DNA from: Clostridia bacterium
GTDB lineage: Bacteria > Bacillota > Clostridia > Oscillospirales > RGIG5554
Reading direction: 5' to 3'
Length of the DNA: 64,000 bases
Assembly: GCA_017507855.1 (NCBI GenBank)
Contig: JAFWAE010000026.1
Coordinates: forward strand, 146,991-210,990
Both the position numbers and the translations under genes were made by a program. The notes under the pieces were generated by a model that saw only the letters and a program-made list of their open reading frames with translations, was not told the DNA's origin and did not search any database. Below, one piece after another: positions 1 through 64,000 of the stretch (position 1 is the stretch's first letter; each line of letters starts with the position of its first letter).

Positions 1-646
1 TCTCCTTCCAGCCGGAGATGCATTTTTCCACCAGCACCTGGGTGATGGGAGACAGGGCCAGGCCGTTGCGGGCGATCTCGTCCAGCTCGGCGCGGTTGTA
101 CACGATGCCGCCGCCGGAGCCGCCCAGAGTAAAGGCGGGGCGAATGATCACGGGGTAACCGATCTCCTCGGCAAAGGCCTCCGCATCCTCCACCGTGGTC
201 ACCACCTTGGAGGGAATGCAGGGCTGACCGATGCTTTCCATGGTGTCCTTAAAGATCTGACGGTCCTCTGCCTTGTCAATAGTTTCGGGAGAGGCCCCCA
301 GCAGGCGCACGTTGTGGGATTCCAAAAAGCCTTCCTTGGCCAACTGCATAGACAGGGTCAGGCCCGTCTGGCCGCCAAAGCCGGACAAAATGCTGTCGGG
401 CCGTTCTTTTTCAATGATGCGCTTGATGGTAGTCAGATTCAGCGGTTCGATATATACGCGGTCCGCCACGGCCGTATCGGTCATGATGGTGGCGGGGTTA
501 GAGTTGACCAGCACGATCTCGATGCCGTCCTGCTTCAGGGCGCGGCAGGCCTGGGTACCGGCGTAGTCAAATTCTGCGGCCTGGCCGATGACGATGGGGC
601 CCGAGCCGATGACCAGGACTTTTTTGATTTTAGGATTCAAAGGCAT
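1..646 (-). CDS. carB: carbamoyl-phosphate synthase large subunit, N-terminal part (gene runs off the window start)
   Basis: Reverse-strand translation from ATG 646-644 gives [57 protein letters not shown]..., the canonical CarB N-terminus. GGGAGGA RBS lies 9 nt upstream. It starts 24 nt after the carA stop. It is open to the window edge, so it is missing from the ORF track. Confidence 0.92.
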
Positions 647-670
647 ATGTTTTCGTCCTCCCTTCGGTAA

Positions 671-1735
671 TTAGGCCATCATGGCCGTAAAGCGGTCAAA
701 CAGAAATTCCGTATCCAAAGGACCGCCGCAGGCTTCCGGGTGGAATTGAACACCGAAGGCCGGCATATGATGATACAGCACGCCTTCGCAGGTGCCGTCG
801 TTGACGTTGACGAACATCTGCTCACAGATCCGGGGATCCAGACTGGCGGGGTCGATGGCGTAGCCGTGACTTTGGGCGGAAATATAGATGCGGCCGGTGC
901 AGCAGTCCTTAACGGGCTGATTTTCACCGCGGTGACCGTATTTCATTTTTACGGAGGAGGCACCGTTGGCCAGGGCCAGCAGCTGGTAACCCAGGCAGAT
1001 GCCGAAGGTGGGGATCTTGTGAGGCAGCAGCTTTTTCAGCTCCTCCACCATGGCGGGGTTCAAGGTGGGGTCGCCGGGGCCGTTGGACAGCATCAGTCCG
1101 TCGGGCTTCAGGGCCAGTACTTCCTCTGCCGTGGAGGTGCAGGGAAGCACGGTCACGCGGCAGCCTCGCTTTACCAGGTTTTCCACAATGCTGCGTTTGT
1201 AGCCGTAATCCAGCATGACTACGTGCTTGGAGGCGTCCTCTGCTCCGAAAACTTGCTTTTCACGGCAGGAAACGGCTTCTACCGCCCCTTTCAGCTGCAG
1301 ATTTTGCAGGGAGGAAAGGTCTGCCTTGGCGGGATCGTCGGTAATCAGGCAGTTCATGGTGCCGTGCTCCCGCAAAATACGGGTGAGGGTGCGCGTATCG
1401 ATGCCGCAAAGGCCTACCACACCCGCCTTGCGCAACAGCTCGTCCAGCTTTCCTTCACAGCGGAAGTTGGAGGGGAAATCGCAAAGCTCACGCACGATGT
1501 AGGCGGCAGGAGTCAGCGCGTCGGCCTCAAAATCGGCGGGAATGACCCCATAATTGCCGATCAAGGGGAATGTCTGCACAACGGCTTGACCGTAAAAGCT
1601 TTTGTCGGTCAAGGCTTCCAAATAGCCGGTCATGGCTGTGGAAAAAACGATCTCCGCGCGGACCTCGCCCTCGGCGCCGCAGGAGAAGCCCTGGAACACC
1701 TTGCCGTTTTCCAGGATCAGATAAGCTTTTTTCAT
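671..1735 (-). CDS. carA: carbamoyl-phosphate synthase small (glutamine amidotransferase) subunit
   Basis: ORF 671..1738. Sequence MKKAYLILENGKVFQGFSCGAEGE...TFPLIGNYGV...GICLGYQLLA...HGYA is typical CarA with a class-I GATase Cys elbow. ATG at 1735 is preferred over GTG at 1738 because GGAGGA sits 7 nt upstream. Confidence 0.93.
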   Translation of the reverse strand: MKKAYLILENGKVFQGFSCGAEGEVRAEIVFSTAMTGYLEALTDKSFYGQAVVQTFPLIGNYGVIPADFEADALTPAAYIVRELCDFPSNFRCEGKLDELLRKAGVVGLCGIDTRTLTRILREHGTMNCLITDDPAKADLSSLQNLQLKGAVEAVSCREKQVFGAEDASKHVVMLDYGYKRSIVENLVKRGCRVTVLPCTSTAEEVLALKPDGLMLSNGPGDPTLNPAMVEELKKLLPHKIPTFGICLGYQLLALANGASSVKMKYGHRGENQPVKDCCTGRIYISAQSHGYAIDPASLDPRICEQMFVNVNDGTCEGVLYHHMPAFGVQFHPEACGGPLDTEFLFDRFTAMMA

Positions 1736-1804
1736 CACGATTCCTCCAATAAAGATTCAACAAACCAAACTCATAAAAAAGGGAATAGCTTTGCGGCGGC
1801 AGGG

Positions 1805-1851
1805 GGCAAAACTCAAAGAAACGGATAACCGACCCAGGCGGTTACCCGTTT
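1805..1851 (-). promoter_or_regulatory. attenuator-like hairpin plus U-rich tract in the carA 5' leader
   Basis: On the minus strand, AAACGGGTAACCG-CCTGGGT-CGGTTATCCGTTT (plus coordinates 1819-1851) forms a 13-bp stem with one G-U pair. It is followed by CTTTGAGTTTTG. It lies about 80 nt upstream of the carA start, inside a ~300-nt leader. Confidence 0.4.
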
Positions 1852-2046
1852 ACATGAAATGACGAAAGACCCCTGCACAGGTTCGGACGAACGCCGTACC
1901 GTGGCGGAGGGAGGTGTGCTGCATGCTGCCGCTGAAGCCGAAAAAGGAAACGGAGGAGCCAAAACGGCCTTGTCCCATTTCCCGGGAAAAGCTTTGCTTT
2001 TGCATGGCTCGCCGAACCCCTTTCCTCTTGATTCTTCTGACACAAA

Positions 2047-2075
2047 AGTATATCACAAAAGCCTTTTTCCGTCAA
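2047..2075 (-). promoter_or_regulatory. candidate sigma-A promoter for carAB
   Basis: Minus strand reads TTGACG, 17-nt spacer, TATACT. Confidence 0.4.
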
Positions 2076-2202
2076 GGGGAGAGGCGTGAATAAATCACCA
2101 AAAATGAGAGGAAAATTTTCTTGAATCTTGGAGGCATCGTGGAAAGAAAAAGCTCATAAGATGGAGCATGGGGCTCAAACAACCGAAGGGGAGGCAAGCG
2201 GG

Positions 2203-2889
2203 ATGCTTTTACAATGGCTGACCAGGATGTTTTTCCTGTTTTTACGGGTAACCAACGCAGACAATTTTCCGCGTCCGTTAAGCGCCGCTGAGGAAAGGGT
2301 CTGCCTGGAGGCCGCGGCCAAGGGGGACGAGGGGGCGCGAAACCGCCTTATTGAATGCAATTTGAGGCTGGTGGCTCATCTGATCAAAAAATACTACCCC
2401 GGGGCGGGGGCAGAGAGCGAGGATCTGCTGAGCATCGGCACCATCGGCCTGATCAAGGCGGTGGACACCTATACCGGGGGAAAGGGAGCTCGCTTGGCCA
2501 CCTACGCTTCCCGTTGTATTGAAAACGAGATCCTGATGTATTTTCGCGCCAACAAAAAGCTCAGCGGGGAGGTGTCCATGAACGAGCCCATTGACACGGA
2601 CAGCGAGGGAAATGCCTTGACCCTGATGGAGGTCATTTGCGCGGAGGATACGGTGACGGAGGTCGTCGAGCTGAAGCTGCGCACCGAGCGCCTGGAACGG
2701 GCTCTGCAAACGGTCCTTTCCCCCCGTGAAAGGGAGATCGTGGAGGCCAGGTACGGCCTGGGAGAAACCCGCGCTCAGCCCCAAAGGGAGGTGGCTGAGC
2801 GCTTGGGCATTTCCCGTTCCTACGTCAGCCGTATTGAGAAGGCGGCCTTGGGAAAGCTGAGAGCGGAACTGGAAAGGCCCGAGAAATAA
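2203..2889 (+). CDS. sigK: sporulation sigma factor SigK (pro-sigma-K), uninterrupted
   Basis: NADNFPRPLSAAEERVCLEAAAKGDEGARNRLIECNLRLVAHLIKKY...LSIGTIGLIKAVDTY...LATYASRCIENEILMYFRA...ISRSYVSRIEKAALGKL matches the SigK pattern (NAFPQPLS..AKGD..NLRLVAHI). ATG 2203 has GGGGAGG 8 nt upstream. The track ORF begins at 2128. Confidence 0.85.
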   Translation: MLLQWLTRMFFLFLRVTNADNFPRPLSAAEERVCLEAAAKGDEGARNRLIECNLRLVAHLIKKYYPGAGAESEDLLSIGTIGLIKAVDTYTGGKGARLATYASRCIENEILMYFRANKKLSGEVSMNEPIDTDSEGNALTLMEVICAEDTVTEVVELKLRTERLERALQTVLSPREREIVEARYGLGETRAQPQREVAERLGISRSYVSRIEKAALGKLRAELERPEK

Positions 2890-2921
2890 AAAAAGACAGA
2901 GCGGCAGGCTCTGTCTTTTTC
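2888..2921. terminator. bidirectional rho-independent terminator between convergent sigK and glyQS
   Basis: A-run, then GACAGAGC-GGCAG-GCTCTGTC, then TTTTT. Confidence 0.75.
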
Positions 2922-2932
2922 GGTTTGAAAAG

Positions 2933-4330
2933 TTAGAATTCCAGCTTTTCGCGGATCCAGGGAAGAAGCTGATCGATAGGCAAGCGGGTCTGCTCCATGC
3001 TGTCGCGCTCGCGCACGGTGACACAGCCGTCGGTCTCGGAATCAAAATCGTAGGTGACGCAGAAGGGCGTGCCGATCTCGTCCTGGCGGCGGTAGCGCTT
3101 GCCGATGGAGCCGGCATCGTCGTAGTCACACATGAAATGCTTGGCCAAATTGGCGTACACTTCACCCGCAGGATCTGCCAGCTTTTTGGAAAGGGGTAGC
3201 ACGGCCACCTTGTAGGGGGCCAGGAAGGGGTGCAGGCGCAGCACGGTGCGCACGTCGTTCTTTTCCGCATCCACCACTTCCTCGTCGTAGGCGTCCACCA
3301 GCAGGGCCAGGGCGGCGCGGTCGGCACCCAGGGAGGGCTCTACTACGTAAGGAATATATTTTTCATTCTTTTCCTGATCGAAATACTCCATGCTTTCGCC
3401 GGAGCAGGTCTGGTGGCACTTCAGGTCAAAATCGGTGCGGTCGGCAATGCCCCAAAGCTCGCCCCAACCGAAGGGGAAGAGGAATTCAAAGTCGGTAGTG
3501 GCCTTGGAATAGTGGGAAAGCTCTTCTTTTTCGTGGTCGCGCAGGCGGAGGTTCTCCTCCTTCATGCCCAAGGCAAGCAGGAAATTGCGGCAATAGTCCT
3601 TCCAGTAGGCAAACCACTCCAGATCCGTGCCGGGGGCGCAGAAAAATTCCAGCTCCATTTGCTCGAATTCACGGGTGCGGAAGGTAAAGTTGCCGGGCGT
3701 GATCTCGTTGCGGAAGCTTTTGCCCACCTGAGCCACGCCGAAGGGGATCTTGCGGCGGGTGGTGCGCTGTACGTTTTTGAAGTTGACGAAGATGCCCTGG
3801 GCCGTTTCGGGACGCAGGTAGATCTCGGTGGAGGAATCCTCCGTTACGCCCTGGAAGGTCTTGAACATCATGTTGAACTTGCGGATGTCGGTGAAGTTGC
3901 AAGAGCCGCAACCGGGGCAGGTCACGTTATTGTCGCGGATATATTGGGTCATGGCTTCGTTGGTCATGCCCTCCACCTTCATGGTGATGCCGTTGGCTTC
4001 GTTGTAGGCCTCAATAAGTTGGTCGGCGCGGTGGCGCATTTTACAGGTCTTGCAGTCTACCAGCGGGTCGTTGAAGTTGACCACGTGGCCGGAGGCGACC
4101 CAGGTTTGAGGGTTCATGAGGATGGCGCAGTCCAGGCCCACGTTATAGGGGGATTCCTGCACGAATTTTTTCCACCAGGCGCGTTTGACGTTGTTTTTGA
4201 ACTCCACGCCCAAAGGACCGTAGTCCCAGGTGTTGGCCAAGCCGCCGTAGATCTCGCTGCCGGGATAGATATAGCCGCGGCCTTTGCACAAAGCCACGAT
4301 CTTTTCCATGGTCTTTTCGCTGTTTAACAT
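2933..4330 (-). CDS. glyQS: glycine--tRNA ligase (class II, single-chain GlyQS type)
   Basis: 465-aa ORF: [50 protein letters not shown]...[36 protein letters not shown] precedes ATG 4330. Confidence 0.95.
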
Positions 4331-4373
4331 AAGTCAATCCCTTTCTCGGTTAATGGTCTTGTATGATTCAGGC

Positions 4374-5273
4374 TTACAGGTCCAAGTAAGGGCCGAAAGC
4401 CGTGTTGAACAATGCTTTTGGGGGCGGGTCGCCCGGAGCGCGTACACAAAGGTCCTCGCAGGAGGGGAAGCGGACGGTCAGACCGTTGTCCTGCACCAGA
4501 CAAGTGCCTGCCGCATTTTCCGCCACGTCCTTGAGAAAACTGCCTTCCGCTGAGGCCAAAGCCCGTTCGGCCTGTACTCCTTCGAAGTGGACGTACGTGT
4601 GCCGCAGGTCTTCCGACAGGCGAAGGGTAAAGGGCCCTTGCTCCAGTAGATGACTGACGAAAAAGTAGAAGGCCTGATGTAAAGAAAGCTCGTCTGCTTT
4701 GACCATGGCAGAAAGCATGGGCAAACGGAAGGTGACGGGTGCCCGCTGGGCGGGCAGGGCCCCTTGCAACAGCTTTTGCATCTGGTCAAACAGCACGTTG
4801 AGGCAAACGGGGTAGCAGGAGGGCGTATTGGCACAAAGCAACAGCTTGACGTGCTCGCGGTAGAGCATATCGGCACGGTACAGACTGCGAAAATGGCGCA
4901 TTACCGTTTCCAACTGCATTTTGTGCTTGGGAAGGCGGTCGGCCAGCTCCTTAACGGCGGTGTAGGTTTGCTGTAAGGGAAGGCAGAGCAATTGGCCGTC
5001 CTGCTCCAGGGCGGTCAAATGCGCCAGCAACGGGTGGCTTCTGACCTCCATGACGCAGGCCCGTCCGTTTTCCAGGGGAATGTAAGCGAACAGTTTGCCC
5101 CGCAGGGGGAAAACCCCGGCACCGCCGGACAGCGTATCGGGGAGGGGAAAACGCTCCCCTTCCGATAGGGAAAAGGGCATGTGGGAGGTGTGCTCGGCAG
5201 ATAGGACCTTCCCTTCCTCGTCCAGGATCCAGCGGGGCAGATACGCCTGCGGGATCAAAGAAGAGAAAGCCAT
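4374..5273 (-). CDS. hypothetical cytoplasmic protein (299 aa), translationally coupled to pfkA
   Basis: Intact ORF with host-like GC3 bias. Its ATG overlaps the pfkA TGA (TGATG at 5271-5275), and it ends 44 nt before glyQS. I recognise no motif. Confidence 0.65.
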   Translation of the reverse strand: MAFSSLIPQAYLPRWILDEEGKVLSAEHTSHMPFSLSEGERFPLPDTLSGGAGVFPLRGKLFAYIPLENGRACVMEVRSHPLLAHLTALEQDGQLLCLPLQQTYTAVKELADRLPKHKMQLETVMRHFRSLYRADMLYREHVKLLLCANTPSCYPVCLNVLFDQMQKLLQGALPAQRAPVTFRLPMLSAMVKADELSLHQAFYFFVSHLLEQGPFTLRLSEDLRHTYVHFEGVQAERALASAEGSFLKDVAENAAGTCLVQDNGLTVRFPSCEDLCVRAPGDPPPKALFNTAFGPYLDL

Positions 5274-6250
5274 CAGAAGGAGATCTCCTCGTTCATTTCG
5301 ATCAGGCTTCGGTCCACGGACTTGGTCATGCGAAGGGCTTCTTCGATATCCACGGCGGTGATGTCGTCCTTACGCATAGCCACGACCAGGTTGGAACGGC
5401 CTTCCAGCAGCAGGTCCACAGCCTTGTGACCCATGCGGGTGGCGATCACACGGTCGCGCACGGTGGGGGTGCCGCCGCGTTGTACGTGGCCCAGCACGGT
5501 GGCGCGGGTCTCGATGCCGGTTTCTTTTTCGATCTTGGCGGTCAGCTCTTGGGTGACTCCCGCACCCTCGGACACCATGACGATGAAATGATGGCGACCG
5601 GCTTCCTTGCAAGCTTTTACACGGGCCACGATCTTGTCCATATCCACGGGAAGCTCGCCCACGGCAATGGCGCAGGCGCCGGTAGCGGTGCCTGCATCGG
5701 CGGCGATATGACCGGCGGCGCGTCCCATGACCTCGACCACGGAGCAACGCAGGTGAGACTGGCAGGTGTCCGCCAGACGGTCTACCATTTGGATGACGGT
5801 GTTGACGGCCGTATCGTAGCCGATGGAATAGTCGGTGGAGGAAATATCGTTATCAATGGTGCAGGGGATCGCCACGCAGGGAACGCCTCTGCGAGTCAGG
5901 TCCAGCGCGCCGCGGAACGTACCGTCGCCGCCGCAAGCCACGATGCCGTCGATCTTGTTTTCACGGCAGGCCTCAATGGCGCGGGCCATTCCTTCTTCGG
6001 TTTTAAAATCCAGACAGCGGGCCGTATACAGCATGGTGCCGCCCCGTTGAAGAATATCGGATACGTCGCGGGCGTCCAGCAGCTTCATTTCGCCGTTGAT
6101 CAGGCCGTTATATCCGTTGTAAATGCCCATCACTTCCACCCCGCGGGCCAGGGCCGTGCGGGTCACGGCGCGGACGGCGGCGTTCATACCCGGGGCGTCT
6201 CCTCCGGAGGTCAGCACCCCGATGCGGCGGAATTTCTTGGCTTCCTGCAT
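5273..6250 (-). CDS. pfkA: ATP-dependent 6-phosphofructokinase
   Basis: RIGVLTSGGDAPGMNAAVRAV...GYNGL...GGDGTFRGA...PCTIDNDI...MGR...GH.QRGG motifs are present. ATG 6250 is preferred (GAAAGGA 10 nt upstream). The track start at 6256 is TTG. Confidence 0.93.
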   Translation of the reverse strand: MQEAKKFRRIGVLTSGGDAPGMNAAVRAVTRTALARGVEVMGIYNGYNGLINGEMKLLDARDVSDILQRGGTMLYTARCLDFKTEEGMARAIEACRENKIDGIVACGGDGTFRGALDLTRRGVPCVAIPCTIDNDISSTDYSIGYDTAVNTVIQMVDRLADTCQSHLRCSVVEVMGRAAGHIAADAGTATGACAIAVGELPVDMDKIVARVKACKEAGRHHFIVMVSEGAGVTQELTAKIEKETGIETRATVLGHVQRGGTPTVRDRVIATRMGHKAVDLLLEGRSNLVVAMRKDDITAVDIEEALRMTKSVDRSLIEMNEEISF

Positions 6251-6383
6251 AATCAAACAGTCCTTTCGTGTGTGTGCAAAATATAGCTCTGCCTCGAGCA
6301 GAATCTTATCTGAATTATTTTATCTCATTAAGGAAGAAAAAGCAAGGCTTTTGAAGGAAGAAGAAGCAATTTTTTTGCCGCAC

Positions 6384-6412
6384 TTGACAGAAGAAGGGCA
6401 AAAACGTATAAT
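6384..6412 (+). promoter_or_regulatory. consensus sigma-A promoter upstream of the CPBP protease gene
   Basis: TTGACA (6384-6389), 17-nt spacer, TATAAT (6407-6412). Confidence 0.6.
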
Positions 6413-6468
6413 AAGCGCAGAAAAAGAAAGACTTTTCACGAAATAGATTGCAAGGGGAGAGGAATCGG

Positions 6469-7467
6469 ATGGAACCTGAGATCCGTGCGGCAACCACCCG
6501 TCGCGCTCGACGCACTTTTGCCAGGGTGCACGGCAGCGTGGCAGTGTTTTTCGGGGTGTTTTTGTTGACGGCCTTTTTGTTGGTGCTTTTACTGCCAAAG
6601 GTCATGGCCAATACCCCCGTCTCCCAGGTCGTTTCCACGGTGCTGGTATATGCCGTGTCTCTGCCCCTGGCTGCCTGTGTTTTTATAGGGTTGCCTGCCT
6701 CTCCGCCCCCAAGGGGCACCGAGGGGGGCGCCGCCCAAACGGCCAAGGATTTTTGCATGGCTATTGCGGCCATGTACGGGGGCAACTGGCTTTCCCTGGC
6801 TTTGGCCGCTTTGCTGGGAAGCCTGACGGGTATGCAGATCGTCAACCCCGTGGAGCAGGCCCTGAGCACCGATGCCGGCTGGGTGATCACGGCGGCCATG
6901 GCTGTGCTGATCGCCCCTTTGGCCGAGGAACTGTTCTTCCGCAAGTTGATGATCGACCGCCTGCGCCCCTATGGAGAAAAAACGGCGATTTTGATCTCCG
7001 CGTTGCTGTTTGGTTGCTTTCACGGCAATATCCACCAATTTTTTTACGCCTTTTTCATCGGGCTTTTGTTCGGCTATCTGTACGTGCGCAGCGGAAGCCT
7101 GCGGCGGACTTGGTTGCTCCACGCCCTGGTCAATTTCTTTGGCGGGGTGGTGGGCCCCCTGGTCAGCCGTTTGATGCTGGGAATTGAGCTGCCAGACCCC
7201 CAACAAGCTGAGGATTTTATGGCGGCCTTCGGACAGGCTCTGCCTGCCTTCGTGGTGTCTATGCTGTACGTGATCCTTTGCCTGGGCATGGCGGTGGCAG
7301 GGGTGGTGCTTTGGGTGCGGGAGCTGAAGAAAGTCAAGGACAGGCCCTTACAGGCAGACACGGAAGGGCTCAGCCGCCGCCAAGTGGTCCTTTGCGCCCT
7401 GTTTAACGTGGGCACCCTTGCGGCTGTGGCGGGGACGCTGTATATGATGCTCATCAACCTGAACTGA
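6469..7467 (+). CDS. CPBP-family (CAAX/Abi-type) intramembrane metalloprotease
   Basis: Multi-pass hydrophobic protein with APLAEELFFRKLM, LLFGCFHGN and LHALVNFF motifs (EExxxR / FxxxH / HxxxN pattern). ATG 6469 follows GGGGAGAGG. The track start at 6448 is TTG. Confidence 0.85.
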   Translation: MEPEIRAATTRRARRTFARVHGSVAVFFGVFLLTAFLLVLLLPKVMANTPVSQVVSTVLVYAVSLPLAACVFIGLPASPPPRGTEGGAAQTAKDFCMAIAAMYGGNWLSLALAALLGSLTGMQIVNPVEQALSTDAGWVITAAMAVLIAPLAEELFFRKLMIDRLRPYGEKTAILISALLFGCFHGNIHQFFYAFFIGLLFGYLYVRSGSLRRTWLLHALVNFFGGVVGPLVSRLMLGIELPDPQQAEDFMAAFGQALPAFVVSMLYVILCLGMAVAGVVLWVRELKKVKDRPLQADTEGLSRRQVVLCALFNVGTLAAVAGTLYMMLINLN

Positions 7468-7475
7468 CAAAGCAA

Positions 7476-7512
7476 AAGAAAACGGACGGTCTTGCGGACC
7501 GTCCGTTTTTTG
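7476..7512. terminator. bidirectional rho-independent terminator
   Basis: AACGGACGGTC-TTGCG-GACCGTCCGTT followed by TTTT, with an A-rich 5' flank. It lies between convergent genes. Confidence 0.8.
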
Positions 7513-7534
7513 TTTGTTGAAAGGGGAGCGGGGC

Positions 7535-7975
7535 TTAGTGACAGCCGCACTCACACTCGTCTTCGCAATCGCCGTCGCAGTCACAGCCACAGCAACCGCA
7601 TTCCAGCTCCTCGGGATCCAGGGGCTTGTTGCAGGCAGGGCAAATGATCTTATCGTCCTCGAACATTTCGGGCAGCATGACGAATTCCTCGCCGCATTCG
7701 GGGCAGCTGACGCAGCAGCAATCCTCATCCCAATCGTCGTCCTCGTCTTCGTCTTCATCATCCAGGAAATCTTCCACGTCGGCCAGATCCTCGTCCACCT
7801 CTTCCAGGTAGTCCTCCAGCTCGGCGGTCTTGTCTTCCAGATCAGACACGGTCAAGGCCGTATCCTCCAGCACGTCGGCAATGGCGTTAAAGACCTTTTC
7901 CGTCTTAGGATCCAGTTCGCCGGCATAGGCGGACAGCAGGCCCTTCAGGTAGGCAACCTTTTCGCTTAAAGTCAT
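7535..7975 (-). CDS. small acidic zinc-ribbon protein with a Cys-rich C-terminal tail (resembles Clostridial CD1247-N-domain proteins found downstream of efp)
   Basis: 146 aa: helical N-terminus, D/E-rich linker (DDEDEDEDDDWDED), CPECG...CPACN zinc ribbon and the tail ECGCCGCDCDGDCEDECECGCH. GAGGAGG RBS lies 7 nt before ATG 7975. It starts 39 nt downstream of efp. Confidence 0.75.
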   Translation of the reverse strand: MTLSEKVAYLKGLLSAYAGELDPKTEKVFNAIADVLEDTALTVSDLEDKTAELEDYLEEVDEDLADVEDFLDDEDEDEDDDWDEDCCCVSCPECGEEFVMLPEMFEDDKIICPACNKPLDPEELECGCCGCDCDGDCEDECECGCH

Positions 7976-8014
7976 GAAAAATCCTCCTCAAATTTAAAAT
8001 GAAAACAATGTGGG

Positions 8015-8578
8015 TTATGCGTTCACGCGCTCCAGATACTCGCCGGTGCGGGTGTCGATCTTGATGGTGTCGCCGATATCGATGAACAGGGGGACCTTCA
8101 CCTCGGCGCCGGTTTCCACCGTGGCGGGCTTGGTCACGTTGGTGGCGGTGTCGCCGCGGAAGCCGGGCTCGGTCTCGGTGATCTTCAGCAACACGAAGGA
8201 AGGCAGATCCACGCCGAAGACGTTGCCCTTGTAGGACAGCACCTTCACGTTGGTATTTTCCTTGATGTACTCAAAGCCGTCGCCCAGCATGTCCGCATTC
8301 AGGGGCATCTGCTCGTAGGTTTCGGTGTCCATAAAATAGTACAGCTCGCCGTCGTTGTAGAGATATTCCATTTCGCGACGCTCCACGAAGGCGGGGGGGA
8401 ACTTGTCGGTGGGGTTAAAGGTGCGCTCGATCACCGCGCCGGAAATGACGTTGCGGATCTTGGTACGCACGAAAGCGGCGCCTTTGCCGGGCTTTACGTG
8501 TTGAAATTCGATGATCTGGTACACGTCACCGTCCATGTCAAAAGTTACGCCGTTACGAAATTCACCTGCAGAAATCAT
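8015..8578 (-). CDS. efp: elongation factor P
   Basis: [44 protein letters not shown]... contains the canonical KPGKG loop. 187 aa. Confidence 0.97.
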
Positions 8579-8628
8579 AGGTTTATCCTCCAGTTAAAAA
8601 ATTTACTGATTCGCTCGATTTTCATTTT

Positions 8629-8657
8629 ATTATATCCCATTATCCGATTTTTTTCAA
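8629..8657 (-). promoter_or_regulatory. candidate sigma-A promoter for efp
   Basis: Minus strand reads TTGAAA, 17-nt spacer, TATAAT, about 50 nt upstream of the efp ATG. Confidence 0.5.
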
Positions 8658-8664
8658 GGGATTT

Positions 8665-9729
8665 TTATAAAATAATCAATTCTTTTGGTGCTTTTGTGAG
8701 ATTTTCTATGCCATCGGCCCTTAAAACCGCCATGTCTTCGATGCGCACGCCGAATTTTCCGGGCAGATAGATGCCCGGTTCCACCGTGACCACGGCCCCT
8801 TCGGGAAGGGGCTCCGAGTTTTTGGGGGAAAGGCCCGGGGCCTCGTGAATGTCCAACCCCACACCGTGGCCGAGACTGTGGCCGAAGGCGTGGCCGTACC
8901 CCGCTTGGGAAATAACGTCGCGAGCCAGGGCGTCGGCTTGACAACCCGTGATCCCGGCCCTTAGGCCGCGGCAGGCGGTCAGCTGAGCCTCCAGCACCGT
9001 GGCGTATACCCTGCGGGCTTCCTCGCCCGGGTCACCCAGGCTGAGGGTACGAGTCATGTCGGAGCGGTAGCCGCCGCAGGTGGCACCGAAATCCAGGGTC
9101 AGCAGATCCCCCTTTTGCAGGCGTCTTTCCCCGGGAACTCCGTGGGGCAGAGACGTGTTGGGGCCGCTGACGGCAATGGTCTGAAAGGCGGGCGCCTCGG
9201 AGCCCCGCACGGCCATTTCGTATTCCAGCGCGGAGGCGATCTGCTGTTCGCTCATGCCGGGACAAAGCTTTTCCAGCAGGGCATCAAAGGCCTGCTCGGC
9301 AATGGCTTGGGCGCGGCGGATGAGGGCGATCTCCTCCCCGTCCTTGACGGAGCGAAGGAGGAGAAGCTCATTTTTCAGAGGTACGAAGGTTATATGAGGG
9401 TAGCGTTGGCGAAGGGTCTCGTATTGGGCTACGGAGAGGGTCAGGTCTTCAAAGCCCACACGTTGGACCCCGCAGCGGGCCAAAAGCTTACCCACTTTCT
9501 CGGCGGTATGGCCGTCCAGCAACTGTGCCTCACAGCCCTGCACCTGTTGGCGCGCGGCCTCGATGTAGCGGAAATCGGCAAAGCAGACGCTTTCCGCCGG
9601 GGTGATGACCGCAAAGCCGTCCGTCCAGGCAAAGCCTCCCGAGGCGTAACGGCAATTGGCCTCGTTGTAGAGAAGCAGGGCGTCCAAACGGTCGCCCAGC
9701 AGAGATTGCAGGCGGGGAAGATGGTTCAT
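8665..9729 (-). CDS. M24-family Xaa-Pro aminopeptidase/dipeptidase
   Basis: 354 aa with a creatinase-like N-domain and pita-bread metal ligands (LLTLDFGA..GGYRSDMTR, GHSLGHGVGLDIHE, VVTVEPGIY, IRIED). Confidence 0.9.
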   Translation of the reverse strand: MNHLPRLQSLLGDRLDALLLYNEANCRYASGGFAWTDGFAVITPAESVCFADFRYIEAARQQVQGCEAQLLDGHTAEKVGKLLARCGVQRVGFEDLTLSVAQYETLRQRYPHITFVPLKNELLLLRSVKDGEEIALIRRAQAIAEQAFDALLEKLCPGMSEQQIASALEYEMAVRGSEAPAFQTIAVSGPNTSLPHGVPGERRLQKGDLLTLDFGATCGGYRSDMTRTLSLGDPGEEARRVYATVLEAQLTACRGLRAGITGCQADALARDVISQAGYGHAFGHSLGHGVGLDIHEAPGLSPKNSEPLPEGAVVTVEPGIYLPGKFGVRIEDMAVLRADGIENLTKAPKELIIL

Positions 9730-9732
9730 GGA

Positions 9733-10230
9733 TCAGTGTCCTTTCTTGGCCCACGCCCACAGAAAAGGGGCTTCGGCTTTGCGTTTGAGGCGGATAAAGA
9801 AGGGCTCGGGGAAGGGCAGAGGCTCGGTGAGCACGGAAATGAGCCCTGCGCGGTTGGCACCGGCCATGTCCGTGAAAAGCTGGTCTCCCAAAAAGGCGGT
9901 GGTGGCGGGGTCGCTGTTGAGCAGGCGGCAGGCGTTCAAATAAGCACGGGGCTTGGGTTTTCCCGCCTTGGGTAGGCAGGGAAGGCCCAACGAGGCGTTA
10001 AAAAGCTCCACCCGTTGGGGGCCGTTGTTGGAGACCACGGCCACGGGAATGCCCGCTTGGTGCAGGCTTTCCAGCCAGGCGCAAACGGTGCTGTCCGCCG
10101 TGCCCACGTCGTGGGCGGCCAGGGTATTGTCAATGTCGCAGACCAGGGCCTTGGCGCCCATGCGTTGCAAAGCCTCGGCAGTCAGTCGGGTGTAATGGGA
10201 CACCCGGTAGCGGGGACGTAAACGGATCAT
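9733..10230 (-). CDS. YqeG-family HAD-IIIA phosphatase
   Basis: MIRLRPRYRVSHYTRLTAEALQRMGAKALVCDIDNTLA...VVSNN...KPKP...GDQLFTD. ATG 10230 overlaps the upstream TGA (ATGA). The track ORF extends to 10302 through an unlikely Arg/Cys-rich extension. Confidence 0.85.
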   Translation of the reverse strand: MIRLRPRYRVSHYTRLTAEALQRMGAKALVCDIDNTLAAHDVGTADSTVCAWLESLHQAGIPVAVVSNNGPQRVELFNASLGLPCLPKAGKPKPRAYLNACRLLNSDPATTAFLGDQLFTDMAGANRAGLISVLTEPLPFPEPFFIRLKRKAEAPFLWAWAKKGH

Positions 10231-12659
10231 TTTTTTCCTTTCTTGCGGGTCAGCAACCAGGCGGCGGCACCGGCCACAGCCACCGCACCTGCGGCGACCC
10301 AAGGCCAGGGGAAGGAGGGCTTTTCCACGGGCAGGGTCACCTGCTCGTCGTCGGCATCCGGCACGACGGCCTTGCCTTGCTCGGGGGCGGTGTCAGCCTT
10401 GTTGGGGCCAAAGCGGAAATTGTCGAACAGGAGACTGCCGCCCAAGGTGTCTTCCAGGGTGATCTGCAGGAATTTGACGTTGGAAAGAATGGCGATCAGC
10501 TCCGTGGACTTGTTGCAAACGTTGCCGTTTTCATCCGTCAGGTTGCGCAGATCCGTCACGAAGGTGTAGAAATCTCCGTCTGCGGCGGGCAGGACGGCGG
10601 TCTTTTCCCCGTTGCGGAAGGCGGCGATGTAGGTCTTGCCGTCGTAGGTCTGCAGCTGCACGAGCACGTTTTTGGCGCGGTCGTCCTCGTTTTTCAGGTC
10701 AAAGGCCATATACTGCAGGGTGAAGAAATTGTTTTCCTGGCTGACGTGCTGGAGGAAGGGACCGAAGCCCACGCAACCGTCGGCAGAAGCCTCGTAGGTC
10801 AGACGCAGGGAGGCAGAGCCTTCGGTCTTGGAGCCGCTTTCCTCCCCAAAGGTGCCCGCACCGCCCCGAATGGGGGAGGCCTGCCAGGCGTCCAGATAAT
10901 CGGAACCGCGGAAGGTCATGGGGATGACGGCGCCGTTGGTCATTTTAAAGGTGAACCCGTCGATAGAGCCCCAGGCGTGGAAATAACCCGAGTCTACCCA
11001 GATCTTGGTGCTGTTGCAGGCAGCCCAATCCTTATTGAAGGCGTAGGTCACACGGCTGAGGGAGTCGTGATGGCGGAAGGGGACGGCGGGCAGTCCTTCG
11101 CTGTTGCAAAGGTTGGCGTTGTTGTTCATGGCGGAGAAGGCGTAGTTGACACCCACGGGGGCAGAGAGGAAATCGCTCCACACGGTGACGGTGTCCTTGC
11201 CGGAGATAACGGCTCTGGCGGGGACGAACAGGCCGTTTTCGCCGCAGACCTCAAAGCCGTACACCTCCGTGCCGGAGGTGAGCGCCAGACCATTGCCCAC
11301 GTAATTGAAGTGCACGGTGAATTTGTTGCCGTTTTGTTCCACCGTGTCCACCGTGGGGGCGCGCCATTCGTGTTGGTAGCCGTAGATCATGCCCAGGGCC
11401 ACCTTGGCCATGCGCTCGCCTACTTGTTGCTTGGTAATGGGGTGAATGGGATGGTCTGTGGTAGGAGAGCTTACGCGCAGATTTTCATCCACCTTGGAGG
11501 AGGCGTAGGCGTTGGAATTGGAGATGGTGGGAATATCGTAAATGGGAACCTGCGCGCTGTATTGGGGATTCAGCTCCCAGGCGGTGGCCATGGCCTCGTT
11601 GATGCGGGGCCAGCGGTCGAAGCCCAGGGGGTAATAAAGCGTGTTTTGGTTCAGCAAAGTGCTGTGGGGGGCGATGTGGGCATAGATGAAGGGGATCTGC
11701 GTGCCCTCTTCCGCACGGAAGGCGGTGGAAACACTGCGCTGCAGGGCGTTGAGCAGGACGGTATAATCCTCGGGATAGGTGTTGTTGGATTCCCCCTGAT
11801 ACCAGATCATGCCGCGGATGTTGAAGCCGCTGATGGGGGCGATCTTGGTATTGTAGAAGGTGCTCATTTGCAGGTAATTGTCGTTGGTGACGGCCTCGAT
11901 CTTTTTGTAGAAGCCCAGGCGAGCTACGGCCGTTTTTACGTCTGCCTCCGTTTCGATGATCTGGCGGGGCAGATACAGCTCGATCAGCAGGCTGCCCATG
12001 GCCGTGTCGATCATGCCCACGGGCACCTCTGCGCCGTCTCGGTTCAGCGTGTCGTACAGCATACGGGCGTAGGTGTAGGAGACGCCGGAGGCCTGGCTGA
12101 TACCCGATTTGCTGGTGCCGTCGTACCAACGGCAGTTGCGGTAGTCAAATTGGGGGCGGGCCAGCTTCGCTCCGTTTTCCGCAGGGTTGACGGGCATGAT
12201 CATCAGGCGCAGGTTGGGACGGGTATTATCGTTGACCAACGCCTTGCTGCCCATGATGTTGTTGACCTGAAAATACATATTGGATTGGCCTGCGGAAACG
12301 AACAACTCACCGATGAGGATCTCTTTGAACGTTTTTTTCGCCGAGCCGCTGACGGTGAGGGTATAAGAAGTGAAGGAGGCCTCAATGGGGTCCAGCTCCA
12401 CGCGCCAATAACCGTTTTCACCGGCCACGGCGGTTCCCGTGCGGGTCAGCTTATCGGATGCCAGCGTGACGCTGACCTCTGTACCGGGCACGTCCACGCC
12501 CCATACGCCGATGGGCTTTTGCTGTTGGAACAGCATTTTATTTTGGAAAAAGGAAGGGAGCTTCAAGGTCGTGGGGGCGGGAAATTCCATAGCCCAATCG
12601 GCCTCGGAAGCGGTAAAGGGGGAGTATGCGGAGTTTTTTTTCGGCGGCCAGCGCGCCAC
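10227..12659 (-). CDS. sialate O-acetylesterase (SASA)-family carbohydrate esterase with C-terminal membrane anchor; 5' end disrupted by a frameshift
   Basis: The 810-aa ORF carries SASA motifs FVSAGQSNMYF, MIWYQGESN and DHPIHPITKQQVGERMA. It ends in a hydrophobic tail followed by RKKGKK. The ORF as drawn starts at GTG 12659. A signal peptide with a good RBS (ATG 12726) lies in another frame just upstream, across an A8 run (see findings). Confidence 0.8.
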   Translation of the reverse strand: MARWPPKKNSAYSPFTASEADWAMEFPAPTTLKLPSFFQNKMLFQQQKPIGVWGVDVPGTEVSVTLASDKLTRTGTAVAGENGYWRVELDPIEASFTSYTLTVSGSAKKTFKEILIGELFVSAGQSNMYFQVNNIMGSKALVNDNTRPNLRLMIMPVNPAENGAKLARPQFDYRNCRWYDGTSKSGISQASGVSYTYARMLYDTLNRDGAEVPVGMIDTAMGSLLIELYLPRQIIETEADVKTAVARLGFYKKIEAVTNDNYLQMSTFYNTKIAPISGFNIRGMIWYQGESNNTYPEDYTVLLNALQRSVSTAFRAEEGTQIPFIYAHIAPHSTLLNQNTLYYPLGFDRWPRINEAMATAWELNPQYSAQVPIYDIPTISNSNAYASSKVDENLRVSSPTTDHPIHPITKQQVGERMAKVALGMIYGYQHEWRAPTVDTVEQNGNKFTVHFNYVGNGLALTSGTEVYGFEVCGENGLFVPARAVISGKDTVTVWSDFLSAPVGVNYAFSAMNNNANLCNSEGLPAVPFRHHDSLSRVTYAFNKDWAACNSTKIWVDSGYFHAWGSIDGFTFKMTNGAVIPMTFRGSDYLDAWQASPIRGGAGTFGEESGSKTEGSASLRLTYEASADGCVGFGPFLQHVSQENNFFTLQYMAFDLKNEDDRAKNVLVQLQTYDGKTYIAAFRNGEKTAVLPAADGDFYTFVTDLRNLTDENGNVCNKSTELIAILSNVKFLQITLEDTLGGSLLFDNFRFGPNKADTAPEQGKAVVPDADDEQVTLPVEKPSFPWPWVAAGAVAVAGAAAWLLTRKKGKK

Positions 12660-12844
12660 CGGTCATCAGGGAAAGAGCCATGCCCAACACCAGTCCTTTC
12701 AAAACGGTTGAGATCAATTTCTTCATGTGGATGTTCCTCCTTATAAATAGGGTGCGGGAACAGTTTTTTTCAGTATACCGAAAATGCAAAAAAAATGCAA
12801 CACATAAAAGGTCAAAAAAGCATGAAAACGCATTTTTTCTTTGC

Positions 12845-12888
12845 AAAAAAGGAAATCAAAAGGCCGTCCGACGTACGTCGGACGGCCA
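12845..12888 (-). terminator. rho-independent terminator after the 291-aa membrane protein gene
   Basis: Perfect palindrome GGCCGTCCGACG-TA-CGTCGGACGGCC (12862-12887). On the minus strand it is followed by TTTTGATTTCCTTTTTT. Confidence 0.7.
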
Positions 12889-12896
12889 AAGGGCTG

Positions 12897-13772
12897 TTAC
12901 TCGGTGGGGGGCTCCTCCTCGGCAGAGGGGAAGGGGACGGCCTCGGTCTGGCGGTAACGGGCGGCGCTGCCTGCCTGCCAAAGGGACAAGGCGGCGTATA
13001 GGGCCAGCACGGTGTCCAAAGCAAAGGCAAAAACGGGCTGTTGGGCGGCAAAAAGAGGTCGGCAGTCCACACTGCCCTGCAGGGCCAGCCACAGGCGGGG
13101 CAAGGCCGTAACGGGGGTCAATACGGCGGCGGCAAAAGCTGCGGCCGTGTAAGAGCCTGCCGGCAGGCTGAAGGCCAGGGCCTTGGCCTGGGCGTAAAAG
13201 AACAGCATCAAAGCAATAAGGGAAAGCAGCTCTGCCACGCGAAGGGGGGTGTTCAGGATGGTCTCAAAATGGATGAACACCAGGATCAGGCGGATGATGC
13301 AGAAAGCCACGGCCAAAAGCCCTGCCAAACGGGGACGGGGGCAGCGGCGGCATTCGTAAAGGAACATCAGCCCGAAAAAGACGGCGGCGCACAGGTACGC
13401 CACGGCGTAGCAGGCAAAGGGAAGCTTATCCGTCACAGCGGGGGAAAAGAGCTTGGAGGTGTTGGCAAAGCAGCTTGCGGCGGCCAACAAAGCGGCAATG
13501 CTGACCAAAAACAGGCGCACGGGGGAGGTTTCGGTAAACAGAGCCTCGGCCGCAGGCGCAGTCTTTTTGCGCCCTGCGATTAGCAGGAGTACGGCGGCGG
13601 CCAGGGCGGCCAGCAGGGCCCCCGTCAGCAACGGGGCGGTCCAATGGGCACGGGTGTAAAAGCCCGTGGTGGGGGAAATGAGCTCTCCAAGCTGCCAAAT
13701 GCGGATCCCTGCGGCGGCCAACGCCGTGGCAAGACCCGCAAGGGTCAGGCTTTTTACGATCTTTAAAAACAT
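12897..13772 (-). CDS. hypothetical polytopic membrane protein (291 aa)
   Basis: Six or more hydrophobic segments, Ala/Leu-rich, with an acidic C-terminus. AAGGAAGG RBS precedes ATG 13772. I recognise no family. Confidence 0.65.
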   Translation of the reverse strand: MFLKIVKSLTLAGLATALAAAGIRIWQLGELISPTTGFYTRAHWTAPLLTGALLAALAAAVLLLIAGRKKTAPAAEALFTETSPVRLFLVSIAALLAAASCFANTSKLFSPAVTDKLPFACYAVAYLCAAVFFGLMFLYECRRCPRPRLAGLLAVAFCIIRLILVFIHFETILNTPLRVAELLSLIALMLFFYAQAKALAFSLPAGSYTAAAFAAAVLTPVTALPRLWLALQGSVDCRPLFAAQQPVFAFALDTVLALYAALSLWQAGSAARYRQTEAVPFPSAEEEPPTE

Positions 13773-13824
13773 GATAGCGAACCTTCCTTACTGCGGCACA
13801 GACCGCAGGATTCGAAAACGGGCC

Positions 13825-15174
13825 TCAGCGGCGGTCCAAAGGCACGTATTGGGTGGCCAGCAAAAGATCCTTGTAAGCGGGGCGAATGATGCGGGCGTTG
13901 GTGAACAGCTCCTCGATGCGGTGGGCGCACCAGCCGGGCACGCGGGCCATGGCAAACAGGGCCGTGTACAGTTCTTCGGGGATGCGCAGGGCCTTGTACA
14001 CCAGGCCGGAATACATATCCACGTTGGCACACATGGTCTGCTGGCGGCCTTTGGCCTCGGAAAGAATGGCGGGAGCCAAGCGCTCCACGGCGTCGTGCAG
14101 CAGAAACTCGTCCATCATGCCGTTGGTTTCCATCAGGCTTTGGGCGTAGCGCTTGAGCACCTGGGTGCGCGGGTCGCTGAGGGTGTAGATGGCGTGGCCC
14201 ATGCCGTAGATCAGGCCGCTTCCGTCGCCGCCTTGCTTGGCCACGATCTTGCGAAGGCAGTCGGCCACCTGGGCGTCGTCGGACCAGTCGGCCACGTTGG
14301 CCTTGATGTATTCAAACATTTCGCAGACCTTGATGTTGGCGCCGCCGTGCTTGGGCCCCTTCAGCGAGCCGATGGCGGCCCCGATGGAGGCGTAGGAATC
14401 GGTGCCCGAGGAGCTGAGAACGCGGCAGGCGAAGGTGGAGTTGTTGCCGCCGCCGTGCTCGGCGTGAAGGGTCAGGCAAAGGTCCAGCAAGCGAGCCTCT
14501 TCCTCGGTGTAGGTGTGGTCGGTGCGCAGCACGTACAAAAAGTTTTCCGCCATGCTCAGCCCGGGCTTGGGATTGTGCATGACCAGGCTTTTATGATCGT
14601 AATAATGACGCTTGGCGCGGTAGGCGTAAGCGATGATGGTGGGGAAGCTGGCAATGAGGCGGATGCTTTGGAGCAATACGTTCTCCATGGAGGTATCGTC
14701 GGCCTTTTCGTCGTAGGAATACAAAGAAAGCACCGCGCGCGAAAGCTTGTTCATGATGTTGGGGGAGGGGCATTTGAAAATGATGTCCTCCGCAAAGCCG
14801 GTGGGCAGGACGCAGAATTCCTCCAGCAGGGTGCGGAATTCAGCCAGCCTTTGGGCGGTGGGCAAATGGCCGAAGAGCAACAGGTAGGCCGTTTCCTCAA
14901 AGCCGAAGCGCCCGTCGTTGACGGCGCCTTCCACCAGGTCCATCACGTTGATGCCGCGGTAGCGCAGGCTTCCCTTATCAGGCTGGCGCTCGCCTTCGTT
15001 GACCACGAATCCGTGGACGTTGCCGATCTGCGTCAGGCCGGCCACCACACCCGTACCGTCGGGGTTGCGCAGGCCGCGCTTGACGTTGTAAAGATTATAG
15101 TTTTCCGGGTCGATAGTGTTGGCCTTGCGGCATTCATCCACCAGCTCCCGGAGTAATTCGTTGGGATAGGTCAT
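13825..15174 (-). CDS. citrate synthase
   Basis: 449 aa with LTLHAEHGGGNNSTF, GSLKGPKHGGAN and GMGHAIY..DPR motifs. AGGAG RBS is present. Confidence 0.92.
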   Translation of the reverse strand: MTYPNELLRELVDECRKANTIDPENYNLYNVKRGLRNPDGTGVVAGLTQIGNVHGFVVNEGERQPDKGSLRYRGINVMDLVEGAVNDGRFGFEETAYLLLFGHLPTAQRLAEFRTLLEEFCVLPTGFAEDIIFKCPSPNIMNKLSRAVLSLYSYDEKADDTSMENVLLQSIRLIASFPTIIAYAYRAKRHYYDHKSLVMHNPKPGLSMAENFLYVLRTDHTYTEEEARLLDLCLTLHAEHGGGNNSTFACRVLSSSGTDSYASIGAAIGSLKGPKHGGANIKVCEMFEYIKANVADWSDDAQVADCLRKIVAKQGGDGSGLIYGMGHAIYTLSDPRTQVLKRYAQSLMETNGMMDEFLLHDAVERLAPAILSEAKGRQQTMCANVDMYSGLVYKALRIPEELYTALFAMARVPGWCAHRIEELFTNARIIRPAYKDLLLATQYVPLDRR

Positions 15175-15230
15175 GGGTAAAGCTCCTTTTTTTAGGGTGG
15201 CAAACGAAAAAGCTTCGTTCTTAACTACTT

Positions 15231-15260
15231 ATTATATACGAAAGTACGTTTTTATGTCAA
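15231..15260 (-). promoter_or_regulatory. candidate sigma-A promoter for citrate synthase
   Basis: Minus strand reads TTGACA, 18-nt spacer, TATAAT. Confidence 0.5.
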
Positions 15261-15339
15261 CGGCTTTTTGAAAAAAAGAAACATTTTTATTCGTTTTTTC
15301 GCTGTGAAGCGGGCCCGACGGACCGAAACGGGGGAAAAG

Positions 15340-15381
15340 AGAAAAAAGAAAAAGCACCGCCGCAAAGGTCTGCGGCGGTGC
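15340..15381 (-). terminator. rho-independent terminator after the beta-helix lipoprotein gene
   Basis: GCACCGCCGCA-loop-TGCGGCGGTGC (11 bp), followed on the minus strand by a T-rich run. Confidence 0.7.
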
Positions 15382-15396
15382 CAAAGGGAAGATCGA

Positions 15397-17565
15397 TCAG
15401 TTTTCCTGTACGGAGGGCTCGGTCTTGTCCCCGATGGTCAGGCGGTTGAAAAGGGTCAGCGCGCCGCTTTGGCGGACGTAGGAGCTGCCGTTCCAGCGCA
15501 TGACGTTCAGGGCTTGTACCTGCCCGCCGTTCATGTTCAGCAGCGGGCCGCCCAGGTTATCTGCCCCCATGCCGATGACGGAAACGCGGCTGTTTTGGGA
15601 AGAGATCAGGGTGTGAGCGCCGTAGGCAAAGGAGTTGGAGATGAGCAGATCCTCCGTATCACAGGCGCGGATATACTCCAGCTGTTGGCGGGTGATGGGA
15701 TCAAACACCAGCTCAAAGACCTTAGCCTCGTCCGGCCAGGGATCGCAAAGGGCGGTCAGCCCGTGGCGCGTGATGACCGTGCCGTTTTGCAGGCAGCCTT
15801 CAATGAGGTTTCCGCATCCGCCGTTGATGGCAAAGGCGTTACGATAGCAGCCCGTGGTCACTTTTTTGATCACGGAATCCGTGCAATCGGCAAAGTCGAT
15901 ACCCAGATAGGCGGCGGCGATGGACAGGTTTTCCGCGCGAAGTCCCTTGCCGCTGCCGCGAATGGCGTAGGTGCAGGGACGGCAGGTGGCATTGAGGGGG
16001 CTGTTTTTGGTGTAGAAGATATGCAGGCCCGATACGGCGGCACGGTCTCCCGCCAACGTAATGAGTGCTTGGCCGGTGAAGGGATCTGCGGCGTCATAGC
16101 CGTAGTCACCCAGCAGGATCGTGCCCAGGCTGGTGCCGCTTTGACCGCGGCCCGCTACACTACCCGCACCCCGCAGCTCTACCCCTGCGGGAATGGTGAT
16201 GGGAGAGGTGAGCAAATAGCGTCCTGCAGGCAGGTACACCAGTCCGCCTCCCTCGCGGCCCGCGCGGTCCAGCAGGGCCTGCAATTGGGCAGAGGCATCC
16301 TCTTGCCCGTTGGCGGGGATCTTATCGGTAAAAAGCACGGCGGAGGTGGAGGGGGTGGGGACGGCTTTCAGCACGAAGGCAGACAGGTCGGTCTTTTCCG
16401 CATTTCGGTCCACCGTGCCGCTGACGGAGCCCGCCAGGGTCACCCCTGCCAGCTTGACGGTGCCGCCGGTGTTGTTGATCAGCGCGGCCTCGCTTCCGGC
16501 CAGAGAGGAGGCGGCGATCAGGGCGCCCCAACGGGTGTCGATGGCGTCGGCGCGGAAGGCCACGTTGCAATCCAGCACGTTCAGGTTGTAGAAGGAACCG
16601 GCAAATTCAATGCGCTTTCCCTTCACCAAATGCACGCCCGTGGCGCATTGGGACACCGAGACATTGGAAAACTGAGTCCATTCCAGGTCTCCCAGGATCA
16701 GGGCGGTGGTATTTTTTCGGGTGTATTGGCGCAAGGCGGTGGCGTCGGAGCAGGCGTAGCCGTAAGCGGCGTCGGCCCAGTAATCGGGGCTGACGGTCAC
16801 GTTGCGCCAGGTGCCCACGTCTGCCTGGTTATAAGCCTCGGCGGCGCAGTACAGGAAGGTTCCTTTGAAATTTTCTACCGTCATCATTTCGTGCACGGGG
16901 GCACCGGATACGCAGGCACCCAGGCCGCGGTAGCCGTTGATGACCGCGCAGTCGATAATGGACTGCAGCATATAGCCGTTTTGGGTGTTGCTGCCCGCCA
17001 CGTAGAAGGTGAAGGGATAGGGCTTAACGTCCCGGATATCCTGCTGAGGATAGTACACCGTAATCCCCCGCACGCCTGCGCTTCCGGCAATGGAGATCAG
17101 GGCGGGGAGGGGGGTGTCACGGCTGGGAGGGGTAGCCAACAGCACCGTGCCGTAGCCGCGGCCCTCGTCGGGGTCGATCCAGTCGCCTGCCAGGGTGACG
17201 AAGGCGGGGATCTTCAACGTGCCGCTGACCAGATACTGGCCTGCGGGCAACCACACCGTACCTCCCATGGGGCAGGAGGCCAGGGCGCGATTAATGGCGG
17301 AGGTGCTGTCCGTTTGGCCGGTGGGGTCGGCGTTGAAGGGGTGGTTGGTGGCCACGACATCCACCACCAACACCTGCGCACCGCACTGCACGGTCATGGG
17401 CGTTTGAAAGGGCTCGTACGTGTAGGTGGGAGGGGCTTGCAGGGTGGTAGGAGGCGCGGGGGTCGTATCGGGTTGGGCCGTTTTCGGGGCCTCCACACAG
17501 GAGACCAAGCCGGGAAGAAGGAGGAAGGAAAGAAGAAGGGAAAGGCATTTGCGCACGTTTTTCAT
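15397..17565 (-). CDS. lipoprotein with two tandem pectate-lyase-3-type beta-helix domains (GH55-like architecture; GH28-related protein)
   Basis: Signal peptide with lipobox (LLLPGLVSC). Two copies of the PF12708-like opening: FNADPTGQTDSTSAINRALASCPMGGTVWLPAGQYLVSGTLKIP and NGQEDASAQLQALLDRAGREGGGLVYLPAGRYLLTSPITIP. Confidence 0.75.
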   Translation of the reverse strand: MKNVRKCLSLLLSFLLLPGLVSCVEAPKTAQPDTTPAPPTTLQAPPTYTYEPFQTPMTVQCGAQVLVVDVVATNHPFNADPTGQTDSTSAINRALASCPMGGTVWLPAGQYLVSGTLKIPAFVTLAGDWIDPDEGRGYGTVLLATPPSRDTPLPALISIAGSAGVRGITVYYPQQDIRDVKPYPFTFYVAGSNTQNGYMLQSIIDCAVINGYRGLGACVSGAPVHEMMTVENFKGTFLYCAAEAYNQADVGTWRNVTVSPDYWADAAYGYACSDATALRQYTRKNTTALILGDLEWTQFSNVSVSQCATGVHLVKGKRIEFAGSFYNLNVLDCNVAFRADAIDTRWGALIAASSLAGSEAALINNTGGTVKLAGVTLAGSVSGTVDRNAEKTDLSAFVLKAVPTPSTSAVLFTDKIPANGQEDASAQLQALLDRAGREGGGLVYLPAGRYLLTSPITIPAGVELRGAGSVAGRGQSGTSLGTILLGDYGYDAADPFTGQALITLAGDRAAVSGLHIFYTKNSPLNATCRPCTYAIRGSGKGLRAENLSIAAAYLGIDFADCTDSVIKKVTTGCYRNAFAINGGCGNLIEGCLQNGTVITRHGLTALCDPWPDEAKVFELVFDPITRQQLEYIRACDTEDLLISNSFAYGAHTLISSQNSRVSVIGMGADNLGGPLLNMNGGQVQALNVMRWNGSSYVRQSGALTLFNRLTIGDKTEPSVQEN

Positions 17566-17610
17566 ATTGATCCGTCCTTTTCTATGTAAAATGGGGTAGG
17601 CAACGATAGG

Positions 17611-18348
17611 TCAGGGCATCCACAGTCCCCCGTTGGGGGATAAAGTCTGGCCGCAGAAGTAGGAGGCTTTGTCGGAGGCCAAAAACAGCACCGCTTGGGC
17701 GATCTCCTCGGCTTTTCCCAAACGCTCCAGGGGAATGTCTTGGGCAAAATCCCGCATTTCTTCGGCGGTGTAGCAGTCCAGCATATGGGTATCTACGGCT
17801 CCGGGGGCCACGGCGTTGACCCGTATTCCGCTGGGGGCCAGCTCAGCGGCCAGGGAACGGGTCAGTCCCAGCACGGCAGCTTTGGAGGCGGCGTAGACCG
17901 CTTCGCAGGAGGCGGGAGCCTGGGCCCACACGGAGGCGACGTTGACGATTACGCCCTTCTTGCGACGCACCATAGAGGGGATGACGGCACGGGAGCACAG
18001 AAAGGGGCCGCGTACGTTGACGGCCATGAGGCAGTCGAACTCTGCCACGGTCATATCCGACAGCAGGCCGCTGTGCTGAGCGATGCCCGCGTTGTTGACC
18101 AGCACGTCCACCTCCCCCAACTGTTGGGTAATCTCGCGATGGATGCGCAAAACGGAGGCCTCGTCCCCCACGTCCCCGCCGAAAACGGCGGCGCGGCCCC
18201 CTTGGGCCAGGAGGTGCCGACAAAGCTCTTCGGCTTGCTGTTGGGAATGAAGATAGTGGATGGCTACGGCGTATCCTTCGGCGGCAAAGGCCTCCGCACA
18301 GGCGCGGCCGATGCCCCGGGACGAGCCGGTGATCCAAACGGTTTTCAT
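17611..18348 (-). CDS. SDR-family oxidoreductase (FabG-like)
   Basis: TGSSRGIG, NNAG and YAASK motifs. 245 aa. Confidence 0.88.
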   Translation of the reverse strand: MKTVWITGSSRGIGRACAEAFAAEGYAVAIHYLHSQQQAEELCRHLLAQGGRAAVFGGDVGDEASVLRIHREITQQLGEVDVLVNNAGIAQHSGLLSDMTVAEFDCLMAVNVRGPFLCSRAVIPSMVRRKKGVIVNVASVWAQAPASCEAVYAASKAAVLGLTRSLAAELAPSGIRVNAVAPGAVDTHMLDCYTAEEMRDFAQDIPLERLGKAEEIAQAVLFLASDKASYFCGQTLSPNGGLWMP

Positions 18349-18366
18349 GATAGGGACCTCCCTGTT

Positions 18367-19761
18367 TTACTGTAAGGCCATCACGGCATTTTTGAACGCG
18401 TGACCCCGTTCTTCAAAATTACGGAACAGATCGAAGCTGGTAAAGGCGGGAGAAAGGAGGACCGCATCCCCCGGACGGGCCATTTTTGCGGCGGCGGCCA
18501 CGGCCTGTTCCATGGTGTCGGTCTGCACGATGGGCGGACGCGTGCCCTCGCAAGGGGCGCTTTCCAGCAGTTGGCGCAAAGCGGGTCCCATGGGGCCCAG
18601 CAGTACCACGCCCCGCGCTTGCTTTAAGATGGGTTTAGCCAGCTCGTCAAAGGGGATTCCCTTGGGCTTGCCTCCCAGGATCATAACCAGGGGCGTTTGG
18701 GGAAACAGGCTGACGGTGGCCAGCGTGCGGGCAGGGGAGGAGTCGATGGAGCTGTTGACGTAGCGTACCTGCCGTAGGCAACGCACCGTTTCGCAGCGAT
18801 GCTCTACACCCTGAAATTCCTCGGCCACGCGAAGCATCGTTTCGGGCTGCACCAGCTCGCCCACGGCGCAGAAGGCGGCCATGAAGTTCTGCGCGTTGTA
18901 TTTACCCGGCAGGGCCAGCCGACGGCGTTCCATAAAGGGGCGGGCCACTCCGTTTTCAGCCTCGAAAAAGGTACCGTTTTCCAAAAAAACACCGTTTTCC
19001 GGGCGGTTGACGTCGGAAAACCAGCGCACGCGGCCCGGGGCACGGGCGGCGTAGTCGCGGCTGTAAGGGTCGTCGGCGTTGAGGCAAAGAAGATGCTCCT
19101 TGCCGCCGTGTAAAAAGATGTTGGCCTTGCTTTCCGCGTATTCGGCCATATCCTTATGCCAATCCAAGTGGTTGGGGGAAATATTGGTGATCACGGCCAC
19201 GTCCGGAGAGGTCTCCAGGGCGAAAAGCTGGAAGCTGGAAAGCTCCAGCACGGCCACGGTGTCCTGCGAAAGGGATTCCACTTGGGTCATCAGGGGCGTG
19301 CCGATATTGCCTCCGCACACGCAGGGAATCCCTTGGGCCCGCAACAGCTCGCGGATCAAAGAGGTGGTGGTGGTTTTTCCGCTGCTTCCCGTGACGGCTA
19401 CGGTGCGCCCGTGGAACATTTGCAAAAACAGGTCCATTTCTCCGGTCACCAGGGCTCCTGCGACCGCGGCTTTTTGCAAAGCGGGAAGGTCGCGGCGGAT
19501 GCCGGGGGAGTGGAGGATCAGGTCAAAGCCCTCCAGGCCGTCCAGATAACCGTCGCCCCCCACGATCTGCGCCCCTTTCAGGCGTTGAGGGATGCCGTCG
19601 GCCTCCAGGGAGGCGGGATCGCGGCGGTCGCGGGCGCTGACCAGGGCTCCTGCGGCCAGAAAATATTCTGCCGCGGGCAGATTGCTGATGCCCAGGCCGA
19701 TCACGGCCACCCGTTTTCCCTTGACGAAGGCCTTCAATTGGGCGGGGGAAGAAAATCTCAT
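18367..19761 (-). CDS. murD: UDP-N-acetylmuramoyl-L-alanine--D-glutamate ligase
   Basis: KRVAVIGLGISN..., VAVTGSSGKTTTTSLI and the Mur ligase central and C-terminal domains. ATG 19761 has AGGAGG 7 nt upstream. The track start at 19788 is TTG. Confidence 0.9.
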   Translation of the reverse strand: MRFSSPAQLKAFVKGKRVAVIGLGISNLPAAEYFLAAGALVSARDRRDPASLEADGIPQRLKGAQIVGGDGYLDGLEGFDLILHSPGIRRDLPALQKAAVAGALVTGEMDLFLQMFHGRTVAVTGSSGKTTTTSLIRELLRAQGIPCVCGGNIGTPLMTQVESLSQDTVAVLELSSFQLFALETSPDVAVITNISPNHLDWHKDMAEYAESKANIFLHGGKEHLLCLNADDPYSRDYAARAPGRVRWFSDVNRPENGVFLENGTFFEAENGVARPFMERRRLALPGKYNAQNFMAAFCAVGELVQPETMLRVAEEFQGVEHRCETVRCLRQVRYVNSSIDSSPARTLATVSLFPQTPLVMILGGKPKGIPFDELAKPILKQARGVVLLGPMGPALRQLLESAPCEGTRPPIVQTDTMEQAVAAAAKMARPGDAVLLSPAFTSFDLFRNFEERGHAFKNAVMALQ

Positions 19762-19812
19762 AAAAAACCTCCTGCTCTGCCATGACAAAGCTGTTTTTCC
19801 ACATATAATATG

Positions 19813-19841
19813 ATTGTATCATGTTTGAGGTGAAAAAGCAA
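19813..19841 (-). promoter_or_regulatory. candidate promoter for murD
   Basis: Minus strand reads TTGCTT, 17-nt spacer, TACAAT, with TGA immediately 5' of the -10 (extended -10 type). Confidence 0.4.
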
Positions 19842-19873
19842 CAAAAACGGGGAAAGAAGTAGGGAGAAAATGC

Positions 19874-19902
19874 TTGCGCCGCCGGGAGAAATGACGTATA
19901 AT
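19874..19902 (+). promoter_or_regulatory. candidate promoter for the HAD hydrolase gene
   Basis: TTGCGC, 17-nt spacer, TATAAT. Confidence 0.45.
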
Positions 19903-19936
19903 AGAAAACGGACGAAAACGGAAAGGAAGATGCAAC

Positions 19937-20605
19937 GTGATCCGTGCGGTACTGATCGACGTGGACGACACGCTGTTGGATTTCAGGCTTTGTGCCAAGG
20001 CTTCCATGGAACGGGCGGCGGCCAAAGCGGGCATTGACTTGCCCGACAATGCGACAGAGGTGTTTTTCCCCCTGAACGACAGCCTGTGGAAGCAGATCGA
20101 AACGGGGCAGATGACCCTTGACGAGCTGCACCGCACCCGTTGGAAAAAGGTGTTTGACGCCCTGGGAATTTGCGGGGACGGGGAAGCCTTTGAGGTGCTT
20201 TTTCGCCGTGAGTTGGCCGAAAGCGCCGAGCCCACCCACGGGGCCCGCCGTCTGCTGGAGCATCTTCACGGCCGTTACGTGTTGGGCATCGCCAGCAACG
20301 CCCCTTACGACCAGCAGCTGCATCGCTTGCAACTGGCCGGCTTTCACACTTATTTCCGGCATCTGTTCGTTTCCGAGCGCATCGGCGCCGCCAAGCCCTC
20401 CCCGGCCTTTTTCGAGGCCTGCTGTCGGGCGTTGGAGCCCATTCCCCCTCATCAGATCCTGATGATCGGCGATTCCCTGCGTGCGGACGTGCGCGGTGCC
20501 AAGGCCGCGGGGATGAAGACCTGCTGGCTCAACCGCCGCGGCGAGAAAAGCGACGAGGCGGACTACACCGTTTCCTCTTTGGAGGAGGTGCTCGGCCTGC
20601 TGTGA
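19937..20605 (+). CDS. HAD-IA family hydrolase (YjjG-like nucleotidase type)
   Basis: GTG start after GAAAGGAAG. Motifs: VLIDVDDTLLDF (DxDxT), GIASNA, AAKP and GDSLRADVRGA. Confidence 0.85.
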   Translation: MIRAVLIDVDDTLLDFRLCAKASMERAAAKAGIDLPDNATEVFFPLNDSLWKQIETGQMTLDELHRTRWKKVFDALGICGDGEAFEVLFRRELAESAEPTHGARRLLEHLHGRYVLGIASNAPYDQQLHRLQLAGFHTYFRHLFVSERIGAAKPSPAFFEACCRALEPIPPHQILMIGDSLRADVRGAKAAGMKTCWLNRRGEKSDEADYTVSSLEEVLGLL

Positions 20606-20622
20606 ATTTTACGCCGCGGGGA

Positions 20623-20651
20623 TTGACAAATTTTGCATGTGGGTGTAAACT
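20623..20651 (+). promoter_or_regulatory. promoter of RNase P RNA
   Basis: TTGACA (20623-20628), 17-nt spacer, TAAACT (20646-20651), 6-7 nt before the P1 helix. Confidence 0.6.
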
Positions 20652-20657
20652 GGAGGA

Positions 20658-21012
20658 GCGAGAAAGCAAGATGGGCAGTTGCGTGCGGCGGATCCGAAAG
20701 GTGCCGTATGAGGAAAGTCCGGGCTTCGCAGGGCAGGATAGTGGGTAACGCCCACCGAAGGCGACTTCAGGGACAGTGCAACAGAGAGATACCGCCGCGC
20801 TTCGGCGCGGTAAGGGTGGAAAGGCGAGGTAAGAGCTCACCGACCCTTCGGGTGACCGCGGGGTCCTGTAAACCCTATCCGAAGCAACACCGCATACGGG
20901 GGAGGCTTGCCCGGCCGTTGATCCCAAGGGTGGCGCGAGCACCTCGGCAACGGGGTGCCAAGACAGATGATTGCCGACCACAAAACCCGGCTTACAGTCT
21001 TGCTTTCTCTCA
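20658..21012 (+). ncRNA. rnpB: RNase P RNA (bacterial M1 RNA)
   Basis: Universal signatures GAGGAAAGTCCGGGC (near 20711), CAGTGCAACAGAGAG, GGTAAGGGTGAAA-like GGTAAGGGTGGAAAGG, and ACAAAACCCGGCTTACAG near the 3' end. The P1 helix pairs GAGAAAGCAAG (20660-20670) with CTTGCTTTCTC (20999-21009). Confidence 0.92.
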
Positions 21013-21020
21013 CTATTTCC

Positions 21021-21067
21021 TTTTGTTTGTGCATCTTCCCCAAAAGCAAGCTGTTTTGTTTGTGCAT
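21021..21067 (+). repeat. two direct copies of TTTTGTTTGTGCAT spaced 33 nt apart, upstream of a promoter
   Basis: Exact 14-mers at 21021-21034 and 21054-21067. The next promoter -35 is at 21087. Confidence 0.6.
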
Positions 21068-21086
21068 TCTGCCGAAAAAGAAAGTC

Positions 21087-21115
21087 TTGACTATTGCGGG
21101 GAAACATTGTATAAT
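21087..21115 (+). promoter_or_regulatory. candidate sigma-A promoter for the 135-aa membrane protein gene
   Basis: TTGACT, 17-nt spacer, TATAAT. Confidence 0.55.
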
Positions 21116-21162
21116 AGTATATCACCCTGTGAATTTTATTATTATCCGGGAGGAACAGTTTC

Positions 21163-21570
21163 ATGGACGAATATAAGAAGGGCAAACGCCTGAGCATCAT
21201 CATCTACGTTATCCTGCTTTTGGTAGGAGCCTATCCCATCCTCAACAGCGCTATCGGCGGTCTGTTGCTGGGCGGCAACACCGGTGACTTGGTTGAGCTG
21301 GCCATCGGCGCGGCTGTAGTGGCGGCCATCGTGGTGCTGGCGATCTTTATCAATAAGGGCTACAAGGTGGCCTGGCTGTTGATGGCGGTCATCTCTTCCG
21401 CCATGGCACTGTATCTGTTCTTCGGCACTTCCGGGGAGGATTTCTCTTTGGAAATCACCCTGCGCGTGGCCGGTTTTGCCTATGCCGGCGGCATGCTGTT
21501 TGCGTCTCCTTCCTTCAAGACTTACCTGCGCAAGCGTATGCAGCTGAGAACGGGCCGTTTCGATTTTTAA
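21163..21570 (+). CDS. hypothetical small membrane protein (135 aa)
   Basis: Four hydrophobic segments. GGGAGGA RBS precedes ATG 21163. Followed by a terminator. Confidence 0.65.
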   Translation: MDEYKKGKRLSIIIYVILLLVGAYPILNSAIGGLLLGGNTGDLVELAIGAAVVAAIVVLAIFINKGYKVAWLLMAVISSAMALYLFFGTSGEDFSLEITLRVAGFAYAGGMLFASPSFKTYLRKRMQLRTGRFDF

Positions 21571-21581
21571 GCAAACACTTC

Positions 21582-21611
21582 AATCCCGTTCAGAGATGGA
21601 CGGGATTTTTG
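21582..21611 (+). terminator. rho-independent terminator
   Basis: AATCCCGT-loop-ACGGGATT followed by TTTT. Confidence 0.75.
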
Positions 21612-21651
21612 TGCGCATTGGAACAATATTTGTTAAGGAGTATAGCTGTTT

Positions 21652-22374
21652 ATGTCCGGACATTCCAAGTGGAAAAATATCATGCATAAAAAGGGCAAGA
21701 CCGATGCCCAGCGCGCCAAGCTGTTCACCAAGGTGGGCAAGGAGATCATGATGGCCGTGCGCGACGGCGGCAGCGCCGATCCCCAGGCCAACTCCCGCCT
21801 GCGCGACGTGATCACCAAGGCCAAGGCACAAAATGTGCCCAACGACAATATCGACCGCCTTATCGCCAAGGCCAAAGGGGCGGGGAACACCGAAAGCTAC
21901 GAAAAGATCGTCTACGAGGGTTACGGCCCCGGCGGCGTGGCTGTGATCGTGGAAACGGCTACCGACAACCGCAACCGTACTGCCGGCGACATGCGCCATT
22001 ATTTTGACAAAAGCGGCGGCAACCTGGGCCAGACGGGCAGCGTGGGTTACCTGTTTTCCCGCAAGGGCGTACTGACCCTGGACGACGAGGGGCTGGACGA
22101 GGAACAGCTGATGATGGATGCGCTGGAGGCCGGTGCCGAAGACGTGTCTCACGACGACGGCATGTTCGAGGTCACCACTGAGGCGGATGATTTCTCCGCC
22201 GTTTGCGATGCGCTGACCAAAGCGGGCTACGTCTTTACTTCCGCGCAGGTGGAACAGGTCCCCTCCGTATACGTGACCTTGACCGACGAGGAGCAATCCC
22301 TGAAATTCCAGAAGCTGTTGGACATGCTGGATGAAAACGACGACGTGACCGACGTGTGGCATAATTGCGATTAA
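21652..22374 (+). CDS. YebC/PmpR-family DNA-binding transcriptional regulator
   Basis: MSGHSKWKNIMHKKGKTDAQRAKLFTKVGKEIMMAVRDGG.DP..NSRLR is the hallmark N-terminus. 240 aa. Confidence 0.93.
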   Translation: MSGHSKWKNIMHKKGKTDAQRAKLFTKVGKEIMMAVRDGGSADPQANSRLRDVITKAKAQNVPNDNIDRLIAKAKGAGNTESYEKIVYEGYGPGGVAVIVETATDNRNRTAGDMRHYFDKSGGNLGQTGSVGYLFSRKGVLTLDDEGLDEEQLMMDALEAGAEDVSHDDGMFEVTTEADDFSAVCDALTKAGYVFTSAQVEQVPSVYVTLTDEEQSLKFQKLLDMLDENDDVTDVWHNCD

Positions 22375-22429
22375 GCCCCGCGCGATATACGGGATCTTTG
22401 AAAAAAGTAGTAAAAAAGGAGTTTTAATT

Positions 22430-23362
22430 ATGGGTCTTCAAACCACAAAGGAAATGTTTGCCAAGGCTTACGAGGGTGGCTACGCCATTGGCGCCTTCAA
22501 TTTTAACAACATGGAGGTCGTGCAGTCTATTGCTCGCACGGCGGCTGAGGAAAAGGCCCCCTTCATTCTGCAGGCCAGCGCCTCGGCCATCAAGTTTGCC
22601 GGCATGGCTTACGTGATCGCTTTGGCCAAGGCTGTGGAAGCGGAAAACCCCGACGCCGTTTTTGCCCTGCATCTGGACCACGGCGAGGATTTTGAGATCT
22701 GCAAGGCCTGCGTGGATGCGGGCTTCACCTCTGTCATGTTCGACGGCTCCAAGTATCCCCTGGAGGAAAACATCCGCCGCACCAAGGAAGTGGTGGACTA
22801 CGCTCATGCCCACGGAGCCGTGGTAGAGGGCGAGCTGGGCCGCCTGGCCGGTGTGGAAGACGACGTGAATGTGTCCGCCGAGGATGCCATGTATACCGAT
22901 CCCGCTGAGGCGGAGCGCTTTGTGAAGGAAACGGGCGTAGATTCTCTGGCTATCGCCATCGGCACCAGCCACGGCGCATTTAAGTTTAAGGGCGAGGCCC
23001 GTCTGCGCTTGGATATTCTGGAAGAAGTGGCCCGACGCTTGCCCGGCTTCCCCATCGTGTTGCACGGTGCTTCCTCCGTTCCCGGTTACCTGATCGACCA
23101 GATCAACGCTTACGGCGGTCAGATGGACGGTGCCAAGGGCGTGCCTGCCGAGCTGCTGCGCAAAGCCGCTTCTATGGCTGTGTGCAAGATCAACATCGAT
23201 TCCGACATCCGTATGGCCATGACTGCCGCCGTTCGCAAGTCCTTTGTGGAATCTCCCGCCAATTTTGACCCCCGTAAATATATGGGGCCTGCCCGCGACG
23301 AGATCCGCAACGTGGTGATCGACAAGCTCCGCAATGCGCTGGGCGCTTCCGGCAAGGCTTAA
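22430..23362 (+). CDS. fba: class II fructose-1,6-bisphosphate aldolase
   Basis: YAIGAFNFNNMEVVQ, LHLDHG, EGELG.L.G.ED and IAIGTSHGAFKF motifs. 310 aa. Confidence 0.93.
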   Translation: MGLQTTKEMFAKAYEGGYAIGAFNFNNMEVVQSIARTAAEEKAPFILQASASAIKFAGMAYVIALAKAVEAENPDAVFALHLDHGEDFEICKACVDAGFTSVMFDGSKYPLEENIRRTKEVVDYAHAHGAVVEGELGRLAGVEDDVNVSAEDAMYTDPAEAERFVKETGVDSLAIAIGTSHGAFKFKGEARLRLDILEEVARRLPGFPIVLHGASSVPGYLIDQINAYGGQMDGAKGVPAELLRKAASMAVCKINIDSDIRMAMTAAVRKSFVESPANFDPRKYMGPARDEIRNVVIDKLRNALGASGKA

Positions 23363-23378
23363 TTTTCAGTTTTTTTGC

Positions 23379-23413
23379 ATTCCCCGCTGCTTACCGGCGG
23401 GGAATATTTTTTT
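23379..23413 (+). terminator. rho-independent terminator after fba
   Basis: ATTCCCCGC-loop-GCGGGGAAT followed by ATTTTTTT. Confidence 0.8.
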
Positions 23414-23433
23414 GGAAAAATTTCAAATACACC

Positions 23434-23462
23434 TTGACAAAAAAGGCTTTTTTACATATAAT
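23434..23462 (+). promoter_or_regulatory. consensus sigma-A promoter for the GxGYxYP lipoprotein gene
   Basis: TTGACA (23434-23439), 17-nt spacer, TATAAT (23457-23462). Confidence 0.6.
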
Positions 23463-23526
23463 TTTGTATTAGTAAGGAATGCGCATTCTAAAAGTGCGTT
23501 CCGCAAAGAAAGGAAATCGGATCTTT

Positions 23527-26511
23527 ATGAGAAAAACAGGCAAATTTTCCTGCGTGAGCAGAGCGGCCTGCGGCGTGTTGGCTGCGGCCATGGCGCTTTC
23601 GCTGGGAGCTTGCGTAGAACCCGGAGGAAAAGAGGTACTCTACATGAAGGAAACGTATAAAAAACAGCTTCCCGAATTGGTGAGCTTTGAAAAGGCCGAG
23701 GATCTGACGCTGGTAAGCATCAGCGGCGGCGAAGGGGTGCTCAGTGCCGACTACGTGGGCCATGCCTCGCAATCCGCACAGGGGCTGCAACTCAGCGGTA
23801 AGGCGGGCCAGACGGCCACGGTTTCTTTGGACGGCGCCTTGCAGGTGGACGATACCCGCCGTTACGACATCCGCTGGCATGAGCACATGGGCTTTGCGGT
23901 GGATCTGAACAATCCCAACGATTTTGACGTGAAGGTGACTCTTCGTTTGTACGATAGCGAAGCAGGGGAAGGGATGTACGCCACCAAGGAGCTGATCCTG
24001 CGCCCCGGTACGGAGCTGGCCTTTGAATGGATGAATGAGGAGATCACCCGTTTCGACGAGGTGGATCTGACCCATATCGACAAGGTAGAGCTTTCCGCCA
24101 CAGCAGAAAAGGATTTTGTGCTGTACACCGACAACTGGCGTTTGCTGGAGCCCTACGGGGAGAAAAACGTCTATTATTATGATATTCCCGGTGCCAGCAC
24201 CTCTGCCAAGTATAATGAGACGGCAGCCTTTGTGGCGCTGCAGGGTGTTATCAACCGTATGGGGCCCGCCTTGCAGCTGTGGTGCGGCGACAACGGCGGC
24301 ATGGATAACAGCTGGTGGAAGATCATGACCGCCGAGGGATATTGGCTCAATGGCTATAACCGCAAAGAGCTGAAGACCTTTGAGGCGGTGGTGGATAAAT
24401 TTGCCGACCGTATCAGCGGCGTGATCATCTGGGACGAAGCTGTTCCCGCCACCATTAACGTGGCTTCCACGCTGGCCGGTGTATTTAATGCTGTGCCTGT
24501 GGTGTACGGCTCTGCGGAATACGAGCTTCTCGTAACGCAAAAGGGGTACAAGGTGCTCTACGACCTGCGGGGCAAGTTTGACGGCAAAACGGATCCCGCG
24601 CCCGGAGTCAAGACCACCGGAAGCCCCAAGAACGACGCCTATCTGTTTGCCAAATGGCTGGTGCTGGATGCAGGTCTTTGCGATCCGCTGTACTTCGGTG
24701 AGTATCAGGATTCCTACATCATTTCTCCCGACCAGGCGGACAGCCGTTGGTTTGTGGTGGACCGCGACGCCATGACAGCCAAAAAGGGCTTTATGTATGA
24801 CCTGAACTATTGGCCTAATATTTCGGCGGACGACGAGGTCAATTCTCCCGCGGGTGTGGACTACAACACCACCTGCGCTTTGCTGGACAGCGCCTGGGCT
24901 CAACTGCGCGAATCTCATATTATTGAAGTTTTGGGATGTTCCAACTTCTACGGAAAATACACCTCCGTTTACAGCGCTTCCGAAGGTGAGTGGGGTAATA
25001 TTCAGCTGATCACTGAGCATCACGGAATGCTGACGGCGGACGCGGAATGCCGCAACGCCTCCTTCTATTACCATGCCCCTCAAAGCCATCAGCTGGTGCA
25101 GAACGCCCCCTCCGAGCGGGCGGTGAGCTCCTCCTATGAGGAAGGCAAGGTCTACGTGATGATCGAGGGCTTTGACTACGACGGCCTTTGCCAAAACTAC
25201 GGCAACTGGCAGTGGATGGCCGCTGATCGCACGGTGAGCACCCGTCTGATCCCCGTGTCCCTGAGCGCCACGGTCATGGTGTATAAGTATTCGCCTGCCA
25301 TTATGCAGTATTATTACGATACCAAGACCGAAAAGGACTTTATCGTAGGCGGCCCCTCCGGCGTTGGCTACGTGCTTCCCTCTCATATGGACGAGCGCAT
25401 GGTGGAACTGTTTGCCGAGCAGGGCAAGCATTACTACTCCCGCCTTAATTATAAGGTGGCCAATTTCAACATCGACAACCAAATTCCCGACGACAGTATT
25501 CTGGAGGCTTATTCCACCTTTGCCACCGACGGGTACGGGGTGACCAATATCTCCGGGCCGCAGGTGAAGACCAAGCTGGTCAACCGCATGGTGCTCAACG
25601 TGCTGGGCGGAGTTGGCAGCAAGGAGGCCACGGCGGCGGCAAAGGAAATGATGACGCAGATCAAGTATTACAACCCCGGCATGAAGCCCGGAGATACGGT
25701 GTTCTACACGGCCCGCTTTGCCCGTGCGGACATCGGCTTTTACGACGACGTGGCCAAGGCCTGTCAGGAGATCTACGCCGATTACAATTTCGAATTCGTG
25801 GATCCCTATACCTACTATTACTACCTGCGCGAATATTTGGGCGGAGACAACAACCGTCTCTCCTCCGTGACGGATTGGGACGTGGCCGAGCGCGTGTGTG
25901 CCCAAACTACTACGACTGTGACCGCCTCTTTCCGCAACGATGGCCGCGACACCTGGAAAAAGGGCGATGTCTTCGGTCTGTTGCAACTGACGGACAAGGC
26001 AGGCAACGTGGTCGCCGAGCTGAAGAGCAAGCTGAAAAACGACGTCAAGCCCCTGCAGACGGCAGAGCTCTCCTTTGACGTGACCTGGCCCGAAAAGACG
26101 GGGGACTACAACGTCAAGATCCAGATGAGCGACGGAGAGAAGACCTTTGAGGAATATTTCAACGTGGCCTTTGAGACGAAGGTGCGCGTAGCCGAGACAT
26201 GGGATGAGCTTCCCGGCTCCTTCCGTCCGCTGACGCCCACCAATCAAGTTCCTCACGAAGGAAGCACGACCATTACCTTCAAGTGGGAGGAGTCTCAGGG
26301 CGCGCAGAGCTATAAGATCGTGTTGGCCCGGGATAAGAACTTCAAAGAAGTGGTAGAGACGGCCGAGGGCCTGACGGAGGCTACCTATACCACCACGGTG
26401 GCATTGGAGGACGGGTTGCATTTTTGGAAGGTGGAGGCGACGAACGGTGTCGGCTCTGTCGAGGAGATCTTCGGTAGCTTCATGCACCGTAACGAGTCCC
26501 GCGTGAAATAA
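23527..26511 (+). CDS. secreted lipoprotein, GxGYxYP-type putative glycoside hydrolase with C-terminal Ig/FN3-like modules
   Basis: Start is at MRKTGKFSCVSRAACGVLAAAMALSLGAC (signal peptide ending in a lipobox-like LGAC). The internal sequence GGPSGVGYVLP resembles the GxGYxYP family motif. The C-terminal sequence FKWEESQGAQSYKIVLARDKNFKEVVE...WKVEATNG is FN3-like. The track ORF begins upstream at 23479. Confidence 0.75.
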   Translation: MRKTGKFSCVSRAACGVLAAAMALSLGACVEPGGKEVLYMKETYKKQLPELVSFEKAEDLTLVSISGGEGVLSADYVGHASQSAQGLQLSGKAGQTATVSLDGALQVDDTRRYDIRWHEHMGFAVDLNNPNDFDVKVTLRLYDSEAGEGMYATKELILRPGTELAFEWMNEEITRFDEVDLTHIDKVELSATAEKDFVLYTDNWRLLEPYGEKNVYYYDIPGASTSAKYNETAAFVALQGVINRMGPALQLWCGDNGGMDNSWWKIMTAEGYWLNGYNRKELKTFEAVVDKFADRISGVIIWDEAVPATINVASTLAGVFNAVPVVYGSAEYELLVTQKGYKVLYDLRGKFDGKTDPAPGVKTTGSPKNDAYLFAKWLVLDAGLCDPLYFGEYQDSYIISPDQADSRWFVVDRDAMTAKKGFMYDLNYWPNISADDEVNSPAGVDYNTTCALLDSAWAQLRESHIIEVLGCSNFYGKYTSVYSASEGEWGNIQLITEHHGMLTADAECRNASFYYHAPQSHQLVQNAPSERAVSSSYEEGKVYVMIEGFDYDGLCQNYGNWQWMAADRTVSTRLIPVSLSATVMVYKYSPAIMQYYYDTKTEKDFIVGGPSGVGYVLPSHMDERMVELFAEQGKHYYSRLNYKVANFNIDNQIPDDSILEAYSTFATDGYGVTNISGPQVKTKLVNRMVLNVLGGVGSKEATAAAKEMMTQIKYYNPGMKPGDTVFYTARFARADIGFYDDVAKACQEIYADYNFEFVDPYTYYYYLREYLGGDNNRLSSVTDWDVAERVCAQTTTTVTASFRNDGRDTWKKGDVFGLLQLTDKAGNVVAELKSKLKNDVKPLQTAELSFDVTWPEKTGDYNVKIQMSDGEKTFEEYFNVAFETKVRVAETWDELPGSFRPLTPTNQVPHEGSTTITFKWEESQGAQSYKIVLARDKNFKEVVETAEGLTEATYTTTVALEDGLHFWKVEATNGVGSVEEIFGSFMHRNESRVK

Positions 26512-26522
26512 GTTTTTTACGG

Positions 26523-26557
26523 CAAGCGCCCCTTTTGTACAAAGGGGCGCTTGTTTT
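26523..26557 (+). terminator. rho-independent terminator
   Basis: CAAGCGCCCCTTT-loop-AAAGGGGCGCTTG followed by TTTT. Confidence 0.8.
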
Positions 26558-26723
26558 GGCGCTAAAGACAGGATAAATTTGCAAAAAACACAGAATTTTT
26601 TTCTTTTTTTTAGGTGTTATTCTTTACAAATGGCATTTTTTTTGGTATTCTTATATGGTTGTAGAGGTAAAAAAGCCTGTATACGCTGAAATTTTGTTAC
26701 ACAAAACAAGGAGTGATTCCAAG

Positions 26724-27917
26724 ATGAGTCGCATGGTCGGTACTGTTTCCAGAGGGATCCGAGCTCCCATTATCCGCAGAGGGGACGACCTGGCTGCCAT
26801 CGTGACCGATTCTGTTTTGGCTGCTGCCGCCGATGACGGGTTTGAGATCCGCGATCGGGATATTGTGGCTATGACGGAGGCTATCGTGGCCCGTGCCCAA
26901 GGCAACTATGCCACGGTGGATGATATTGCCAAGGACGTTCACGCCAAATTCGGCGGCGAAGAGGTGGGTGTCATCTTCCCCATCCTCAGCCGTAACCGCT
27001 TTGCCATTTGCCTGCGCGGCATTGCCAAGGGGGCAAAGAAGGTCGTGCTGATGCTCAGCTATCCCTCCGACGAGGTGGGCAACCATCTGCTGAGCTTGGA
27101 TGCGCTGGACGAAAAGGGGATCGACCCCTATAAGGACGTGCTTGATTTAAAGACCTACCGCGCTCTGTTCGGCTACGAAAAGCATCGCTTTACCGGCGTG
27201 GATTACGTGGAATATTACGAATCCCTGATCCGTGAAAGCGGCGCCGATTGCGAGATCGTGTTTGCCAACGATCCCCGCGCGGTGCTGGCCTATACCAAAA
27301 ACGTGCTGTGCTGTGACATCCACACCCGTGCGCGCACCAAGCGCTTGCTGAAGGCGGCAGGTGCGGCCAAGGTGTTCGGTTTGGACGAGATCCTCACCGC
27401 GCCTGTGGACGGGAGCGGCTATAATGAAAGCTATGGCCTGCTGGGCAGTAACAAGGCCACGGAGGAGCAGGTCAAGCTCTTCCCCCGTGATTGCCAAACG
27501 CTGGTGGAGGATATCCAAGACCGTCTGCTGCAGCGTACGGGCAAGCACGTGGAGGTCATGGTATACGGCGACGGCGCCTTTAAGGATCCCGTGGGAAAGA
27601 TCTGGGAATTGGCCGACCCCGTGGTGGCTCCCGCTTACACCTCCGGGCTGGAGGGGACGCCCAACGAGCTGAAACTGAAATACCTGGCCGATAACGATTT
27701 TGCTCATCTTTCGGGCGATGCGCTGAAGGAAGCCATTAAAGAGCAGATCCACAAGAAGGATGGGGATCTGGTGGGCAATATGGCCTCCGAAGGCACCACG
27801 CCTCGCCGCCTGACCGACCTGATCGGTTCCCTTTGCGATCTGACCTCCGGCTCCGGCGACAAAGGCACCCCCATCGTATATATTCAAGGCTATTTTGACA
27901 ACTACACCGCTGAATAA
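26724..27917 (+). CDS. CofE-like protein (F420-0:gamma-glutamyl ligase family, PF01996-type), standalone
   Basis: MSRMVGTVSRGIRAPIIRRGDDLAAIVTDSVL...IRDRDIVAMTEAIVARAQGNY fits the CofE N-terminal pattern (P.I..GDDL....I.DGD.L..T.KIVSKAEG). AAGGAG lies upstream of ATG 26724. About 397 aa, longer than canonical CofE. Confidence 0.7.
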   Translation: MSRMVGTVSRGIRAPIIRRGDDLAAIVTDSVLAAAADDGFEIRDRDIVAMTEAIVARAQGNYATVDDIAKDVHAKFGGEEVGVIFPILSRNRFAICLRGIAKGAKKVVLMLSYPSDEVGNHLLSLDALDEKGIDPYKDVLDLKTYRALFGYEKHRFTGVDYVEYYESLIRESGADCEIVFANDPRAVLAYTKNVLCCDIHTRARTKRLLKAAGAAKVFGLDEILTAPVDGSGYNESYGLLGSNKATEEQVKLFPRDCQTLVEDIQDRLLQRTGKHVEVMVYGDGAFKDPVGKIWELADPVVAPAYTSGLEGTPNELKLKYLADNDFAHLSGDALKEAIKEQIHKKDGDLVGNMASEGTTPRRLTDLIGSLCDLTSGSGDKGTPIVYIQGYFDNYTAE

Positions 27918-27932
27918 AACGCCTGCTCCAAG

Positions 27933-27960
27933 CACCCGTCAAAAGACGGGTGTTTTTTTC
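27933..27960 (+). terminator. rho-independent terminator
   Basis: CACCCGTC-AAAA-GACGGGTG followed by a long T run. Confidence 0.85.
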
Positions 27961-27980
27961 TTTTTTTTTCGCTTTTTATC

Positions 27981-28009
27981 TTGCCAAACGGGCAATTTTT
28001 CTGTACAAT
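27981..28009 (+). promoter_or_regulatory. candidate sigma-A promoter for hisH-hisF and downstream genes
   Basis: TTGCCA, 17-nt spacer, TACAAT. Confidence 0.55.
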
Positions 28010-28031
28010 GTGAGGCAAAGGAAGTGTGTAC

Positions 28032-28637
28032 ATGATCGCAATTGTGGATTACGGTGCGGGAAATTTGGCCAACGTCAGCCGCGCCTTGGAATTTTTGGGT
28101 GCACAGGCCGTGGTGACCTCTGACGCGGGGGTCATTCGCGAGGCTGAGCGGGTGCTTTTGCCCGGGGTGGGCGCTTTCGGAGACGCCATGGAGAGCTTGC
28201 GCCGTAAGGGCCTGGAGCAGGTGCTTTGCCAAGCAGCGGAAGAAAAACCGTTTTTGGGAATCTGTTTGGGCCTTCAGCTGCTGTTTGAGGAATCGGAGGA
28301 AAGCCCCGGGGTCAGCGGTCTGGGCGTGCTGAAGGGATCGGTGCGTCGCTTCCGTTTGGAAGGGCTAAAGGTGCCTCACATGGGCTGGAATACCCTGCAG
28401 GTCTTGCAAAAGGAAGGGGTCTTTGCCCATTTGGAGGAACAGAAAAGCGTGTATTTCGTGCATTCCTACTACGTTTGTCCCGAGGAGCCCGTGGCAGCCA
28501 CTCGGACCGAATACGGCATTCCCTTCGTCTCTGCGGTGCAGAAGGGGCAGTTGGCGGCCATGCAGTTTCACCCCGAAAAAAGCGGTACGGTGGGGCTGGG
28601 CCTGCTGAAGGCTTTTATTGACGGAAGGGAGGCATAA
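28032..28637 (+). CDS. hisH: imidazole glycerol phosphate synthase, glutamine amidotransferase subunit
   Basis: MIAIVDYGAGNLANVSRALEFLG...LLPGVGAFGDAM...FLGICLGLQLL...MGWN...FVHSY...MQFHPEKS. ATG 28032 follows AAGGAAG. Confidence 0.92.
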   Translation: MIAIVDYGAGNLANVSRALEFLGAQAVVTSDAGVIREAERVLLPGVGAFGDAMESLRRKGLEQVLCQAAEEKPFLGICLGLQLLFEESEESPGVSGLGVLKGSVRRFRLEGLKVPHMGWNTLQVLQKEGVFAHLEEQKSVYFVHSYYVCPEEPVAATRTEYGIPFVSAVQKGQLAAMQFHPEKSGTVGLGLLKAFIDGREA

Positions 28638-28640
28638 CGG

Positions 28641-29402
28641 ATGCTGGCTAAGAGAATCATTCCCTGCCTGGATATTGACCACGGCCGCGTAGTTAAGGGT
28701 GTGCGCTTTGTGAACATCCGCGATGCGGGCGACCCTGTGGAAGTGGCGGCCATGTACGACCGCGCCGGGGCGGACGAGCTGGTGTTTCTGGATATTACCG
28801 CCTCCTCCGAAAGCCGCAGTATTGCCCTGCAAACGGTGGAAGCCGTGGCCAAGCAGGTGTTTTTGCCCCTGACGGTGGGCGGTGGTGTGCGCACGGTGGA
28901 GGATTTTCGCATGCTGTTGCGCGCGGGTGCGGACAAAGTATCCGTGAATTCTTCGGCGGTGAAGAACCCCCAGTTAATCGCTGATGCGGCGAAGATCTTC
29001 GGCAGTCAGTGCGTGGTGGTAGCCATTGACGCCAAGCGCCGTGCCGACGGTACGGGCAGTGAGGTGTACCTCAACGGCGGCCGTGTGGCCACGGGGATCG
29101 ACGCGGTGGAATGGGCCAAGCAGGCCGAACGTCTGGGCGCGGGCGAAATTTTGCTGACCTCCATGGATACCGACGGGGAAAAGAAGGGCTACGACCTTCC
29201 CTTGACCCGTGCGGTAGGGGAAGCGGTGGGCATTCCCGTGATCGCCTCGGGCGGGGCGGGAAGCATGGAGGATTTTGCCCAAGTGCTCACCCACGGAAAG
29301 GCCGATGCGGCTTTGGCGGCCAGCCTGTTCCATTACAAAGAAATGGAGATCGGGGACCTGAAGCGCTATTTGCACGAGCAGGGGATCCCCGTGCGACTGT
29401 AA
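28641..29402 (+). CDS. hisF: imidazole glycerol phosphate synthase, cyclase subunit
   Basis: [23 protein letters not shown]...GDPVE.A..Y...[13 protein letters not shown]...TVGGGVR...GADKVSVNS...VVVAIDAK...[11 protein letters not shown]...PVIASGGAG. Confidence 0.95.
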
Positions 29403-29472
29403 GCCTGTTTAACGAAGAAAAAAGCGGCTGTGGGCCGCCATATATAAAAAACGACCTGAAGGAGGCATTTTC

Positions 29473-30873
29473 ATGGACATTAAACCCCGTATCGGGCGCT
29501 ACACGGTGTACGCCAGCGACTATCTGAAGCAAGACAGCGATGTGATGCTGGGCGGCGGCACGGACGAGACCGAGCTGCTGCAAGCCATTTTGGACAAGGC
29601 CGAGGAATGGGGCGGCCTGGTTTTGGAGGTGGACGGCGCCATCCTCATGCGGGGCATGCGCCTGCATTCCAACACCACCATTCATTGTGCCAATCAAAAC
29701 TGCGGCTTTTATTTGGCCGACGACACCAACGACGCCATCGTGCAGAACGCCCATTTGGACTACGACGTGATCCGCGACGAGAACATCCAACTGCTGGGCG
29801 GTACGTATAACATCAACTGCGAGCACCAGCAACGCAGCAAGGAGCCTCTGCCTCCGGGGGACGGAAAATACGGCAAGGAACAAAGCCGCTTTGAGGGAGC
29901 CCATTATTTGCACGGCCTGCGCTTTATCGGCGTGCGGGGACTGACTTTGCGGGATATGCGTACCGTGGACCAGCGCGTATGGGATGCGGTGTTCTGTAAC
30001 TGGGAGCATATCGTCATCGAGAATTTTGCCGTGGAGCTGCCTCATAATTACGTGGCGCAGAACCAGGACGGCCTCCATTTTTGGGGCCCCGGGCGCGACC
30101 TGTTTATCCACAACATCCGCGGTGGCTCAGGGGACGATTTCATTGCCCTGGCGCCCGACGAGCACGACCGCTGCTCCGACATTACCGACGTGCTTATTGA
30201 CGGCGTGTATTTGGAAAATGCGGATCAGGGCATCCGTATGCTGTCCCGCGGGCCGGGTAAGCTGGACCGCGTGACCGTGCGCAACGTGTACGGCACCTAT
30301 AAAAGCTGTGGCTTTTTCATCAACCCTTGGTTCGGCAAATGGTGCGATGACAGCGACGGCAATTACGGTGCCATTACCGTAGAAAATGTGCAGTTGCGCC
30401 AGACCTACCATAAGTACAAAGACTATTGCCGCCCCTTCCTGTTCCGTATCGGCGGGCGTATTCAAAGCCTGACGCTGAAGAACATTCAGGCCATCGAGCC
30501 CAACGATGCCCGCGAGCTGGTAGACATCAGCCATATTTACAGCGGTGACGCTGTAAAGGACAATTTCGTGGACATTGCCAACCTGACGGTGGACGGGCTG
30601 GAGGTCCTCAACCGCGAGGGGACGACGGACCCTGTGGATTACATTGCCGTGGACAGCAAGGTGGACCATTTGACGGTGCGCAACGTGCTGATCAACCGTG
30701 ACGGAAACCCTGCGGCGGATACGGTGGTGCACGTCAAGCCCGGGGCCAAGGTGGGCACGCTGGATCTGTCCGGCGTACAGGCCTACGGCATTGAGGCGGG
30801 TGTGAAAAACGAGGGCGATGTGAGCGTGTTGCGCCGCCACTGTGTCTACGTGAACGATCAGGAAGAAAAATAA
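29473..30873 (+). CDS. signal-less right-handed beta-helix protein, GH28-like (paralogue 1 of 3)
   Basis: 466 aa with no signal peptide. N-terminal pectate-lyase-3-like opening (GGGTDETELLQAILDKAEEWGGLVLEVDGAILM). Acidic motifs AQNQDGLHFWG and GGSGDDFIALAP resemble the GH28 NTD / G-DD motifs. ADQGIRMLS resembles RIK. GGAGG RBS is present. Confidence 0.75.
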   Translation: MDIKPRIGRYTVYASDYLKQDSDVMLGGGTDETELLQAILDKAEEWGGLVLEVDGAILMRGMRLHSNTTIHCANQNCGFYLADDTNDAIVQNAHLDYDVIRDENIQLLGGTYNINCEHQQRSKEPLPPGDGKYGKEQSRFEGAHYLHGLRFIGVRGLTLRDMRTVDQRVWDAVFCNWEHIVIENFAVELPHNYVAQNQDGLHFWGPGRDLFIHNIRGGSGDDFIALAPDEHDRCSDITDVLIDGVYLENADQGIRMLSRGPGKLDRVTVRNVYGTYKSCGFFINPWFGKWCDDSDGNYGAITVENVQLRQTYHKYKDYCRPFLFRIGGRIQSLTLKNIQAIEPNDARELVDISHIYSGDAVKDNFVDIANLTVDGLEVLNREGTTDPVDYIAVDSKVDHLTVRNVLINRDGNPAADTVVHVKPGAKVGTLDLSGVQAYGIEAGVKNEGDVSVLRRHCVYVNDQEEK

Positions 30874-30886
30874 GGGAGGCATTTCA

Positions 30887-32275
30887 ATGGAGATCAAACC
30901 CCGTATCGGGCGCTACACGGTGTACGCCTGCGACTACCTGAAGCAGGACAGCGATGTCATGAAGGGTGGCGGCACGGATGAGACCGAGCTGTTGCAGGCC
31001 ATTTTGGACAAGGCTGAGGAATGGGGAGGCTTGACCTTGGAGGTGGACGGCGCCATTTTGACTCGCGGCATGGCCATTCATTCCAACACCACCATCCATT
31101 GCGCCAACCAAAATTGCGGTTTCTTTTTGAAGGACGGCGCGGCCCAGCCTTTGGCACGAAACGCGCATTTAAGTTATTTGAACATCCACGACGAAAATAT
31201 TTCTCTGCTTGGCGGCACGTATAACCTGAACAGCCCCGGGCAAGATCGTGCCGAAGTGCCCGTGATCCCCACGGAAGGAGAGGAAAACCTTTTGTCCGCT
31301 TGGCTGATGGGTATTAAGTTTTTGGGTGTGCGCGGCCTGACCATGCGGGATATGCGCCTGGTCAACCAACGCACCTTTGCGGGTCTTTTTGCCAACTGGG
31401 AGCATATCGTCATCGAAAACTTTGCCATTGATCTGCTCGACGAACGGGACGCCCAAAACCAGGACGGCCTCCATTTCTGGGGCCCCGGGCGTGACCTGTC
31501 CATTCGCAATATCCGCGGAGGATCGGGGGACGACTTCATGGCCCTGGCGCCCGACGAGCACGATTTCAAGTCCGACATTACGGATGTACTCATCGACGGA
31601 GTATATTTGGAAAATGCCGACCAAGGGATCCGCATGCTGTCCCGTGGGCCGGGCAAGCTGGACCGCGTGACCGTGCGCAACGTGTACGGCACTTACAAGA
31701 GCTGTGGCTTTTTCATCAATCCCGCCTTCGGTAAGGGTCTGGGAGATTGCGAGGGCAATTATGGCTCTATTACCCTGGAAAACATTCAACTGCGCCAAAC
31801 CTACCATAAATACGCCCAGCACGCCCACGCCTTTTTGTTCCGCATCGGCGGCCGCATGCAAAGCCTGACGCTGAAAAACATTCAGGCCATCGAGCCCAAC
31901 GATGCCCGCCCGCTGGTGGATATCAGCCATATCTACGGCCATTGGAGCCGCACGGGAAGCTGTGTGGACATTGCCAACCTGACGGTGGACGGCTTGGAGA
32001 TCCTCAACCGCGAGGGCACCGTTGATCCTGCCGATTACATTTCCGTGGACGGCAAGGTGGACCATTTGACGGTGCGTAATGTGCTGGTCAACCGCGATGG
32101 CCATCCTGCCGCCGACCGCTTGGTGGCAGTGAAGGAGGCAGGTCAGGTGAAGAGCCTGATGATCTCTCAGGTGCAGGCTATGGGGATCGATAGCGTACTG
32201 GATTTGCAGGGCGGTACGGTGGAGCATGTGTACGCCGACCATGTGTTTTTGAATGACTTGGAGGTGTTGGGATGA
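30887..32275 (+). CDS. signal-less beta-helix protein, GH28-like (paralogue 2 of 3)
   Basis: 462 aa, colinear with paralogue 1. It shares a 33-nt identical stretch at the 5' end and a 38-nt identical stretch mid-gene with paralogue 1. The RBS context GGAGGCATTT is duplicated too. Confidence 0.75.
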   Translation: MEIKPRIGRYTVYACDYLKQDSDVMKGGGTDETELLQAILDKAEEWGGLTLEVDGAILTRGMAIHSNTTIHCANQNCGFFLKDGAAQPLARNAHLSYLNIHDENISLLGGTYNLNSPGQDRAEVPVIPTEGEENLLSAWLMGIKFLGVRGLTMRDMRLVNQRTFAGLFANWEHIVIENFAIDLLDERDAQNQDGLHFWGPGRDLSIRNIRGGSGDDFMALAPDEHDFKSDITDVLIDGVYLENADQGIRMLSRGPGKLDRVTVRNVYGTYKSCGFFINPAFGKGLGDCEGNYGSITLENIQLRQTYHKYAQHAHAFLFRIGGRMQSLTLKNIQAIEPNDARPLVDISHIYGHWSRTGSCVDIANLTVDGLEILNREGTVDPADYISVDGKVDHLTVRNVLVNRDGHPAADRLVAVKEAGQVKSLMISQVQAMGIDSVLDLQGGTVEHVYADHVFLNDLEVLG

Positions 32276-33636
32276 AATCCATTCTTCCTTCCTGCGGACG
32301 CTTTACCGTCCGCGCAAGCGATTACCTGAAGCAAGACAGCGACGTGATGCTGGGCGGCGGCACGGATGAGACCGAGCTGCTGCAGGCCATTCTGGACAAG
32401 GCACTTGAATGGGGAGGCCTTCATCTGATCGTGGACGGCGCCGTGCTGGTGCGCGGGCTGACCCTGCATTCCAACACCACCGTTGAATGCACCGATCAAA
32501 GCTGCGGCTTCTTTTTGAAGGACGGCGCGGCCAAGCCCTTGGTGAGCAACGCCAAGCTGAGTTATTCCCACATTCATACGGAAAACATTCGCCTGCTGGG
32601 AGGAACCTACAACCTCAACAGCCCCGGGCAGGAGAGAATGGAGAACGATCCCCCCGTCATCGAAGGGGATACGGACAAGCCCTTCAACTGGCTCATGGGC
32701 GTAAAATTCATCGGCGTGCGAAATCTGACTATGCGGGATATGCGTTTGGTCAACCAACGCACCTTCGCGGGTCTTTTTGCCAACTGGGAGCACGTGGTGG
32801 TGGAGAATTTCGCCATTGATCTGCCCGACAACCGCTTTGCCCAAAATCAGGACGGCCTTCATTTCTGGGGTCCCGGACGTGACCTTTGTATTCGCAATAT
32901 CCGAGGTGGCTCGGGGGACGATTTCATGGCCCTGGCTCCCGATGAGCACGATCTCAAGTCCGACATTACGGATGTGGTTATAGACGGGGTGTATTTGGAA
33001 GATGCGGATCAGGGGATCCGTATGCTCTCCCGCGGGCCGGGGCGGCTGGATCGCGTATTTATTCGCAACGTGTACGGCACTTACAAGAGCTGTGGCTTTT
33101 TCATCAATCCTTGGTTCGGTAAGGGCTACGGCGACAGCAAAGGCAATTACGGTGCCATTACCGTGGAAAATGTGAATCTGCAGCAGACCTACGATAAATA
33201 CGGCGATTTTTGCGATGCTTTTCTTTTCCGCATCGGCGGACGTATTCAAAGCTTAACGCTGAAGAACATTCAAACGGTGGATCCCAACGATGCCAGACCT
33301 TTGGTGGACGTCAGTCATGTGTACGGGAGCCGCATTCTGTCCGGCAACTTTACTCATGTGTCCAACCTGACAATAGACGGGCTGGAGGTGGTCAACCATC
33401 GCGGTACCAAAAAGAAGAACGCCTATATCAAGGTGGACACCCGCGTGGATAATCTGGTGGTGCGTAACGTGACCGTGGACCGAAGCGGGAATGAAAATGA
33501 CGATACCCTCATCCGCTTGACGGAGGAAGCACAGGTAGATGCTTTGACTGTGCGGGGTGTGCTGACCCGAGGAATTGGCAAAACGTTGGAGGGAAAGGCC
33601 AATCACACTCTTATTGAAGGGGAACTAAAGCTCTGA
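32272..33636 (+). CDS. signal-less beta-helix protein, GH28-like (paralogue 3 of 3)
   Basis: 454 aa. ATGA overlap with paralogue 2. Same conserved blocks, and a 47-nt stretch identical to paralogue 2 (CGCAACGTGTACGGCACTTACAAGAGCTGTGGCTTTTTCATCAATCC). Confidence 0.75.
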   Translation: MKSILPSCGRFTVRASDYLKQDSDVMLGGGTDETELLQAILDKALEWGGLHLIVDGAVLVRGLTLHSNTTVECTDQSCGFFLKDGAAKPLVSNAKLSYSHIHTENIRLLGGTYNLNSPGQERMENDPPVIEGDTDKPFNWLMGVKFIGVRNLTMRDMRLVNQRTFAGLFANWEHVVVENFAIDLPDNRFAQNQDGLHFWGPGRDLCIRNIRGGSGDDFMALAPDEHDLKSDITDVVIDGVYLEDADQGIRMLSRGPGRLDRVFIRNVYGTYKSCGFFINPWFGKGYGDSKGNYGAITVENVNLQQTYDKYGDFCDAFLFRIGGRIQSLTLKNIQTVDPNDARPLVDVSHVYGSRILSGNFTHVSNLTIDGLEVVNHRGTKKKNAYIKVDTRVDNLVVRNVTVDRSGNENDDTLIRLTEEAQVDALTVRGVLTRGIGKTLEGKANHTLIEGELKL

Positions 33637-33640
33637 ACAG

Positions 33641-33680
33641 ACACCCGACGAAAGATTTTGCTTTCGTCGGGTGTTTTTTG
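33641..33680 (+). terminator. strong rho-independent terminator ending the hisHF/beta-helix unit
   Basis: ACACCCGACGAAAG-loop-CTTTCGTCGGGTGT (14 bp) followed by TTTTT. Confidence 0.85.
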
Positions 33681-33773
33681 TGGACGACGGGGCTTGTTTT
33701 TTGCCTTGACATTTGGTATAATAATCAAATACAATAGGTAAAATCTTTTTTCGCAAGAAAACGAGGGATGGTT

Positions 33774-35699
33774 ATGATGAACGAAAAGCCCAAATATTAT
33801 TTGACCACAGCCATTGCTTACGCCTCCAGGGTGCCTCATATCGGCAACACCTACGAGGCCGTGCTGGCCGATGCCATTGCCCGCTATAAGCGCGCGGAGG
33901 GATATGATGTCTTTTTCCTGACCGGCACGGATGAGCACGGGCAGAAGATCCAGGAGCAGGCCGAGCAGGACGGAAGGACTCCCCAGGCCCACGTGGATGA
34001 GATCGCCGGTGAGATCCGCCGCATCTGGGATATGATGAACGTCAGCTATGACCGCTTTATCCGCACCACGGACGAGGATCACGTGGCCATCATGCAAAAG
34101 GCGTTTAAAAAGCTCTACGAGCAGGGGGATATTTACAAATCCGCCTACGAGGGCAAATATTGCGTGGCTTGCGAATCCTTCTATACGGAAAGCCAGCTGG
34201 TCAACGGCAAATGCCCCGATTGCGGCCGGGACGTGCGTGAGGCCAGGGAGGAGGCCTATTTCTTCCGTTTGAGCAAGTACGCGTCCGCTTTGGAGGCTCA
34301 TATTGAAAGCCATCCGGAGTTTATTCAGCCCGAAAGCCGCAAAAACGAGATGCTCAACAACTTCATCCGTCCCGGTCTGCAGGATTTCTGCGTGTCCCGC
34401 ACCTCCTTTACTTGGGGCGTGCCCGTGGACTTTGATCCCGGCCACGTGGTGTACGTTTGGGTGGATGCCCTGTTTAATTACGTGACGGCATTGGGATACG
34501 ATCCTTATGCAAGCAGCGAACTGTTTGACAAATACTGGCCTGCGGATGTGCATCTGATCGGCAAGGATATTCTGCGCTTCCACACCATTTACTGGCCCGC
34601 TATGCTCATGGCCTTGAACGTACCCCTGCCCAAGCAGGTGTTCGGACATCCTTGGTTGCTTTCCAACGGGGATAAGATGTCCAAATCCAAGGGAAACGTC
34701 ATTTACGCCGAGGAGCTGGTACAGCGCTTTGGAGTGGATGCCACTCGCTACTACTGCCTCCACGAGATGCCCTTTGCTCAGGACGGTACGCTGACCTACG
34801 AGCTGCTTATCTCCCGCATCAATACGGATCTGGCCAATATTTTGGGCAATCTGGTGAAACGTTCCGTTTCCATGGCTCAGAAATATTTCGGCGGCATCGT
34901 GCCTCAGCCCAATGAGGAGCAGGATCCCGACGAAGAACTGAAGGCCCTGGCCGCGCAGACGCCCGCCGCAGTAAAGCGTTGCATGGACGGCCTGCACGTA
35001 GCCGACGCGCTGGACGAGATCTGGACACTGCTGCGCCGAAGCAATAAATATATTGACGAGACCATGCCTTGGGTGCTTGCCAAGGACGAGGCAACCATGC
35101 CCCGTTTGCAAACGGTCATCTACAATCTGCTGGAGAGCCTGCGTATCGCCGCTTCTTTGTTGGCCCCCTTCCTGCCCGAAACAGCCGCCCGCATTTTTGC
35201 CCAGCTGAACGTTCAGGCCGAGGAAGGTCTGCCTGCGGGCGAATTCGGCCTTTTGGTGCCGGGTACCGTGCTGGGAGAGGCCGAGACCCTGTTCGAGCGC
35301 ATTGACGAGGCCAAGGCCTTGGCGGAGATCGAGGCGGCCCACGAGCCTGCCAAGCCCGTCATCCCCAAGCCCGAGATGAAAGAGATCACCATCGACGATT
35401 TTGCCGCCGTGGAATTGCGCGCGGGCAAGATCCTTTCCTGCGAAAAGCTGGCAAAGAGCCGCAAGCTGCTGAAAATGAAGGTGGATCTGGGCTTTGAGGA
35501 AAGGCAGATCCTTTCCGGAATCGCCCCCTACTATCAGCCCGAGGAATTGGTGGGCAAGACCGTGGCCGTAGTGGCCAATTTGGCTCCCGCTACCCTTTGC
35601 GGCGAGCGTAGTGAAGGAATGATCCTGGCTTCGGGAGAAGAAAATCCCCGCGTGCTGTTTTTGGATGCCGCTGTCAATCCCGGCGACAAGATCCGCTGA
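33774..35699 (+). CDS. metG: methionine--tRNA ligase with C-terminal tRNA-binding (EMAP/Trbp111-like) domain
   Basis: KPKYYLTTAIAYASRVPHIGNTYE (HIGH-type), zinc knuckles CVACE...CPDCG, KMSKSKGN, and C-terminal DFAAVELRAGKI...K.DLG. Start is ambiguous among in-frame ATGs at 33768, 33774 and 33777. 33774 or 33777 fit the GAGGG RBS best. Confidence 0.93.
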   Translation: MMNEKPKYYLTTAIAYASRVPHIGNTYEAVLADAIARYKRAEGYDVFFLTGTDEHGQKIQEQAEQDGRTPQAHVDEIAGEIRRIWDMMNVSYDRFIRTTDEDHVAIMQKAFKKLYEQGDIYKSAYEGKYCVACESFYTESQLVNGKCPDCGRDVREAREEAYFFRLSKYASALEAHIESHPEFIQPESRKNEMLNNFIRPGLQDFCVSRTSFTWGVPVDFDPGHVVYVWVDALFNYVTALGYDPYASSELFDKYWPADVHLIGKDILRFHTIYWPAMLMALNVPLPKQVFGHPWLLSNGDKMSKSKGNVIYAEELVQRFGVDATRYYCLHEMPFAQDGTLTYELLISRINTDLANILGNLVKRSVSMAQKYFGGIVPQPNEEQDPDEELKALAAQTPAAVKRCMDGLHVADALDEIWTLLRRSNKYIDETMPWVLAKDEATMPRLQTVIYNLLESLRIAASLLAPFLPETAARIFAQLNVQAEEGLPAGEFGLLVPGTVLGEAETLFERIDEAKALAEIEAAHEPAKPVIPKPEMKEITIDDFAAVELRAGKILSCEKLAKSRKLLKMKVDLGFEERQILSGIAPYYQPEELVGKTVAVVANLAPATLCGERSEGMILASGEENPRVLFLDAAVNPGDKIR

Positions 35700-35707
35700 G
35701 GCGGCCT

Positions 35708-36472
35708 ATGATCATAGATACGCATGCGCATTACGACGATGCGCGCTTTGACGGTTTGCGGGACAGCCTGTTGCCTCAGCTTCACCAAAACGGCGTGGAG
35801 CTGATGGTCAACGCCGGAGCCTGCATGAATACCTCCCGCGCGGGAGCGGCTTTGGCCGAGACTTATGAATACGTTTATTTTGCCGCAGGGGTGCATCCCA
35901 GCGAAGTGGCCTCCCTGACCTCGGCGGACATGGAGGAATTGGCCAAACTGTTAGCGCATCCCAAGGCGGTGGCGTTGGGGGAGATCGGCTTGGATTATCA
36001 TTATCCCGAGCCCTCCAAGGAAGTACAGCGCCAATGGTTTGAGGCTCAGCTGGACGTGGCGGCTCAAACGGGCAAGCCTGTGATCATTCACGATCGGGAC
36101 GCCCATCAGGATTGTTTGGATATTTTGCTTCCGCGGCTTTCTTCTATTAATAAGGTAGTCTTTCACTGCTTTTCCGGCGAATGGGAGATGGCGCGCTTGC
36201 TTTGCGATAAGGGAGTGTATCTGGGCTTCGGCGGCGTGGTCACCTTTAAAAACGCCCGCAAAAGCCTGGAGGTGGTGGCGCAGATGCCCATGGAGCTGTT
36301 GCTTTTGGAAACGGATTGCCCCTATTTGGCTCCGGAGCCTTACCGCGGCAAGCTGAACCATTCGGGGCTTTTGCCTCATGTGGTGGAAAAGATCGCCCAA
36401 GTCAGAGGGATCGAAACGGACGAGGTAGAACATGTCACCTCTCAAAACGCACGCCGCTTTTTTAACTTTTAG
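35708..36472 (+). CDS. TatD-family metal-dependent hydrolase
   Basis: MIIDTHAHYDD...GVHP...EIGLDYHY...PVIIHDRDAH.D...HCFSG...ETDCPYLAP. Confidence 0.9.
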   Translation: MIIDTHAHYDDARFDGLRDSLLPQLHQNGVELMVNAGACMNTSRAGAALAETYEYVYFAAGVHPSEVASLTSADMEELAKLLAHPKAVALGEIGLDYHYPEPSKEVQRQWFEAQLDVAAQTGKPVIIHDRDAHQDCLDILLPRLSSINKVVFHCFSGEWEMARLLCDKGVYLGFGGVVTFKNARKSLEVVAQMPMELLLLETDCPYLAPEPYRGKLNHSGLLPHVVEKIAQVRGIETDEVEHVTSQNARRFFNF

Positions 36473-36505
36473 GGGTAAACATATCAATTAGGAGCTTTCT
36501 GCACT

Positions 36506-38278
36506 ATGAGAAAGACGAAGATCGTTTGTACTTTGGGGCCTGCCTGCGATGATCCTGCCGTATTGAGACGGATGGCGGAAGCGGGAATGAATGTGGCCCG
36601 TTTGAATTTTTCCCACGGCAGTTACGACAGTCACCGAGAAAAGATCGAAAAGGTCAAAAAATTGCGGGACGAGATGGGAATTCCTTTGGCCATCATGCTG
36701 GACACCAAAGGACCCGAGATCCGCATTGGCCGCTTCGAGAACGGAAGCGCGGAACTGGTATCGGGGCAGAGCTTTATCCTGACCTCTGAGCAGGTAGAGG
36801 GAAACGGGCGTAGGGTATCCGTCAGCTACGCCAAGCTGCACGAGGCCCTTCGTCCGGGAGATCGGGTGATGGTCAACGATGGCGCCATTGAGCTTCGGGT
36901 GGAAAGCATTGCTGACGGGGAAGTCCTTTGCCGCGTCGTCAACGGCGGTGTGCTGACCGACAGAAAGAGCATTAATCTGCCAGACACAGAGGTACCTATG
37001 CCCTATATCGGGGAAGCGGATCGCCGTGATCTGCTTTTCGGTGTGGAGAACGGGGTGGACTACATCGCCGCCTCCTTTGTGCGTACCGCCCAGGATGTGC
37101 TGGATGTCCGCCGCCTGCTGGAGGAAAACGGCGCGCCCGATATTGAGATCATTGCCAAAATCGAAAATGCTCAGGGAGTAGCCAATATTGACGAGATTCT
37201 CCGTGTGTCCGACGGTATTATGGTTGCACGCGGAGACATGGGTGTGGAGATCGATTTTGAGGAGCTTCCCGCCATTCAGAAAAGGCTGATCCATAAATGC
37301 TATACCGCAGGCAAGCGGGTCATTACAGCTACGCAGATGCTGGAATCCATGATCAGTAATCCCCGCCCCACCCGTGCGGAGACCTCGGATGTAGCCAACG
37401 CCGTGTACGACGGCACCAGTGCCGTGATGCTTTCGGGAGAAAGCGCCGTGGGGCAATACCCGGTGGAGGCCGTGCGCGCCATGGCCCGCATTTCCGAGCA
37501 GACGGAAGGAAATATCAACTATATCCGCCGTTTCAAACAAAGCGATATCGTGCCCGACGGCATTCCCGATGCCATTGCTCACGCCACCTGTACCACGGCG
37601 CAGGATCTGAACGCCCGCGCTATCATCGTGGTCACACAGTCAGGGGGGACGGCGCGTATGGTATCCAAATTCCGTCCCACGGTACCTATTGTGGCTGCCA
37701 CTACGACGCCCCGCGTATTTCATCAGCTGGCGCTGTCTTGGGGTGTGTATCCCGTTATGGCCGTTCCGCAGACCGACACGGATGCCTTGTTCGATCACGC
37801 GGTGGAATGCGCCGTTCGAAACGGCTTTGTGGAAAACGGAGATATTACCGTCATCACGGCGGGGATGCCTTTGGGAGTCAGCGGTACGACCAATACCTTG
37901 AAGGTGCATATCGTGGGAAAGGTGCTGGTTTCCGGTGCGGGCATCAGTAACCAAAGCCTTTGCGGGCAGGTTTGTGTTTGCGCTACCGAGGAAGAGGTTC
38001 ACGAGAAGGCTATTCCCGGACGCATTTTGGTGGTCAACCAAACCACCAATACCATGATGCAGGAGCTGCGCAAGGCGGCCGGTATCATTTGTGAAGAAAG
38101 CGGCCAGGCTTCTCACGCCGCCGTGGTGGGGCATGCCTTGGGCATTCCCGTCATTACCGGAGCTCGAGGCGCCACCCGTATTTTGAAGGATGGCATCACC
38201 GTGACCATGGACAGCGGCCGCGGGCTGGTCTATTCCGGCAGCGTGCAAACGGCTGCTGCAGAGAAAAAAAGCGAATAG
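36506..38278 (+). CDS. pyk: pyruvate kinase with C-terminal PEP-utilizer mobile domain
   Basis: MRKTKIVCTLGPA...MNVARLNFSHG...MLDTKGPEIR...MVARGDMGVEI...ATQMLESM...MLSGESA. The C-terminal ~100 aa carry a ...SHAAVVGHALGIPVITG swivel domain. Confidence 0.95.
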   Translation: MRKTKIVCTLGPACDDPAVLRRMAEAGMNVARLNFSHGSYDSHREKIEKVKKLRDEMGIPLAIMLDTKGPEIRIGRFENGSAELVSGQSFILTSEQVEGNGRRVSVSYAKLHEALRPGDRVMVNDGAIELRVESIADGEVLCRVVNGGVLTDRKSINLPDTEVPMPYIGEADRRDLLFGVENGVDYIAASFVRTAQDVLDVRRLLEENGAPDIEIIAKIENAQGVANIDEILRVSDGIMVARGDMGVEIDFEELPAIQKRLIHKCYTAGKRVITATQMLESMISNPRPTRAETSDVANAVYDGTSAVMLSGESAVGQYPVEAVRAMARISEQTEGNINYIRRFKQSDIVPDGIPDAIAHATCTTAQDLNARAIIVVTQSGGTARMVSKFRPTVPIVAATTTPRVFHQLALSWGVYPVMAVPQTDTDALFDHAVECAVRNGFVENGDITVITAGMPLGVSGTTNTLKVHIVGKVLVSGAGISNQSLCGQVCVCATEEEVHEKAIPGRILVVNQTTNTMMQELRKAAGIICEESGQASHAAVVGHALGIPVITGARGATRILKDGITVTMDSGRGLVYSGSVQTAAAEKKSE

Positions 38279-38289
38279 GATAAAAGATC

Positions 38290-39450
38290 ATGGAAGTTAT
38301 TTTGGGAAAATTGGGGGAGGCCGCCCTGAAAGGGGACAATCGGCGCACCTTTGAACGGATCCTGGCAGAAAATACCCGCAAGGCCGTAGCGCCCTTCGGT
38401 GCGTTTGATGTGCATTATGCACAGTCCACCTTTTATGTGAAACCTCTGGCAGAGGATTGCGACATTGACGGGGCGTACGAAGCCGTCAAAGGAGTGTTCG
38501 GCTTTACCGTGGTGGCCCGTGCCTTGGGCTGTGCCAAAACGGAGGAGGGGATCGGGGAACTGTTGCGCACCCGTATCGCGCCCCTGGTGGCCCACAAGAC
38601 CTTTAAGGTGGAAAGCCGCCGCAGTGATAAGAGCTTTCCTTTGAAATCTCCCCAGCTTTCGGCCATGGCCGGGGGCATCTTGCTGGAAAGCGCACCCGGA
38701 GCCAAGGTGGACGTGCATCAGCCTCAGGTCACGGTGTTCGTGGAGGTGCGCGAGGAATATGTGTTTATCCATGCCGGGGCAGAACGCGGCGCAGGCGGTC
38801 TGCCCGTGGGAACGGGGGGGAAGGCGATGCTTCTCCTTTCCGGTGGCATCGACAGTCCCGTGGCCGGCTATATGACCGCCAAGCGTGGGCTTCGCCTTTG
38901 CGCGGTGCATTTCTTCTCCTTCCCTTATACGGGAGAGCGCGCCAAGCAAAAGGTCATGGAACTGGCACAGATGCTGGCTTCCCGTTGCGGAGGCATGACT
39001 CTTTGCTGTGTGCCCTTTACCCGCGTGCAGGAAATGATCCGCGACCATTGCCGCGAGGAGCTGTTTACCATTTTGATGCGCCGCTTCATGATGCAGATCG
39101 CTACGCGTCTTGCCTATAAGGAGCATTGCCGCGCCTTGGTGACAGGAGAGAGCTTGGGGCAGGTGGCCAGCCAGACCATCGACGCCATCCGCTGTACCGA
39201 CGATGCCACCTCCATGCCCGTATTCCGCCCTCTGATCGGGTTGGATAAGCTGGAGATCATCGAGCGGGCTCGTGCCTTTGGCTCTTTAGAGGTGTCCGAG
39301 CGCCCCTATGAGGACTGCTGTACCGTCTTTACACCCCGCCATCCGGAGCTTCGCCCCAAGTTGGAGGAGGTTCGGCAGGTGCAAGAATCCCTCCCCTGGG
39401 AAGAATTGGTGGAAGAAGCCGTGCAGGCCACGGAATTTTATAAATTTTGA
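38290..39450 (+). CDS. thiI: tRNA 4-thiouridine(8) synthase ThiI
   Basis: THUMP-like N-half (FKVESRRSDKSFPLKS) and PP-loop LLLSGGIDSPVAGYM. 386 aa. Confidence 0.9.
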   Translation: MEVILGKLGEAALKGDNRRTFERILAENTRKAVAPFGAFDVHYAQSTFYVKPLAEDCDIDGAYEAVKGVFGFTVVARALGCAKTEEGIGELLRTRIAPLVAHKTFKVESRRSDKSFPLKSPQLSAMAGGILLESAPGAKVDVHQPQVTVFVEVREEYVFIHAGAERGAGGLPVGTGGKAMLLLSGGIDSPVAGYMTAKRGLRLCAVHFFSFPYTGERAKQKVMELAQMLASRCGGMTLCCVPFTRVQEMIRDHCREELFTILMRRFMMQIATRLAYKEHCRALVTGESLGQVASQTIDAIRCTDDATSMPVFRPLIGLDKLEIIERARAFGSLEVSERPYEDCCTVFTPRHPELRPKLEEVRQVQESLPWEELVEEAVQATEFYKF

Positions 39451-39453
39451 CCG

Positions 39454-39492
39454 AAAGCGGGGCGCAAAAAAACTTTGCCACCCCGCTTTTTT
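39454..39492 (+). terminator. rho-independent terminator after thiI
   Basis: AAAGCGGGG...CCCCGCTTT followed by TTT. Confidence 0.7.
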
Positions 39493-39606
39493 GGGAAAAA
39501 ACAAGTCTGTTTTTGGTCATATTGTATAAAAAATGATGGTGAAAACGTAAAAACGCCCTTTGTTTTTGTGCAAGTATACAAAGTTTAAAAAAACTAAAAA
39601 AAATGC

Positions 39607-39635
39607 TTGCAATCCACTTGAATTTGTTGTATTCT
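39607..39635 (+). promoter_or_regulatory. candidate promoter of the S10 ribosomal protein operon
   Basis: TTGCAA, 17-nt spacer, TATTCT. It would give a leader of ~295 nt before rpsJ. Confidence 0.45.
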
Positions 39636-39829
39636 ATTGTGGCATGAGCAGATATGCGATGAAGTGGGAGGTGGCTGCCCTCTGAGGCAGGGAATTTCCA
39701 CGGAGTATGTCCGATTTGAAACCGGGCGACAAAAAAACCGAACATCAACCTCTGGCGGTTGATGGCGCTTTCGGAGCCGAGTCCCTTTGTGGATTTACCC
39801 TTCGAGTCGTTTCTTTGTGTTGTCAATAT

Positions 39830-39855
39830 CGGGTTGCAAAATCCGGTTTTTTATT
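39830..39855 (+). promoter_or_regulatory. attenuator-like hairpin plus T-run in the S10 operon leader
   Basis: CGGGTT-GCAA-AATCCG (6 bp, GNRA loop) followed by GTTTTTTATT, about 85 nt upstream of rpsJ. An additional 8-bp hairpin CATCAACC-TCTGGC-GGTTGATG lies at 39743-39764. Confidence 0.35.
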
Positions 39856-39937
39856 GTGTCAACACGAAACACGCGGAACGGTGTTTGGGAAATACGTCGT
39901 CTGCCACAAACAATTTTTTATGGAGGCGAACGAAACC

Positions 39938-40249
39938 ATGGCAGTCAAGCAAAAAATCAAGATCAGACTTAAGTCGTACGACCACATGCTGGTGGATCAG
40001 TCGGCAGAGCGGATCGTGGAAACCGCCAAGCGCAACGGCGCTCAGGTGTCCGGTCCCATTCCGCTGCCCACCGAAAAGGAAGTCGTCACGATCCTGCGCG
40101 CTGTGCACAAGTATAAGGACTCGCGCGAACAGTTTGAGACCCGCACCCACAAGCGCTTGATCCAGATCACCAACCCCTCGGCGAAGTGTGTGGAAGCCCT
40201 GACCGGGCTGGAACTTCCCGCCGGCGTTGATTTCGAGATCAAGCTGTAA
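39938..40249 (+). CDS. rpsJ: 30S ribosomal protein S10
   Basis: [53 protein letters not shown] is present. The track ORF (39707) is over-extended. Confidence 0.96.
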
Positions 40250-40311
40250 GCTCCCCGTTTGCAAACGGTCAAGTTGGCTCAGCCAACCAATAACCATAGG
40301 AGGAAAAGAAA

Positions 40312-40944
40312 ATGCAAAAAGCAATCATCGGCAAAAAGATCGGCATGACGCAGATCTTTGACGAAAAGGGCAACGTGATCCCCGTAACGCTGGTGGAAGC
40401 CGGTCCCTGCGTCGTTACGCAGAAGAGAACGGTGGAAAAGGACGGATACTCCGCCATCCAGCTGGGCTATGAGGATATTGCCGAGCGCAAGCTCAACAAA
40501 CCCGAAAAAGGCCATTTGGCCAAAGCAGGTACTTCCTTAAAGAAATACCTGAAGGAATTCAAGCTGGACAACGCCGCCGACATGAACGTGGGCGACGAGG
40601 TGACCGCGGCGGTCTTCGCCGAGGGCGATGCTGTGGATGTCTGCGGCAAGTCCAAGGGTCACGGTTATTCCGGTACCATCAAGCGCTGGGGTCAGCATCG
40701 CCAGGAAATGACCCACGGCGTAGGCCCCATCCACCGCAGCGCCGGTTCCATGGGTGCCAACTCCAGCCCCTCTCGCGTGTTCAAGAACAAGCACCTGCCC
40801 GGCCAGTACGGTAACGAGCGCGTCACTGTTCAGAACCTGACGATCGCGAAGGTGGATGCGGAAAACAATTTGATCGCCGTCAAGGGTGCCATTCCCGGTG
40901 CTAAGGGCGGCCTGGTCTTCATCACCACTTCGGTGAAGGCCTAA
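40312..40944 (+). CDS. rplC: 50S ribosomal protein L3
   Basis: [33 protein letters not shown]. Position in the conserved operon order. Confidence 0.97.
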
Positions 40945-40962
40945 GCGGAAGGAGGAAACATC

Positions 40963-41583
40963 ATGCCTAAAGTGAAAGTTTTCAACATGAAAGGCGAGCA
41001 GGTGGGCGATCTGGACCTGAACGAGGCCGTTTTCGGCGCGTCTGTGAACGAAACGGTGCTCCATTCCGCAGTAGTTACCTATCTTGCCAACCAGCGTCAG
41101 GGCACTCAGTCCACGCTGACCCGCGCCGAAGTATCCGGCGGCGGCAAAAAGCCTTGGCGTCAAAAGGGCACCGGCCGTGCCCGTCAGGGTTCCACTCGCG
41201 CTCCCCAGTGGACGCACGGCGGTATCGCCCTGGGCCCCAAGCCCCGTTTGTACAAGAAATCCATGAACAAGAAGGTTCGCCGCAACGCTATGATCAGCGC
41301 TCTGTCCTCCAAAGTGGTGGATGAGAAGCTTATCGTGGTGGACAACATCACCATGGATGCCTACAAGACCAAGACTGTGGTTGAGATGCTCAAAGCCCTC
41401 AACGCCAATAAGTCTTTGATCGTGACGGCCGAAAAGAACGAGTTCGTCATCAAGAGTGCTGCCAACCTTCCCGGTGTGGCCACCGCTTTGACCAACACCG
41501 TCAACGTTTACGACATCCTGAAGTATGACAGCCTGATCCTCTCGAAGGATGCCGTCGCTAAGCTGGAGGAGGTATACGCATGA
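40963..41583 (+). CDS. rplD: 50S ribosomal protein L4
   Basis: ...[25 protein letters not shown]. Position in the conserved operon order. Confidence 0.97.
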
Positions 41584-41873
41584 AAAGCGCAGCCGATATC
41601 ATCGTCCGCCCGGTCGTAACTGAACGCAGCCTGGCCGGTGTGGCAGACAAGAAGTACACCTTTGAAGTTGCCAAGGGTGCCAACAAGACCGAGATCAAAA
41701 AGGCTGTTGAGGAGCTGTTCGGTGTGAAGGTTAAGTCCGTCAACACCGTGTCCATGCTTCCCAAGCCGAAAAGTGTGGGCGTCCACAAGGGTTACACTTC
41801 CGCCTGGAAAAAGGCGATCGTGACCCTGACGTCCGACTCCAAGTCCATCGAGTTCTTCGATGGCATGATGTAA
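41580..41873 (+). CDS. rplW: 50S ribosomal protein L23
   Basis: [12 protein letters not shown]...YTFEV...[22 protein letters not shown] overlap with rplD. Confidence 0.96.
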
Positions 41874-41886
41874 GGAGGTCGCAGCA

Positions 41887-42720
41887 ATGGCAGTTAAAAC
41901 TTATAAGCCCGTTACGCCCGGCCTGCGCCAGAAAACGGTTGCCAGCTTCGAGGAGATCACCAAAACGACTCCCGAAAAGAGCCTGGTAACGGTGCTCAAA
42001 AAGCACGCCGGCCGCAACAGCTACGGCAAGATCACCGTTCGCCATCGTGGCGGCGGCAACCGCCGTAAATACCGTATCATCGATTTCAAGCGCAACAAGC
42101 TGGATGTTCCCGCTACCGTGCTGGCGATCGAGTACGATCCCAACCGCACCTGCTACATCGCCCTGCTGGAATATGCTGACGGCGAGAAGCGCTATATCCT
42201 GGCTCCTTTGGGCCTGACCGTGGGCAGCAGCGTTGTCGCTTCCGCCACGGCCGATATCAAGCCCGGCAATGCCATGCCCCTGTCCGCTATCCCCGTAGGT
42301 ACCCTGGTCCACAACGTGGAGCTGTACCCCGGTAAGGGCGGCCAGCTGGTGCGCGCCGCCGGTGCTGCCGGCCAGTTGATGGCCAAAGAAGACGGCTACG
42401 CCCAAGTGCGTTTGCCCTCCAACGAAGTGCGTTTGGTCCGTTTGGACTGCATGGCCACCATCGGTCAGGTAGGCAACCTGGAGCACGAAAACATCTCCAT
42501 CGGTAAAGCCGGCCGTAAGCGCCACATGGGTTGGAGACCCACCGTTCGCGGTTCTGTGATGAACCCCTGCGATCACCCCCACGGTGGTGGTGAGGGTCGC
42601 TCTCCCGTTGGCCGTCCCGGCCCTGTGACCCCCTGGGGCAAGCCCGCACTGGGTTACAAGACCCGTTCCAAGAAGGCTTTGACCGATAAGTTTATCGTCA
42701 AACGCCGCAACGGTAAATAA
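41887..42720 (+). CDS. rplB: 50S ribosomal protein L2
   Basis: [15 protein letters not shown]...[17 protein letters not shown]...[11 protein letters not shown]. Confidence 0.98.
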
Positions 42721-42738
42721 TGGAAGGAGGAACTGAGA

Positions 42739-43020
42739 ATGGGCAGAAGTGTTAAGAAGGGCCCCTTTGTACAAGCGGCCTTGATGAAACGAATCGTTGA
42801 GATGAACAAAGCCGGCGAAAAGCGCGCTTTGAAGACCTGGTCGAGATCCTCCACCATTTTTCCGGATTTCGTGGGCCACACCATTGCCGTCCATGACGGA
42901 CGCAAGCACGTGCCGGTCTTCATTACCGAAGATATGGTAGGACACAAGCTCGGAGAGTTCGCTCCTACGCGCTTGTTCCGCGGCCACGCCGGGTCCAAGA
43001 CATCCAACAACGGCAAATAG
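42739..43020 (+). CDS. rpsS: 30S ribosomal protein S19
   Basis: [11 protein letters not shown]...[28 protein letters not shown]. Confidence 0.98.
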
Positions 43021-43034
43021 GGAGGAAATGAAAC

Positions 43035-43370
43035 ATGGAAGCAAAAGCATATTTGCGTTATGCTCGCATTTCCCCGCGTAAAGTATCCATTGTGTTGGAC
43101 TTGATCCGTGGAAAGAATGCACGCATGGCGATGGCAATTCTGAAGAACACCCCCAAGGCGGCCTCCGAGTATCTGGTCAAGCTGCTCCAATCCGCCATGG
43201 CAAACGCTGAGCACAACCACCAGATGGACCCCTCCAAGCTGTATGTGGCCGAGTGCTTCGTGACCCCCGGACCCACGCTTAAGCGTATCATGCCCCGCGC
43301 CAAGGGTCCGGCAGACAGAATTCTCAAGAGAACCAGTCACATGACGATTGTTCTGCGCGAGAAGGACTAA
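43035..43370 (+). CDS. rplV: 50S ribosomal protein L22
   Basis: [27 protein letters not shown]... Confidence 0.97.
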
Positions 43371-43386
43371 GATCAGGAGGAAAAGT

Positions 43387-44064
43387 ATGGGACAGAAGGT
43401 TAATCCCCACGGTTTGCGTGTGGGTATCATCAAAAACTGGGACTCCCGTTGGTTCGTCAGCGACAACAAGTTTGCGGACTGCCTGGTCGAAGACTATCAG
43501 ATCCGTACCGAACTGAAGAAGAGACTGTATGCCACCGGTATTTCCAAAATCGAGATCGAGCGCACCGAAAAGGTGGCCCGTATCAACATCCATTGTGCTA
43601 AGCCCGGCATGATCATCGGCAAGAACGGCGAAGCCATCGACAACCTGAAGGCCGAACTGGAAGCCCGCATGGGTTGCCCCGTTTCCCTGAAGGTGACCGA
43701 GATCAAGCTGGTGGATACCAACGCTCAGCTGGTGGCCGAAAACATCGCCGATCAGCTGGAGCACCGCATCTCTTTCCGCCGCGCCATGAAAATGGCCATC
43801 GGCCGCGCCATGAAAATGGGCATGAAGGGCATTAAGGTGTCCGCTTCCGGCCGTCTGGGCGGCGCCGAGATCGCGCGTACCGAGCACTACCATGAAGGAA
43901 CCATTCCGCTGCAGACCCTGCGTGCGGACATTGACTACGGCTTCGCGGAGGCCAACACGACCTACGGTAAGATCGGCCTGAAGGTTTGGATCTACCGCGG
44001 CGAGATCCTGCCCGAGGTCAAGAAGACCGTCAAGAAGGAGGAAACCGGCAATGCTGATGCCTAA
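43387..44064 (+). CDS. rpsC: 30S ribosomal protein S3
   Basis: [32 protein letters not shown] is present. The track ORF (43348, TTG) is over-extended. Confidence 0.97.
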
Positions 44065-44482
44065 AAGAGTCAAGTACCGTCGTGTGCAGCGCGGCCGCAT
44101 GAAGGGTAAAGCTACCCGCGGTAACGTGGTCTGCCAGGGCGATTTCGGCTTGGTGGCTCTTGAGCCCGCCTGGATCACCAGCAACCAGATCGAAGCTGCC
44201 CGTATTGCCCTGACCCGCTACACCAAAAGAAGCGGTCAGGTTTGGATCAAGATCTTCCCCGATAAGCCGGTAACTGAGAAGCCTGCCGAAACTCGAATGG
44301 GTTCCGGTAAAGGTTCTCCCGAATATTGGGTAGCGGTGGTAAAGCCCGGCCGCGTGCTGTTCGAAATGGACGGCGTGAGCGAAGCCGATGCCCGCGAGGC
44401 CATGCGTCTTGCGAGCCACAAACTGCCGCTGAAGTGCAAGTTTGTCAAGCGTGAGGAGGCTGCAGCAAATGAAAATGAGTGA
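44051..44482 (+). CDS. rplP: 50S ribosomal protein L16
   Basis: [25 protein letters not shown]. Confidence 0.97.
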
Positions 44483-44672
44483 GATTCGCGCCATGGACGC
44501 CAAGCAGCTCAATGAAAAGCTGGCAGAATTGAAGAGCGAGCTGTTCAATCTGCGCTTCCAGCATGCTATCAACCAGCTGGACAACCCCATGCGCATTGTG
44601 GAAGTCAAGAAGAATATTGCCCGTATCCTGACCGTGCAGTCTCAGCAGGCCAACGGTCAGTCCGCGCAGTAA
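44469..44672 (+). CDS. rpmC: 50S ribosomal protein L29
   Basis: [40 protein letters not shown] lies upstream. The start could also be ATG 44475. Confidence 0.93.
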
Positions 44673-44684
44673 GGAGGGCTCGAC

Positions 44685-44945
44685 ATGAGTGAAGAAAGAG
44701 CACTGAGAAAGACCCGTACGGGTAAAGTCGTCAGCGATAAGATGGATAAGACCATTGTGGTAGCCGTTGTGGACAACGTCCGTCACCCGGCTTACAAAAA
44801 GATCATCAAGCGCACCCTGCGCGTGAAAGCTCACGACGAAAACAACGAATGCGGTATCGGAGATACCGTGGAGATCATGGAGACCCGCCCCCTGTCCAAG
44901 GACAAGCACTGGCGCTTGGTATCCATCATCGAAAAGGCGAAATAA
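44685..44945 (+). CDS. rpsQ: 30S ribosomal protein S17
   Basis: [21 protein letters not shown]...HP.YKK. Confidence 0.97.
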
Positions 44946-44972
44946 GGCTGCGAGCAGTAAGGAGAAAGAACC

Positions 44973-45341
44973 ATGATTCAACAGCAAACATATCTGCAGG
45001 TCGCCGATAACTCCGGCGCCAAAGAGCTGATGTGCATCCGAGTCCTGGGCGGTACTCGCAGACGCTACGCCAATATCGGCGATGTGATCATCTGCGCTGT
45101 AAAGAAAGCTACCCCCAACGGCGCTGTCAAGAAGGGCGAGGTCGTTACCGCTGTGGTGGTGCGTTCCGTCAAGGGGATCCGCCGTGCCGACGGTTCCTAT
45201 GTAAAGTTTGACGAAAACGCTGCCGTCATCATCAAGGAAGACAAAAACCCCCGCGGCACCCGTATTTTCGGACCGGTGGCACGCGAGCTGCGTGACAAGG
45301 ATTATATGAAGATCCTGTCTCTGGCACCCGAAGTGCTGTAA
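44973..45341 (+). CDS. rplN: 50S ribosomal protein L14
   Basis: [27 protein letters not shown]. Confidence 0.98.
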
Positions 45342-45356
45342 GGAGGAAAAGGAAAA

Positions 45357-45674
45357 ATGAGTACGCTTCATGTCAAGACCGGCGATCAGGTCATCGTGAT
45401 CTCCGGCGACGATAAGGGCAAAACCGGCAAGGTCATGCAGGTGTCCCGCAAAGAGGGCAAGGTCATCGTAGAAGGTGCCAACATCGTGACCAAGCACGTC
45501 AAGCCCCGCAAACAGGGCGACAAGGGCGGCCTGATCAAGGCCGAGGGCGCCATGTATGCATCCAAAGTTATGCTTTTCTGCCCCAAGTGCAACGCCGGTG
45601 TGCGCGCCGGTTACAAAGTGGGCGAAAACAACGAGAAGATCCGCGTTTGCAAAAAATGCGGAGCCGTTCTTTAA
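45357..45674 (+). CDS. rplX: 50S ribosomal protein L24
   Basis: VKTGDQVIVISGDDKGKTGKV (KOW motif). Position in the conserved operon order. Confidence 0.96.
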   Translation: MSTLHVKTGDQVIVISGDDKGKTGKVMQVSRKEGKVIVEGANIVTKHVKPRKQGDKGGLIKAEGAMYASKVMLFCPKCNAGVRAGYKVGENNEKIRVCKKCGAVL

Positions 45675-45692
45675 TCACAGGGAGGTGCAACG

Positions 45693-46235
45693 ATGTCTCG
45701 ACTGAAAGATTTTTACAGAAGTGAAGTCGCTCCCGCCCTGATGAAGAAGTTCCAGTACAAAAGTGTAATGCAGATCCCCAAACTGGAAAAGATCGTCATC
45801 AATGTGGGTGCCGGCGATGTGAAAGACAACACCAAGGCGCTGGAGAACATTGCCGGTGAACTGGCTCAGATCACCGGTCAAAGACCCATCATCACCAAGG
45901 CTACCAAGTCCGTTGCAAACTTTAAGCTGCGCCAGGGCATGAGCATTGGTGTAAAGGTAACGCTGCGCGGCGACACCATGTACGAATTCATGGATCGTCT
46001 GTTCAACGTGGCGCTGCCCCGTGTGCGTGACTTTAAGGGAATCAGTGCAAATTCCTTTGACGGCCGCGGAAACTACTCGTTCGGCCTGCGTGAGCAGCTG
46101 ATCTTCCCCGAAATCGAATACGATAAGATCGAGAAGATCCGCGGCATGGACATCACGTTTGTGACGAGCGCCAAAACCGACGAAGAGGCTGCCGAGCTGC
46201 TCAAGCTCATGGGCGCGCCCTTCGCCAAGCAGTAA
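45693..46235 (+). CDS. rplE: 50S ribosomal protein L5
   Basis: [39 protein letters not shown]. Confidence 0.98.
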
Positions 46236-46248
46236 GGAGGGCATTCAA

Positions 46249-46434
46249 GTGGCTAAAACATCCTTGAAATTGAAGCAACAGCGGGACCCCAAATTCTCTA
46301 CCCGTGCATACAACCGTTGCAGAATCTGCGGTCGTCCCCATGCTTACCTCCGTAAATACGGTATCTGCCGTATCTGCTTCCGCGAGCTTGCTTACAAGGG
46401 TCAGATTCCCGGCGTTAAAAAGGCAAGCTGGTAA
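46249..46434 (+). CDS. rpsN: 30S ribosomal protein S14, type Z (zinc-ribbon form)
   Basis: GTG start. 61 aa with [20 protein letters not shown]. Confidence 0.96.
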
Positions 46435-46453
46435 AGGATAGGAGGAACAACAG

Positions 46454-46852
46454 ATGAGAGTTACAGATCCCATCGCGGATATGCTCACCCGTATTCGCAA
46501 CGCCAGCACTGCGCGTCACGAAACGGTGGACGTGCCTGCGTCTAACATGAAAAAGGCCATCGCCCAGATTCTGCTGGAGGAAGGCTATATCAAAAACTAT
46601 GAGGTGCTGGAAGAAGGCCCTCAGGGAACCATCAAAATCACACTGAAGTACGGCCAGAATAAAGCCAAGGCTATCACGGGCATTAAGCGCGTTTCCAAGC
46701 CCGGCCTGCGTATTTATTCCGGTTGCGAGGATATGCCCCGGGTCATCCGTGGGCTGGGTATCGCCATCGTGTCCACCAATAAGGGCGTGATGACCGACAA
46801 GAAGGCTCGTAGCCTGAACGTCGGCGGCGAAGTCCTTGCGTTCGTCTGGTAA
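46454..46852 (+). CDS. rpsH: 30S ribosomal protein S8
   Basis: [17 protein letters not shown]. Confidence 0.98.
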
Positions 46853-46870
46853 CGGGGAGGGTACGGAAAA

Positions 46871-47413
46871 ATGTCTAGAATCGGTAGAATGCCTATCGTA
46901 ATTCCGGCCGGCGTCACCGTTGATGTGGCAGACGGCAACGTGGTCACTGTGAAAGGTCCCAAGGGTACCCTGACGGACAAAATGCACAGACTCATGACCA
47001 TTACCATCGAAGACGGTGTCATTCATGTGACCCGGCCCAACGATGAAAAAGAGACCCGTGCTTTGCACGGTATGACCCGCGCTTTGCTGGCCAACATGGT
47101 CCACGGCGTGACCGAAGGCTACTCCAAGACCTTGGAGATCAACGGCGTCGGTTACCGTGCTGCCAAGCAGGGCAAGCAGCTGGTCATGAACCTGGGCTAT
47201 TCCCACAACGTGGTCTTTGACGAGCCCGAAGGCTTGACCATCGATGTGCCTTCGCCCAACCAGGTGGTCATCTCCGGCGCTGACAAGCAGAAGGTCGGTC
47301 AGCTGGCCGCTGAGATCCGCGAAAAACGTCTTCCTGAGCCCTACCTCGGCAAAGGCATCAAGTATGTGGACGAGGTCATTCGGCGCAAGGAAGGCAAAGC
47401 CGGTAAGAAATAA
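46871..47413 (+). CDS. rplF: 50S ribosomal protein L6
   Basis: MSRIGRMPIVIPAGVTV...VKGPKG.L. Confidence 0.98.
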   Translation: MSRIGRMPIVIPAGVTVDVADGNVVTVKGPKGTLTDKMHRLMTITIEDGVIHVTRPNDEKETRALHGMTRALLANMVHGVTEGYSKTLEINGVGYRAAKQGKQLVMNLGYSHNVVFDEPEGLTIDVPSPNQVVISGADKQKVGQLAAEIREKRLPEPYLGKGIKYVDEVIRRKEGKAGKK

Positions 47414-47431
47414 AGAAGGGACGGATCGAAT

Positions 47432-47791
47432 ATGTTTACTCGCAAAGACAGTAATGCGCAGCGTCTTAAGCGTCATGCAAGAGTTCGCGGCAAGATCTCG
47501 GGTACGGCGGAACGTCCCCGTTTGAGCGTATACCGCTCTCTGAGCAACATCTACGCCCAGCTCATTGACGATGTCAACGGTGTGACCTTGGCAGCCGCTT
47601 CCACCCTGGATAAGGAGCTGGAAGGCTACGGCGGCAACAAGGAAGCCGCCGCAAAGGTTGGCGAAGCCATTGCCAAGAAGGCAGCCGAAAAGGGTATCAC
47701 CGACGTGGTGTTTGACCGCGGCGGCTACGTGTACCAGGGCCGTGTGGCGGCGCTTGCCGAGGCAGCCCGCGAAGCCGGCTTAAAGTTCTGA
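47432..47791 (+). CDS. rplR: 50S ribosomal protein L18
   Basis: [34 protein letters not shown]. Confidence 0.97.
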
Positions 47792-47802
47792 GGAGGGTTA
47801 CG

Positions 47803-48324
47803 ATGGCTAACAACAGAATGTCTAACAGAAACCGTGAAAATTCCGTTCCGGAATTTCAGGAGAAAATGGTAACTCTGGGCCGCGTTTCCAAAACCGTTAA
47901 GGGCGGTCGCGTTGCCAAGTTTACCGCTTTGATGGTAGTGGGCGACGGCAAAGGCCGCGTCGGCTACGGTCTGGGCAAGGCCTCTGAAGTGCCCGATGCG
48001 ATCCGCAAGGGTATCGAAGATGCCAAGAAGAACATGATCAAGGTGTCCTTGAAGGGAACCACCATTCCCCACGAAGTGCTGGGCGAGTTCAGCGCCGCTC
48101 GCGTGCTGATGAAGCCCGCTGCTCCCGGTACCGGTGTTATCGCCGGTGGCGCCGTGCGTGCCGTGCTGGAAATGGCCGGTGTCAAGGATATCCGTACCAA
48201 ATCTTTGCGTTCCAATAACCCCATCAACGTGGTGAAGGCGACCTTCGAAGGCCTGCAGTCTCTGCGTACGATCGAGGATGTCTCCAAAGCCAGAGGCAAG
48301 AACGCCGAAGAAATCCTCGGTTAA
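47803..48324 (+). CDS. rpsE: 30S ribosomal protein S5
   Basis: [38 protein letters not shown]. Confidence 0.98.
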
Positions 48325-48338
48325 GGGAGGACGACGAC

Positions 48339-48539
48339 ATGGCTACGAAAAAACAGGATTCCAAGATCAAGATCACGCTGGTGCGCAGCCTGATCGGTGC
48401 CAAAGACAACCACATTGCCACTGCTAAATCCCTGGGATTGAAGAAGATCGGTGATGTGACTGTGCAGCCTGCCAATGCGCAGACTGCCGGCAAGATCAAG
48501 CTGATCTCCTACCTGATCAAGACCGAAGACGCGGAATAG
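48339..48539 (+). CDS. rpmD: 50S ribosomal protein L30
   Basis: [27 protein letters not shown]. Confidence 0.95.
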
Positions 48540-48552
48540 GAGGGAAACGAGC

Positions 48553-48993
48553 ATGAAACTTTCCGAACTTTCTCCGGCGGCCGGTGCCGTCAAGCCCGCC
48601 TACCGCAAAGGTAGAGGTCCCGGTTCCGGCAACGGTAAGACCGGTGGCCGTGGCCACAAGGGTCAGAAAGCGCGTTCCGGCGGCGGTGTGCGTCCCGGTT
48701 TTGAGGGCGGTCAGATGCCCTTGCAGCGCCGTCTGCCCAAGCGCGGATTCAACAACATCTTTGCCAAGCGCTACGCAATTGTCAATGTTTGTGACCTGAA
48801 TGCTTTCAACGACGGTGACACGGTGGATGCCGCTGTGTTGCTGGAAAAGGGCATTCTCAGCAAAACCTATGATGGCGTTCGTGTTCTCGGCAACGGCGAG
48901 CTGACCAAAAAGCTCGTGGTGAAGGCAGCTGCATTTTCCGGCTCTGCCGCACAGAAAATTGCTGCTGCGGGCGGAAGTGCAGAGGTGATCTGA
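48553..48993 (+). CDS. rplO: 50S ribosomal protein L15
   Basis: [43 protein letters not shown]. Confidence 0.97.
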
Positions 48994-48994
48994 A

Positions 48995-50290
48995 GTGATT
49001 AAAACATTGAAAAACGCATGGGCCATCGAGGACCTGCGCAAAAAAATGCTTTTTACTCTTCTTATCATTGCACTGTATCGTATCGGTTCGGCTATCGTGG
49101 TGCCGTTCGTGAATTCTTCCGAACTGTATTCCTACTTCAGCCAGGCCGGCGACAATATCTTCACGTATATGAACATCCTCGGCGGCGAGGCTTTCTCTAA
49201 GGGTACGCTTTTTGCACTGGGTATTTATCCGTATATTACGGCTTCCATTATTATCCAGCTTTTGCAGGTGGCGATCCCCACGCTGGAAAGATGGGCCAAA
49301 GAGGGCGGTGAAGAGGGCCGCAAGAAGATCGAGCGTCTTACCCGCTATACCACGGTGGGGCTGGCGCTGATCCAAGGCTGGGCCTATTACACCTATCTGA
49401 ATGCCAACTCCCTGCTGACCGACGGCGCACAGAGCAATTTCTTTGCCGCCGTGGTGATCATTCTTTCCCTGACTGCCGGTGCTTCCATCACCATGTGGTT
49501 GGGCGAGAAGATCAACGAAAAGGGTATCGGTAACGGCATCTCCATGCTGCTGTTTGCCGGTATTGTGGCCAGCTTGCCTTCCATGTTCAACTCCATCCTC
49601 AACGTGCTGGACTTCGGCACGGTGTGGGGCTGGTTGGGCTTGGTGCTGACGGTGGCCGTTGTGCTGATCAGCGTGGGCTTTATCGTGTTCGTGACCGAGG
49701 CGGAGCGCCGTATTCCGGTGCAGTATGCCAAGCGTGTGGTGGGCCGTAAGGTGTACGGAGGCCAGTCCTCCAACCTGCCCATTAAGGTAAATATGGCCGG
49801 CGTTATGCCCGTCATCTTTGCCTCCACCATGGTGATGCTGCCCCAGACCATCATTGGTTTCTTCGGTCAGCCTCCTGAAGGCAGCGTGCGCGAGTGGATC
49901 ATCAACAATCTGGGTATGAGCTCCGTGGCCGGTGCCATCCTCTACCTGGTGCTGATCCTTGCATTCTCTTATTTCTATGTTGCCATTTCCTTTAATCCGG
50001 TGGAAGTGTCTAACAACATTCGGAAAAACGGTGGCTTTATCCTGGGTATCCGCCCCGGTAAGCCCACCAGCGACTATATCAGCCGCATTCTGAATAAGAT
50101 CACTTTCATGGGTGCTTTGTTCCTGGGAATCGTCGCCATCGTGCCGATCCTGTTGGCTGTGGCCATTCCCACTCTGCACATCTCGTTGAGCGGTACCTCG
50201 GTGCTGATCGTGGTAGGCGTGGCACTGGAAACGGTGCGCGATCTGGAAGCTCAGATGATGATGCGTCACTACAAAGGATTCCTGGATTAA
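48995..50290 (+). CDS. secY: preprotein translocase subunit SecY
   Basis: GTG start. IKTLKNAWAIEDLRKKMLFTLLIIALYRIGSAIVVP...GIYPYITASIIIQLL. 10-TM profile. Confidence 0.97.
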   Translation: MIKTLKNAWAIEDLRKKMLFTLLIIALYRIGSAIVVPFVNSSELYSYFSQAGDNIFTYMNILGGEAFSKGTLFALGIYPYITASIIIQLLQVAIPTLERWAKEGGEEGRKKIERLTRYTTVGLALIQGWAYYTYLNANSLLTDGAQSNFFAAVVIILSLTAGASITMWLGEKINEKGIGNGISMLLFAGIVASLPSMFNSILNVLDFGTVWGWLGLVLTVAVVLISVGFIVFVTEAERRIPVQYAKRVVGRKVYGGQSSNLPIKVNMAGVMPVIFASTMVMLPQTIIGFFGQPPEGSVREWIINNLGMSSVAGAILYLVLILAFSYFYVAISFNPVEVSNNIRKNGGFILGIRPGKPTSDYISRILNKITFMGALFLGIVAIVPILLAVAIPTLHISLSGTSVLIVVGVALETVRDLEAQMMMRHYKGFLD

Positions 50291-50303
50291 CGGGGGAAAC
50301 GGC

Positions 50304-50936
50304 ATGAGAATCATTTTACTCGGAGCTCCCGGCGCCGGGAAAGGTACTCAAGCCGAGATCCTTTCTCAACATTATTGCATTCCCGCTGTATCTACCGGTA
50401 ACCTCATCCGCGAGGCTGTACGGGCACAAACGCCCTTGGGTCTTCGGGTGCAGGCTGTCATCGAACGCGGAGAGCTGGTGAGCGACGAAACGGTGATCCA
50501 GATCCTGACAGAAAGGCTGACTAAGCCCGATTGCGAAGGCGGCTTTATTCTGGACGGATTCCCCCGTACGGTACCCCAGGCGCAGGCGTTGGAGTTGATC
50601 TCCGACGTGGATTGCGTGCTGAGTATCGAGGTGTCGGACGAGCGTATCATCAAGCGCATGGGTGGACGGCGCAGCTGTCCCAAGTGCGGAGCTACCTACC
50701 ATGTGGACTATAAGCCCTCTGCCGGCGGCGAGAACTGCCAGCATTGCGGCGAATTCTTGGTGGTTCGCAACGATGATAAGCCCGAGGTCGTGCTTCACCG
50801 CCTGGAAACCTACCACGCACAAACCGAGCCGCTCAAGGTCTTCTATGAGAAGACCGGAAAGCTCCTCTGCGTGGAGGGCCAGGAAGAGGTGAAGGACACC
50901 ACCGCTTTAGTGCTGGAGGCACTGGCTTCGTTATGA
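50304..50936 (+). CDS. adk: adenylate kinase (zinc-lid type)
   Basis: MRIILLGAPGAGKGTQA. The lid has CPKCG...CQHCG. Confidence 0.97.
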   Translation: MRIILLGAPGAGKGTQAEILSQHYCIPAVSTGNLIREAVRAQTPLGLRVQAVIERGELVSDETVIQILTERLTKPDCEGGFILDGFPRTVPQAQALELISDVDCVLSIEVSDERIIKRMGGRRSCPKCGATYHVDYKPSAGGENCQHCGEFLVVRNDDKPEVVLHRLETYHAQTEPLKVFYEKTGKLLCVEGQEEVKDTTALVLEALASL

Positions 50937-51694
50937 TCTGTTTAAAAAACGAAGAAGAATTACAACAAATGCGTCGTTGCGGTGCTATTGCCGCAGCCGC
51001 GCTGAAGGCCGTTGAGGAGCAGCTTCGCCCCGGGATGACCACCGCTGCCGTCAATAAGATCGTGCATACGGTGATCGTTTCCGCAGGGGCCAAGCCCTCC
51101 TTCAAGGGTTACCACGGTTTTCCCGCTTCCGCTTGTGTCAGCCTGAATGACGAGATCATTCACGGCATTCCCGCCCACGATCGGGTCATCCACGAAGGGG
51201 ATCTGGTCAAGGTGGACGTGGGGGCGTTCCTTGGCGGCGTGCATACCGATTGCGCTCAAACGTACGCGGTCGGCCACGTAACGGAGGAAGCTGAAAGGCT
51301 GATCCGGATCACGCGCGAAAGCTTTTACGCAGGCGTGGCGTTTTGCCGGGCCGGCGGCAGGCTGGGAGACGTCAGTTCGGCCATCCAGCAAACAGCGGAG
51401 GCCGCAGGATTTTCACTGGTCCGTGAATATACGGGTCACGGCGTGGGCTTTGCCCTGCACGAGGACCCTTCCGTTCCCAATTTCGGCACGGCAGGCCGCG
51501 GCGTTCGGCTGGCAAACGGCATGACCCTTGCCATCGAACCCATGGTCAACGCAGGGACTCGCAAGATCCTTGCCATGCCCGACGGATGGACGGTTAAAAC
51601 CGGGGATGGGGCGCTGTCGGCTCATTACGAGCGCACGGTAGCCATCACGCCCGACGGGCCCGAGATCCTCACCAAAGTGGGGGACGAGATATGA
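50933..51694 (+). CDS. map: type I methionine aminopeptidase
   Basis: HGIP...GDLVKVDVGA...GVHTDCA...GHGVG...LAIEPM...YERTV. ATGA overlap with adk. Confidence 0.95.
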   Translation: MICLKNEEELQQMRRCGAIAAAALKAVEEQLRPGMTTAAVNKIVHTVIVSAGAKPSFKGYHGFPASACVSLNDEIIHGIPAHDRVIHEGDLVKVDVGAFLGGVHTDCAQTYAVGHVTEEAERLIRITRESFYAGVAFCRAGGRLGDVSSAIQQTAEAAGFSLVREYTGHGVGFALHEDPSVPNFGTAGRGVRLANGMTLAIEPMVNAGTRKILAMPDGWTVKTGDGALSAHYERTVAITPDGPEILTKVGDEI

Positions 51695-51996
51695 GTATCC
51701 AAGCTGGCGACATTGTGGTTTCCGCCGCCGGGCACGACAAGGGACAGCGCTTTTTGGTGCTGGAGGTCCTGGAAGAACGGGCCGTGTTGGTGGACGGAAA
51801 AAGCCGTAGAACAGAAAAACCGAAGCTGAAAAATTTAAAACATCTGATTCCGGAAGGTCGCGTGCCGGCGGAAACCATGGCCGGGATGTCTGCCGAAAGG
51901 CCGACGAACGCCTGGGTACGCAAGGTGCTGGCAAAGACCTTCGCAACCGATACAACGGAAGCTAAGGGGGAATTCACTTGCCAAAAGACGATGTAG
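51691..51996 (+). CDS. KOW-domain RNA-binding protein (conserved Clostridial gene between map and infA)
   Basis: [26 protein letters not shown]...[23 protein letters not shown] overlap with map. Confidence 0.8.
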
Positions 51997-52196
51997 TGGA
52001 ATTTGAAGGCGTAGTGGTAGAAGCACTGCCCAACGCCGTATTCAAGGTCAAACTGCCCAGTGGGTATATTGTGACAGCGCATATCTCCGGAAAACTCCGG
52101 CAGAATTTTATCAAGATCCTTGTCGGCGATAAGGTCACGGTGGAAGTTTCCACCTACGACCCCACCAAAGGCCGGATCACATGGCGCGTCAAATAG
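51978..52196 (+). CDS. infA: translation initiation factor IF-1
   Basis: TTG start after [54 protein letters not shown]. Confidence 0.96.
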
Positions 52197-52216
52197 CGCA
52201 ACAAGGAGGAACAACA

Positions 52217-52333
52217 ATGAAAGTCAAACCCTCGGTGAAACCCATTTGTGAGCATTGCAAGATCATCAAGCGCAAAGGTCGTATCATGGTCATTTGCAGC
52301 GCTCATCCCAAGCATAAGCAGAAACAAGGTTAA
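52217..52333 (+). CDS. rpmJ: 50S ribosomal protein L36
   Basis: Translated by hand: [38 protein letters not shown] (38 aa). AAGGAGG RBS is present. It is too short for the ORF track. Confidence 0.95.
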
Positions 52334-52357
52334 CCAAACAGGAGGTGCAAGAGAAAC

Positions 52358-52729
52358 ATGGCCAGAATTGCAGGCATTGATCTGCCCCGTGAAAAACGGA
52401 TCGAGATCGGCTTGACCTACATCTACGGTATCGGTCGCGCTCGTTCCAACGAGATCCTGAAGAAGACGGGCATCAACCCCGACACTCGCGTAAAGGATCT
52501 GACAGAAGCCGAAAACGCCGCGCTGCGCGAAGAGATCGAAAAGGGCAGCTACAACGTGGAGGGTGACCTCCGCCGAGAAGTGGCGTACAATATCAAGCGT
52601 CTGGTTGAAATCGGCTGCTACCGCGGTGTTCGTCATCGCAAGGGGCTGCCCGTGCGCGGTCAGCGTACCAAGACCAACGCCAGAACCCGTAAGGGTCCGG
52701 CGAAGACGATTGCCAACAAGAAGAAATAA
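52358..52729 (+). CDS. rpsM: 30S ribosomal protein S13
   Basis: [26 protein letters not shown]. Confidence 0.98.
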
Positions 52730-52742
52730 AGGAGGGATATGC

Positions 52743-53141
52743 ATGGCAAGCACAGCTAAGAAAGGCACGACCGTACGTCGTCGCCGCGAAAAGAAAAACG
52801 TTGAAAGTGGTGCGGCGCATATCCGTTCTACCTTCAACAACACCATCGTTACCATTACCGATGCCAATGGCAACGCACTTTCCTGGGCCTCCGCCGGTAT
52901 GAACCAGCGCGGCTCCAAGAAGTCCACTCCCTTTGCTGCTCAGGTGGCTGCCGAAGCCGCTGCCAAGGCTGCCATGGAGCACGGGCTGAAGACTGTGGAA
53001 GTGTTCGTCAAGGGCCCCGGCTGGGGACGCGAGTCCGCCATCCGCGCGCTGCAGACCGCCGGTCTGGAGATCACCACCATCAAGGACGTGACCCCCATTC
53101 CTCACAACGGCTGCCGCCCGCCCAAGCGCAGACGCGTTTGA
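52743..53141 (+). CDS. rpsK: 30S ribosomal protein S11
   Basis: [46 protein letters not shown] lies 6 nt upstream. The track ORF (52563) is over-extended into rpsM. Confidence 0.97.
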
Positions 53142-53164
53142 TTTAGACAGAGGAGGAAACACAA

Positions 53165-53791
53165 ATGGCTAGATACACAGGTCCTTCCTGCCGTCTTTGC
53201 CGCCGCGAAGGTCAGAAGCTGTTTTTGAAGGGCGACCGTTGCTACTCCAGCAAGTGCTCCTTTAACAGCCGTTCTTTCGCTCCCGGTCAGCATGGCAAGG
53301 CACGCAAGAAAATTTCCGAATACGGCCTGCAGCTGCGCGAAAAGCAGAAGGCACGTCGCTATTACGGCGTTAACGAAACTCAGTTTGCCAAGTATTTCGA
53401 GATGGCTGACAAGGCCGCCGGCATGACCGGTGAGAACCTGCTGCGCATCCTGGAAAGCAGACTGGACAATGTTGTTTACAAAATGGGCTTGGCTCATTCC
53501 CGCAAAGAAGCTCGTCAGCTGCTGCTGCACGGCCACTTCACCGTCAACGGCAAGAAGGTCACCATTCCTTCCTACCTGGTCAAGGCCGGGACCGTTGTGG
53601 CTTTGGCCGAATCCAGCCGCGACAGCGCAAAGTTCAAAGCCATCATCGAGGCCGGCTTTACCCGCCCCGCTGCCAAATGGTTGGACTTCAACGCTGAAAA
53701 ATGCGCCGCAACCGTGCTGAATCTGCCCAGCCGCGAGGAAGTCGACTTCCCGTTCGAGGAGCATTTGATCGTCGAGCTCTATTCCAAGTAA
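53165..53791 (+). CDS. rpsD: 30S ribosomal protein S4
   Basis: [26 protein letters not shown]. Confidence 0.98.
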
Positions 53792-53845
53792 TCCGTTTCG
53801 TTCCGGTGCAGAACCAAAAACTGCTGATATAGGAGGAACAACATT

Positions 53846-54802
53846 ATGATAAAAATTGAGGAGCCCCGCATCGAAATGATCATGGACGACAGCAATGCCA
53901 ATTACGGCAAGTTCGTTGTCGAACCCCTGGAGCGCGGCTACGGCATGACGTTGGGAAATGCCCTGCGTCGTGTGCTGCTCAGCTCGCTTCCCGGTGTCTC
54001 CGTGGTTTCGGTGAACATTCAGGGCGTCCTGCATGAGATCTCCACCATTGAAGGTGTCAAGGAAGACGTGCCTGAGATCATTTTGAACGTTAAGCAGATC
54101 CTGGCCAAGCTTCATAACACCGAGGAACCCAAAACCGTCATCATTGATGCGGAAGGGGAAGGGGAGGTTACTGCCGGTTCCATCCGCACGGACGCAGACC
54201 TTGAGATCCTCAATCCGGAGCTTCACCTGGCTACCTTAAGCAAAAATGCCCATTTGTATATGGAGCTGACCTTTGCAGCCGGGCGTGGCTATGTATCCGC
54301 GGAGCGTAATAAGCAAACTTTCCCGGCTTCTATCGGAACGATCTTTACCGATTCCGATTACACGCCGGTCCGCAAGGTGAATTTCACGGTAGAAAACACG
54401 CGCGTTGGCAACATTACAGACTACGACAAGCTGATCCTTGAAGTCTGGACAAAGGGGATCCTTTCCGCGAAGGAATCGGTCTCTGTGGCTGCCAAGTTTC
54501 TCAACGAGCACCTCATCCGCTTTGTGAATCTTTCCGATACGGCGGACAAGGTTGGGCCCATTATTGCCGGCGGTGCTGCCGACGGTAAGGCCAAGATCCT
54601 TGAGATGACCATTGAAGAACTTGACTTGTCTGTGCGTTCCTTCAACTGCTTGAAGCGGGCGGGGATCAACACCGTGGAAGACCTGGCCAATCATACCGAA
54701 GAGGATATGATGAAGGTCAGAAACCTGGGTAAGAAATCTTTGGAAGAGGTTATCGGCAAATTGCAGAGCCTCGGCCTGAAATTGGCCACCCCCGAAGAGT
54801 AA
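53846..54802 (+). CDS. rpoA: DNA-directed RNA polymerase subunit alpha
   Basis: [31 protein letters not shown]. The C-terminal domain has [21 protein letters not shown]. Confidence 0.98.
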
Positions 54803-54847
54803 ACGCCCTGCACGAAGCACATATTCACATGAAGGAGGAAACACAAC

Positions 54848-55192
54848 ATGCCCGGTACTCGTAAATTGGGCAGGACCACCGACCACCGTATGTCTATGCT
54901 GCGCGGTCTGGTGACCTTCCTGCTTGAAAACGGTCGCCTGGAAACCACGCTCCACAGAGCGAAGGAAGTCAAGGCCATGACCGATAAGATGATCACCCTC
55001 GGCAAGCAAAACACCCTTGCTTCCCGTCGTCAGGCTTTGGCCTTTATCACCAAGGAAGCCGTTGTGGTGAAACTGTTTGATGAGATCGCTCCTGCTTATG
55101 CAGAGCGCAACGGCGGTTATACCCGTATTTATCAAACGGGCCCCCGCCGCGGTGACGCCGCCGAGATGGCCATCATCGAGCTGGTTAAGTAA
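54848..55192 (+). CDS. rplQ: 50S ribosomal protein L17
   Basis: [24 protein letters not shown]...GR..TT...AKE. Confidence 0.97.
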
Positions 55193-55202
55193 AAAAACGG
55201 TA

Positions 55203-55241
55203 AAAAGGACCTGCAAGGAACTCCTTGCGGGTTCTTTTTTT
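55203..55241 (+). terminator. rho-independent terminator ending the ribosomal/alpha operon
   Basis: GGACCTGCAAGG-AACT-CCTTGCGGGTTC followed by TTTTTTT. Confidence 0.85.
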
Positions 55242-55571
55242 GTCCGAAAAACACGAAAAAATGAAAAACTTTTTTTGCTCTTGAGGAACAGAGAATATTT
55301 TTGTGCAATTTTACCGAAAAAAAGGAGCTTTGAATAAAAACAAAAGGACAGAAATCATGGAGAAGGAGAAAAAACAAAAAAAATTAAAAAAATAAACAAA
55401 AAAAATTCACGAAAAACGCCCGCTTTTTTTGCGAAAAAAATAAAATGAAACAAAAATTTCAATTTTGAATGGCTGAAATGCACAAAAAAAATCATAAAAC
55501 TTGTGCAACATAAACAAAAAATAGGCTTTTTTCAAAAACAGTGTGAAAAAAACAGGACGCTTTTGTAGGAC

Positions 55572-55600
55572 TTGACAAAAAGCGGGGGTTGCAGTAAAAT
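55572..55600 (+). promoter_or_regulatory. candidate sigma-A promoter of the ABC/NHL-Yip1 locus
   Basis: TTGACA (55572-55577), 17-nt spacer, TAAAAT (55595-55600). Confidence 0.55.
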
Positions 55601-55690
55601 ATACTGTACCGATAAAGGGGAATGGTGTGAGTGTTTCCCTTTGAAAAAATCGGGTGTTTTGAACTTCTTTGTAAAACGGAGGAAAACCGC

Positions 55691-58597
55691 ATGAAGACAC
55701 ACAACGTTCTTCGCAAAGCGCTGATGGTCGTGGCCGTCGTGGCTTTGGCTGCTTCTATGGCATTGGGAGCGGCTGCAGCAAGGGTGGACGAAAATATCTT
55801 GGTATCCACCACTTACAACGACTACTACACTCAGCTGCTTAAAGCAGGCGCCAAGGATGCGACCAAGACCGCATCGGTGGACGTGATGGCTTATCTGCCC
55901 GATCAGACAACGGCAGAGGTCAAGACCATGACCGAAGGCGGCAAGACCGGCTTGTGGACCGGTGACAATGGCATGGTGGCCTTTAAGGTCAACGTGCCCC
56001 AGACCGGTTTCTACAATCTGCAGCTGACCTACTACCCCGTAGAGGGCAAGGGCAGCTCCATCGAGCGTATGCTGTATATCGACGGCGTGATCCCCTTTAA
56101 GGATGCACGTTATCTGTCCTTCTCCCGTGTGTTTAAGTACAACATTGAGAAGGTAGAGCACAGCCTGCTGTCCGCTGTGGATCGCCAGCTGTTCAAAAAA
56201 GATACTTCCGGCAATGAGATCCGTGCCGAGATCGTGGAAGCTCCCATGTGGATGAGCAAAATGCTCACCGACGATGTGGGGTATTATTCCAGCGCCCTGC
56301 GTTTCTATCTAACTGAGGGCGAGCACGTCCTGAGTTTCAGCTCCGTGCGTGAGCCTATGCTCATCGGCGGCATCGAGCTGTTCATTGAAGACGCCGTGCC
56401 CTCTTACGCCGACGTGAAGGAAGGCTACGATAAAAAGGGCTATGCTGCTGCGGATGGCGGCGAAGTGACCATTCAGGCAGAGAACCCCACCCTGATCTCT
56501 TCCATCACCTTGTACCCCGTGTACGACAAATCTTCGGCTAACTCACAGCCTCAGCATATCACCCAGATCCGTTTGAACTCCGTGGGCGGCAGCAAGTGGC
56601 AGCTCAACGGCGAATGGATGGAGTGGGAAGTGGACGTTCCTGCCGACGGTCTGTATCAGATCGTGCCCCGTGCCAGACAGAACGTCTATTCCGGTATGTT
56701 TGCTTCTCGCCGCATTTACATCGACGGCAAGATTCCCTTTGAGGAAGCTAAAAACCTTCGTTTTGCATATACCTCCGGCTGGCAGACCAATCCCCTGGGC
56801 AATGCAGACGGCGCTTACGCCTTCTACCTGACCGAGGGCACCCACGTCATCCGCATGGAAGCGGTGCTGGGCGATATGGCTGACCTGCTGCGTCGGGTAG
56901 AGGCCTCGCTGACGGCTTTGAACGGCGTGTACCGTCAGATCCTGATGATCACCGGCCCCAACCCCGACTTGAACCGCGACTACTCCTTCCGTTCTTCCAT
57001 TCCGGATGCGGTGGGTGAACTGGGCAAGCAGTCCAAGGAGCTGTACGAGATCTCCGCTTTGCTGGAAGAGATCACCGGCGAGAAGGGCGAATATTCCGTT
57101 CTGCTGGATAAGATCGCTTTCCAGACCGAGCAGATGAACTACGACGCCAACGACATTGCCAAGAACTTTACCTCCTTTAAGACCAACCTGGGCTCCCTGG
57201 GCACGTGGATCATGACGGCTCAGTATCAGCCCTTGGAGCTGGACTGCGTGACGTTGCAGCCCTACGGCGCTGAAACGCCTCAGGCCGAGCCCGGCTTCTT
57301 CAGAAGCCTTTGGTTCGAGATCCAGAGCTTCTTTGCTTCCTTCTTCTTTGACTACACCACCGTTGGCTCCACGTTGGATGCCGATTCCGGTGACCGCGTG
57401 GTCATCAAGGTTTGGAACGCCACCGGCCGCGACCAGGCCCAGATCATTCGTGAAATGATCGATAACGACTTTACCCCCAATACCAACATCGGCGTGGACT
57501 TCAGCCTGGTAGCCGCCGGCTCCCTGTTGCCTGCCACCTGCGCCGGTATCGGCCCCGATGTGAATATGTTCTCCGCCTCTTCGGATGCGGTCAACTACGC
57601 ACTGCGTTCCGCCGTGTTGGATATTTCCGGTATGCCCGGCTTCGACGAAGTGGCTTCCCGCTTCCACGAATCTGCCATGGTGCCGCTGACCTTTAACGGC
57701 GCTGTGTACGGCCTGCCCGAGCAGGAATCCTTCCCCATGATGTTCTACCGCAAGGACATCTTTGCCGAGCTGGGCATTGAGCCTCCTCAGACTTGGGAAG
57801 ACCTGTACGAGCTGGTGCCCCTGTTCCAGCAGAAGAAGATGGAGATCGGCTTCCTGGGCGAGGGCGGCATGCTGACCTTCCTGTATCAGTACGGCGGTGA
57901 ATTCTACCGTAACGGTGAAGGCTACGATTACCCCCGTTTCACCAATATCGATTCCGAAGAATACATCAACGCATTCGAGACCGTTTGCGAAATGTACACC
58001 ACCTATAAGTTCCCCTTGGCGTACGACTTTGCCAACCGTTTCCGTACCGGTGAGCTGCCCCTGGCTTTTGCAGACTACACCGTGTATAACAACCTGATCG
58101 TATTTGCCACCGAGCTTCGCGGCTTGTGGGAGTTCCTGCCCATTCCCGGTACCTTGATGGAAGACGGCACGATCAACCGAGCCACCTCCGCCACCGTGAC
58201 CACCGTCATGATGATGCGCGGCGCCGATCGCAGCGAGGAAGTGAAGCTGGGCGCTTGGGAGTTCATGAAATGGTGGACCAGCGCTCCCGTGCAGAGCACC
58301 TACGGCGTGGAATTGGAAGCCATCATGGGTCAGGCTGCCAAGTATCCCACCGCTAACCTGGAAGCCCTGGCCAATCTGCCTTGGTCTGCCGATGAATACA
58401 CGGCTCTGTCCCAGCAGTTCCAGGAGCTGGTCGGTACTCCCGAGGTTCCCGGTAACTACATCGTGACCCGTGATATCAGCTTTGCGTACAAGCGCGTGGT
58501 TACCCAGGGCGACAACCCTGCGGAAGCCCTGCTGGACTACGTAAAGGATATTAACGACGAGTTGGCCCGTAAACGTAAAGAGTTCGGGTTGGATTGA
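55691..58597 (+). CDS. very large extracellular solute-binding protein (family 1 type) with two N-terminal CBM-like modules
   Basis: Start is MKTHNVLRKALMVVAVVALAASMALGAAAA (signal/anchor, no lipobox Cys), with a GGAGG RBS. There are two internally similar modules: FKVNVPQTGFYNLQLTYYP...IERMLYIDGVIPFKDARYLSF and WEVDVPADGLYQIVPRARQ...SRRIYIDGKIPFEEAKNLRF. The C-terminal ~400 aa are SBP-like (VIKVWNATGRDQAQ..., FYRKDIFAELGIEPPQTWEDL). Confidence 0.85.
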   Translation: MKTHNVLRKALMVVAVVALAASMALGAAAARVDENILVSTTYNDYYTQLLKAGAKDATKTASVDVMAYLPDQTTAEVKTMTEGGKTGLWTGDNGMVAFKVNVPQTGFYNLQLTYYPVEGKGSSIERMLYIDGVIPFKDARYLSFSRVFKYNIEKVEHSLLSAVDRQLFKKDTSGNEIRAEIVEAPMWMSKMLTDDVGYYSSALRFYLTEGEHVLSFSSVREPMLIGGIELFIEDAVPSYADVKEGYDKKGYAAADGGEVTIQAENPTLISSITLYPVYDKSSANSQPQHITQIRLNSVGGSKWQLNGEWMEWEVDVPADGLYQIVPRARQNVYSGMFASRRIYIDGKIPFEEAKNLRFAYTSGWQTNPLGNADGAYAFYLTEGTHVIRMEAVLGDMADLLRRVEASLTALNGVYRQILMITGPNPDLNRDYSFRSSIPDAVGELGKQSKELYEISALLEEITGEKGEYSVLLDKIAFQTEQMNYDANDIAKNFTSFKTNLGSLGTWIMTAQYQPLELDCVTLQPYGAETPQAEPGFFRSLWFEIQSFFASFFFDYTTVGSTLDADSGDRVVIKVWNATGRDQAQIIREMIDNDFTPNTNIGVDFSLVAAGSLLPATCAGIGPDVNMFSASSDAVNYALRSAVLDISGMPGFDEVASRFHESAMVPLTFNGAVYGLPEQESFPMMFYRKDIFAELGIEPPQTWEDLYELVPLFQQKKMEIGFLGEGGMLTFLYQYGGEFYRNGEGYDYPRFTNIDSEEYINAFETVCEMYTTYKFPLAYDFANRFRTGELPLAFADYTVYNNLIVFATELRGLWEFLPIPGTLMEDGTINRATSATVTTVMMMRGADRSEEVKLGAWEFMKWWTSAPVQSTYGVELEAIMGQAAKYPTANLEALANLPWSADEYTALSQQFQELVGTPEVPGNYIVTRDISFAYKRVVTQGDNPAEALLDYVKDINDELARKRKEFGLD

Positions 58598-58627
58598 TTT
58601 TACTGAAGACGAGGGAGATGAAATTAT

Positions 58628-59572
58628 ATGGCTAAAGAACCCGTCAATGCGGTCAAAGAGCGCGCGGATTGGACCAAGCGCGATTGGCGCCGCTATGAAA
58701 TGAAAAAGAACAAGGTTGCCTATCTTTTCGTGGCTCCGTATATGATCCTCTTTACGGTGTTTACGGTGGCACCCGTTGTACTGTCCTTCTTGCTCAGCTT
58801 TACCTCATTTAACATGCTTGAGTGGCCCAAAATGGTGTGGCTGGACAACTACCTGCGCCTGTTCCTGGCAGACGATATCTTCTTGACGTCTGTGAAGAAC
58901 ACATTCCTCTTCGCGGTGATCACAGGCCCTGCTTCCTACCTGCTGTGCCTGTTCTTCGCCTGGTTTATCAACGAATTGACCCCCAAGATCCGTTCCTTCG
59001 TGACGTTGATCTTTTACGCACCTGCCATTGCCGGTAACGTGTACCTGATCTGGGGTATCCTCTTCTCGGGCGACTCCTACGGTTACGTCAACGGTTGGCT
59101 GCTGAAAATGGGCCTCATTTCCGAGCCCATCCTGTTCTTCCAGAACGTTAACTACATTTTCCCGCTGATCATCATGGTGGCCCTGTGGACCTCCCTGGGT
59201 ACCTCCTTCCTGACCTTTATCGCCGGTTTCCAGAACGTGGACCGTACGTATTACGAGGCCGGTGCGGTGGACGGCGTGAAAAACCGTTGGCAGGAGCTGT
59301 GGTTCGTGACCCTTCCTTTGATGAAAAACCAGATGCTGTTGAGCGCCGTGCTGGCTATCACCGGTGCTTTCGGCTTCGGCGCCATTATCGACGCCATGGT
59401 TGGGTTCCCGTCTCCTGACTACTGCGTACACACCATGGTACACCATCTGAATGACTACGGTAACCTGCGTATGGAGCTGGGCTATGCCTCCGCCATCGCC
59501 ACGCTGCTGTTCCTGATGATGATCGGCTCCAACTTCCTGGTGCGCAATCTGCTGAAGAGGGTGGGTAAGTAA
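58628..59572 (+). CDS. carbohydrate ABC transporter permease (MalF/CUT1-like)
   Basis: 314 aa, six hydrophobic segments. EAA-loop-like sequence YEAGAVDGVKNRWQELWFVTLPLM. Confidence 0.9.
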   Translation: MAKEPVNAVKERADWTKRDWRRYEMKKNKVAYLFVAPYMILFTVFTVAPVVLSFLLSFTSFNMLEWPKMVWLDNYLRLFLADDIFLTSVKNTFLFAVITGPASYLLCLFFAWFINELTPKIRSFVTLIFYAPAIAGNVYLIWGILFSGDSYGYVNGWLLKMGLISEPILFFQNVNYIFPLIIMVALWTSLGTSFLTFIAGFQNVDRTYYEAGAVDGVKNRWQELWFVTLPLMKNQMLLSAVLAITGAFGFGAIIDAMVGFPSPDYCVHTMVHHLNDYGNLRMELGYASAIATLLFLMMIGSNFLVRNLLKRVGK

Positions 59573-59573
59573 C

Positions 59574-60443
59574 ATGAAAAAATTTAAGATCAAAAAGATG
59601 CGCGCGCTGAACCGTTCTTACGGCGGCGACGTGGGCATCAACGTTTTCCTTCTCATCGTCGGCGCATTCATGGCCTTGCCCTTCGTATACGCCATCTGCA
59701 GTGCTTTGAAGCCCTTGGACGAGTTGTGGTATTTCCCGCCTCGCTTCTTCGTGGAAAACCCCACGCTGAAAAACTTTACCGAGCTGTTCCGCTTGATGTC
59801 CACCTCTTGGGTGCCCTTCTCCCGTTACATCTTCAACACGGTGTTCATCTCCGTGGTAGGTACGGGCGGTCACGTGCTGGTGGCTTCGCTGGCAGCTTAC
59901 GCCCTTTCCAAAATGAAGTTCCCCGGCCGCAACTTTATGTTTAAGGCTGTGGAATACTCCCTGATGTACAACGCGGTGGCTGCCGGTATCGCCATTTTCA
60001 TCATCCTGTCCGCTTTGGGCTGGATCGATACCTACCTGGCCATCATCATCCCCACCTTGGCCGGTTCTTTGGGTCTGTTCCTGATGAAGCAGTTTATGGA
60101 CTCCAACGTACCCGACCAGATCCTGGAAGCCGCTCATATCGACGGCGCAGGCGAATTCCGCATTTGGTGGCAGATCGCCATGCCCCTGGTAAAGCCCGCT
60201 TGGCTGACGCTGATCATCCTGATGTTCCAAAGCCTGTGGCAGACCGGTGCTTCCATCTACATCCAAAGCGAAGAGCTGAAGACCTTCTCCTATGCCATCA
60301 GCCAGGTATTGGCCGGCGGTATCGTGCGTACGGGTGCTGCTTCCGCTTCCACAGTGATCATGATGAGCGTGCCGATCCTGGTGTTCGTGCTGTCTCAGTC
60401 CAACGTTATTGAGACCATGGCCACTTCCGGCATGAAAGATTAA
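59574..60443 (+). CDS. carbohydrate ABC transporter permease (MalG/CUT1-like)
   Basis: 289 aa. EAA-loop sequence LEAAHIDGAGEFRIWWQIAMPLVKPA. Confidence 0.9.
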   Translation: MKKFKIKKMRALNRSYGGDVGINVFLLIVGAFMALPFVYAICSALKPLDELWYFPPRFFVENPTLKNFTELFRLMSTSWVPFSRYIFNTVFISVVGTGGHVLVASLAAYALSKMKFPGRNFMFKAVEYSLMYNAVAAGIAIFIILSALGWIDTYLAIIIPTLAGSLGLFLMKQFMDSNVPDQILEAAHIDGAGEFRIWWQIAMPLVKPAWLTLIILMFQSLWQTGASIYIQSEELKTFSYAISQVLAGGIVRTGAASASTVIMMSVPILVFVLSQSNVIETMATSGMKD

Positions 60444-60459
60444 GGGGGAAATGAGAAAA

Positions 60460-63198
60460 ATGAAAAACACCCTTATCAAGATCCTGGTGCTCACCTTGGC
60501 GTTGCTCATGGCCATCGGGCCGTTGACTGCCAGCGCCGACGCACCCTATATCACCTATATCTACGGCTACGGCCAGCAGGCGCTGGAATCTCCTCACGCC
60601 TACGTGCCCTATAAGATCTACGAATCCGCAAAAATGGAATACGGCGCCCTGAAGGATGCCCAGGACCTTTATGTGGATAAAAACACCAACTACGTCTACA
60701 TTGCCGATACGGGCAACAACCGTATCGTCTGCTTGGACGAAAACTTTAACCTGCGTTTTGTGCTGGATTGGTTCTTTAGTGATATGACCATTCCCGTAAC
60801 CGCAGAAGACGGCATCTACGAGGTGGATGAAAACGGCCAGCTGCAGTACCCCATCGGGGAAGACGGCAACGGCTACTACATCTACAACGACGAGGGTCAC
60901 GCTTACGTGATCCGCGATGCCGAAGGCAACCGTATGTTCATCGAAGGTTTTGTGCTGGAAGTGAACGTGGAAGCCTTGGAAGAGCTGTGGGCCAGCAAAA
61001 ATATCGACATTACCCAGCAGCTGGAGGACCGCTTGAAGGAAGCTTACGACAGCGCCCTGAGCGAGGCCATCCAGGATGCGGCCAATGCCGGTAACGACTT
61101 CGACGAGGAAGCCTTTGAGCTGAACGAAGAAGAAAAGGCTCTGGTCCGCCAGACCCTGATCATCGAGCACCTGGAAGAGGATGAGGTTCCCTACGACAAG
61201 GTCCCCACCACCTTCTATCCCGAAGACAGCAAGGGCCGTGTATTGCCCTTGGGTACTTGTGCGACCGAAGTGCCTCAGGACTTTATCGACACCTATATGC
61301 CCGGCTGGCAGGTTGGCGACAAGCCCCAGCCCGTGATTGAAAAAGAAGATCAGCGTCCTGTGGTCATGCAGTATGTGGACGGCTTTAACAAGCCCCAGGG
61401 TCTGTTCGTTTGGGACAACGGTGACATCTACGTGGCTGACACCGAAAATATGCGTTTGGTCGTCTTCGATAAGGAAGGCAACTTCAAGCGCATCATCCAG
61501 GCTCCCGAATCCGATATTTTCCCCGCCCAGTTCACCTACAAGCCCAAGGCCTTGGCGGTGGACGGCGCCGGCCGTTTGTACGTGGTCGCTTCCTCTGCAA
61601 ACTGGGGTATCCTTTCCATGACGCCTGACGGCGAATTTGAAAGCTTCCTGGGTGCCCAGAAGGTGCGTCCCCGTCTGTTTGACCTGTTTACCCAGCTGTT
61701 TATGTCCGAAAAGAAGCGCCGTCTGCTGGTTAAAACGGTGCCTACGGAATACAACAACATCACCATTGATGAGGGCGGCTTTATGTACGCCACCATCTCC
61801 TCCATTGCCGACTATACTCAGCAGGCTTACATTTGGGCCCGCGATAAGAGCGGCGACTATTCTCCCGTTAAGAAGCTGAGCCCCTCCGGTGTGGACGTGA
61901 TGAAGCGCTTCGGCTCCTGGCCCCCCTCCGGTGAGGTGGACGTGGAAATGGGCAGCGCGTACGTGTACGGCTCCAGCAAGTTCGGTGCCTCCACCATCGT
62001 GGACGTGGCTCTGGGCCCCAACGACACCTGGTCCATCCTTGACCAGAAGCGTTCCCGCGTATTTACCTACGACGAGGAAGGCCGTTGCCTGTTCATCTTC
62101 GGTTGCCCCGGTAACCAGTTCGGTAACTTCAGCAAGGCTACCGCCATGGCCTATCAGGGCGAGCTGATCGTGGTGCTGGATGCCGGCAACCAGAGCATTA
62201 CCACCTTTAAGCGTACCGAGTACGGCGATGCCATCGTGCAGGCCATTACTCTGCACGCCGAACGTAAGTATGACGAGTCCGTGGCCTACTGGCAGGATAT
62301 TCTGAAGAGAAACACCAACTTCGAGATCGCCTACGTAGGTATCGGTAAGTCCCTGCTTCGTAAGGAGCAGAACAAGGAAGCCATGGAGCAGTTCAAGCAG
62401 GCTTTCGATACCGAAAACTACTCCAAGGCCTTTAAGGCATACCGTAAAGAGGTCATTGAAAAGTACATTCTGCTGATTCCCGTGGCTGCGGTGCTGATCT
62501 ACTTCGCTTTGAAGGCCTTCAGCAAGCACGTGACCAAGGTGAACCTGAAAGGGCAGAAGGAGATCCGCAAGAGGACTTTGTGGGAAGAGCTGATGTACGG
62601 CTTCCACATTATCGTCCATCCCTTTGACGGTTTCTGGGATATGAAGCACGAAAAACGCGGCGGCGTGCGCGGTGCGACCGTGTACATTCTGCTGACGGTG
62701 CTGACCTTCGTGTTCCAAAGCGTGGGCAAGGGCTACATCTTCGATCCCTATGCTGCGTATTCCGACGTCAGCATCTTCTCCAGCGTGGCTACCATTGCTT
62801 TGCCCGTGTTGCTGTGGTGTACGGCTAACTGGGCCTTGACCACTTTGTTTGACGGTGAAGGTAGCTTTAAGGATATCTACATGGCCACCGGCTACTCCCT
62901 GGTACCCCTGATCATGTTCCTGATCCCCTGGACCATCGCTTCGAACTTTATCACCTTGGAAGAAGCTTCTCTGCTGAACTTCTTCTCCACCCTGGCTTAC
63001 GTATGGACCGGCTTGCTGCTGTTCCTGGGCTCCATGGTGGTACACGACTATTCCTTCGGTAAGAACATCTTGACCGTGATCGGTTCTATTGCCGGTATGG
63101 GTGTGGTGATCTTCTTGGTCAGCCTGTTTATGAACCTGACCACCCAGATCTACAACTTCATCCGCAGTATCGTCAACGAGATCACCTACCGAATGTAG
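60460..63198 (+). CDS. secreted NHL-repeat beta-propeller / TPR-like / C-terminal Yip1-family membrane domain fusion protein
   Basis: Signal peptide MKNTLIKILVLTLALLMAIGPLTASA. NHL-like blades: VYIADTGNNRIVCLDENFNL, IYVADTENMRLVVFDKEGNF, LYVVASSANWGILSMTPDGEF and VVLDAGNQSITTFKRT. A helical repeat follows (ESVAYWQDILKRNTNFEIAYVGIGKSLLRKEQNKEAMEQFKQAF). Then HPFDGFWDMKHEKRG plus five hydrophobic helices, typical of bacterial Yip1 proteins. The alternative in-frame ATG at 60451 lies only 2 nt from the RBS. Confidence 0.8.
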   Translation: MKNTLIKILVLTLALLMAIGPLTASADAPYITYIYGYGQQALESPHAYVPYKIYESAKMEYGALKDAQDLYVDKNTNYVYIADTGNNRIVCLDENFNLRFVLDWFFSDMTIPVTAEDGIYEVDENGQLQYPIGEDGNGYYIYNDEGHAYVIRDAEGNRMFIEGFVLEVNVEALEELWASKNIDITQQLEDRLKEAYDSALSEAIQDAANAGNDFDEEAFELNEEEKALVRQTLIIEHLEEDEVPYDKVPTTFYPEDSKGRVLPLGTCATEVPQDFIDTYMPGWQVGDKPQPVIEKEDQRPVVMQYVDGFNKPQGLFVWDNGDIYVADTENMRLVVFDKEGNFKRIIQAPESDIFPAQFTYKPKALAVDGAGRLYVVASSANWGILSMTPDGEFESFLGAQKVRPRLFDLFTQLFMSEKKRRLLVKTVPTEYNNITIDEGGFMYATISSIADYTQQAYIWARDKSGDYSPVKKLSPSGVDVMKRFGSWPPSGEVDVEMGSAYVYGSSKFGASTIVDVALGPNDTWSILDQKRSRVFTYDEEGRCLFIFGCPGNQFGNFSKATAMAYQGELIVVLDAGNQSITTFKRTEYGDAIVQAITLHAERKYDESVAYWQDILKRNTNFEIAYVGIGKSLLRKEQNKEAMEQFKQAFDTENYSKAFKAYRKEVIEKYILLIPVAAVLIYFALKAFSKHVTKVNLKGQKEIRKRTLWEELMYGFHIIVHPFDGFWDMKHEKRGGVRGATVYILLTVLTFVFQSVGKGYIFDPYAAYSDVSIFSSVATIALPVLLWCTANWALTTLFDGEGSFKDIYMATGYSLVPLIMFLIPWTIASNFITLEEASLLNFFSTLAYVWTGLLLFLGSMVVHDYSFGKNILTVIGSIAGMGVVIFLVSLFMNLTTQIYNFIRSIVNEITYRM

Positions 63199-63220
63199 CA
63201 GAGGAAAGGAGATGAATCTG

Positions 63221-64000
63221 ATGAAAATGCGCAAATTGATTGCTCTGACCTTGGCTTTGACCATGCTGGCCGGCGCCTTTGGCGTGGCCGCTTCGGCAGA
63301 CGACTCGGCAGTGGCGGAAACCCCTGCGGCTACTCAGGATGCGCCCGCTGCTACGGTGGAGCCCCCTGTTACCCAGGAGCCCGTTGAGGAAGAGCCTGCA
63401 ACTCCTTCCATCGATCTGTCCCAGATCACGCCCGACCAGCCTGAAACGGGTGAGGCCTCCTCTTATCAGCATATGACTTATGAGTCTGAAGAGCATAAGC
63501 TGGCCACCATGACCAAAATGATGTCCAACGACCGCTACGACTTCTACATCCATTTGCAGAACGGCGACGTTGCCGTGGTGGACAAGGTTTCCGGCCAACG
63601 CTGGTTCTCCACTCCCTACGACTACAATACCGGCTCCACTTCCAAGGACGTGAAGGCCCGTATGCTGTCCCAGCTGGTCATCAAGTACTACGATAACATT
63701 AACCAAAAGACCCTGTACAGCTTTTCCGAGGCTGCCCAGAAGAATCAGATCAAGATCTTTTCGGTGAGCACCGGCGTGCGTGTGGAATACACCTTTGGCC
63801 GTGCGGAACAGCGCTTGCTGCTGCCCATCCGCATTCCCAAGGAAAGCATGGAGGAAAACATCCTCAGCAAGCTGGATGCTAAGGCCGCCAAAGCCTTTAA
63901 AAACGCTTACAAACTGTACGATCTGAGCACCGTGACCAACGAAAAGGTGCGTGAGGAGTACGAAAAAACCTACGGTATTACCGAGGACAACCCCCTCTAC
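63221..64000 (+). CDS. secreted protein, probably DUF5696-like (N-terminal part; runs off the window end)
   Basis: Hand translation: MKMRKLIALTLALTMLAGAFGVAASADDSAVAETPAATQ...HKLATMTKMMSNDRYDFYIHLQNGDVAVVDKVSGQRWFSTPYDYN... Signal peptide is present, with AAGGAG 9 nt upstream. It is open to the window edge. The family assignment comes from my memory of the conserved neighbourhood and is unverified. Confidence 0.7.
   Translation, partial: MKMRKLIALTLALTMLAGAFGVAASADDSAVAETPAATQDAPAATVEPPVTQEPVEEEPATPSIDLSQITPDQPETGEASSYQHMTYESEEHKLATMTKMMSNDRYDFYIHLQNGDVAVVDKVSGQRWFSTPYDYNTGSTSKDVKARMLSQLVIKYYDNINQKTLYSFSEAAQKNQIKIFSVSTGVRVEYTFGRAEQRLLLPIRIPKESMEENILSKLDAKAAKAFKNAYKLYDLSTVTNEKVREEYEKTYGITEDNPLY

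Follow-up and report, generated by a model that had tools for sequence, protein, structure and literature searches.

For the hisH-hisF pair considered here, the closest described systems are the imidazole glycerol phosphate (IGP) synthases of Thermus thermophilus (1ka9) and Thermotoga maritima (1gpw, 1thf), as well as the sugar-amidation proteins of the WbuY/WbuZ and AglZ/HisF2 types, which share with our pair the fold, the domain families and the position outside a his operon. HisH2/HisF2 adjoin wbpG in the O-antigen clusters of Pseudomonas aeruginosa, and known sugar-amidation systems require a WbpG/WbuX-type amidotransferase partner. The beta-helix proteins encoded behind hisF (BH1-BH3) are best compared with the GH28 exo-polygalacturonases of Yersinia enterocolitica (YeGH28, 2uve) and Thermotoga maritima (3jur) and the galacturonidase 5olp, all of which likewise adopt a right-handed parallel beta-helix; the Thermotoga exo-polygalacturonase is, like BH1-BH3, signal-less and intracellular. 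With regard to gene context, Lachnospiraceae and other Eubacteriales also have adjacent hisHF pairs that are separate from their main hisZGDB(..IE) operon; for Lachnospiraceae hisA and hisC are found elsewhere, and a HisR operator has been predicted for some of the pairs (Ashniev et al., 2022; PMC9413887, Additional files 2 and 4).

Layout and transcription signals

Within the window, i.e., the whole stretch of 64,000 nucleotides that was analysed, hisH, hisF, a 70-nt gap and three tandem signal-less beta-helix genes lie between two terminators, with a promoter-like site in front:

27930..27969, + strand: intrinsic terminator of an upstream CofE-like (F420_ligase family) gene, T-run after the hairpin
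27981..28009, + strand: putative sigma-70-like promoter TTGCCA-17-TACAAT, 5' of hisH, 10/12 consensus matches
28032..28637, + strand: hisH, glutaminase subunit of IGP synthase, 201 aa, TIGR01855
28641..29402, + strand: hisF, cyclase subunit of IGP synthase, 253 aa, TIGR00735
29403..29472, + strand: intergenic gap between hisF and BH1, 70 nt, read from the sequence
29473..30873, + strand: BH1, predicted cytoplasmic GH28-like right-handed beta-helix protein, 466 aa, from an AF2 model and Foldseek
30887..32275, + strand: BH2, BH1 paralogue, 462 aa, 70.5% identical to BH1
32272..33636, + strand: BH3, paralogue, 454 aa, 65% identity to BH1 and 70% to BH2
33636..33686, + strand: strong intrinsic terminator closing the unit, 19-nt arms followed by a T-run
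55631..64000, + strand: distal carbohydrate-uptake-type locus, from Pfam matches

The upstream terminator has an 11-bp stem (27930-27955, 6 GC pairs, 4-nt loop) and a long T-run that reaches to ~27969, and the downstream one consists of 19-nt arms (33636-33679) that are 89% complementary around a 6-nt loop, again with a T-run behind them. The element TTGCCA-17-TACAAT is taken as the putative hisH promoter by its match to the consensus, and a palindrome (TTGCC-N5-GGCAA) overlaps its -35 box. For hisH, the ATG at 28032 is the more likely start, with a GTG at 28026 as the alternative; the 201-aa protein from the ATG is also what independent gene calls give. BH1 and BH2 are spaced by 13 nt, and the start of BH3 overlaps the stop of BH2 (ATGA). 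Terminators, promoter-like site, gene order, gaps and overlap had all been described in an earlier note on this DNA and were recovered with small coordinate shifts only. Independent metagenome assemblies show the same arrangement with 99.97-100% DNA identity, which excludes an artefact of assembly.

The gap between hisF and BH1 had been said to contain neither a hairpin with a T-run nor an obvious -35/-10 pair, which agrees with what we find. Its 6-bp GC hairpin (29424-29439) has an A-run on the upstream side and no T-run downstream, and was scored as terminator-like by a terminator scan on the minus strand only; the gap as a whole folds no better than shuffled sequences (MFE -14 kcal/mol, z = -0.17). 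It further holds a strong GGAGG Shine-Dalgarno sequence (29461-29465), and a scan of the + strand from 28009 to 30536 gave no promoter-like match of at least 9/12 to the -35/-10 consensus. Because two strong terminators enclose the five genes, one good promoter stands in front of them and the gap lacks an intrinsic terminator or recognisable promoter, hisH, hisF, BH1, BH2 and BH3 may well be co-transcribed by read-through.

The hisH-hisF pair

Both subunits match the known IGP synthases over their full length. HisH scores 233 bits against TIGR01855 (cut-off 105.4) and 146 bits against the Thermus chain 1ka9_H, and HisF scores 379.8 bits against TIGR00735 (cut-off 294.55) and 327 bits, full length, against 1ka9_F. 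The catalytic competence claimed earlier from the GICLG and HPE motifs of HisH and the CLD and AID aspartates of HisF is borne out at the level of residues, as the HisH triad (Cys78, His180 and Glu182), Asp11 and Asp130 of HisF, the ammonia-gate residues Arg5, Glu46, Lys99 and Glu169, and the interface residue Asp98 are all in place, and every catalytic, gate and phosphate-binding motif that was checked is present. At the protein level there is no difference from 1ka9, 1gpw and 1thf; what differs is the context, with no hisA, hisB or hisIE nearby.

Class assignment followed the NCBIfam equivalog cut-offs for housekeeping and sugar-amidation models, by which HisF falls below both WbuZ (285.5 versus 299.7 bits) and AglZ/HisF2 (240.4 versus 310 bits) while it passes the housekeeping hisF model. 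The idea that the two proteins might be sugar-pathway paralogues is thus not upheld, and hisH-hisF are, as far as these scores and residues tell, ordinary housekeeping IGP synthase genes. HisH would hydrolyse glutamine, and the ammonia would travel through the HisF barrel to PRFAR, which would there be converted to IGP and AICAR.

The earlier statement that no other his gene occurs in the 64-kb window holds: a tblastn search with HisZ, HisG, HisD, HisC, HisB, HisA and HisIE seeds returned a single match, hisF itself (HisA seed, 30% identity). One of the two options proposed earlier was a mere scattering of the his genes in this lineage, and this is what the relatives point to. In 69 of 80 related species-representative loci the pair is detached, the flanks available showing no further his gene, and just 11 show a hisZ-hisG-...-hisH-hisA-hisF-hisIE arrangement; both nearest relatives (HisF identity 76%) have hisHF alone, with other downstream genes. 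The relatives compared are fairly distant, HisF identity falling in the collections from 95% straight to 77%. In related Clostridia hisHF normally stand alone, as already tabulated for Lachnospiraceae (PMC9413887). While BH1-BH3 follow here, the gene directly 3' of hisF is usually ung (62/80 loci; median gap 23.5 nt over 56 measurable pairs), and in these Clostridia the pair often stands first in a small operon shared with unrelated genes. Some of the tabulated pairs have a predicted HisR operator, whereas our hisHF locus showed no HisR-type site (up to 3 mismatches) and no T-box.

The beta-helix proteins and a candidate importer

The description of the three downstream genes as signal-less and GH28-like could be substantiated. 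None of BH1-BH3 has a hydrophobic N-terminus, the BH1 model is a confident right-handed beta-helix (AF2 pLDDT 92), and its best Foldseek matches are the GH28 exo-polygalacturonases 2uve and 3jur (E about 2e-8, TM about 0.5). BH1 matches no Pfam family above threshold and BH2 reaches PF00295 only weakly (16.3 bits, cut-off 22.9), as do 34 of 43 family members. In the family profile, NQD (197-199) and GDD (220-222) of BH1 fall on the polygalacturonase motifs NTD and GDD; NQD, His202 and DD are invariant and aligned with the GH28 catalytic motifs. Further acidic residues, E230, D232, D239 and D243, are invariant within the family. BH2 retains NQDGLHF, GDDFMAL and DQGIRMLSRG. With a signal-like N-terminus lacking in 116 of 120 homologues, the family is, judged from its sequences, large, widespread, mostly cytoplasmic and distantly GH28-like, with NxD and GDD motifs kept, and BH1-BH3 are a tandem expansion of it (65-70% identity).

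Although the catalytic acids of the NxD and GDD motifs are conserved, the BH proteins are only 12-16% identical to the GH28 exo-polygalacturonases and BH1-BH3 remain under the Pfam GH28 gathering score. Furthermore, the GHG turn is not recognisable, and the lysine of RIK seems to be replaced by leucine (GIR-L/M-LSR), in a weak alignment. Given this low identity, the unrecognisable GHG turn, the apparent loss of the RIK lysine and the additional invariant acids, the substrate is probably other than plain polygalacturonate. Elsewhere, BH genes lie in carbohydrate loci, where they neighbour LacI regulators, sugar ABC systems, esterases, GH92 and GFO/IDH/MocA oxidoreductases. From our point of view the proteins most likely act as inverting exo-glycosidases, trimming oligosaccharides that ABC transporters bring into the cell.

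A candidate partner is found in the same window, 22 kb downstream. In the locus at 55.6-64 kb, a giant SBP_bac_1 protein of 988 aa is encoded together with two permeases and an NHL/Yip1 protein of 915 aa, and the first part of a DUF5696-like gene is included; the locus is collinear (46, 56, 61, 42 and 32% amino-acid identity) with the cluster L098-L100, which stands directly 3' of a BH homologue. The same gene set also flanks BH homologues in L109, L119 and L120, i.e., it stands beside BH in 4 independent loci of about 37. This giant-SBP ABC/NHL-Yip1/DUF5696 locus could therefore be the functional partner or importer of BH1-BH3.

Meaning of the adjacency

A layout that suggests a single transcript is commonly what first raises the suspicion of a functional link, and the earlier note had offered as its other option that an amidotransferase is tied to a glycan-processing module, with HisH/HisF delivering ammonia to an uncharacterised intracellular pathway of which the three beta-helix proteins are part. 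The tight same-strand spacing between two terminators behind one promoter-like site, the gap free of terminator or promoter, and the precedent of sugar-amidation HisH/HisF paralogues (NCBIfam WbuZ, AglZ/HisF2) speak for it. We nevertheless regard it as extremely improbable, as HisF fails the sugar-amidation cut-offs and is well over the housekeeping one, no WbpG/WbuX-type gene was seen among the genes with Pfam labels up to 10 kb away on each side or among the other surveyed ORFs, no surface-polysaccharide gene cluster lies nearby, and the BH proteins resemble hydrolases with a GH28-type acid triad and not ammonia acceptors. The note itself had held that absence of the adjacency from relatives would count against a link, and absent it is: no beta-helix gene occurs at 82 hisF loci of fairly distant relatives, and no hisH or hisF at 80 metagenome BH loci (698 kb) or in 5 looked-up BH contexts. 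Since the unrelated ung follows hisF equally tightly in most relatives, as other unrelated genes do in some, co-transcription would carry little weight.

It is also conceivable, if rather unlikely, that BH1-BH3 form a separate transcription unit with an unrecognised promoter in the hisF 3' end or the gap, and are not co-expressed with hisHF. A/T-rich TATATA and TATAAA elements lie 25-30 nt 5' of the BH1 start, and the GC hairpin could act as a weak site or a processing site; the promoter scan, the missing T-run and the unremarkable folding argue against it. In favour of it, the nearest relative's locus (L090; identity of the BH proteins 65-70%) has two tandem BH genes after argGHCJBDF, not after hisHF, and the gap behind argF holds a hairpin followed by a T-run, so that this pair appears insulated from the arg operon and expressed in some other way. 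Quite improbable, in turn, is histidine auxotrophy with hisHF as a leftover or re-purposed pair, e.g., for AICAR production or ammonia supply to another acceptor. Amino-acid auxotrophy is common among gut Clostridia, and the lack of other his genes in the window would fit; yet HisH and HisF are intact, highly conserved proteins in which all checked motifs are present, HisF from independent samples is either identical or 95% identical, and Lachnospiraceae with a detached pair have their remaining his genes elsewhere in the genome (PMC9413887 supplement).

Overall, the neighbourhood of hisHF and the BH genes is real, yet it gives no hint of a new pathway. In GC3 the BH genes do not differ from the genes around them, giving no sign of recent transfer. 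Two functionally unrelated modules, hisHF and BH1-BH3, would adjoin in this species only, and their co-transcription, if real, would be a chromosomal accident with no shared pathway. We consider it highly likely that the arrangement is a lineage-specific juxtaposition of ordinary genes, known in one uncultured Clostridia species.

Organization of the hisHF region

The ORF list and the pattern scans reproduced the map drawn in the earlier note, with its terminators, promoter-like site, five genes and intergenic gap, in the following form (BH1, BH2 and BH3 denote the three tandem GH28-like beta-helix genes):

Features of the hisHF-BH region
27930-27955, + strand: strong terminator, followed by a T-run (ORF list and pattern scans)
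27981-28009, + strand: promoter-like TTGCCA-17-TACAAT (pattern scan)
28032-28637, + strand: hisH, ATG start, with a GTG at 28026 (ORF list)
28641-29402, + strand: hisF (ORF list)
70-nt gap between hisF and BH1: 6-bp GC hairpin at 29424-29439, preceded by an A-run but not followed by a T-run
29473-30873, + strand: BH1, separated from BH2 by 13 nt (ORF list)
30887-32275, + strand: BH2 (ORF list)
32272-33636, + strand: BH3, its start overlapping BH2 by ATGA (ORF list)
33636-33679, + strand: terminator with 19-nt arms (pattern scan)

Since nothing separates the five genes, they perhaps form one transcript, and the hisH promoter may read all of them. The pattern scan found no promoter-like match on the plus strand between 28009 and 30536, and shuffled versions of the gap between hisF and BH1 fold just as well as the gap itself (z = -0.17). 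The GC hairpin in this gap (29423-29439) is terminator-like on the minus strand only, where a T-run follows it and where no gene ends, and it may be left over from a former gene order or be a bidirectional terminator that has degenerated.

Several metagenome assemblies that are independent of one another show the same arrangement at 99.97-100% identity, and it can thus be regarded as real. Two further contigs of the same species carry seemingly truncated BH copies. One of them (L006) departs from the window partway through BH1, where identity ends at contig base 1588, probably because of an assembly break. In the other (L003) the BH2 equivalent (3553-4941) is called as pieces of 427 aa and 31 aa, which suggests a nonsense variant; of the 2 bases that distinguish this contig from the window, one coincides with the stop inside BH2, and the stop could reflect either variation between strains or an error in sequencing. 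We do not take these copies as evidence for decay of the BH genes.

With regard to histidine-dependent regulation, a histidine-specific leader 5' of hisH was rejected, as a scan of the whole window at the Rfam gathering thresholds revealed no T-box or other leader at this position. The only RNAs found were a class A RNase P RNA (20663-21010, + strand, 268 bits) and an S10-Clostridia ribosomal-protein leader (39651-39732, + strand), the latter lying ahead of the ribosomal-protein operons, whose genes include secY, adk, map and rpoA (48995-54802). A HisR operator was likewise dismissed, the Firmicutes consensus cacTTTAnnnnnnTAAAgtg having no match with up to 3 mismatches anywhere in the window. 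A palindrome, TTGCC-AAACG-GGCAA (27981-27995), overlaps the -35 hexamer of the promoter-like site of hisH and could be an operator, one without a match to the published HisR consensus.

Identity of HisH and HisF and their separation from other his genes

Both proteins pass the equivalog models of IGP synthase, namely HisF with 379.8 bits to TIGR00735 (cut-off 294.55; residues 1-252 of 253) and HisH with 233 bits to TIGR01855 (cut-off 105.4). The scores of HisF against the sugar-amidation paralogue families stay below the curated cut-offs, both for WbuZ (TIGR03572; 285.5 vs 299.7) and for AglZ/HisF2 (NF038364; 240.4 vs 310). HisF aligns end to end with the Thermus (327 bits) and Thermotoga (about 268 bits) proteins, and HisH can be aligned with its counterparts from the same two genera. 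The catalytic residues which the earlier note had claimed are indeed present, that is Asp11 and Asp130 of HisF and the Cys78-His180-Glu182 triad of HisH, and the ammonia-gate residues Arg5, Glu46, Lys99 and Glu169 of HisF (the last being Glu167 in T. maritima numbering, shifted by a 2-residue insertion) are all kept together with the interface residue Asp98. Judged by these sequence features, HisH and HisF are ordinary IGP synthase subunits, the product of which would be IGP and AICAR for histidine biosynthesis.

No surface-glycan cluster with a WbpG/WbuX-type amidotransferase was found beside hisHF within 10 kb on each side or among the other ORFs surveyed in the window. The 10-kb flanks hold a murD-like gene, a HAD hydrolase gene, yebC, fba, a GxGYxYP gene, a CofE-like gene, metG, tatD, pyk and thiI, and the other ORFs are housekeeping or transporter genes. 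The CofE-like protein (F420_ligase, PF01996; 420 aa, 26655-27917, + strand) scores far below the NCBIfam CofE cut-offs; since its residues 34-412 span a profile of only 218 positions, it carries large insertions.

The statement of the earlier note that the 64 kb contain no other his gene holds as well. When HisZ, HisG, HisD, HisC, HisB, HisA and HisIE from the complete operon of a relative, labelled by NCBIfam, were used as tblastn seeds against the window, the sole match was hisF itself (HisA seed, 30% identity).

Such a separation is already documented. An adjacent hisH-hisF pair apart from the main hisZGDB(..IE) operon, with hisA and hisC elsewhere, is listed for Ruminococcus gnavus, R. torques, Coprococcus and Butyrivibrio crossotus, among others, and HisR sites have been predicted for several of the detached pairs (PMC9413887, Additional files 2, 4). 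Reviews further describe his genes as grouped into operons or sub-operons or as forming scattered regulons (PMC10138114). We scanned one genome per species for HisF and compared 80 loci at 69-74% identity, mostly from Lachnospiraceae and other Clostridia (L010-L089). In 69 of them the available flanks, which extend up to 10 kb, hold no his gene besides the hisH-hisF pair, and the arrangement hisZ-hisG-...-hisH-hisA-hisF-hisIE is present in only 11. The uracil-DNA glycosylase gene ung follows hisF on the same strand in 62 of the 80 loci, with a median gap of 23.5 nt (56 measurable pairs). This hisH-hisF-ung trio is a conserved, operon-like unit of Lachnospiraceae-type genomes (e.g. L010, 9384-11459) without obvious functional rationale. 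In the protein database, the two sequences nearest to this HisF (76% identity, MAGs of Oscillospiraceae) are again encoded in a hisH-hisF pair that stands alone, followed by genes for a 153-aa unknown protein, a YcxB-family member and a gltD-like product. A detached hisHF is hence not unusual in these Clostridia, where the pair normally stands alone and gains unrelated downstream genes, be it ung, ycxB-type genes or, as here, glycosidase genes.

The beta-helix proteins and their genomic company

BH1-3 share 65-70% identity with one another and belong to a large family. At least 742 of the scored candidates are homologues at E <= 0.001, spread over Clostridia, Armatimonadota, Paenibacillus and other groups. 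None of the three reaches the Pfam gathering score of PF00295 (BH1 and BH3 without a match, BH2 with 16.3 vs 22.9 bits), and weak PF00295 matches at E <= 0.01 occur in 34 of 43 family members (best 2.5e-10). The AF2 model of BH1 is a right-handed parallel beta-helix (pLDDT 92, pTM 0.92), for which the top Foldseek matches in the PDB are the GH28 exo-polygalacturonases 2uve, 3jur and 5olp (E about 2e-8). N197-Q198-D199, H202 and D221-D222 are invariant in the 43 sequences, the NQD and DD aligning with the nTDGiH and gDDcis motifs of the plant polygalacturonases ADPG2 (7b8b) and PGLR (8ikx), and the motifs of the GH28 catalytic acid triad (N-T-D, G/Q-D-D) were found in the family by profile alignment. 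The G-H-G and R-I-K motifs of GH28 serve uronate substrate binding. As the former is unrecognisable in the BH family and the lysine of the latter is seemingly a leucine, in a weak alignment, plain polygalacturonate is probably not the substrate.

A signal-like N-terminus is missing in 116 of 120 homologues, so that the signal-less state characterises the family as a whole. Together with the predicted fold and the structural matches, this bears out the description of the three genes in the earlier note as signal-less and GH28-like. The exo-polygalacturonase of Thermotoga is intracellular, and the predicted absence of signals would fit a cytoplasmic trimming of imported oligosaccharides. BH1-3 are most likely cytoplasmic GH28-like exo-glycosidases, probably of the inverting type.

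The neighbours of BH homologues are varied and mostly carbohydrate-related. LacI regulators occur there together with sugar ABC systems, and further neighbours are esterases (GDSL and others), GH92, GFO/IDH/MocA oxidoreductases and a pectate-lyase-like protein. One set recurs, in which the genes for an unusually large SBP_bac_1 protein (about 960-990 aa) and two permeases are accompanied by an NHL/Yip1 and a DUF5696 gene; these adjoin BH homologues in 4 of about 37 independent loci of at least 8 kb (the L098 group, L109, L119 and L120); in L098-L100 the cluster lies directly 3' of a BH homologue and a LacI gene. A corresponding locus is found in the window:

55631-64000, + strand: giant-SBP locus with SBP_bac_1 (988 aa), two ABC permeases, an NHL-repeat/Yip1 protein (915 aa) and the start of a DUF5696-like gene

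This locus is collinear with the L098 set (46, 56, 61, 42 and 32% identity) and lies 22 kb downstream of BH3, past metG-tatD-pyk-thiI and the ribosomal-protein operons. It is a better candidate partner of the BH proteins than hisHF, the association being modest. Two genes upstream of hisH, a GxGYxYP-family putative glycoside hydrolase (1010 aa, 23479-26511, + strand) starts with an N-terminus of lipoprotein type (..LSLGAC..) and has an Ig-like region at its C-terminal end; it is putatively secreted and glycan-active.

Is hisHF functionally tied to the beta-helix genes?

The alternative would be that, in this one lineage, the hisH promoter drives a five-gene transcript and a genuine IGP synthase works together with three cytoplasmic GH28-like proteins, the recruitment being either regulatory or physical. 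The synthase might, for instance, provide an intracellular glycan-modifying step with ammonia or with an AICAR-linked control. We consider this idea very improbable. To our knowledge, no pairing of IGP synthase with GH28-like proteins has been described. Neither a BH homologue nor metG, the CofE-like gene or the GxGYxYP gene occurs near hisF in the 80 genome loci and the two 76% relatives, and hisH/hisF is found neither near BH homologues in 80 metagenome BH loci (698 kb in total) nor in five individually fetched BH contexts. The adjacency, whose absence from relatives the earlier note held to count against a functional tie, is thus missing from every hisF locus and BH locus compared, the relatives having a HisF identity of 77% or less apart from same-species copies; by the standard of the note itself, this speaks against the proposal.

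In the protein search, HisF identity is 95-100% for short contigs of the same species and does not exceed 77% for any other sequence, and the 76% relatives lack synteny; no nearer sister genome was thus found by which the BH insertion could be dated. A recent horizontal transfer of BH1-3 was rejected, as their GC and GC3 (0.67-0.76) equal those of the flanking housekeeping genes. In the nearest BH relative on a long contig (L090, 581-11374), two BH genes in tandem overlap each other and encode proteins with 65-70% identity to BH1 and BH2; they lie directly behind a complete argG-argH-argC-argJ-argB-argD-argF operon on the same strand, with a hairpin and a T-run in the 80-nt gap between the operon and the pair; nothing further is shared between this contig and the window. 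This is a second case of a BH array behind an amino-acid biosynthesis operon, and with two cases it is probably a coincidence.

From our point of view, the best-supported reading is that of an ordinary hisHF beside unrelated, probable GH28-like exo-glycosidases, mixed units around hisHF being routine among the relatives. As a negative result, this means that tight same-strand spacing beside a detached hisHF is not evidence for a new amidotransferase-glycan pathway. The BH proteins represent a large, uncharacterised, mostly cytoplasmic GH28-like family with intact catalytic acids, and their link to the cluster of giant-SBP ABC, NHL-Yip1 and DUF5696 genes provides a modest lead towards the substrate of both the enzymes and the transporter.

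Follow-up and report, generated by a model that had tools for sequence, protein, structure and literature searches.

Three neighbouring genes in a Clostridia bacterium are diverged copies of a putative sugar-cleaving enzyme distantly related to polygalacturonases

A tandem array between housekeeping genes

The DNA analysed here (the window) is a 64,000-nucleotide stretch of a Clostridia bacterium genome, in which three consecutive plus-strand open reading frames of 466, 462 and 454 aa, called c1, c2 and c3, form a tandem array. The original prediction described them as GH28-like beta-helix paralogues that align end to end, and both the coordinates and the alignment agree; each of the ten peptide blocks that it quoted is found in every copy, and at equivalent positions. 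The array and its immediate surroundings are laid out as follows.

28026-29402: hisH-hisF, upstream of the array
29403..29472, plus strand: hisF-c1 spacer, scanned for terminator and promoter-like sites
29461..29465, plus strand: c1 ribosome-binding site GGAGG, 7 nt before the ATG (read from the sequence)
29473..30873, plus strand: c1, 466 aa ORF, GH28-like beta-helix without signal peptide; motif residues N197-Q198-D199, D221-D222 and R255
30875..30879, plus strand: c2 ribosome-binding site GGAGG, within the 13-nt c1-c2 spacer (read from the sequence)
30887..32275, plus strand: c2, 462 aa ORF; N191-Q192-D193 (31457-31465), D215-D216 (31529-31534), Q246 and R249 (31631-31633)
32260..32264, plus strand: c3 ribosome-binding site GGAGG, within the 3' end of c2 (read from the sequence)
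32272..33636, plus strand: c3, 454 aa ORF; motif residues N192-Q193-D194, D216-D217 and R250
33639..33682, plus strand: intrinsic terminator after c3, with a stem of 16-17 bp and then a U run; closes the array
33706-33735: metG promoter-like site TTGACA-18-TACAAT, downstream of the terminator (promoter scan)

The c3 start codon overlaps the c2 stop (ATGA), and the same ribosome-binding context, GGAGGCATTT, lies upstream of both c1 and c2, a duplication that had been noticed before. The terminator folds with -26.7 kcal/mol (z = -7.0), and the relative L094 has the same terminator and promoter 3' of its c3-like gene. From this arrangement, c1-c3 are probably co-transcribed, and translational coupling combined with a single strong shared terminator would make them one unit of expression, possibly together with hisH-hisF. 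Our scan of the hisF-c1 spacer gave no plus-strand terminator or promoter-like site, so the array may be read through from hisH-hisF; the fold of this spacer is indistinguishable from shuffles (z = -0.57). The immediate neighbours of the array in the window are housekeeping genes (hisH, hisF, metG and tatD), and a pyruvate kinase gene also flanks it.

The copies are old and kept under purifying selection

In end-to-end alignment, protein identity is 71% for c1/c2, 68% for c2/c3 and 64% for c1/c3. The copies had been said to share long identical nucleotide tracts, and the quoted runs are exact: 33 nt at 29482/30896 and 38 nt at 30259/31655 between c1 and c2 (the latter with the quoted sequence), and 47 nt at 31676/33064 between c2 and c3, the longest run shared among the copies. 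Overall nucleotide identity is only 67-72%, however. These runs are longer than a null with fully saturated codons allows (95% limit 26-27 nt), but only marginal once the null preserves the synonymous identity observed; under this second null the maximum c1/c2 run gives P=0.085, the count of c1/c2 runs of at least 20 nt P=0.002, and the 47-nt c2/c3 run P=0.007.

Pairwise dS among the copies is 0.98-1.23, near saturation, with dN/dS of 0.22-0.30, and all three copies are kept under purifying selection. Each also has its own counterpart in other assemblies, at 94% for c1 (P0004), as an exact protein match for c2 and at 96% for c3 (P0014/L094). With dS near saturation and a copy-specific counterpart at 94-100% identity for each gene, the triplication predates those lineage splits. 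The array did arise by tandem duplication, but this duplication is old, and the view of it as recent has to be given up.

Divergence had been placed in a loop after the N-terminal cap and in the last ~100 aa, and the pN profile along the alignment agrees: pN is 0.4-0.5 in columns 101-160 and 0.3-0.55 across the final ~100 codons but 0.00-0.12 in columns 201-300, and dN/dS is lowest across the catalytic coils. Contact of the diversifying regions with substrate, as originally predicted, is at most a conjecture: the biggest block of divergence is formed by the C-terminal portion of the helix, distant in sequence from the catalytic coils; the C-terminal 120 aa of c3 are the most divergent, with 38-42% identity to c1 and c2. 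The copies differ chiefly in the loop at residues ~115-140 and in the C-terminal 100-120 residues, a pattern that suggests different specificities or partners among them.

An assembly artefact, whether from collapsed or expanded repeats or from a chimeric join, is a very improbable source of the triplication. All recovered contigs of close relatives are very short (1.8-3.8 kb), as is typical where repeats break assemblies, and copy order in the window differs from that in the relatives L093 and L094. However, with a difference of ~30% in DNA the copies cannot stem from duplication in the assembly, and assemblers would not confuse genes whose longest common run is 47 nt. The counterparts of c1, c2 and c3 come from independent assemblies, the junction types of the window (a 13-14 nt spacer, the ATGA overlap, and the terminator with the metG promoter) are found again in L093 and L094, and tandem copies are also present in L001, L047, L076 and L095.

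Arrays in related genomes have been remodelled

The array had also been called recombination-prone, and the relatives bear this out: in a close relative the copies stand in another order and their 5' ends are mosaic, and conversion tracts are clear in related tandem pairs, as in L001, where a ~630-nt tract is at 94-98% identity. Copies from the same genome cluster together in their N-terminal and middle parts, while the C-terminal parts retain cross-genome orthology. This clustering, the L001 tract and the changed copy order resemble tandem arrays in concerted evolution through gene conversion and unequal crossover; unlike in such arrays, the copies in the window are old and far apart (dS~1). 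Conversion is weak in the window array and clear in its relatives, and exchange in the window is hinted at only by the 90% identity between c1 and c2 over their first ~90 nt and by the few 33-47 nt runs. Both gene conversion, which acts on the 5' or N-terminal part, and unequal recombination repeatedly remodel the arrays of this clade.

The proteins are remote relatives of GH28 polygalacturonases

When a family profile built from 39 diverse members (A3) was searched against PDB sequences, it matched eight GH28 sequences with E-values of 1.5e-14 to 1.4e-5; nothing outside this family scored below 1e-3. The matches were led by 8ikx/7b7a (1.5e-14) and 7b8b (4e-13), followed by 3jur, 7e56, 2uve, 5olp and 1k5c, and the similarity covers ~170-200 residues. 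Against PF00295, c2 scored 16.3 bits, under the Pfam gathering cut-off of 22.9, and c1 and c3 had no match; among 36 clade members, 29 matched at E<=0.01 (best 2.5e-10), so that some relatives would pass the threshold that the window proteins do not. NCBI labels some 45-50% identical relatives 'glycosyl hydrolase family 28 protein', and an NCBIfam search of c1-c3 gave nothing meaningful. PF12708 (Pect-lyase_RHGA_epim / Pectate_lyase_3) did not match c1-c3 and gave weak matches in 3/36 relatives (best 3.8e-5); a true PF12708 protein of the window (15397-17565) has only the N-terminal cap motif in common with the clade (hhalign probability 18%).

The AF2 model of c2 (pLDDT 91.4, pTM 0.92) consists of all-beta coils forming a right-handed beta-helix. 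Its best Foldseek matches in the PDB were the GH28 exo-polygalacturonases 2uvf, 3jur and 5olp (E 6e-8 to 2e-7), at modest TM-scores of 0.43-0.52. Other beta-helices, non-hydrolases included, scored as well, among them AlgE mannuronan C5-epimerases (2pyg), GH87 alpha-1,3-glucanases (6k0v, 5zru) and phage tailspike endoglycosidases (HK620, 2x85), which share the overall fold (E 1e-6 to 1e-4, TM up to 0.6), and the PfbA adhesin. The AlgE, GH87 and tailspike proteins, however, show no sequence-level similarity in profile searches, and their catalytic residues differ from those conserved in the clade. The profile matches, all to GH28, and the modelled fold support the predicted GH28-like beta-helix, and the comparisons did not place c1-c3 in a non-hydrolase family lacking aligned acidic residues, since these residues align and are invariant.

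Catalytic coils are conserved, with one coil and one lysine missing

The motif assignment made from the sequence (NQD for NTD, GDD for G-DD, GIRM for RIK, and no GHG) agrees with the profile alignment to solved GH28 structures, in which NQDGLH corresponds to NTDGIH, GDDF to GDDC and QGIRxLS to NGVRIKS. D193 of NQD and D215 and D216 of GDD (c2 numbering) align to the NTD and GDD of 7b8b, 8ikx and 7b7a and are present in all three copies. Across 119 homologues from four phyla, N191, Q192, D193, H196, D215, D216, E224, D226, D233, D237, Q246, D259, R260, N265 and Y309 are invariant. The third motif, RIK, binds the galacturonate carboxylate in GH28; here GVRIKS is matched by GIRmLS in the clade, which retains the Arg (R249 in 116/119) but has Leu in place of the Lys (118/119). 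A K or R at 271, on the next coil, is conserved in 114/119 and might compensate for the lost Lys. The ~23-residue segment that bears GHG, the motif whose His supports the catalytic acid, is in the plant enzymes an insertion relative to the clade and has no counterpart in it; the clade instead carries an invariant DQG one coil further on.

Compared with GH28 polygalacturonases (Arabidopsis PGLR/ADPG2 7b7a, 8ikx and 7b8b; Thermotoga exo-PG 3jur; Yersinia exo-PG 2uve/2uvf), the clade has the same right-handed parallel beta-helix, an N-terminal cap bearing a GGGTD-type motif, NxD and GDD catalytic coils that likewise lie 22 residues apart, and the RIK-coil Arg followed by an N-x-x-G coil. It differs from them not only in the GHG coil and the RIK Lys but also in invariants of its own (PDExD, D233, D237, DQG and LDR), in that most members are predicted to be cytoplasmic, and in a genomic context that is not pectin-specific. 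GH28 rhamnogalacturonases and rhamnogalacturonan hydrolases also depart from GHG and RIK and retain the acidic catalytic cluster. These enzymes show that loss of GHG and RIK is compatible with hydrolysis of a non-homogalacturonan substrate; none was among the PDB matches of the clade profile. In a clade that has neither the GHG coil nor the lysine of RIK, activity is not to be assumed from GH28 precedent alone.

A widespread clade whose recurring neighbours are glycan-catabolic

The clade is large and uncharacterised, with members in metagenome-assembled genomes of gut and rumen Clostridia, Armatimonadota, Bacteroidales and Planctomycetota. At E<=1e-3 the family profile reached 2326 clusters among 1.84 billion representatives, and our PDB and literature searches found no characterised member. 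In keeping with the original prediction, c1-c3 have no hydrophobic N-terminus, in contrast to the minus-strand beta-helix lipoprotein at 15397-17565, which carries the lipoprotein signal ...LLLPGLVSC. Only 5/120 best homologues passed a hydropathy cut-off for N-termini (maximum 10-residue hydropathy >=2.3); further members of 520-550 aa look Sec/TAT-like by eye.

Elsewhere, family members adjoin a large-SBP ABC importer cassette, LacI/AraC regulators, and GH92, GH88, PL11-like, GH127, GH20, GxGYxYP and DUF6259 genes. Prolixibacteraceae loci have PL11-like and GH88 genes, the same PULs holding GH92 mannosidase-family genes, and Firmicute loci have GH20 and NagA-like genes. No neighbour was conserved in more than ~10% of the 94 loci compared.

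Proposed function

The best explanation of these data, to which we give a probability of roughly 65%, is that c1-c3 are cytoplasmic, probably inverting glycoside hydrolases of an uncharacterised clade, either a remote GH28 branch or a sister group of that family. In GH28, the general acid and the bases that activate water come from the NTD Asp and the DD pair, and the Asp of NQD and the DD pair would form the corresponding active site on the right-handed beta-helix of the clade. We see in the array a variation on a familiar type of enzyme rather than a novel sort of system.

We consider it unlikely that c1-c3 are ordinary intracellular exo-polygalacturonases or rhamnogalacturonan hydrolases, true GH28 enzymes that finish imported pectic oligosaccharides, with the copies covering different pectic linkages. 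Such a role would suit the PDB sequence matches, which are all polygalacturonases, and the best fold matches, which are exo-polygalacturonases including Thermotoga 3jur, an enzyme that we take to be cytoplasmic; the RIK Arg and the basic residue at 271, the precedent of the rhamnogalacturonases, and the PL11-like and GH88 neighbours in Prolixibacteraceae point the same way. It fits poorly, however, with the Leu in place of the RIK Lys and the missing GHG coil, and with the GH92, GH20 and NagA-like neighbours. Pectin-pathway genes (pectate lyase, CE8 / CE12 esterases, uxa/kdu) were seen neither beside the array nor at the majority of the 94 loci, and the 2326 clusters are, on our reading, probably too few to hold the bulk of canonical GH28.

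Nor do we favour beta-helix proteins of GH28 ancestry that are no longer hydrolases (a lyase, an epimerase, a carbohydrate-binding or scaffold protein, or an enzyme on a non-glycan cytoplasmic substrate), an idea that we hold to be quite improbable even though the proteins are cytoplasmic with genes among housekeeping genes, one canonical motif is missing and a second altered, AlgE epimerases and the PfbA adhesin have similar fold scores, and many invariants (E224, D226, D233, D237, D259, R260) lack a GH28 counterpart. Three catalytic Asp and their flanking N, G and H residues that are invariant across four phyla are hard to explain without GH28-type catalysis; the dN/dS minimum over the catalytic coils and the glycan-catabolic nature of the recurring neighbours also speak against it. 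That the genes are remnants of phage tailspike or depolymerase genes is hardly credible: the HK620 tailspike has the top Foldseek TM-score (0.6), and c1 and c2 have PHROG tail-spike matches (phrog_2234, E=0.001-0.004), but these are near noise and span ~100 residues of the N-terminal cap only, no phage genes flank the array, its GC content matches its surroundings, and its sequence-level PDB relatives are all cellular GH28 enzymes.

For the cytoplasmic glycoside hydrolases that we propose, the missing GHG coil, the change of the RIK Lys to Leu and the clade's own invariants, Q246 among them, argue for a substrate other than plain homogalacturonan; it is probably not plain pectin. Enzymatic activity, an inverting mechanism and a cytoplasmic oligosaccharide substrate are probable. 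The c1-c3 proteins carry no export signal and most likely act on imported oligosaccharides, which they would trim in the cytoplasm after uptake by an ABC importer. The window itself holds a large-SBP ABC importer cassette, of the kind found beside family members elsewhere, at 55631-64000.

Layout and age of the array

The three tandem GH28-like beta-helix genes at 29473-33636, here called c1, c2 and c3, are consecutive and align end to end, as originally predicted; the ORFs and the full-length alignment agree on this. Pairwise protein identities were 71% (c1/c2), 68% (c2/c3) and 64% (c1/c3), and nucleotide identities were 67-72%.

29473-30873, + strand, c1, ORF of 466 aa
30887-32275, + strand, c2, ORF of 462 aa
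32272-33636, + strand, c3, ORF of 454 aa

The peptide blocks quoted in the original prediction were all found in each copy, the identical DNA runs it listed proved exact (33 nt at 29482/30896, 38 nt at 30259/31655 and 47 nt at 31676/33064), and the RBS context GGAGGCATTT indeed lies upstream of both c1 and c2. Divergence was concentrated where it had been placed, with pN of 0.4-0.5 in alignment columns 101-160 and 0.3-0.55 over the last ~100 codons; non-synonymous divergence was lowest in columns 201-300 (pN 0.00-0.12). The duplication itself, previously described as recent, is not: with dS of 0.98-1.23 and dN/dS of 0.22-0.30 (Nei-Gojobori), c1, c2 and c3 are old copies, each under purifying selection.

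The copies are closely packed, with a 13-nt spacer between c1 and c2, an ATGA overlap between c2 and c3, and GGAGG a few bases upstream of each gene. Downstream of c3 we observed a strong hairpin followed by a U run (-26.7 kcal/mol, z = -7 against shuffles), and next after it a promoter-like site for metG. In the 70-nt hisF-c1 spacer, a scan found no plus-strand terminator or promoter-like site and folding revealed no structure above shuffles, so that read-through from hisH-hisF is possible and the array may be transcribed together with these two genes. The flanks consist of housekeeping genes (hisH, hisF, metG, tatD and pyruvate kinase). Within 26655-29402 (+), hisH and hisF come after an F420-0:gamma-glutamyl ligase-like gene (PF01996, 420 aa), and no other histidine-biosynthesis genes were seen near them. 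Horizontal transfer of the array was rejected, as it showed no anomaly in composition.

Exchange between tandem copies

Gene conversion within the array had also been suggested. Under a null model in which synonymous codons were redrawn from local codon usage, the 95% limit for identical runs was 26-27 nt and the observed runs were longer; with a same-codon fraction of 0.62-0.64 against 0.47 expected, this excess mainly shows that synonymous sites are short of full saturation. When observed codon pairs were retained and positions alone permuted, the 38-nt c1/c2 run was unremarkable (P=0.085), and the number of c1/c2 runs of at least 20 nt (P=0.002) and the 47-nt c2/c3 run (P=0.007) indicated some clustering. 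In 90-nt windows, c1 and c2 were 90% identical in the first and less so afterwards. Given the second null model and the restriction of high identity to this first window, these data point, weakly, to real exchange inside c1-c3; it is in relatives that the suggested conversion becomes clear.

One relative locus (L001, 8625-11374) carries two tandem family genes downstream of an arginine-biosynthesis operon, whose proteins are 63-71% identical to the window copies. Over their first ~630 nt the two genes are 94-98% identical, with identical runs of up to 116 nt, and beyond this point they are 57-75% identical; the ~630-nt stretch is a recent gene-conversion tract. A second pair (L095/P0005) is alike, with 91% identity across the N-terminal and middle parts and 55% in the C-terminal part. 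For the N-terminal and middle parts, segment trees grouped copies by genome (100% bootstrap for the L001 pair), joining c2 and c3 at 91% in the middle part; in the tree of the C-terminal 120 residues, c2 instead joined L001_up and L095_b. This disagreement among segment trees is the pattern predicted by concerted evolution, which in a tandem array is a textbook phenomenon. The array offers a clean, small case of it, in which the effect is confined to the 5' halves of the enzyme genes.

That the array is recombination-prone, as had been anticipated, was borne out by a close relative of 29473-33780 (82-87% nucleotide identity), sampled from two independent assemblies (L093 1-1811 and L094 1-2495). 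Its copies, marked here by primes, run c2'-c1'-c3'-terminator-metG, compared with c1-c2-c3 in the window, and both assemblies back the c1'-c3' junction. The first ~100 nt of c1' are c3-like, and junction types follow position rather than gene body when the relative is compared with the window. The altered order, the mosaic c1' and the junctions together show that the array is remodelled between lineages by unequal recombination. An in-frame stop at codon 140 of c3' could reflect a pseudogene or a sequencing error.

Tandem copies were present in 5 of 89 loci, and a triple in the window alone. L095 (2-3785) holds at least two tandem family copies, then a lipoprotein whose beta-helix cap is of the GDG type. 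Like those of other close relatives, the L095 contig is short (3.8 kb), which suggests that arrays of such tandem copies break short-read assemblies. A scan of JGI metagenome contigs for closer relatives found none, and a 17-nt probe common to c1, c2 and c3 was absent from every locus retrieved.

Relationship to GH28

None of the three proteins matched Pfam above threshold (c2 scored 16.3 bits against GH28, cutoff 22.9), and NCBIfam returned only noise (a PglB model at 13-16 bits, cutoff 600). A word-indexed search recovered >790 hits; many proteins at 45-50% identity have precomputed PF00295 matches, and a few bear the name 'glycosyl hydrolase family 28 protein'. PF00295 itself was matched by 29 of 36 aligned members of the clade to which c1-c3 belong (E<=0.01; best 2.5e-10). 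Against 1.84 billion cluster representatives, the clade profile reached 2326 clusters at E<=1e-3, 1202 at <=1e-10 and 338 at <=1e-30. In searches of PDB sequences, a profile built from the three paralogs matched only ribosomal protein L22, which we judged spurious, and a deeper family profile was therefore needed. A 36-sequence profile matched the plant polygalacturonase ADPG2 at 8e-6, and a more diverse 39-sequence profile matched eight GH28 enzymes (1.5e-14 to 1.4e-5) and no other family.

The PDB profile alignment pairs NQDGLH of the clade with NTDGIH of GH28, GDDF with GDDC and QGIRxLS with NGVRIKS, and so upholds the earlier reading of NQD, GDD and GIRM as the equivalents of NTD, G-DD and RIK, with GHG missing; relative to the clade, the ~23-residue GHG coil of plant GH28 enzymes is an insertion. 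Among 119 homologs, N191, Q192, D193, H196, D215 and D216 (c2 numbering) are invariant, as are E224, D226, D233, D237, Q246, D259, R260, N265 and Y309; R249 is kept in 116, and Leu stands in place of the RIK lysine in 118. An AF2 model of c2 consists entirely of beta coils (pLDDT 91.4, pTM 0.92), and its top Foldseek matches in the PDB were GH28 exo-polygalacturonases (E~1e-7, TM 0.43-0.52). By the strict tests available, c1-c3 fall outside GH28, since they score below the Pfam threshold and lack the GHG motif; they are clearly GH28-derived, with the catalytic aspartates kept. In what our searches of the literature on GH28 and clan GH-N returned, the clade is described nowhere.

Distribution and genomic neighbors

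Scanning one genome for each species yielded 176 loci. The best 80 of these (L009-L088) all come from metagenome-assembled genomes (MAGs), with no cultured isolate among them, and span Clostridia of gut and rumen (Oscillospiraceae, Ruminococcaceae, Acutalibacteraceae and Lachnospiraceae) as well as Armatimonadota, Bacteroidales/Prolixibacteraceae and Planctomycetota. The nearest, at 69% identity, was a Clostridia MAG from sheep omasum, and several Clostridia MAGs carry family copies on more than one contig. An N-terminal hydropathy cutoff was passed by 5 of the 120 best homologs; additional members of 520-550 aa look Sec/TAT-like from their N-termini as read.

Across 94 loci, every neighboring partner occurred in at most ~12%, and we therefore dropped the argument from a conserved operon to a substrate. 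The partial associations were as follows. A URO-D-like gene (PF01208, ~335-365 aa) adjoins the family gene in 11 of the 94 loci, with some redundancy (L002/L016, L017, L036/L089, L046, L048, L050, L061, L062 and L090; Armatimonadota and Eubacteriales MAGs). An importer cassette comprising a ~950-aa solute-binding protein (SBP), two permeases and an NHL/Yip1 membrane protein lies directly downstream of a family member in L006/L007/L024, L037 and L091; DUF5696 is part of it in L006/L007/L024 and L091, and the L037 locus as retrieved stops at the NHL/Yip1 gene. Two unannotated proteins beside the L091 member were ruled out as hidden paralogs (hhalign probability <1%). GxGYxYP genes, whose products have the status of 'putative' hydrolases in the literature (PMC4071793), adjoin family members in L003, L015 and L026. 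No papers on DUF5696 or DUF6259 came up in the literature searches. A Prolixibacteraceae PUL contains two GH92 genes, a PL11-like/FGE fusion, GH88, two PF12708 proteins and DUF4838. The window has its own importer cassette, 38-61% identical to the L006 and L091 versions, and a GxGYxYP gene:

23479-26511, + strand, GxGYxYP protein of 1010 aa with putative glycoside-hydrolase domains
55631-64000, importer cassette of five genes, including a 988-aa solute-binding protein
58628-59572 and 59574-60443, ABC permeases
60451-63198, NHL/Yip1-like membrane protein of 915 aa
~63581 onward, DUF5696-like ORF, start only

Possible function

The best-supported reading is that c1-c3 are three cytoplasmic glycosidases expressed as one set, from an uncharacterized clade in which the GHG coil and the carboxylate-binding lysine have been lost. 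Their catalytic center would be of the GH28 type, and the mechanism hence presumably inverting; the substrate would probably be an oligosaccharide taken up by the cell, not plain homogalacturonan. For this reading the analysis shows the homology, the fold, the conserved residues, the age of the duplication and the recombination in relatives, while enzymatic activity, mechanism, substrate class and co-transcription are inferred. Tentatively, at a probability of roughly 0.3, we propose that the clade is a separate GH28-derived glycoside hydrolase family that, with this coil and lysine gone, works on a non-pectic glycan within the cytoplasm. The substrate would arrive through the cassette of giant-SBP ABC transporter, NHL/Yip1 and DUF5696 proteins, URO-D-like or GxGYxYP proteins would partner the enzyme in other lineages, and the tandem copies would differ in specificity while being kept partly homogenized by gene conversion.

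We also considered that c1-c3 are ordinary pectic GH28 enzymes, a reading favored by their GH28 profile matches and opposed by their altered RIK motif and by surroundings in which no pectin-pathway genes were seen. Non-hydrolase beta-helix proteins were considered as well. Other beta-helices (AlgE epimerases, PfbA, tailspikes and GH87) came next in Foldseek, after the GH28 enzymes with which the clade aligns at its invariant aspartates. Descent from phage tailspikes, a further candidate, draws its sole support from PHROG matches at noise level. An assembly artefact as the source of the triplication is excluded by protein matches in other assemblies (100% for c2, 94-96% for c1 and c3) and by the L093/L094 data.

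If the clade is active on a non-pectin glycan, it would contribute a specificity, or a CAZy family, new to the beta-helix hydrolases, give at least 1200 protein clusters (50% identity, E<=1e-10) a role, and supply a testable partner for the giant-SBP importer, DUF5696, DUF6259, GxGYxYP and URO-D-like proteins, all of them neighbors without demonstrated function. Current understanding is not overturned by any of this, which serves CAZyme discovery as a useful lead and is no surprise; its value lies in a large, uncharacterized GH28-like clade, found among the best 80 loci only in uncultured organisms, with recurrent but unexplained partners.

The window encodes one further beta-helix protein, a 722-aa PF12708 protein at 15397-17565 (-) with the lipoprotein signal MKNVRKCLSLLLSFLLLPGLVSC, whose resemblance to c1-c3 is limited to the N-terminal cap motif (hhalign probability 18%).

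Follow-up and report, generated by a model that had tools for sequence, protein, structure and literature searches.

A Gram-positive polysaccharide utilisation locus (gpPUL) is defined by a transporter and a regulator that occur together with a recognised CAZyme, and some CUT1 sugar importers of Firmicutes, a group that includes MalEFG and MsmEFG, use a shared MsmK/MsmX ATPase. In B. subtilis, the Yip1 protein YknW modulates the assembly of the YknXYZ ABC complex and is needed for it (PMC4887032). The locus analysed here lies at the end of a 64,000-nucleotide stretch of DNA from a Clostridia bacterium (the window), and is a genuine, widespread and uncharacterised variant of the CUT1 ABC glycan-uptake locus, for which we infer a substrate, an enzyme activity and a mode of assembly. 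The sequence-only reading of this DNA had allowed for a published account of the module; we found no publication on it, and the cassette is apparently unstudied.

All genes and signals described below are on the forward strand. The cassette opens with the gene of a giant solute-binding protein (SBP; 55691-58597, 968 aa), followed by permeases P1 (58628-59572, 314 aa) and P2 (59574-60443, 289 aa), an NHL/TPR/Yip1 fusion (60460-63198, 912 aa, or 915 aa from an alternative start at 60451) and, as gene 5, a DUF5696 ORF starting at 63212 or 63221, of which the first 263 or 260 aa are encoded before the window ends at 64000. The gaps between these genes are 30, 1, 7/16 and 13/22 nt, depending on the start chosen, and the same-strand block with tiny gaps and its own promoter-like element, as it had first been read, was recovered at its coordinates. 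According to the gene calls, the last gene upstream is L17 (rplQ), and the intrinsic terminator of the rpoA-rplQ ribosomal operon (55215-55237, a 9-bp stem then a T-run) isolates the cassette transcriptionally. A 450-nt A-rich spacer before the SBP gene gave no Rfam element at threshold. It contains, 90 nt before the SBP gene begins, a sigma-70-type promoter-like element (55572-55600, TTGACA-17 nt-TAAAAT), which as a consensus match is the best and sole one of 11/12 positions within 55100-64000. Long antisense ORFs also occur and were rejected as genes: their GC3 is 0.47-0.55 against 0.71-0.76 for the forward genes and they have no Pfam match, and for these two reasons we take the forward strand as the true coding strand.

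When we extended the locus downstream with a contig (L001) that is 99.98% identical to the window across 13.5 kb, we found the complete cassette: giant SBP, P1, P2, NHL-TPR-Yip1, DUF5696 (910 aa), P3 and P4. The five-gene block described earlier thus stands for genes 1 to 5 and fell short in extent, as the unit has seven genes and the window ends inside the fifth. In window-equivalent coordinates, permease P3 lies at about 65973-67115 (380 aa), permease P4 at about 67131-68150 (339 aa) and a strong terminator with a 14-bp stem at about 68171-68202, so the unit is bounded here by one promoter-like element and one terminator. The order SBP, P1, P2, Yip1, DUF5696, P3, P4 was found in every one of the 61 Yip1-anchored genome loci whose contig was long enough and in 80 of 80 DUF5696-anchored metagenome loci, with truncation at contig ends only and with median intergenic gaps of 1-41 nt. 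The supposed invariant company of the Yip1 and DUF5696 proteins was therefore borne out from both anchoring directions. The Yip1-fusion protein, which marked the cassette in each anchored locus that we tested, is present in at least 592 species genomes; the cassette is a rigidly conserved operon of Clostridia and Bacilli, with hundreds of species carrying it, in which the seven-gene core is invariant and the flanking genes are not conserved.

The giant SBP bears a signal peptide that looks cleavable and lacks a lipobox cysteine, an absence already noticed from its sequence, and the lipobox is likewise missing in 56 of 65 orthologues. Its AF2 model (pLDDT 86.1, pTM 0.82) agrees with the earlier description of an oversized binding protein of about 970 aa with CBM-like modules ahead of the SBP fold. 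Module 1 (aa 55-231, 55853-56383, from AF2 secondary structure) and module 2 (aa 259-392, 56465-56866) are CBM6/35-like beta-sandwiches and are related to each other (BLASTP E 7e-9), which marks an internal N-terminal duplication. They are followed in the model by a four-helix bundle linker without family assignment (aa 396-511, 56876-57223; helices 396-421, 438-462, 467-484 and 488-511) and by the SBP fold proper, of the CUT1 oligosaccharide-binding type (aa 570-968, 57398-58594; Pfam and Foldseek). The latter matches SBP_bac_1 (E 3e-19, aa 583-868, 70.6 bits against a 26-bit cut-off) as well as SBP_bac_8, and resembles oligosaccharide SBPs (5ysb, 3uor, 9xf5) with Foldseek TM values of 0.7-0.8. 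Indeed, all the domains expected from the first reading were recovered in Pfam (SBP_bac_1, SBP_bac_8, BPD_transp_1, NHL, Yip1 and DUF5696), with CBM_35 in module 1 as a weak match of 20.4 bits, under its 28-bit gathering score. Among 38 SBP orthologues, Pfam matched Golvesin_C in 18, CBM_35 in 13 and GH115_C in 5. A module 2 profile built from 16 orthologues matched a stretch of the CITase 5x7g (E 2.4e-5), which we take to be its CBM35, and gave non-significant values against CBM6 and CBM35 structures (E 0.03-0.6). As modelled, the N-terminal part of the protein consists of two divergent CBM6/35-like sandwiches in tandem and a bundle of four helices, with carbohydrate binding predicted for the sandwiches.

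Both P1 and P2 contain BPD_transp_1; P1 is of the MalF/UgpA type with its EAA loop at aa 210, and P2 of the MalG/UgpE type with its EAA loop at aa 185. Downstream of the DUF5696 gene, the UgpA-like P3 and the MalG-like P4 form a second MalF/MalG-type pair, and EAA motifs are retained in all four permeases, so that the membrane subunits of a CUT1 importer (a MalF-like and a MalG-like BPD_transp_1 protein with EAA loops) are present twice. Identity between P2 and P4 is 23%, and the alignment of P1 with P3 covers 58 aa only; by sequence, the two pairs are products of ancient divergence and not recent copies. To our knowledge, there is no precedent for a single SBP serving two translocons. No ORF with a Walker-A plus LSGGQ motif was found across the whole 64-kb window. 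The absence of a nucleotide-binding subunit and of a regulator, first noted for the visible part, extends to the completed seven-gene locus; across 80 loci, an ABC ATPase-like ORF occurred within 10 kb of the cassette in four and adjacent to it in none.

Pfam, profile and hydropathy data indicate that the gene 4 protein starts with a signal peptide and an NHL beta-propeller on the extracellular side, continues with TPR and a single TM helix, and ends, after a basic loop in the cytoplasm, in a 5-TM Yip1 domain. The Yip1 domain (62605-63114) matched with E 5.5e-16 (59.3 bits against a gathering score of 28.6) and NHL with E 1.4e-15, and hydropathy places five hydrophobic segments at aa 734-891, preceded by one extra TM helix. 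Profiles of gene 4 matched TPR proteins and NHL propellers, with E 4e-18 for the propeller against 1rwi, the sensor domain of PknD, and more than 1105 homologues were found. Within the propeller lies an acidic insertion of about 195 aa (60793-61380, 24% Asp plus Glu) that was seen in none of 21 aligned relatives and is thus specific to this organism. Three Yip1 motifs, HPFDGFWD, LTTLFDGEG and HDYSxGKN, are invariant and are predicted by hydropathy and the positive-inside rule to face the cytoplasm. The statement that the Yip1 and DUF5696 components have no assigned role holds for DUF5696, as we found no paper naming it, but not entirely for Yip1, in view of the part that YknW plays in ABC complex assembly (PMC4887032).

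The window holds the N-terminal 260 aa of the secreted DUF5696 protein (63221-64000), and a Pfam scan of the 263-aa version of this fragment gave no match. In contrast, the full-length protein on L001 matched DUF5696 (PF18952) over model positions 5-612 of 612 (E 3.8e-186, 620.7 bits against 25.6), with no GH family in the same scan. When we compared the DUF5696 profile with GH129, we found E 1.4e-7 across 130 residues for NagBb and E 1.3e-4 for ZgGH129, where a single sequence gave E 0.42. The AF2 model (pLDDT 84.9) matched ZgGH129 (5opq, E 1.4e-32, TM 0.71) and NagBb (5wzn, E 9e-26, TM 0.73) in Foldseek, followed by GH101, GH31 and GH36, all of them alpha-glycosidases, and shows the GH129 architecture of an N-terminal beta-sandwich, a (beta/alpha)8 barrel and a C-terminal beta-sandwich. 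By profile and model, DUF5696 is probably a distant relative of the GH129/GH101 retaining alpha-glycosidases, and this kinship makes it a candidate enzyme for the "processing" step suggested in the sequence-only reading. Conservation is complete at residues D363, D389 and N793, and at D711 (92%) and E807 it lies in the 92-99% range. D711 occupies the expected strand-4 nucleophile position, as estimated by sequence offset from an HMM-aligned G-W motif and with NagBb catalytic-residue numbers that we take to be those of the NagBb paper. In GH101 and GH129 a Glu, the acid/base, follows barrel strand 5; by the same kind of offset estimate, DUF5696 has Asn747 there (98% conserved), and no general acid/base was recognised in the conserved columns or the offset comparison. 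Because the position of the strand-5 Glu is taken by Asn747, DUF5696 might be non-classical as a retaining hydrolase, or no enzyme at all. No lipobox was found in 67 of 68 DUF5696 proteins.

The 109 immediate downstream neighbours of the cassette span 102 Pfam families, with GH76 in 4 only. A GH76 lipoprotein directly follows the cassette in these loci (L086, L087, L054 and L168, three from Paenibacillaceae and one from C. thermosuccinogenes), and in 3 of the 4 a GH125 gene and a second SBP lie upstream, GH125 being confined to Paenibacillaceae, whose loci also carry a GntR/LacI-type regulator around the cassette. GH76 and GH125 are alpha-1,6-mannan enzymes, and their position next to the cassette provides alpha-mannan as a substrate lead. 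However, most loci are without a linked CAZyme, regulator or ATPase, and given this scarcity of linked CAZymes the alpha-mannan link may be lineage-specific. A second, conventional SBP lipoprotein of about 500 aa lies beside the cassette in roughly 19 of 105 loci. Housekeeping genes (ribosomal operon, AlaRS, IscS/NifU, PFOR, MnmA, CarB) surround the cassette in the Clostridia of gut and rumen, this organism among them, and we found neither a regulator nor a classified CAZyme within the operon or about 5 kb on each side of it here.

We lean towards the view that the cassette is a self-contained seven-gene operon for glycan uptake, the glycan being probably alpha-linked. Its component set, with a giant SBP, two importers, a Yip1 protein and an alpha-glycosidase-shaped protein, makes it most likely that a carbohydrate polymer is captured, cut and imported. 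The non-lipidated, secreted SBP would hold the polymer at the cell surface through its two CBM6/35-like modules, while the secreted DUF5696 protein, as a (beta/alpha)8 homologue of the GH129/GH101 type, would trim or depolymerise it. The SBP domain would bind the oligosaccharide products, as may the neighbouring lipoprotein of about 500 aa in about a fifth of genomes, and the products would enter via two distinct MalFG-type translocons, P1P2 and P3P4, both presumably powered by an MsmK/MsmX-like ATPase encoded elsewhere. The NHL-TPR-Yip1 protein would organise the assembly: its ectodomain offers the sole obvious membrane retention for the two anchorless secreted proteins, and the conserved motifs on its cytoplasmic side could provide the coupling to the transporter. 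A bolder version, which we consider doubtful, would join all seven proteins in a single supercomplex of the membrane. In this monoderm 'utilisome' the propeller/TPR arm would dock the SBP and an alpha-glycosidase of a new family directly over two ABC translocons, as the main alpha-mannan or related alpha-glycan route of gut and rumen Clostridia. If so, polymer capture and cleavage would be physically coupled with the import of two classes of product, and DUF5696 would be the first known representative of its own alpha-glycosidase family.

The same genes could be read as two independent ABC importers in one operon, with DUF5696 as a non-catalytic, GH-derived receptor for P3P4. The order mirrors two CUT1 units on either side of the Yip1 gene (SBP-P1-P2 and DUF5696-P3-P4), the DUF5696 gene occupies the usual SBP slot ahead of two permease genes, the permease pairs are very divergent, and an Asn stands where the acid/base Glu is expected. 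However, the strong conservation of D363, D389, N793, D711 and E807 is more typical of an active site, the conventional second SBP found beside some cassettes could serve P3P4, and we know of no type I importer with a receptor outside the SBP fold; we regard this arrangement as unlikely. We also think it improbable that the NHL-TPR-Yip1 protein acts not as a scaffold but as a transmembrane sensor or gate, with a propeller that detects glycan and cytoplasmic motifs that switch the transporters. Its propeller does resemble the NHL sensor domain of PknD, which is thought to detect an extracellular ligand, a cytoplasmic location is predicted for the family's three best-conserved motifs, and post-translational control would then replace the transcriptional regulator that the operon lacks. 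Yet the protein has no recognisable signalling output domain, its topology comes from hydropathy only, and YknW, the sole characterised bacterial Yip1 protein that we found, acts on complex assembly.

A housekeeping role, in which the cassette recovers or remodels an envelope glycopolymer of the cell itself and not food, seems very unlikely to us. The core genes around the cassette in gut and rumen Clostridia would fit it, as would the near-consensus promoter without a regulator and the wide distribution of the Yip1-fusion protein, but genomic context says little on this point since the flanks are not conserved. Moreover, the locus around the Paenibacillaceae cassette, with its GH76, GH125 and GntR/LacI-type regulator, is plainly one for foraging, and CBM-tagged binding proteins fit the capture of an external polymer.

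Returning to uptake of an external glycan, the cassette is similar to MalEFG and MsmEFG in its SBP_bac_1 fold near oligosaccharide binders and its MalF/MalG-type permeases with EAA loops, and to the importers with a shared ATPase in lacking an ATPase gene of its own. It differs from CUT1 importers in an SBP of 968 aa with two CBM-like modules, a helical bundle and no lipid anchor, as well as in its two divergent permease pairs, its fixed Yip1 fusion and GH-like secreted protein, and the absence of a regulator. Like YknWXYZ, it encodes a bacterial Yip1-domain membrane protein with an ABC transporter, although YknYZ is a MacB-type exporter and no ectodomain is described for YknW there (PMC4887032), whereas the Yip1 domain of the cassette carries a fused ectodomain of 640 aa, made up of the NHL propeller and TPR, and goes with importers of type I. 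DUF5696 shares the beta-sandwich/barrel/beta-sandwich architecture of GH129 (the alpha-N-acetylgalactosaminidase NagBb and the 3,6-anhydro-D-galactosidase ZgGH129) and of the GH101 endo-alpha-GalNAc-ases, with sequence similarity at the barrel start that includes the G-W motif after strand 2; unlike them, it has about 12% identity, a separate Pfam family, about 200 extra N-terminal residues and an unrecognisable acid/base.

As in gpPULs (Sheridan et al. 2016, PMC5320581), a transporter lies beside a candidate extracellular glycan-degrading protein, and the Paenibacillaceae cassette is even embedded with GH76, GH125 and a regulator. In contrast to gpPULs, the cassette itself has no regulator and a single unclassified DUF as its enzyme candidate, and its core is fixed while its surroundings vary; the full set of CAZyme, transporter and regulator is absent here and occurs in the Paenibacillaceae relatives only. 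The earlier idea of polymer capture, processing and import is strengthened by the candidate enzyme and the CBM6/35-like modules, but the likeness to a PUL is a loose one: DUF5696 aside, the operon lacks a recognised CAZyme as well as a regulator, and most genomes, this one included, have none close by. No component is homologous to those of the Bacteroidota Sus system (SusCD, surface glycan-binding proteins and enzymes), and the envelope is monoderm with ABC rather than TonB-dependent import; the likeness, a functional analogy drawn from genes alone, would lie in capture by CBM-like modules, extracellular cleavage and oligosaccharide import.

The seven-gene cassette that begins near the end of the window is widespread, rigidly conserved and uncharacterised. 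Its fourth gene, which encodes an NHL-TPR-Yip1 membrane protein (the Yip1 fusion) and is a marker of the cassette at all anchored loci that we tested, has relatives in at least 592 genomes in an alignment scan with one genome per species. When the seven proteins were used as tblastn queries around these relatives (80 loci kept), the order SBP>P1>P2>Yip1>DUF5696>P3>P4, i.e. a giant solute-binding protein, a permease pair, the Yip1 fusion, a secreted DUF5696 protein and a second permease pair, was found on one strand in all 61 of the 61 loci with sufficient contig, the remaining patterns all being contig-end truncations. The median gaps along the cassette were 41, 1, 12, 21, 17 and 15 nt. In a reverse test anchored on DUF5696, where metagenome contigs were scanned with a 10-sequence alignment as the query, the order was the same in 80/80 loci, barring truncations at contig ends, and the invariant company of the two proteins proposed by the sequence-only reading is thus borne out from both anchors. 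An exhaustive profile search recovered 4138 DUF5696 clusters (50% identity) at E ≤ 1e-30.

In the window, five ORFs are tightly packed on the + strand at 55.6-64.0 kb, as had been read from the sequence. The SBP gene (55691-58597; 968 aa, with GGAGGA before the ATG) is followed by those of P1 (58628-59572; 314 aa), P2 (59574-60443; 289 aa) and the Yip1 fusion (60451 or 60460 to 63198; 915 or 912 aa), and by a gene 5 ORF that starts at 63212 or 63221 and runs open past the window end, all on the + strand and with gaps of 30, 1, 7 or 16, and 13 or 22 nt. Public gene calls start the Yip1 fusion at 60460 (912 aa), three codons past 60451, and this called form is present on five public metagenome contigs. 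RpoA and nearby proteins have exact counterparts in an uncultured "Clostridia bacterium" MAG. The domain assignments were recovered by Pfam, with SBP_bac_1 and SBP_bac_8 in the SBP (aa 583-870), BPD_transp_1 in P1 and in P2, and Yip1 (E 5.5e-16), NHL (E 1.4e-15) and a weak TPR match in gene 4. A promoter-like element, TTGACA-17-TAAAAT (55572-55600, + strand), is the sole 11/12 match in the region and lies downstream of the rplQ terminator (55215-55237). The spacer between them (55240-55570) has an unusually high A content and numerous A6-A8 tracts, with a local GC of 0.48 vs 0.56 for the window and no RNA family match. We rejected the idea that the 500-nt spacer upstream of the SBP gene encodes a riboswitch or leader RNA, as no Rfam family reached threshold and the sub-threshold matches were located over the rplQ terminator.

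Long ORFs also occur on the - strand opposite the cassette genes, at 60406-63264 (952 aa, longer than the real Yip1 gene), 56543-57667 (374 aa) and 59385-60515 (376 aa). We rejected them as genes on their GC3 (0.47-0.55 vs 0.71-0.76 for the + strand genes) and their lack of Pfam matches; they are shadow ORFs of coding sequence with high GC3, whose codon-position GC they show in mirror image. Elsewhere in the window, a tandem array of three paralogous genes (29473-33636; ~455-465 aa each) encodes proteins whose N-termini are almost the same, with the pattern M[DE]IKPRIGRYTVYA.DYLKQDSDVM.GGGTDETELLQAIL.

The locus is completed on a public contig, L001, that is 99.98% identical to the window across 13.5 kb and adds 9 kb beyond it. 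There, the full-length gene 5 product has 910 aa (Pfam DUF5696 match of 620 bits) and is followed by P3 (380 aa, UgpA/MalF-like) and P4 (339 aa, MalG-like), both with BPD_transp_1, and, 21 nt past the P4 stop, by a terminator with a 14-bp stem. Since L001 adds these two genes and then a terminator, the transcription unit has seven genes; the five-gene block described earlier holds for the window but not as the count of the full unit. Past the terminator lies a 166-aa predicted lipoprotein gene without family match (L001:17811-18311, window-equivalent ~68270-68770), which was rejected as an eighth member given the strong intervening terminator and the absence of a match in related loci (0/160). 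The N-terminal cytoplasmic tail of P3 (75 aa; L001:15514-15740, window-equivalent ~65973-66199) is Lys/Pro/Ala-rich with KPAKPVK repeats, and its relatives are too short to have one (median 325 aa, maximum 341). In one metagenome sample (L002:7395-10166), a ~34-bp indel breaks a DUF5696 gene that is otherwise identical into two ORFs (176 and 725 aa), which reflects either a natural inactivation or an assembly error. The EAA loops are kept in all four permeases. The sequence-only reading had noted no nucleotide-binding subunit in the visible part of the locus. A motif scan for ORFs that combine Walker A with LSGGQ found none throughout the 64-kb window, and an ABC ATPase-like ORF in only 4/80 related loci, each time distant from the cassette. 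MsmK has roughly 370 aa, and the ABC_tran neighbours (281 aa, ABC_tran plus AAA_21, at varying positions) were rejected as MsmK, being too short.

In the AF2 model of the SBP (pLDDT 86.1), an N-terminal hydrophobic helix precedes two beta-sandwiches, one spanning aa 55-231 and the other aa 259-392, whose sequences are related (E 7e-9). Next come four helices in a bundle (aa 396-511) and, at aa 570-968, an SBP fold that resembles oligosaccharide binders. The profile of the sandwich region matched a stretch of CITase 5x7g (E 2.4e-5) that we take to be its CBM35; weaker, non-significant matches were presumably to CBM6 and CBM35 structures. The orthologues gave weak matches to Golvesin_C (18/38), CBM_35 (13/38) and GH115_C (5/38). 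The lipobox is absent from 56/65 SBPs and likewise from 67/68 DUF5696 proteins, and neither protein of this organism has a C-terminal hydrophobic segment.

A 38-sequence DUF5696 profile matched the GH129 enzymes NagBb (5wzn; E 1.4e-7, aligned where the barrel begins) and ZgGH129 (5opq, 8rzk; E 1.3e-4). The AF2 model (pLDDT 84.9, pTM 0.83) resembled ZgGH129 (E 1.4e-32) and NagBb (E 9e-26), both at a target TM of 0.71-0.73, and next GH101, GH31 and GH36; these are all (beta/alpha)8 alpha-glycosidases, and these four families are retaining enzymes. The fold is common to DUF5696 and GH129 but the sequence similarity is marginal, and DUF5696 cannot be filed in GH129; placed beside GH129 and GH101, it is a specific candidate for founding a new family of glycoside hydrolases. 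C-terminal extensions bring some orthologues to 1500-2061 aa (L074:12219-18404, L066:12140-17854, L064:12148-16644), and members of up to ~2500 aa occur in the representative library; the extensions were considered as anchoring or CBM domains and rejected, having no Pfam matches. Our literature search found no paper mentioning DUF5696 or PF18952.

By hydropathy, the signal peptide of the Yip1 fusion is followed by an ectodomain of 640 aa, a single TM helix, a loop that is strongly basic and a set of five TM helices, and the invariant motifs of the family (HPFDGFWD, LTTLFDGEG and HDYSxGKN) are predicted to face the cytoplasm. In this organism the NHL propeller is broken up by an acidic insertion of ~195 aa (60793-61380), in which Asp and Glu make up 24% of the residues; the insertion is present in 0/21 aligned relatives (~710 aa long). 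The literature search found no paper in which a Yip1 protein is described alongside a sugar ABC system.

The best-supported reading, in which we place moderate confidence, is a self-contained capture-cleave-import unit for a glycan that is probably alpha-linked. The CBM-tagged SBP would capture the glycan, the GH129-like DUF5696 protein would trim it outside the cell, and the SBP, with a second SBP where present, would feed two distinct MalFG-type translocons powered by an MsmK-type ATPase supplied in trans. The Yip1 fusion may organise the assembly, since the SBP and DUF5696 lack anchors and the Yip1 protein YknW modulates the assembly of an ABC complex (PMC4887032). Alternatively, the fusion could be a sensor or gate, which we consider unlikely; its propeller profile matches NHL propellers, the PknD sensor domain among them. 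It is similarly doubtful that P1/P2 and P3/P4 belong to unrelated importers, the latter pair being served by DUF5696 as a receptor without catalytic activity. The two permease pairs diverged anciently: P2 and P4 are 23% identical, and P1 and P3 are alignable around the EAA loop only. Among 100 DUF5696 sequences D363, D389, N793 and P775 are invariant, and D711, E807, H782 and N747 are conserved at 92-99%. Estimated by offset from the HMM-aligned G-W motif, with the NagBb catalytic-residue numbers that we assume, D711 would occupy the expected strand-4 nucleophile position; the same offset puts Asn747 at the strand-5 position, where GH101 and GH129 presumably carry Glu.

That the cassette serves housekeeping, in envelope recycling, seems very improbable to us. 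Its flanks are variable, the commonest neighbours being housekeeping genes (PFOR, VanY, IscS/NifU, RNase H, MnmA, ROK, AlaRS, CarB), and the 109 immediate downstream genes fall into 102 Pfam families. Conserved CAZymes or regulators in the flanks were rejected: flank-ORF clustering and Pfam gave housekeeping genes, and no partner occurred in more than ~20% of ~160 loci. Among neighbours that hint at a function, the commonest is a second SBP-like lipoprotein (475-514 aa, same strand, ~19/105 loci), and a GntR/LacI-type regulator cluster lies near the cassette in 6 loci.

Returning to the capture-cleave-import reading, a few loci offer clues to the substrate. GH76 is an endo-acting and GH125 an exo-acting alpha-1,6-mannan enzyme. 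Three Paenibacillaceae loci (P. castaneae L087, Bacillus sp. FJAT-28004 L054 and the Paenibacillaceae MAG L168) carry a cytoplasmic GH125 and a second SBP upstream of the cassette and a GH76 lipoprotein directly downstream. In L087 and L054 the locus goes on with a GntR/LacI-type regulator and then another GH76, this one leaderless; the L168 contig stops at the first GH76. In C. thermosuccinogenes (L086) the cassette lies between a second SBP on its upstream side and a GH76 on its downstream side. A Paenibacillus GH76/GH125/ABC cluster has likewise been read as serving alpha-1,6-mannan use (PMC12827396). GH76 or GH125 tblastn queries gave no match in the 159 other related loci or the window, and GH76 makes up 4/109 downstream neighbours (Pfam). 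This organism's SBP is closest to Paenibacillaceae versions (46-48% identity). Alpha-mannan may thus be the substrate, as a lead and not a conclusion. We know of no alpha-mannan route described in Firmicutes. The GH76/GH125 link in culturable Paenibacillaceae and C. thermosuccinogenes makes direct growth and expression tests on yeast alpha-mannan possible, as well as knockouts in culturable carriers where genetic tools exist.

Two of the seven cassette proteins have no known function, and the Yip1 fusion could give a first biochemical handle on bacterial Yip1 domains beside ABC transporters. To our knowledge, glycan uptake by Firmicutes in the gut and rumen is much less understood than the Sus systems of Bacteroidota. 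The sequence-only reading had likened the locus to a Gram-positive analogue of a PUL; the capture-cleave-import logic of that analogy stands as a proposal, but the cassette lacks the regulator and classified CAZyme by which a gpPUL is recognised. Its SBP and permeases are those of a CUT1 ABC sugar importer, and the cassette would work like such an importer, extended towards gpPUL or Sus-like logic.
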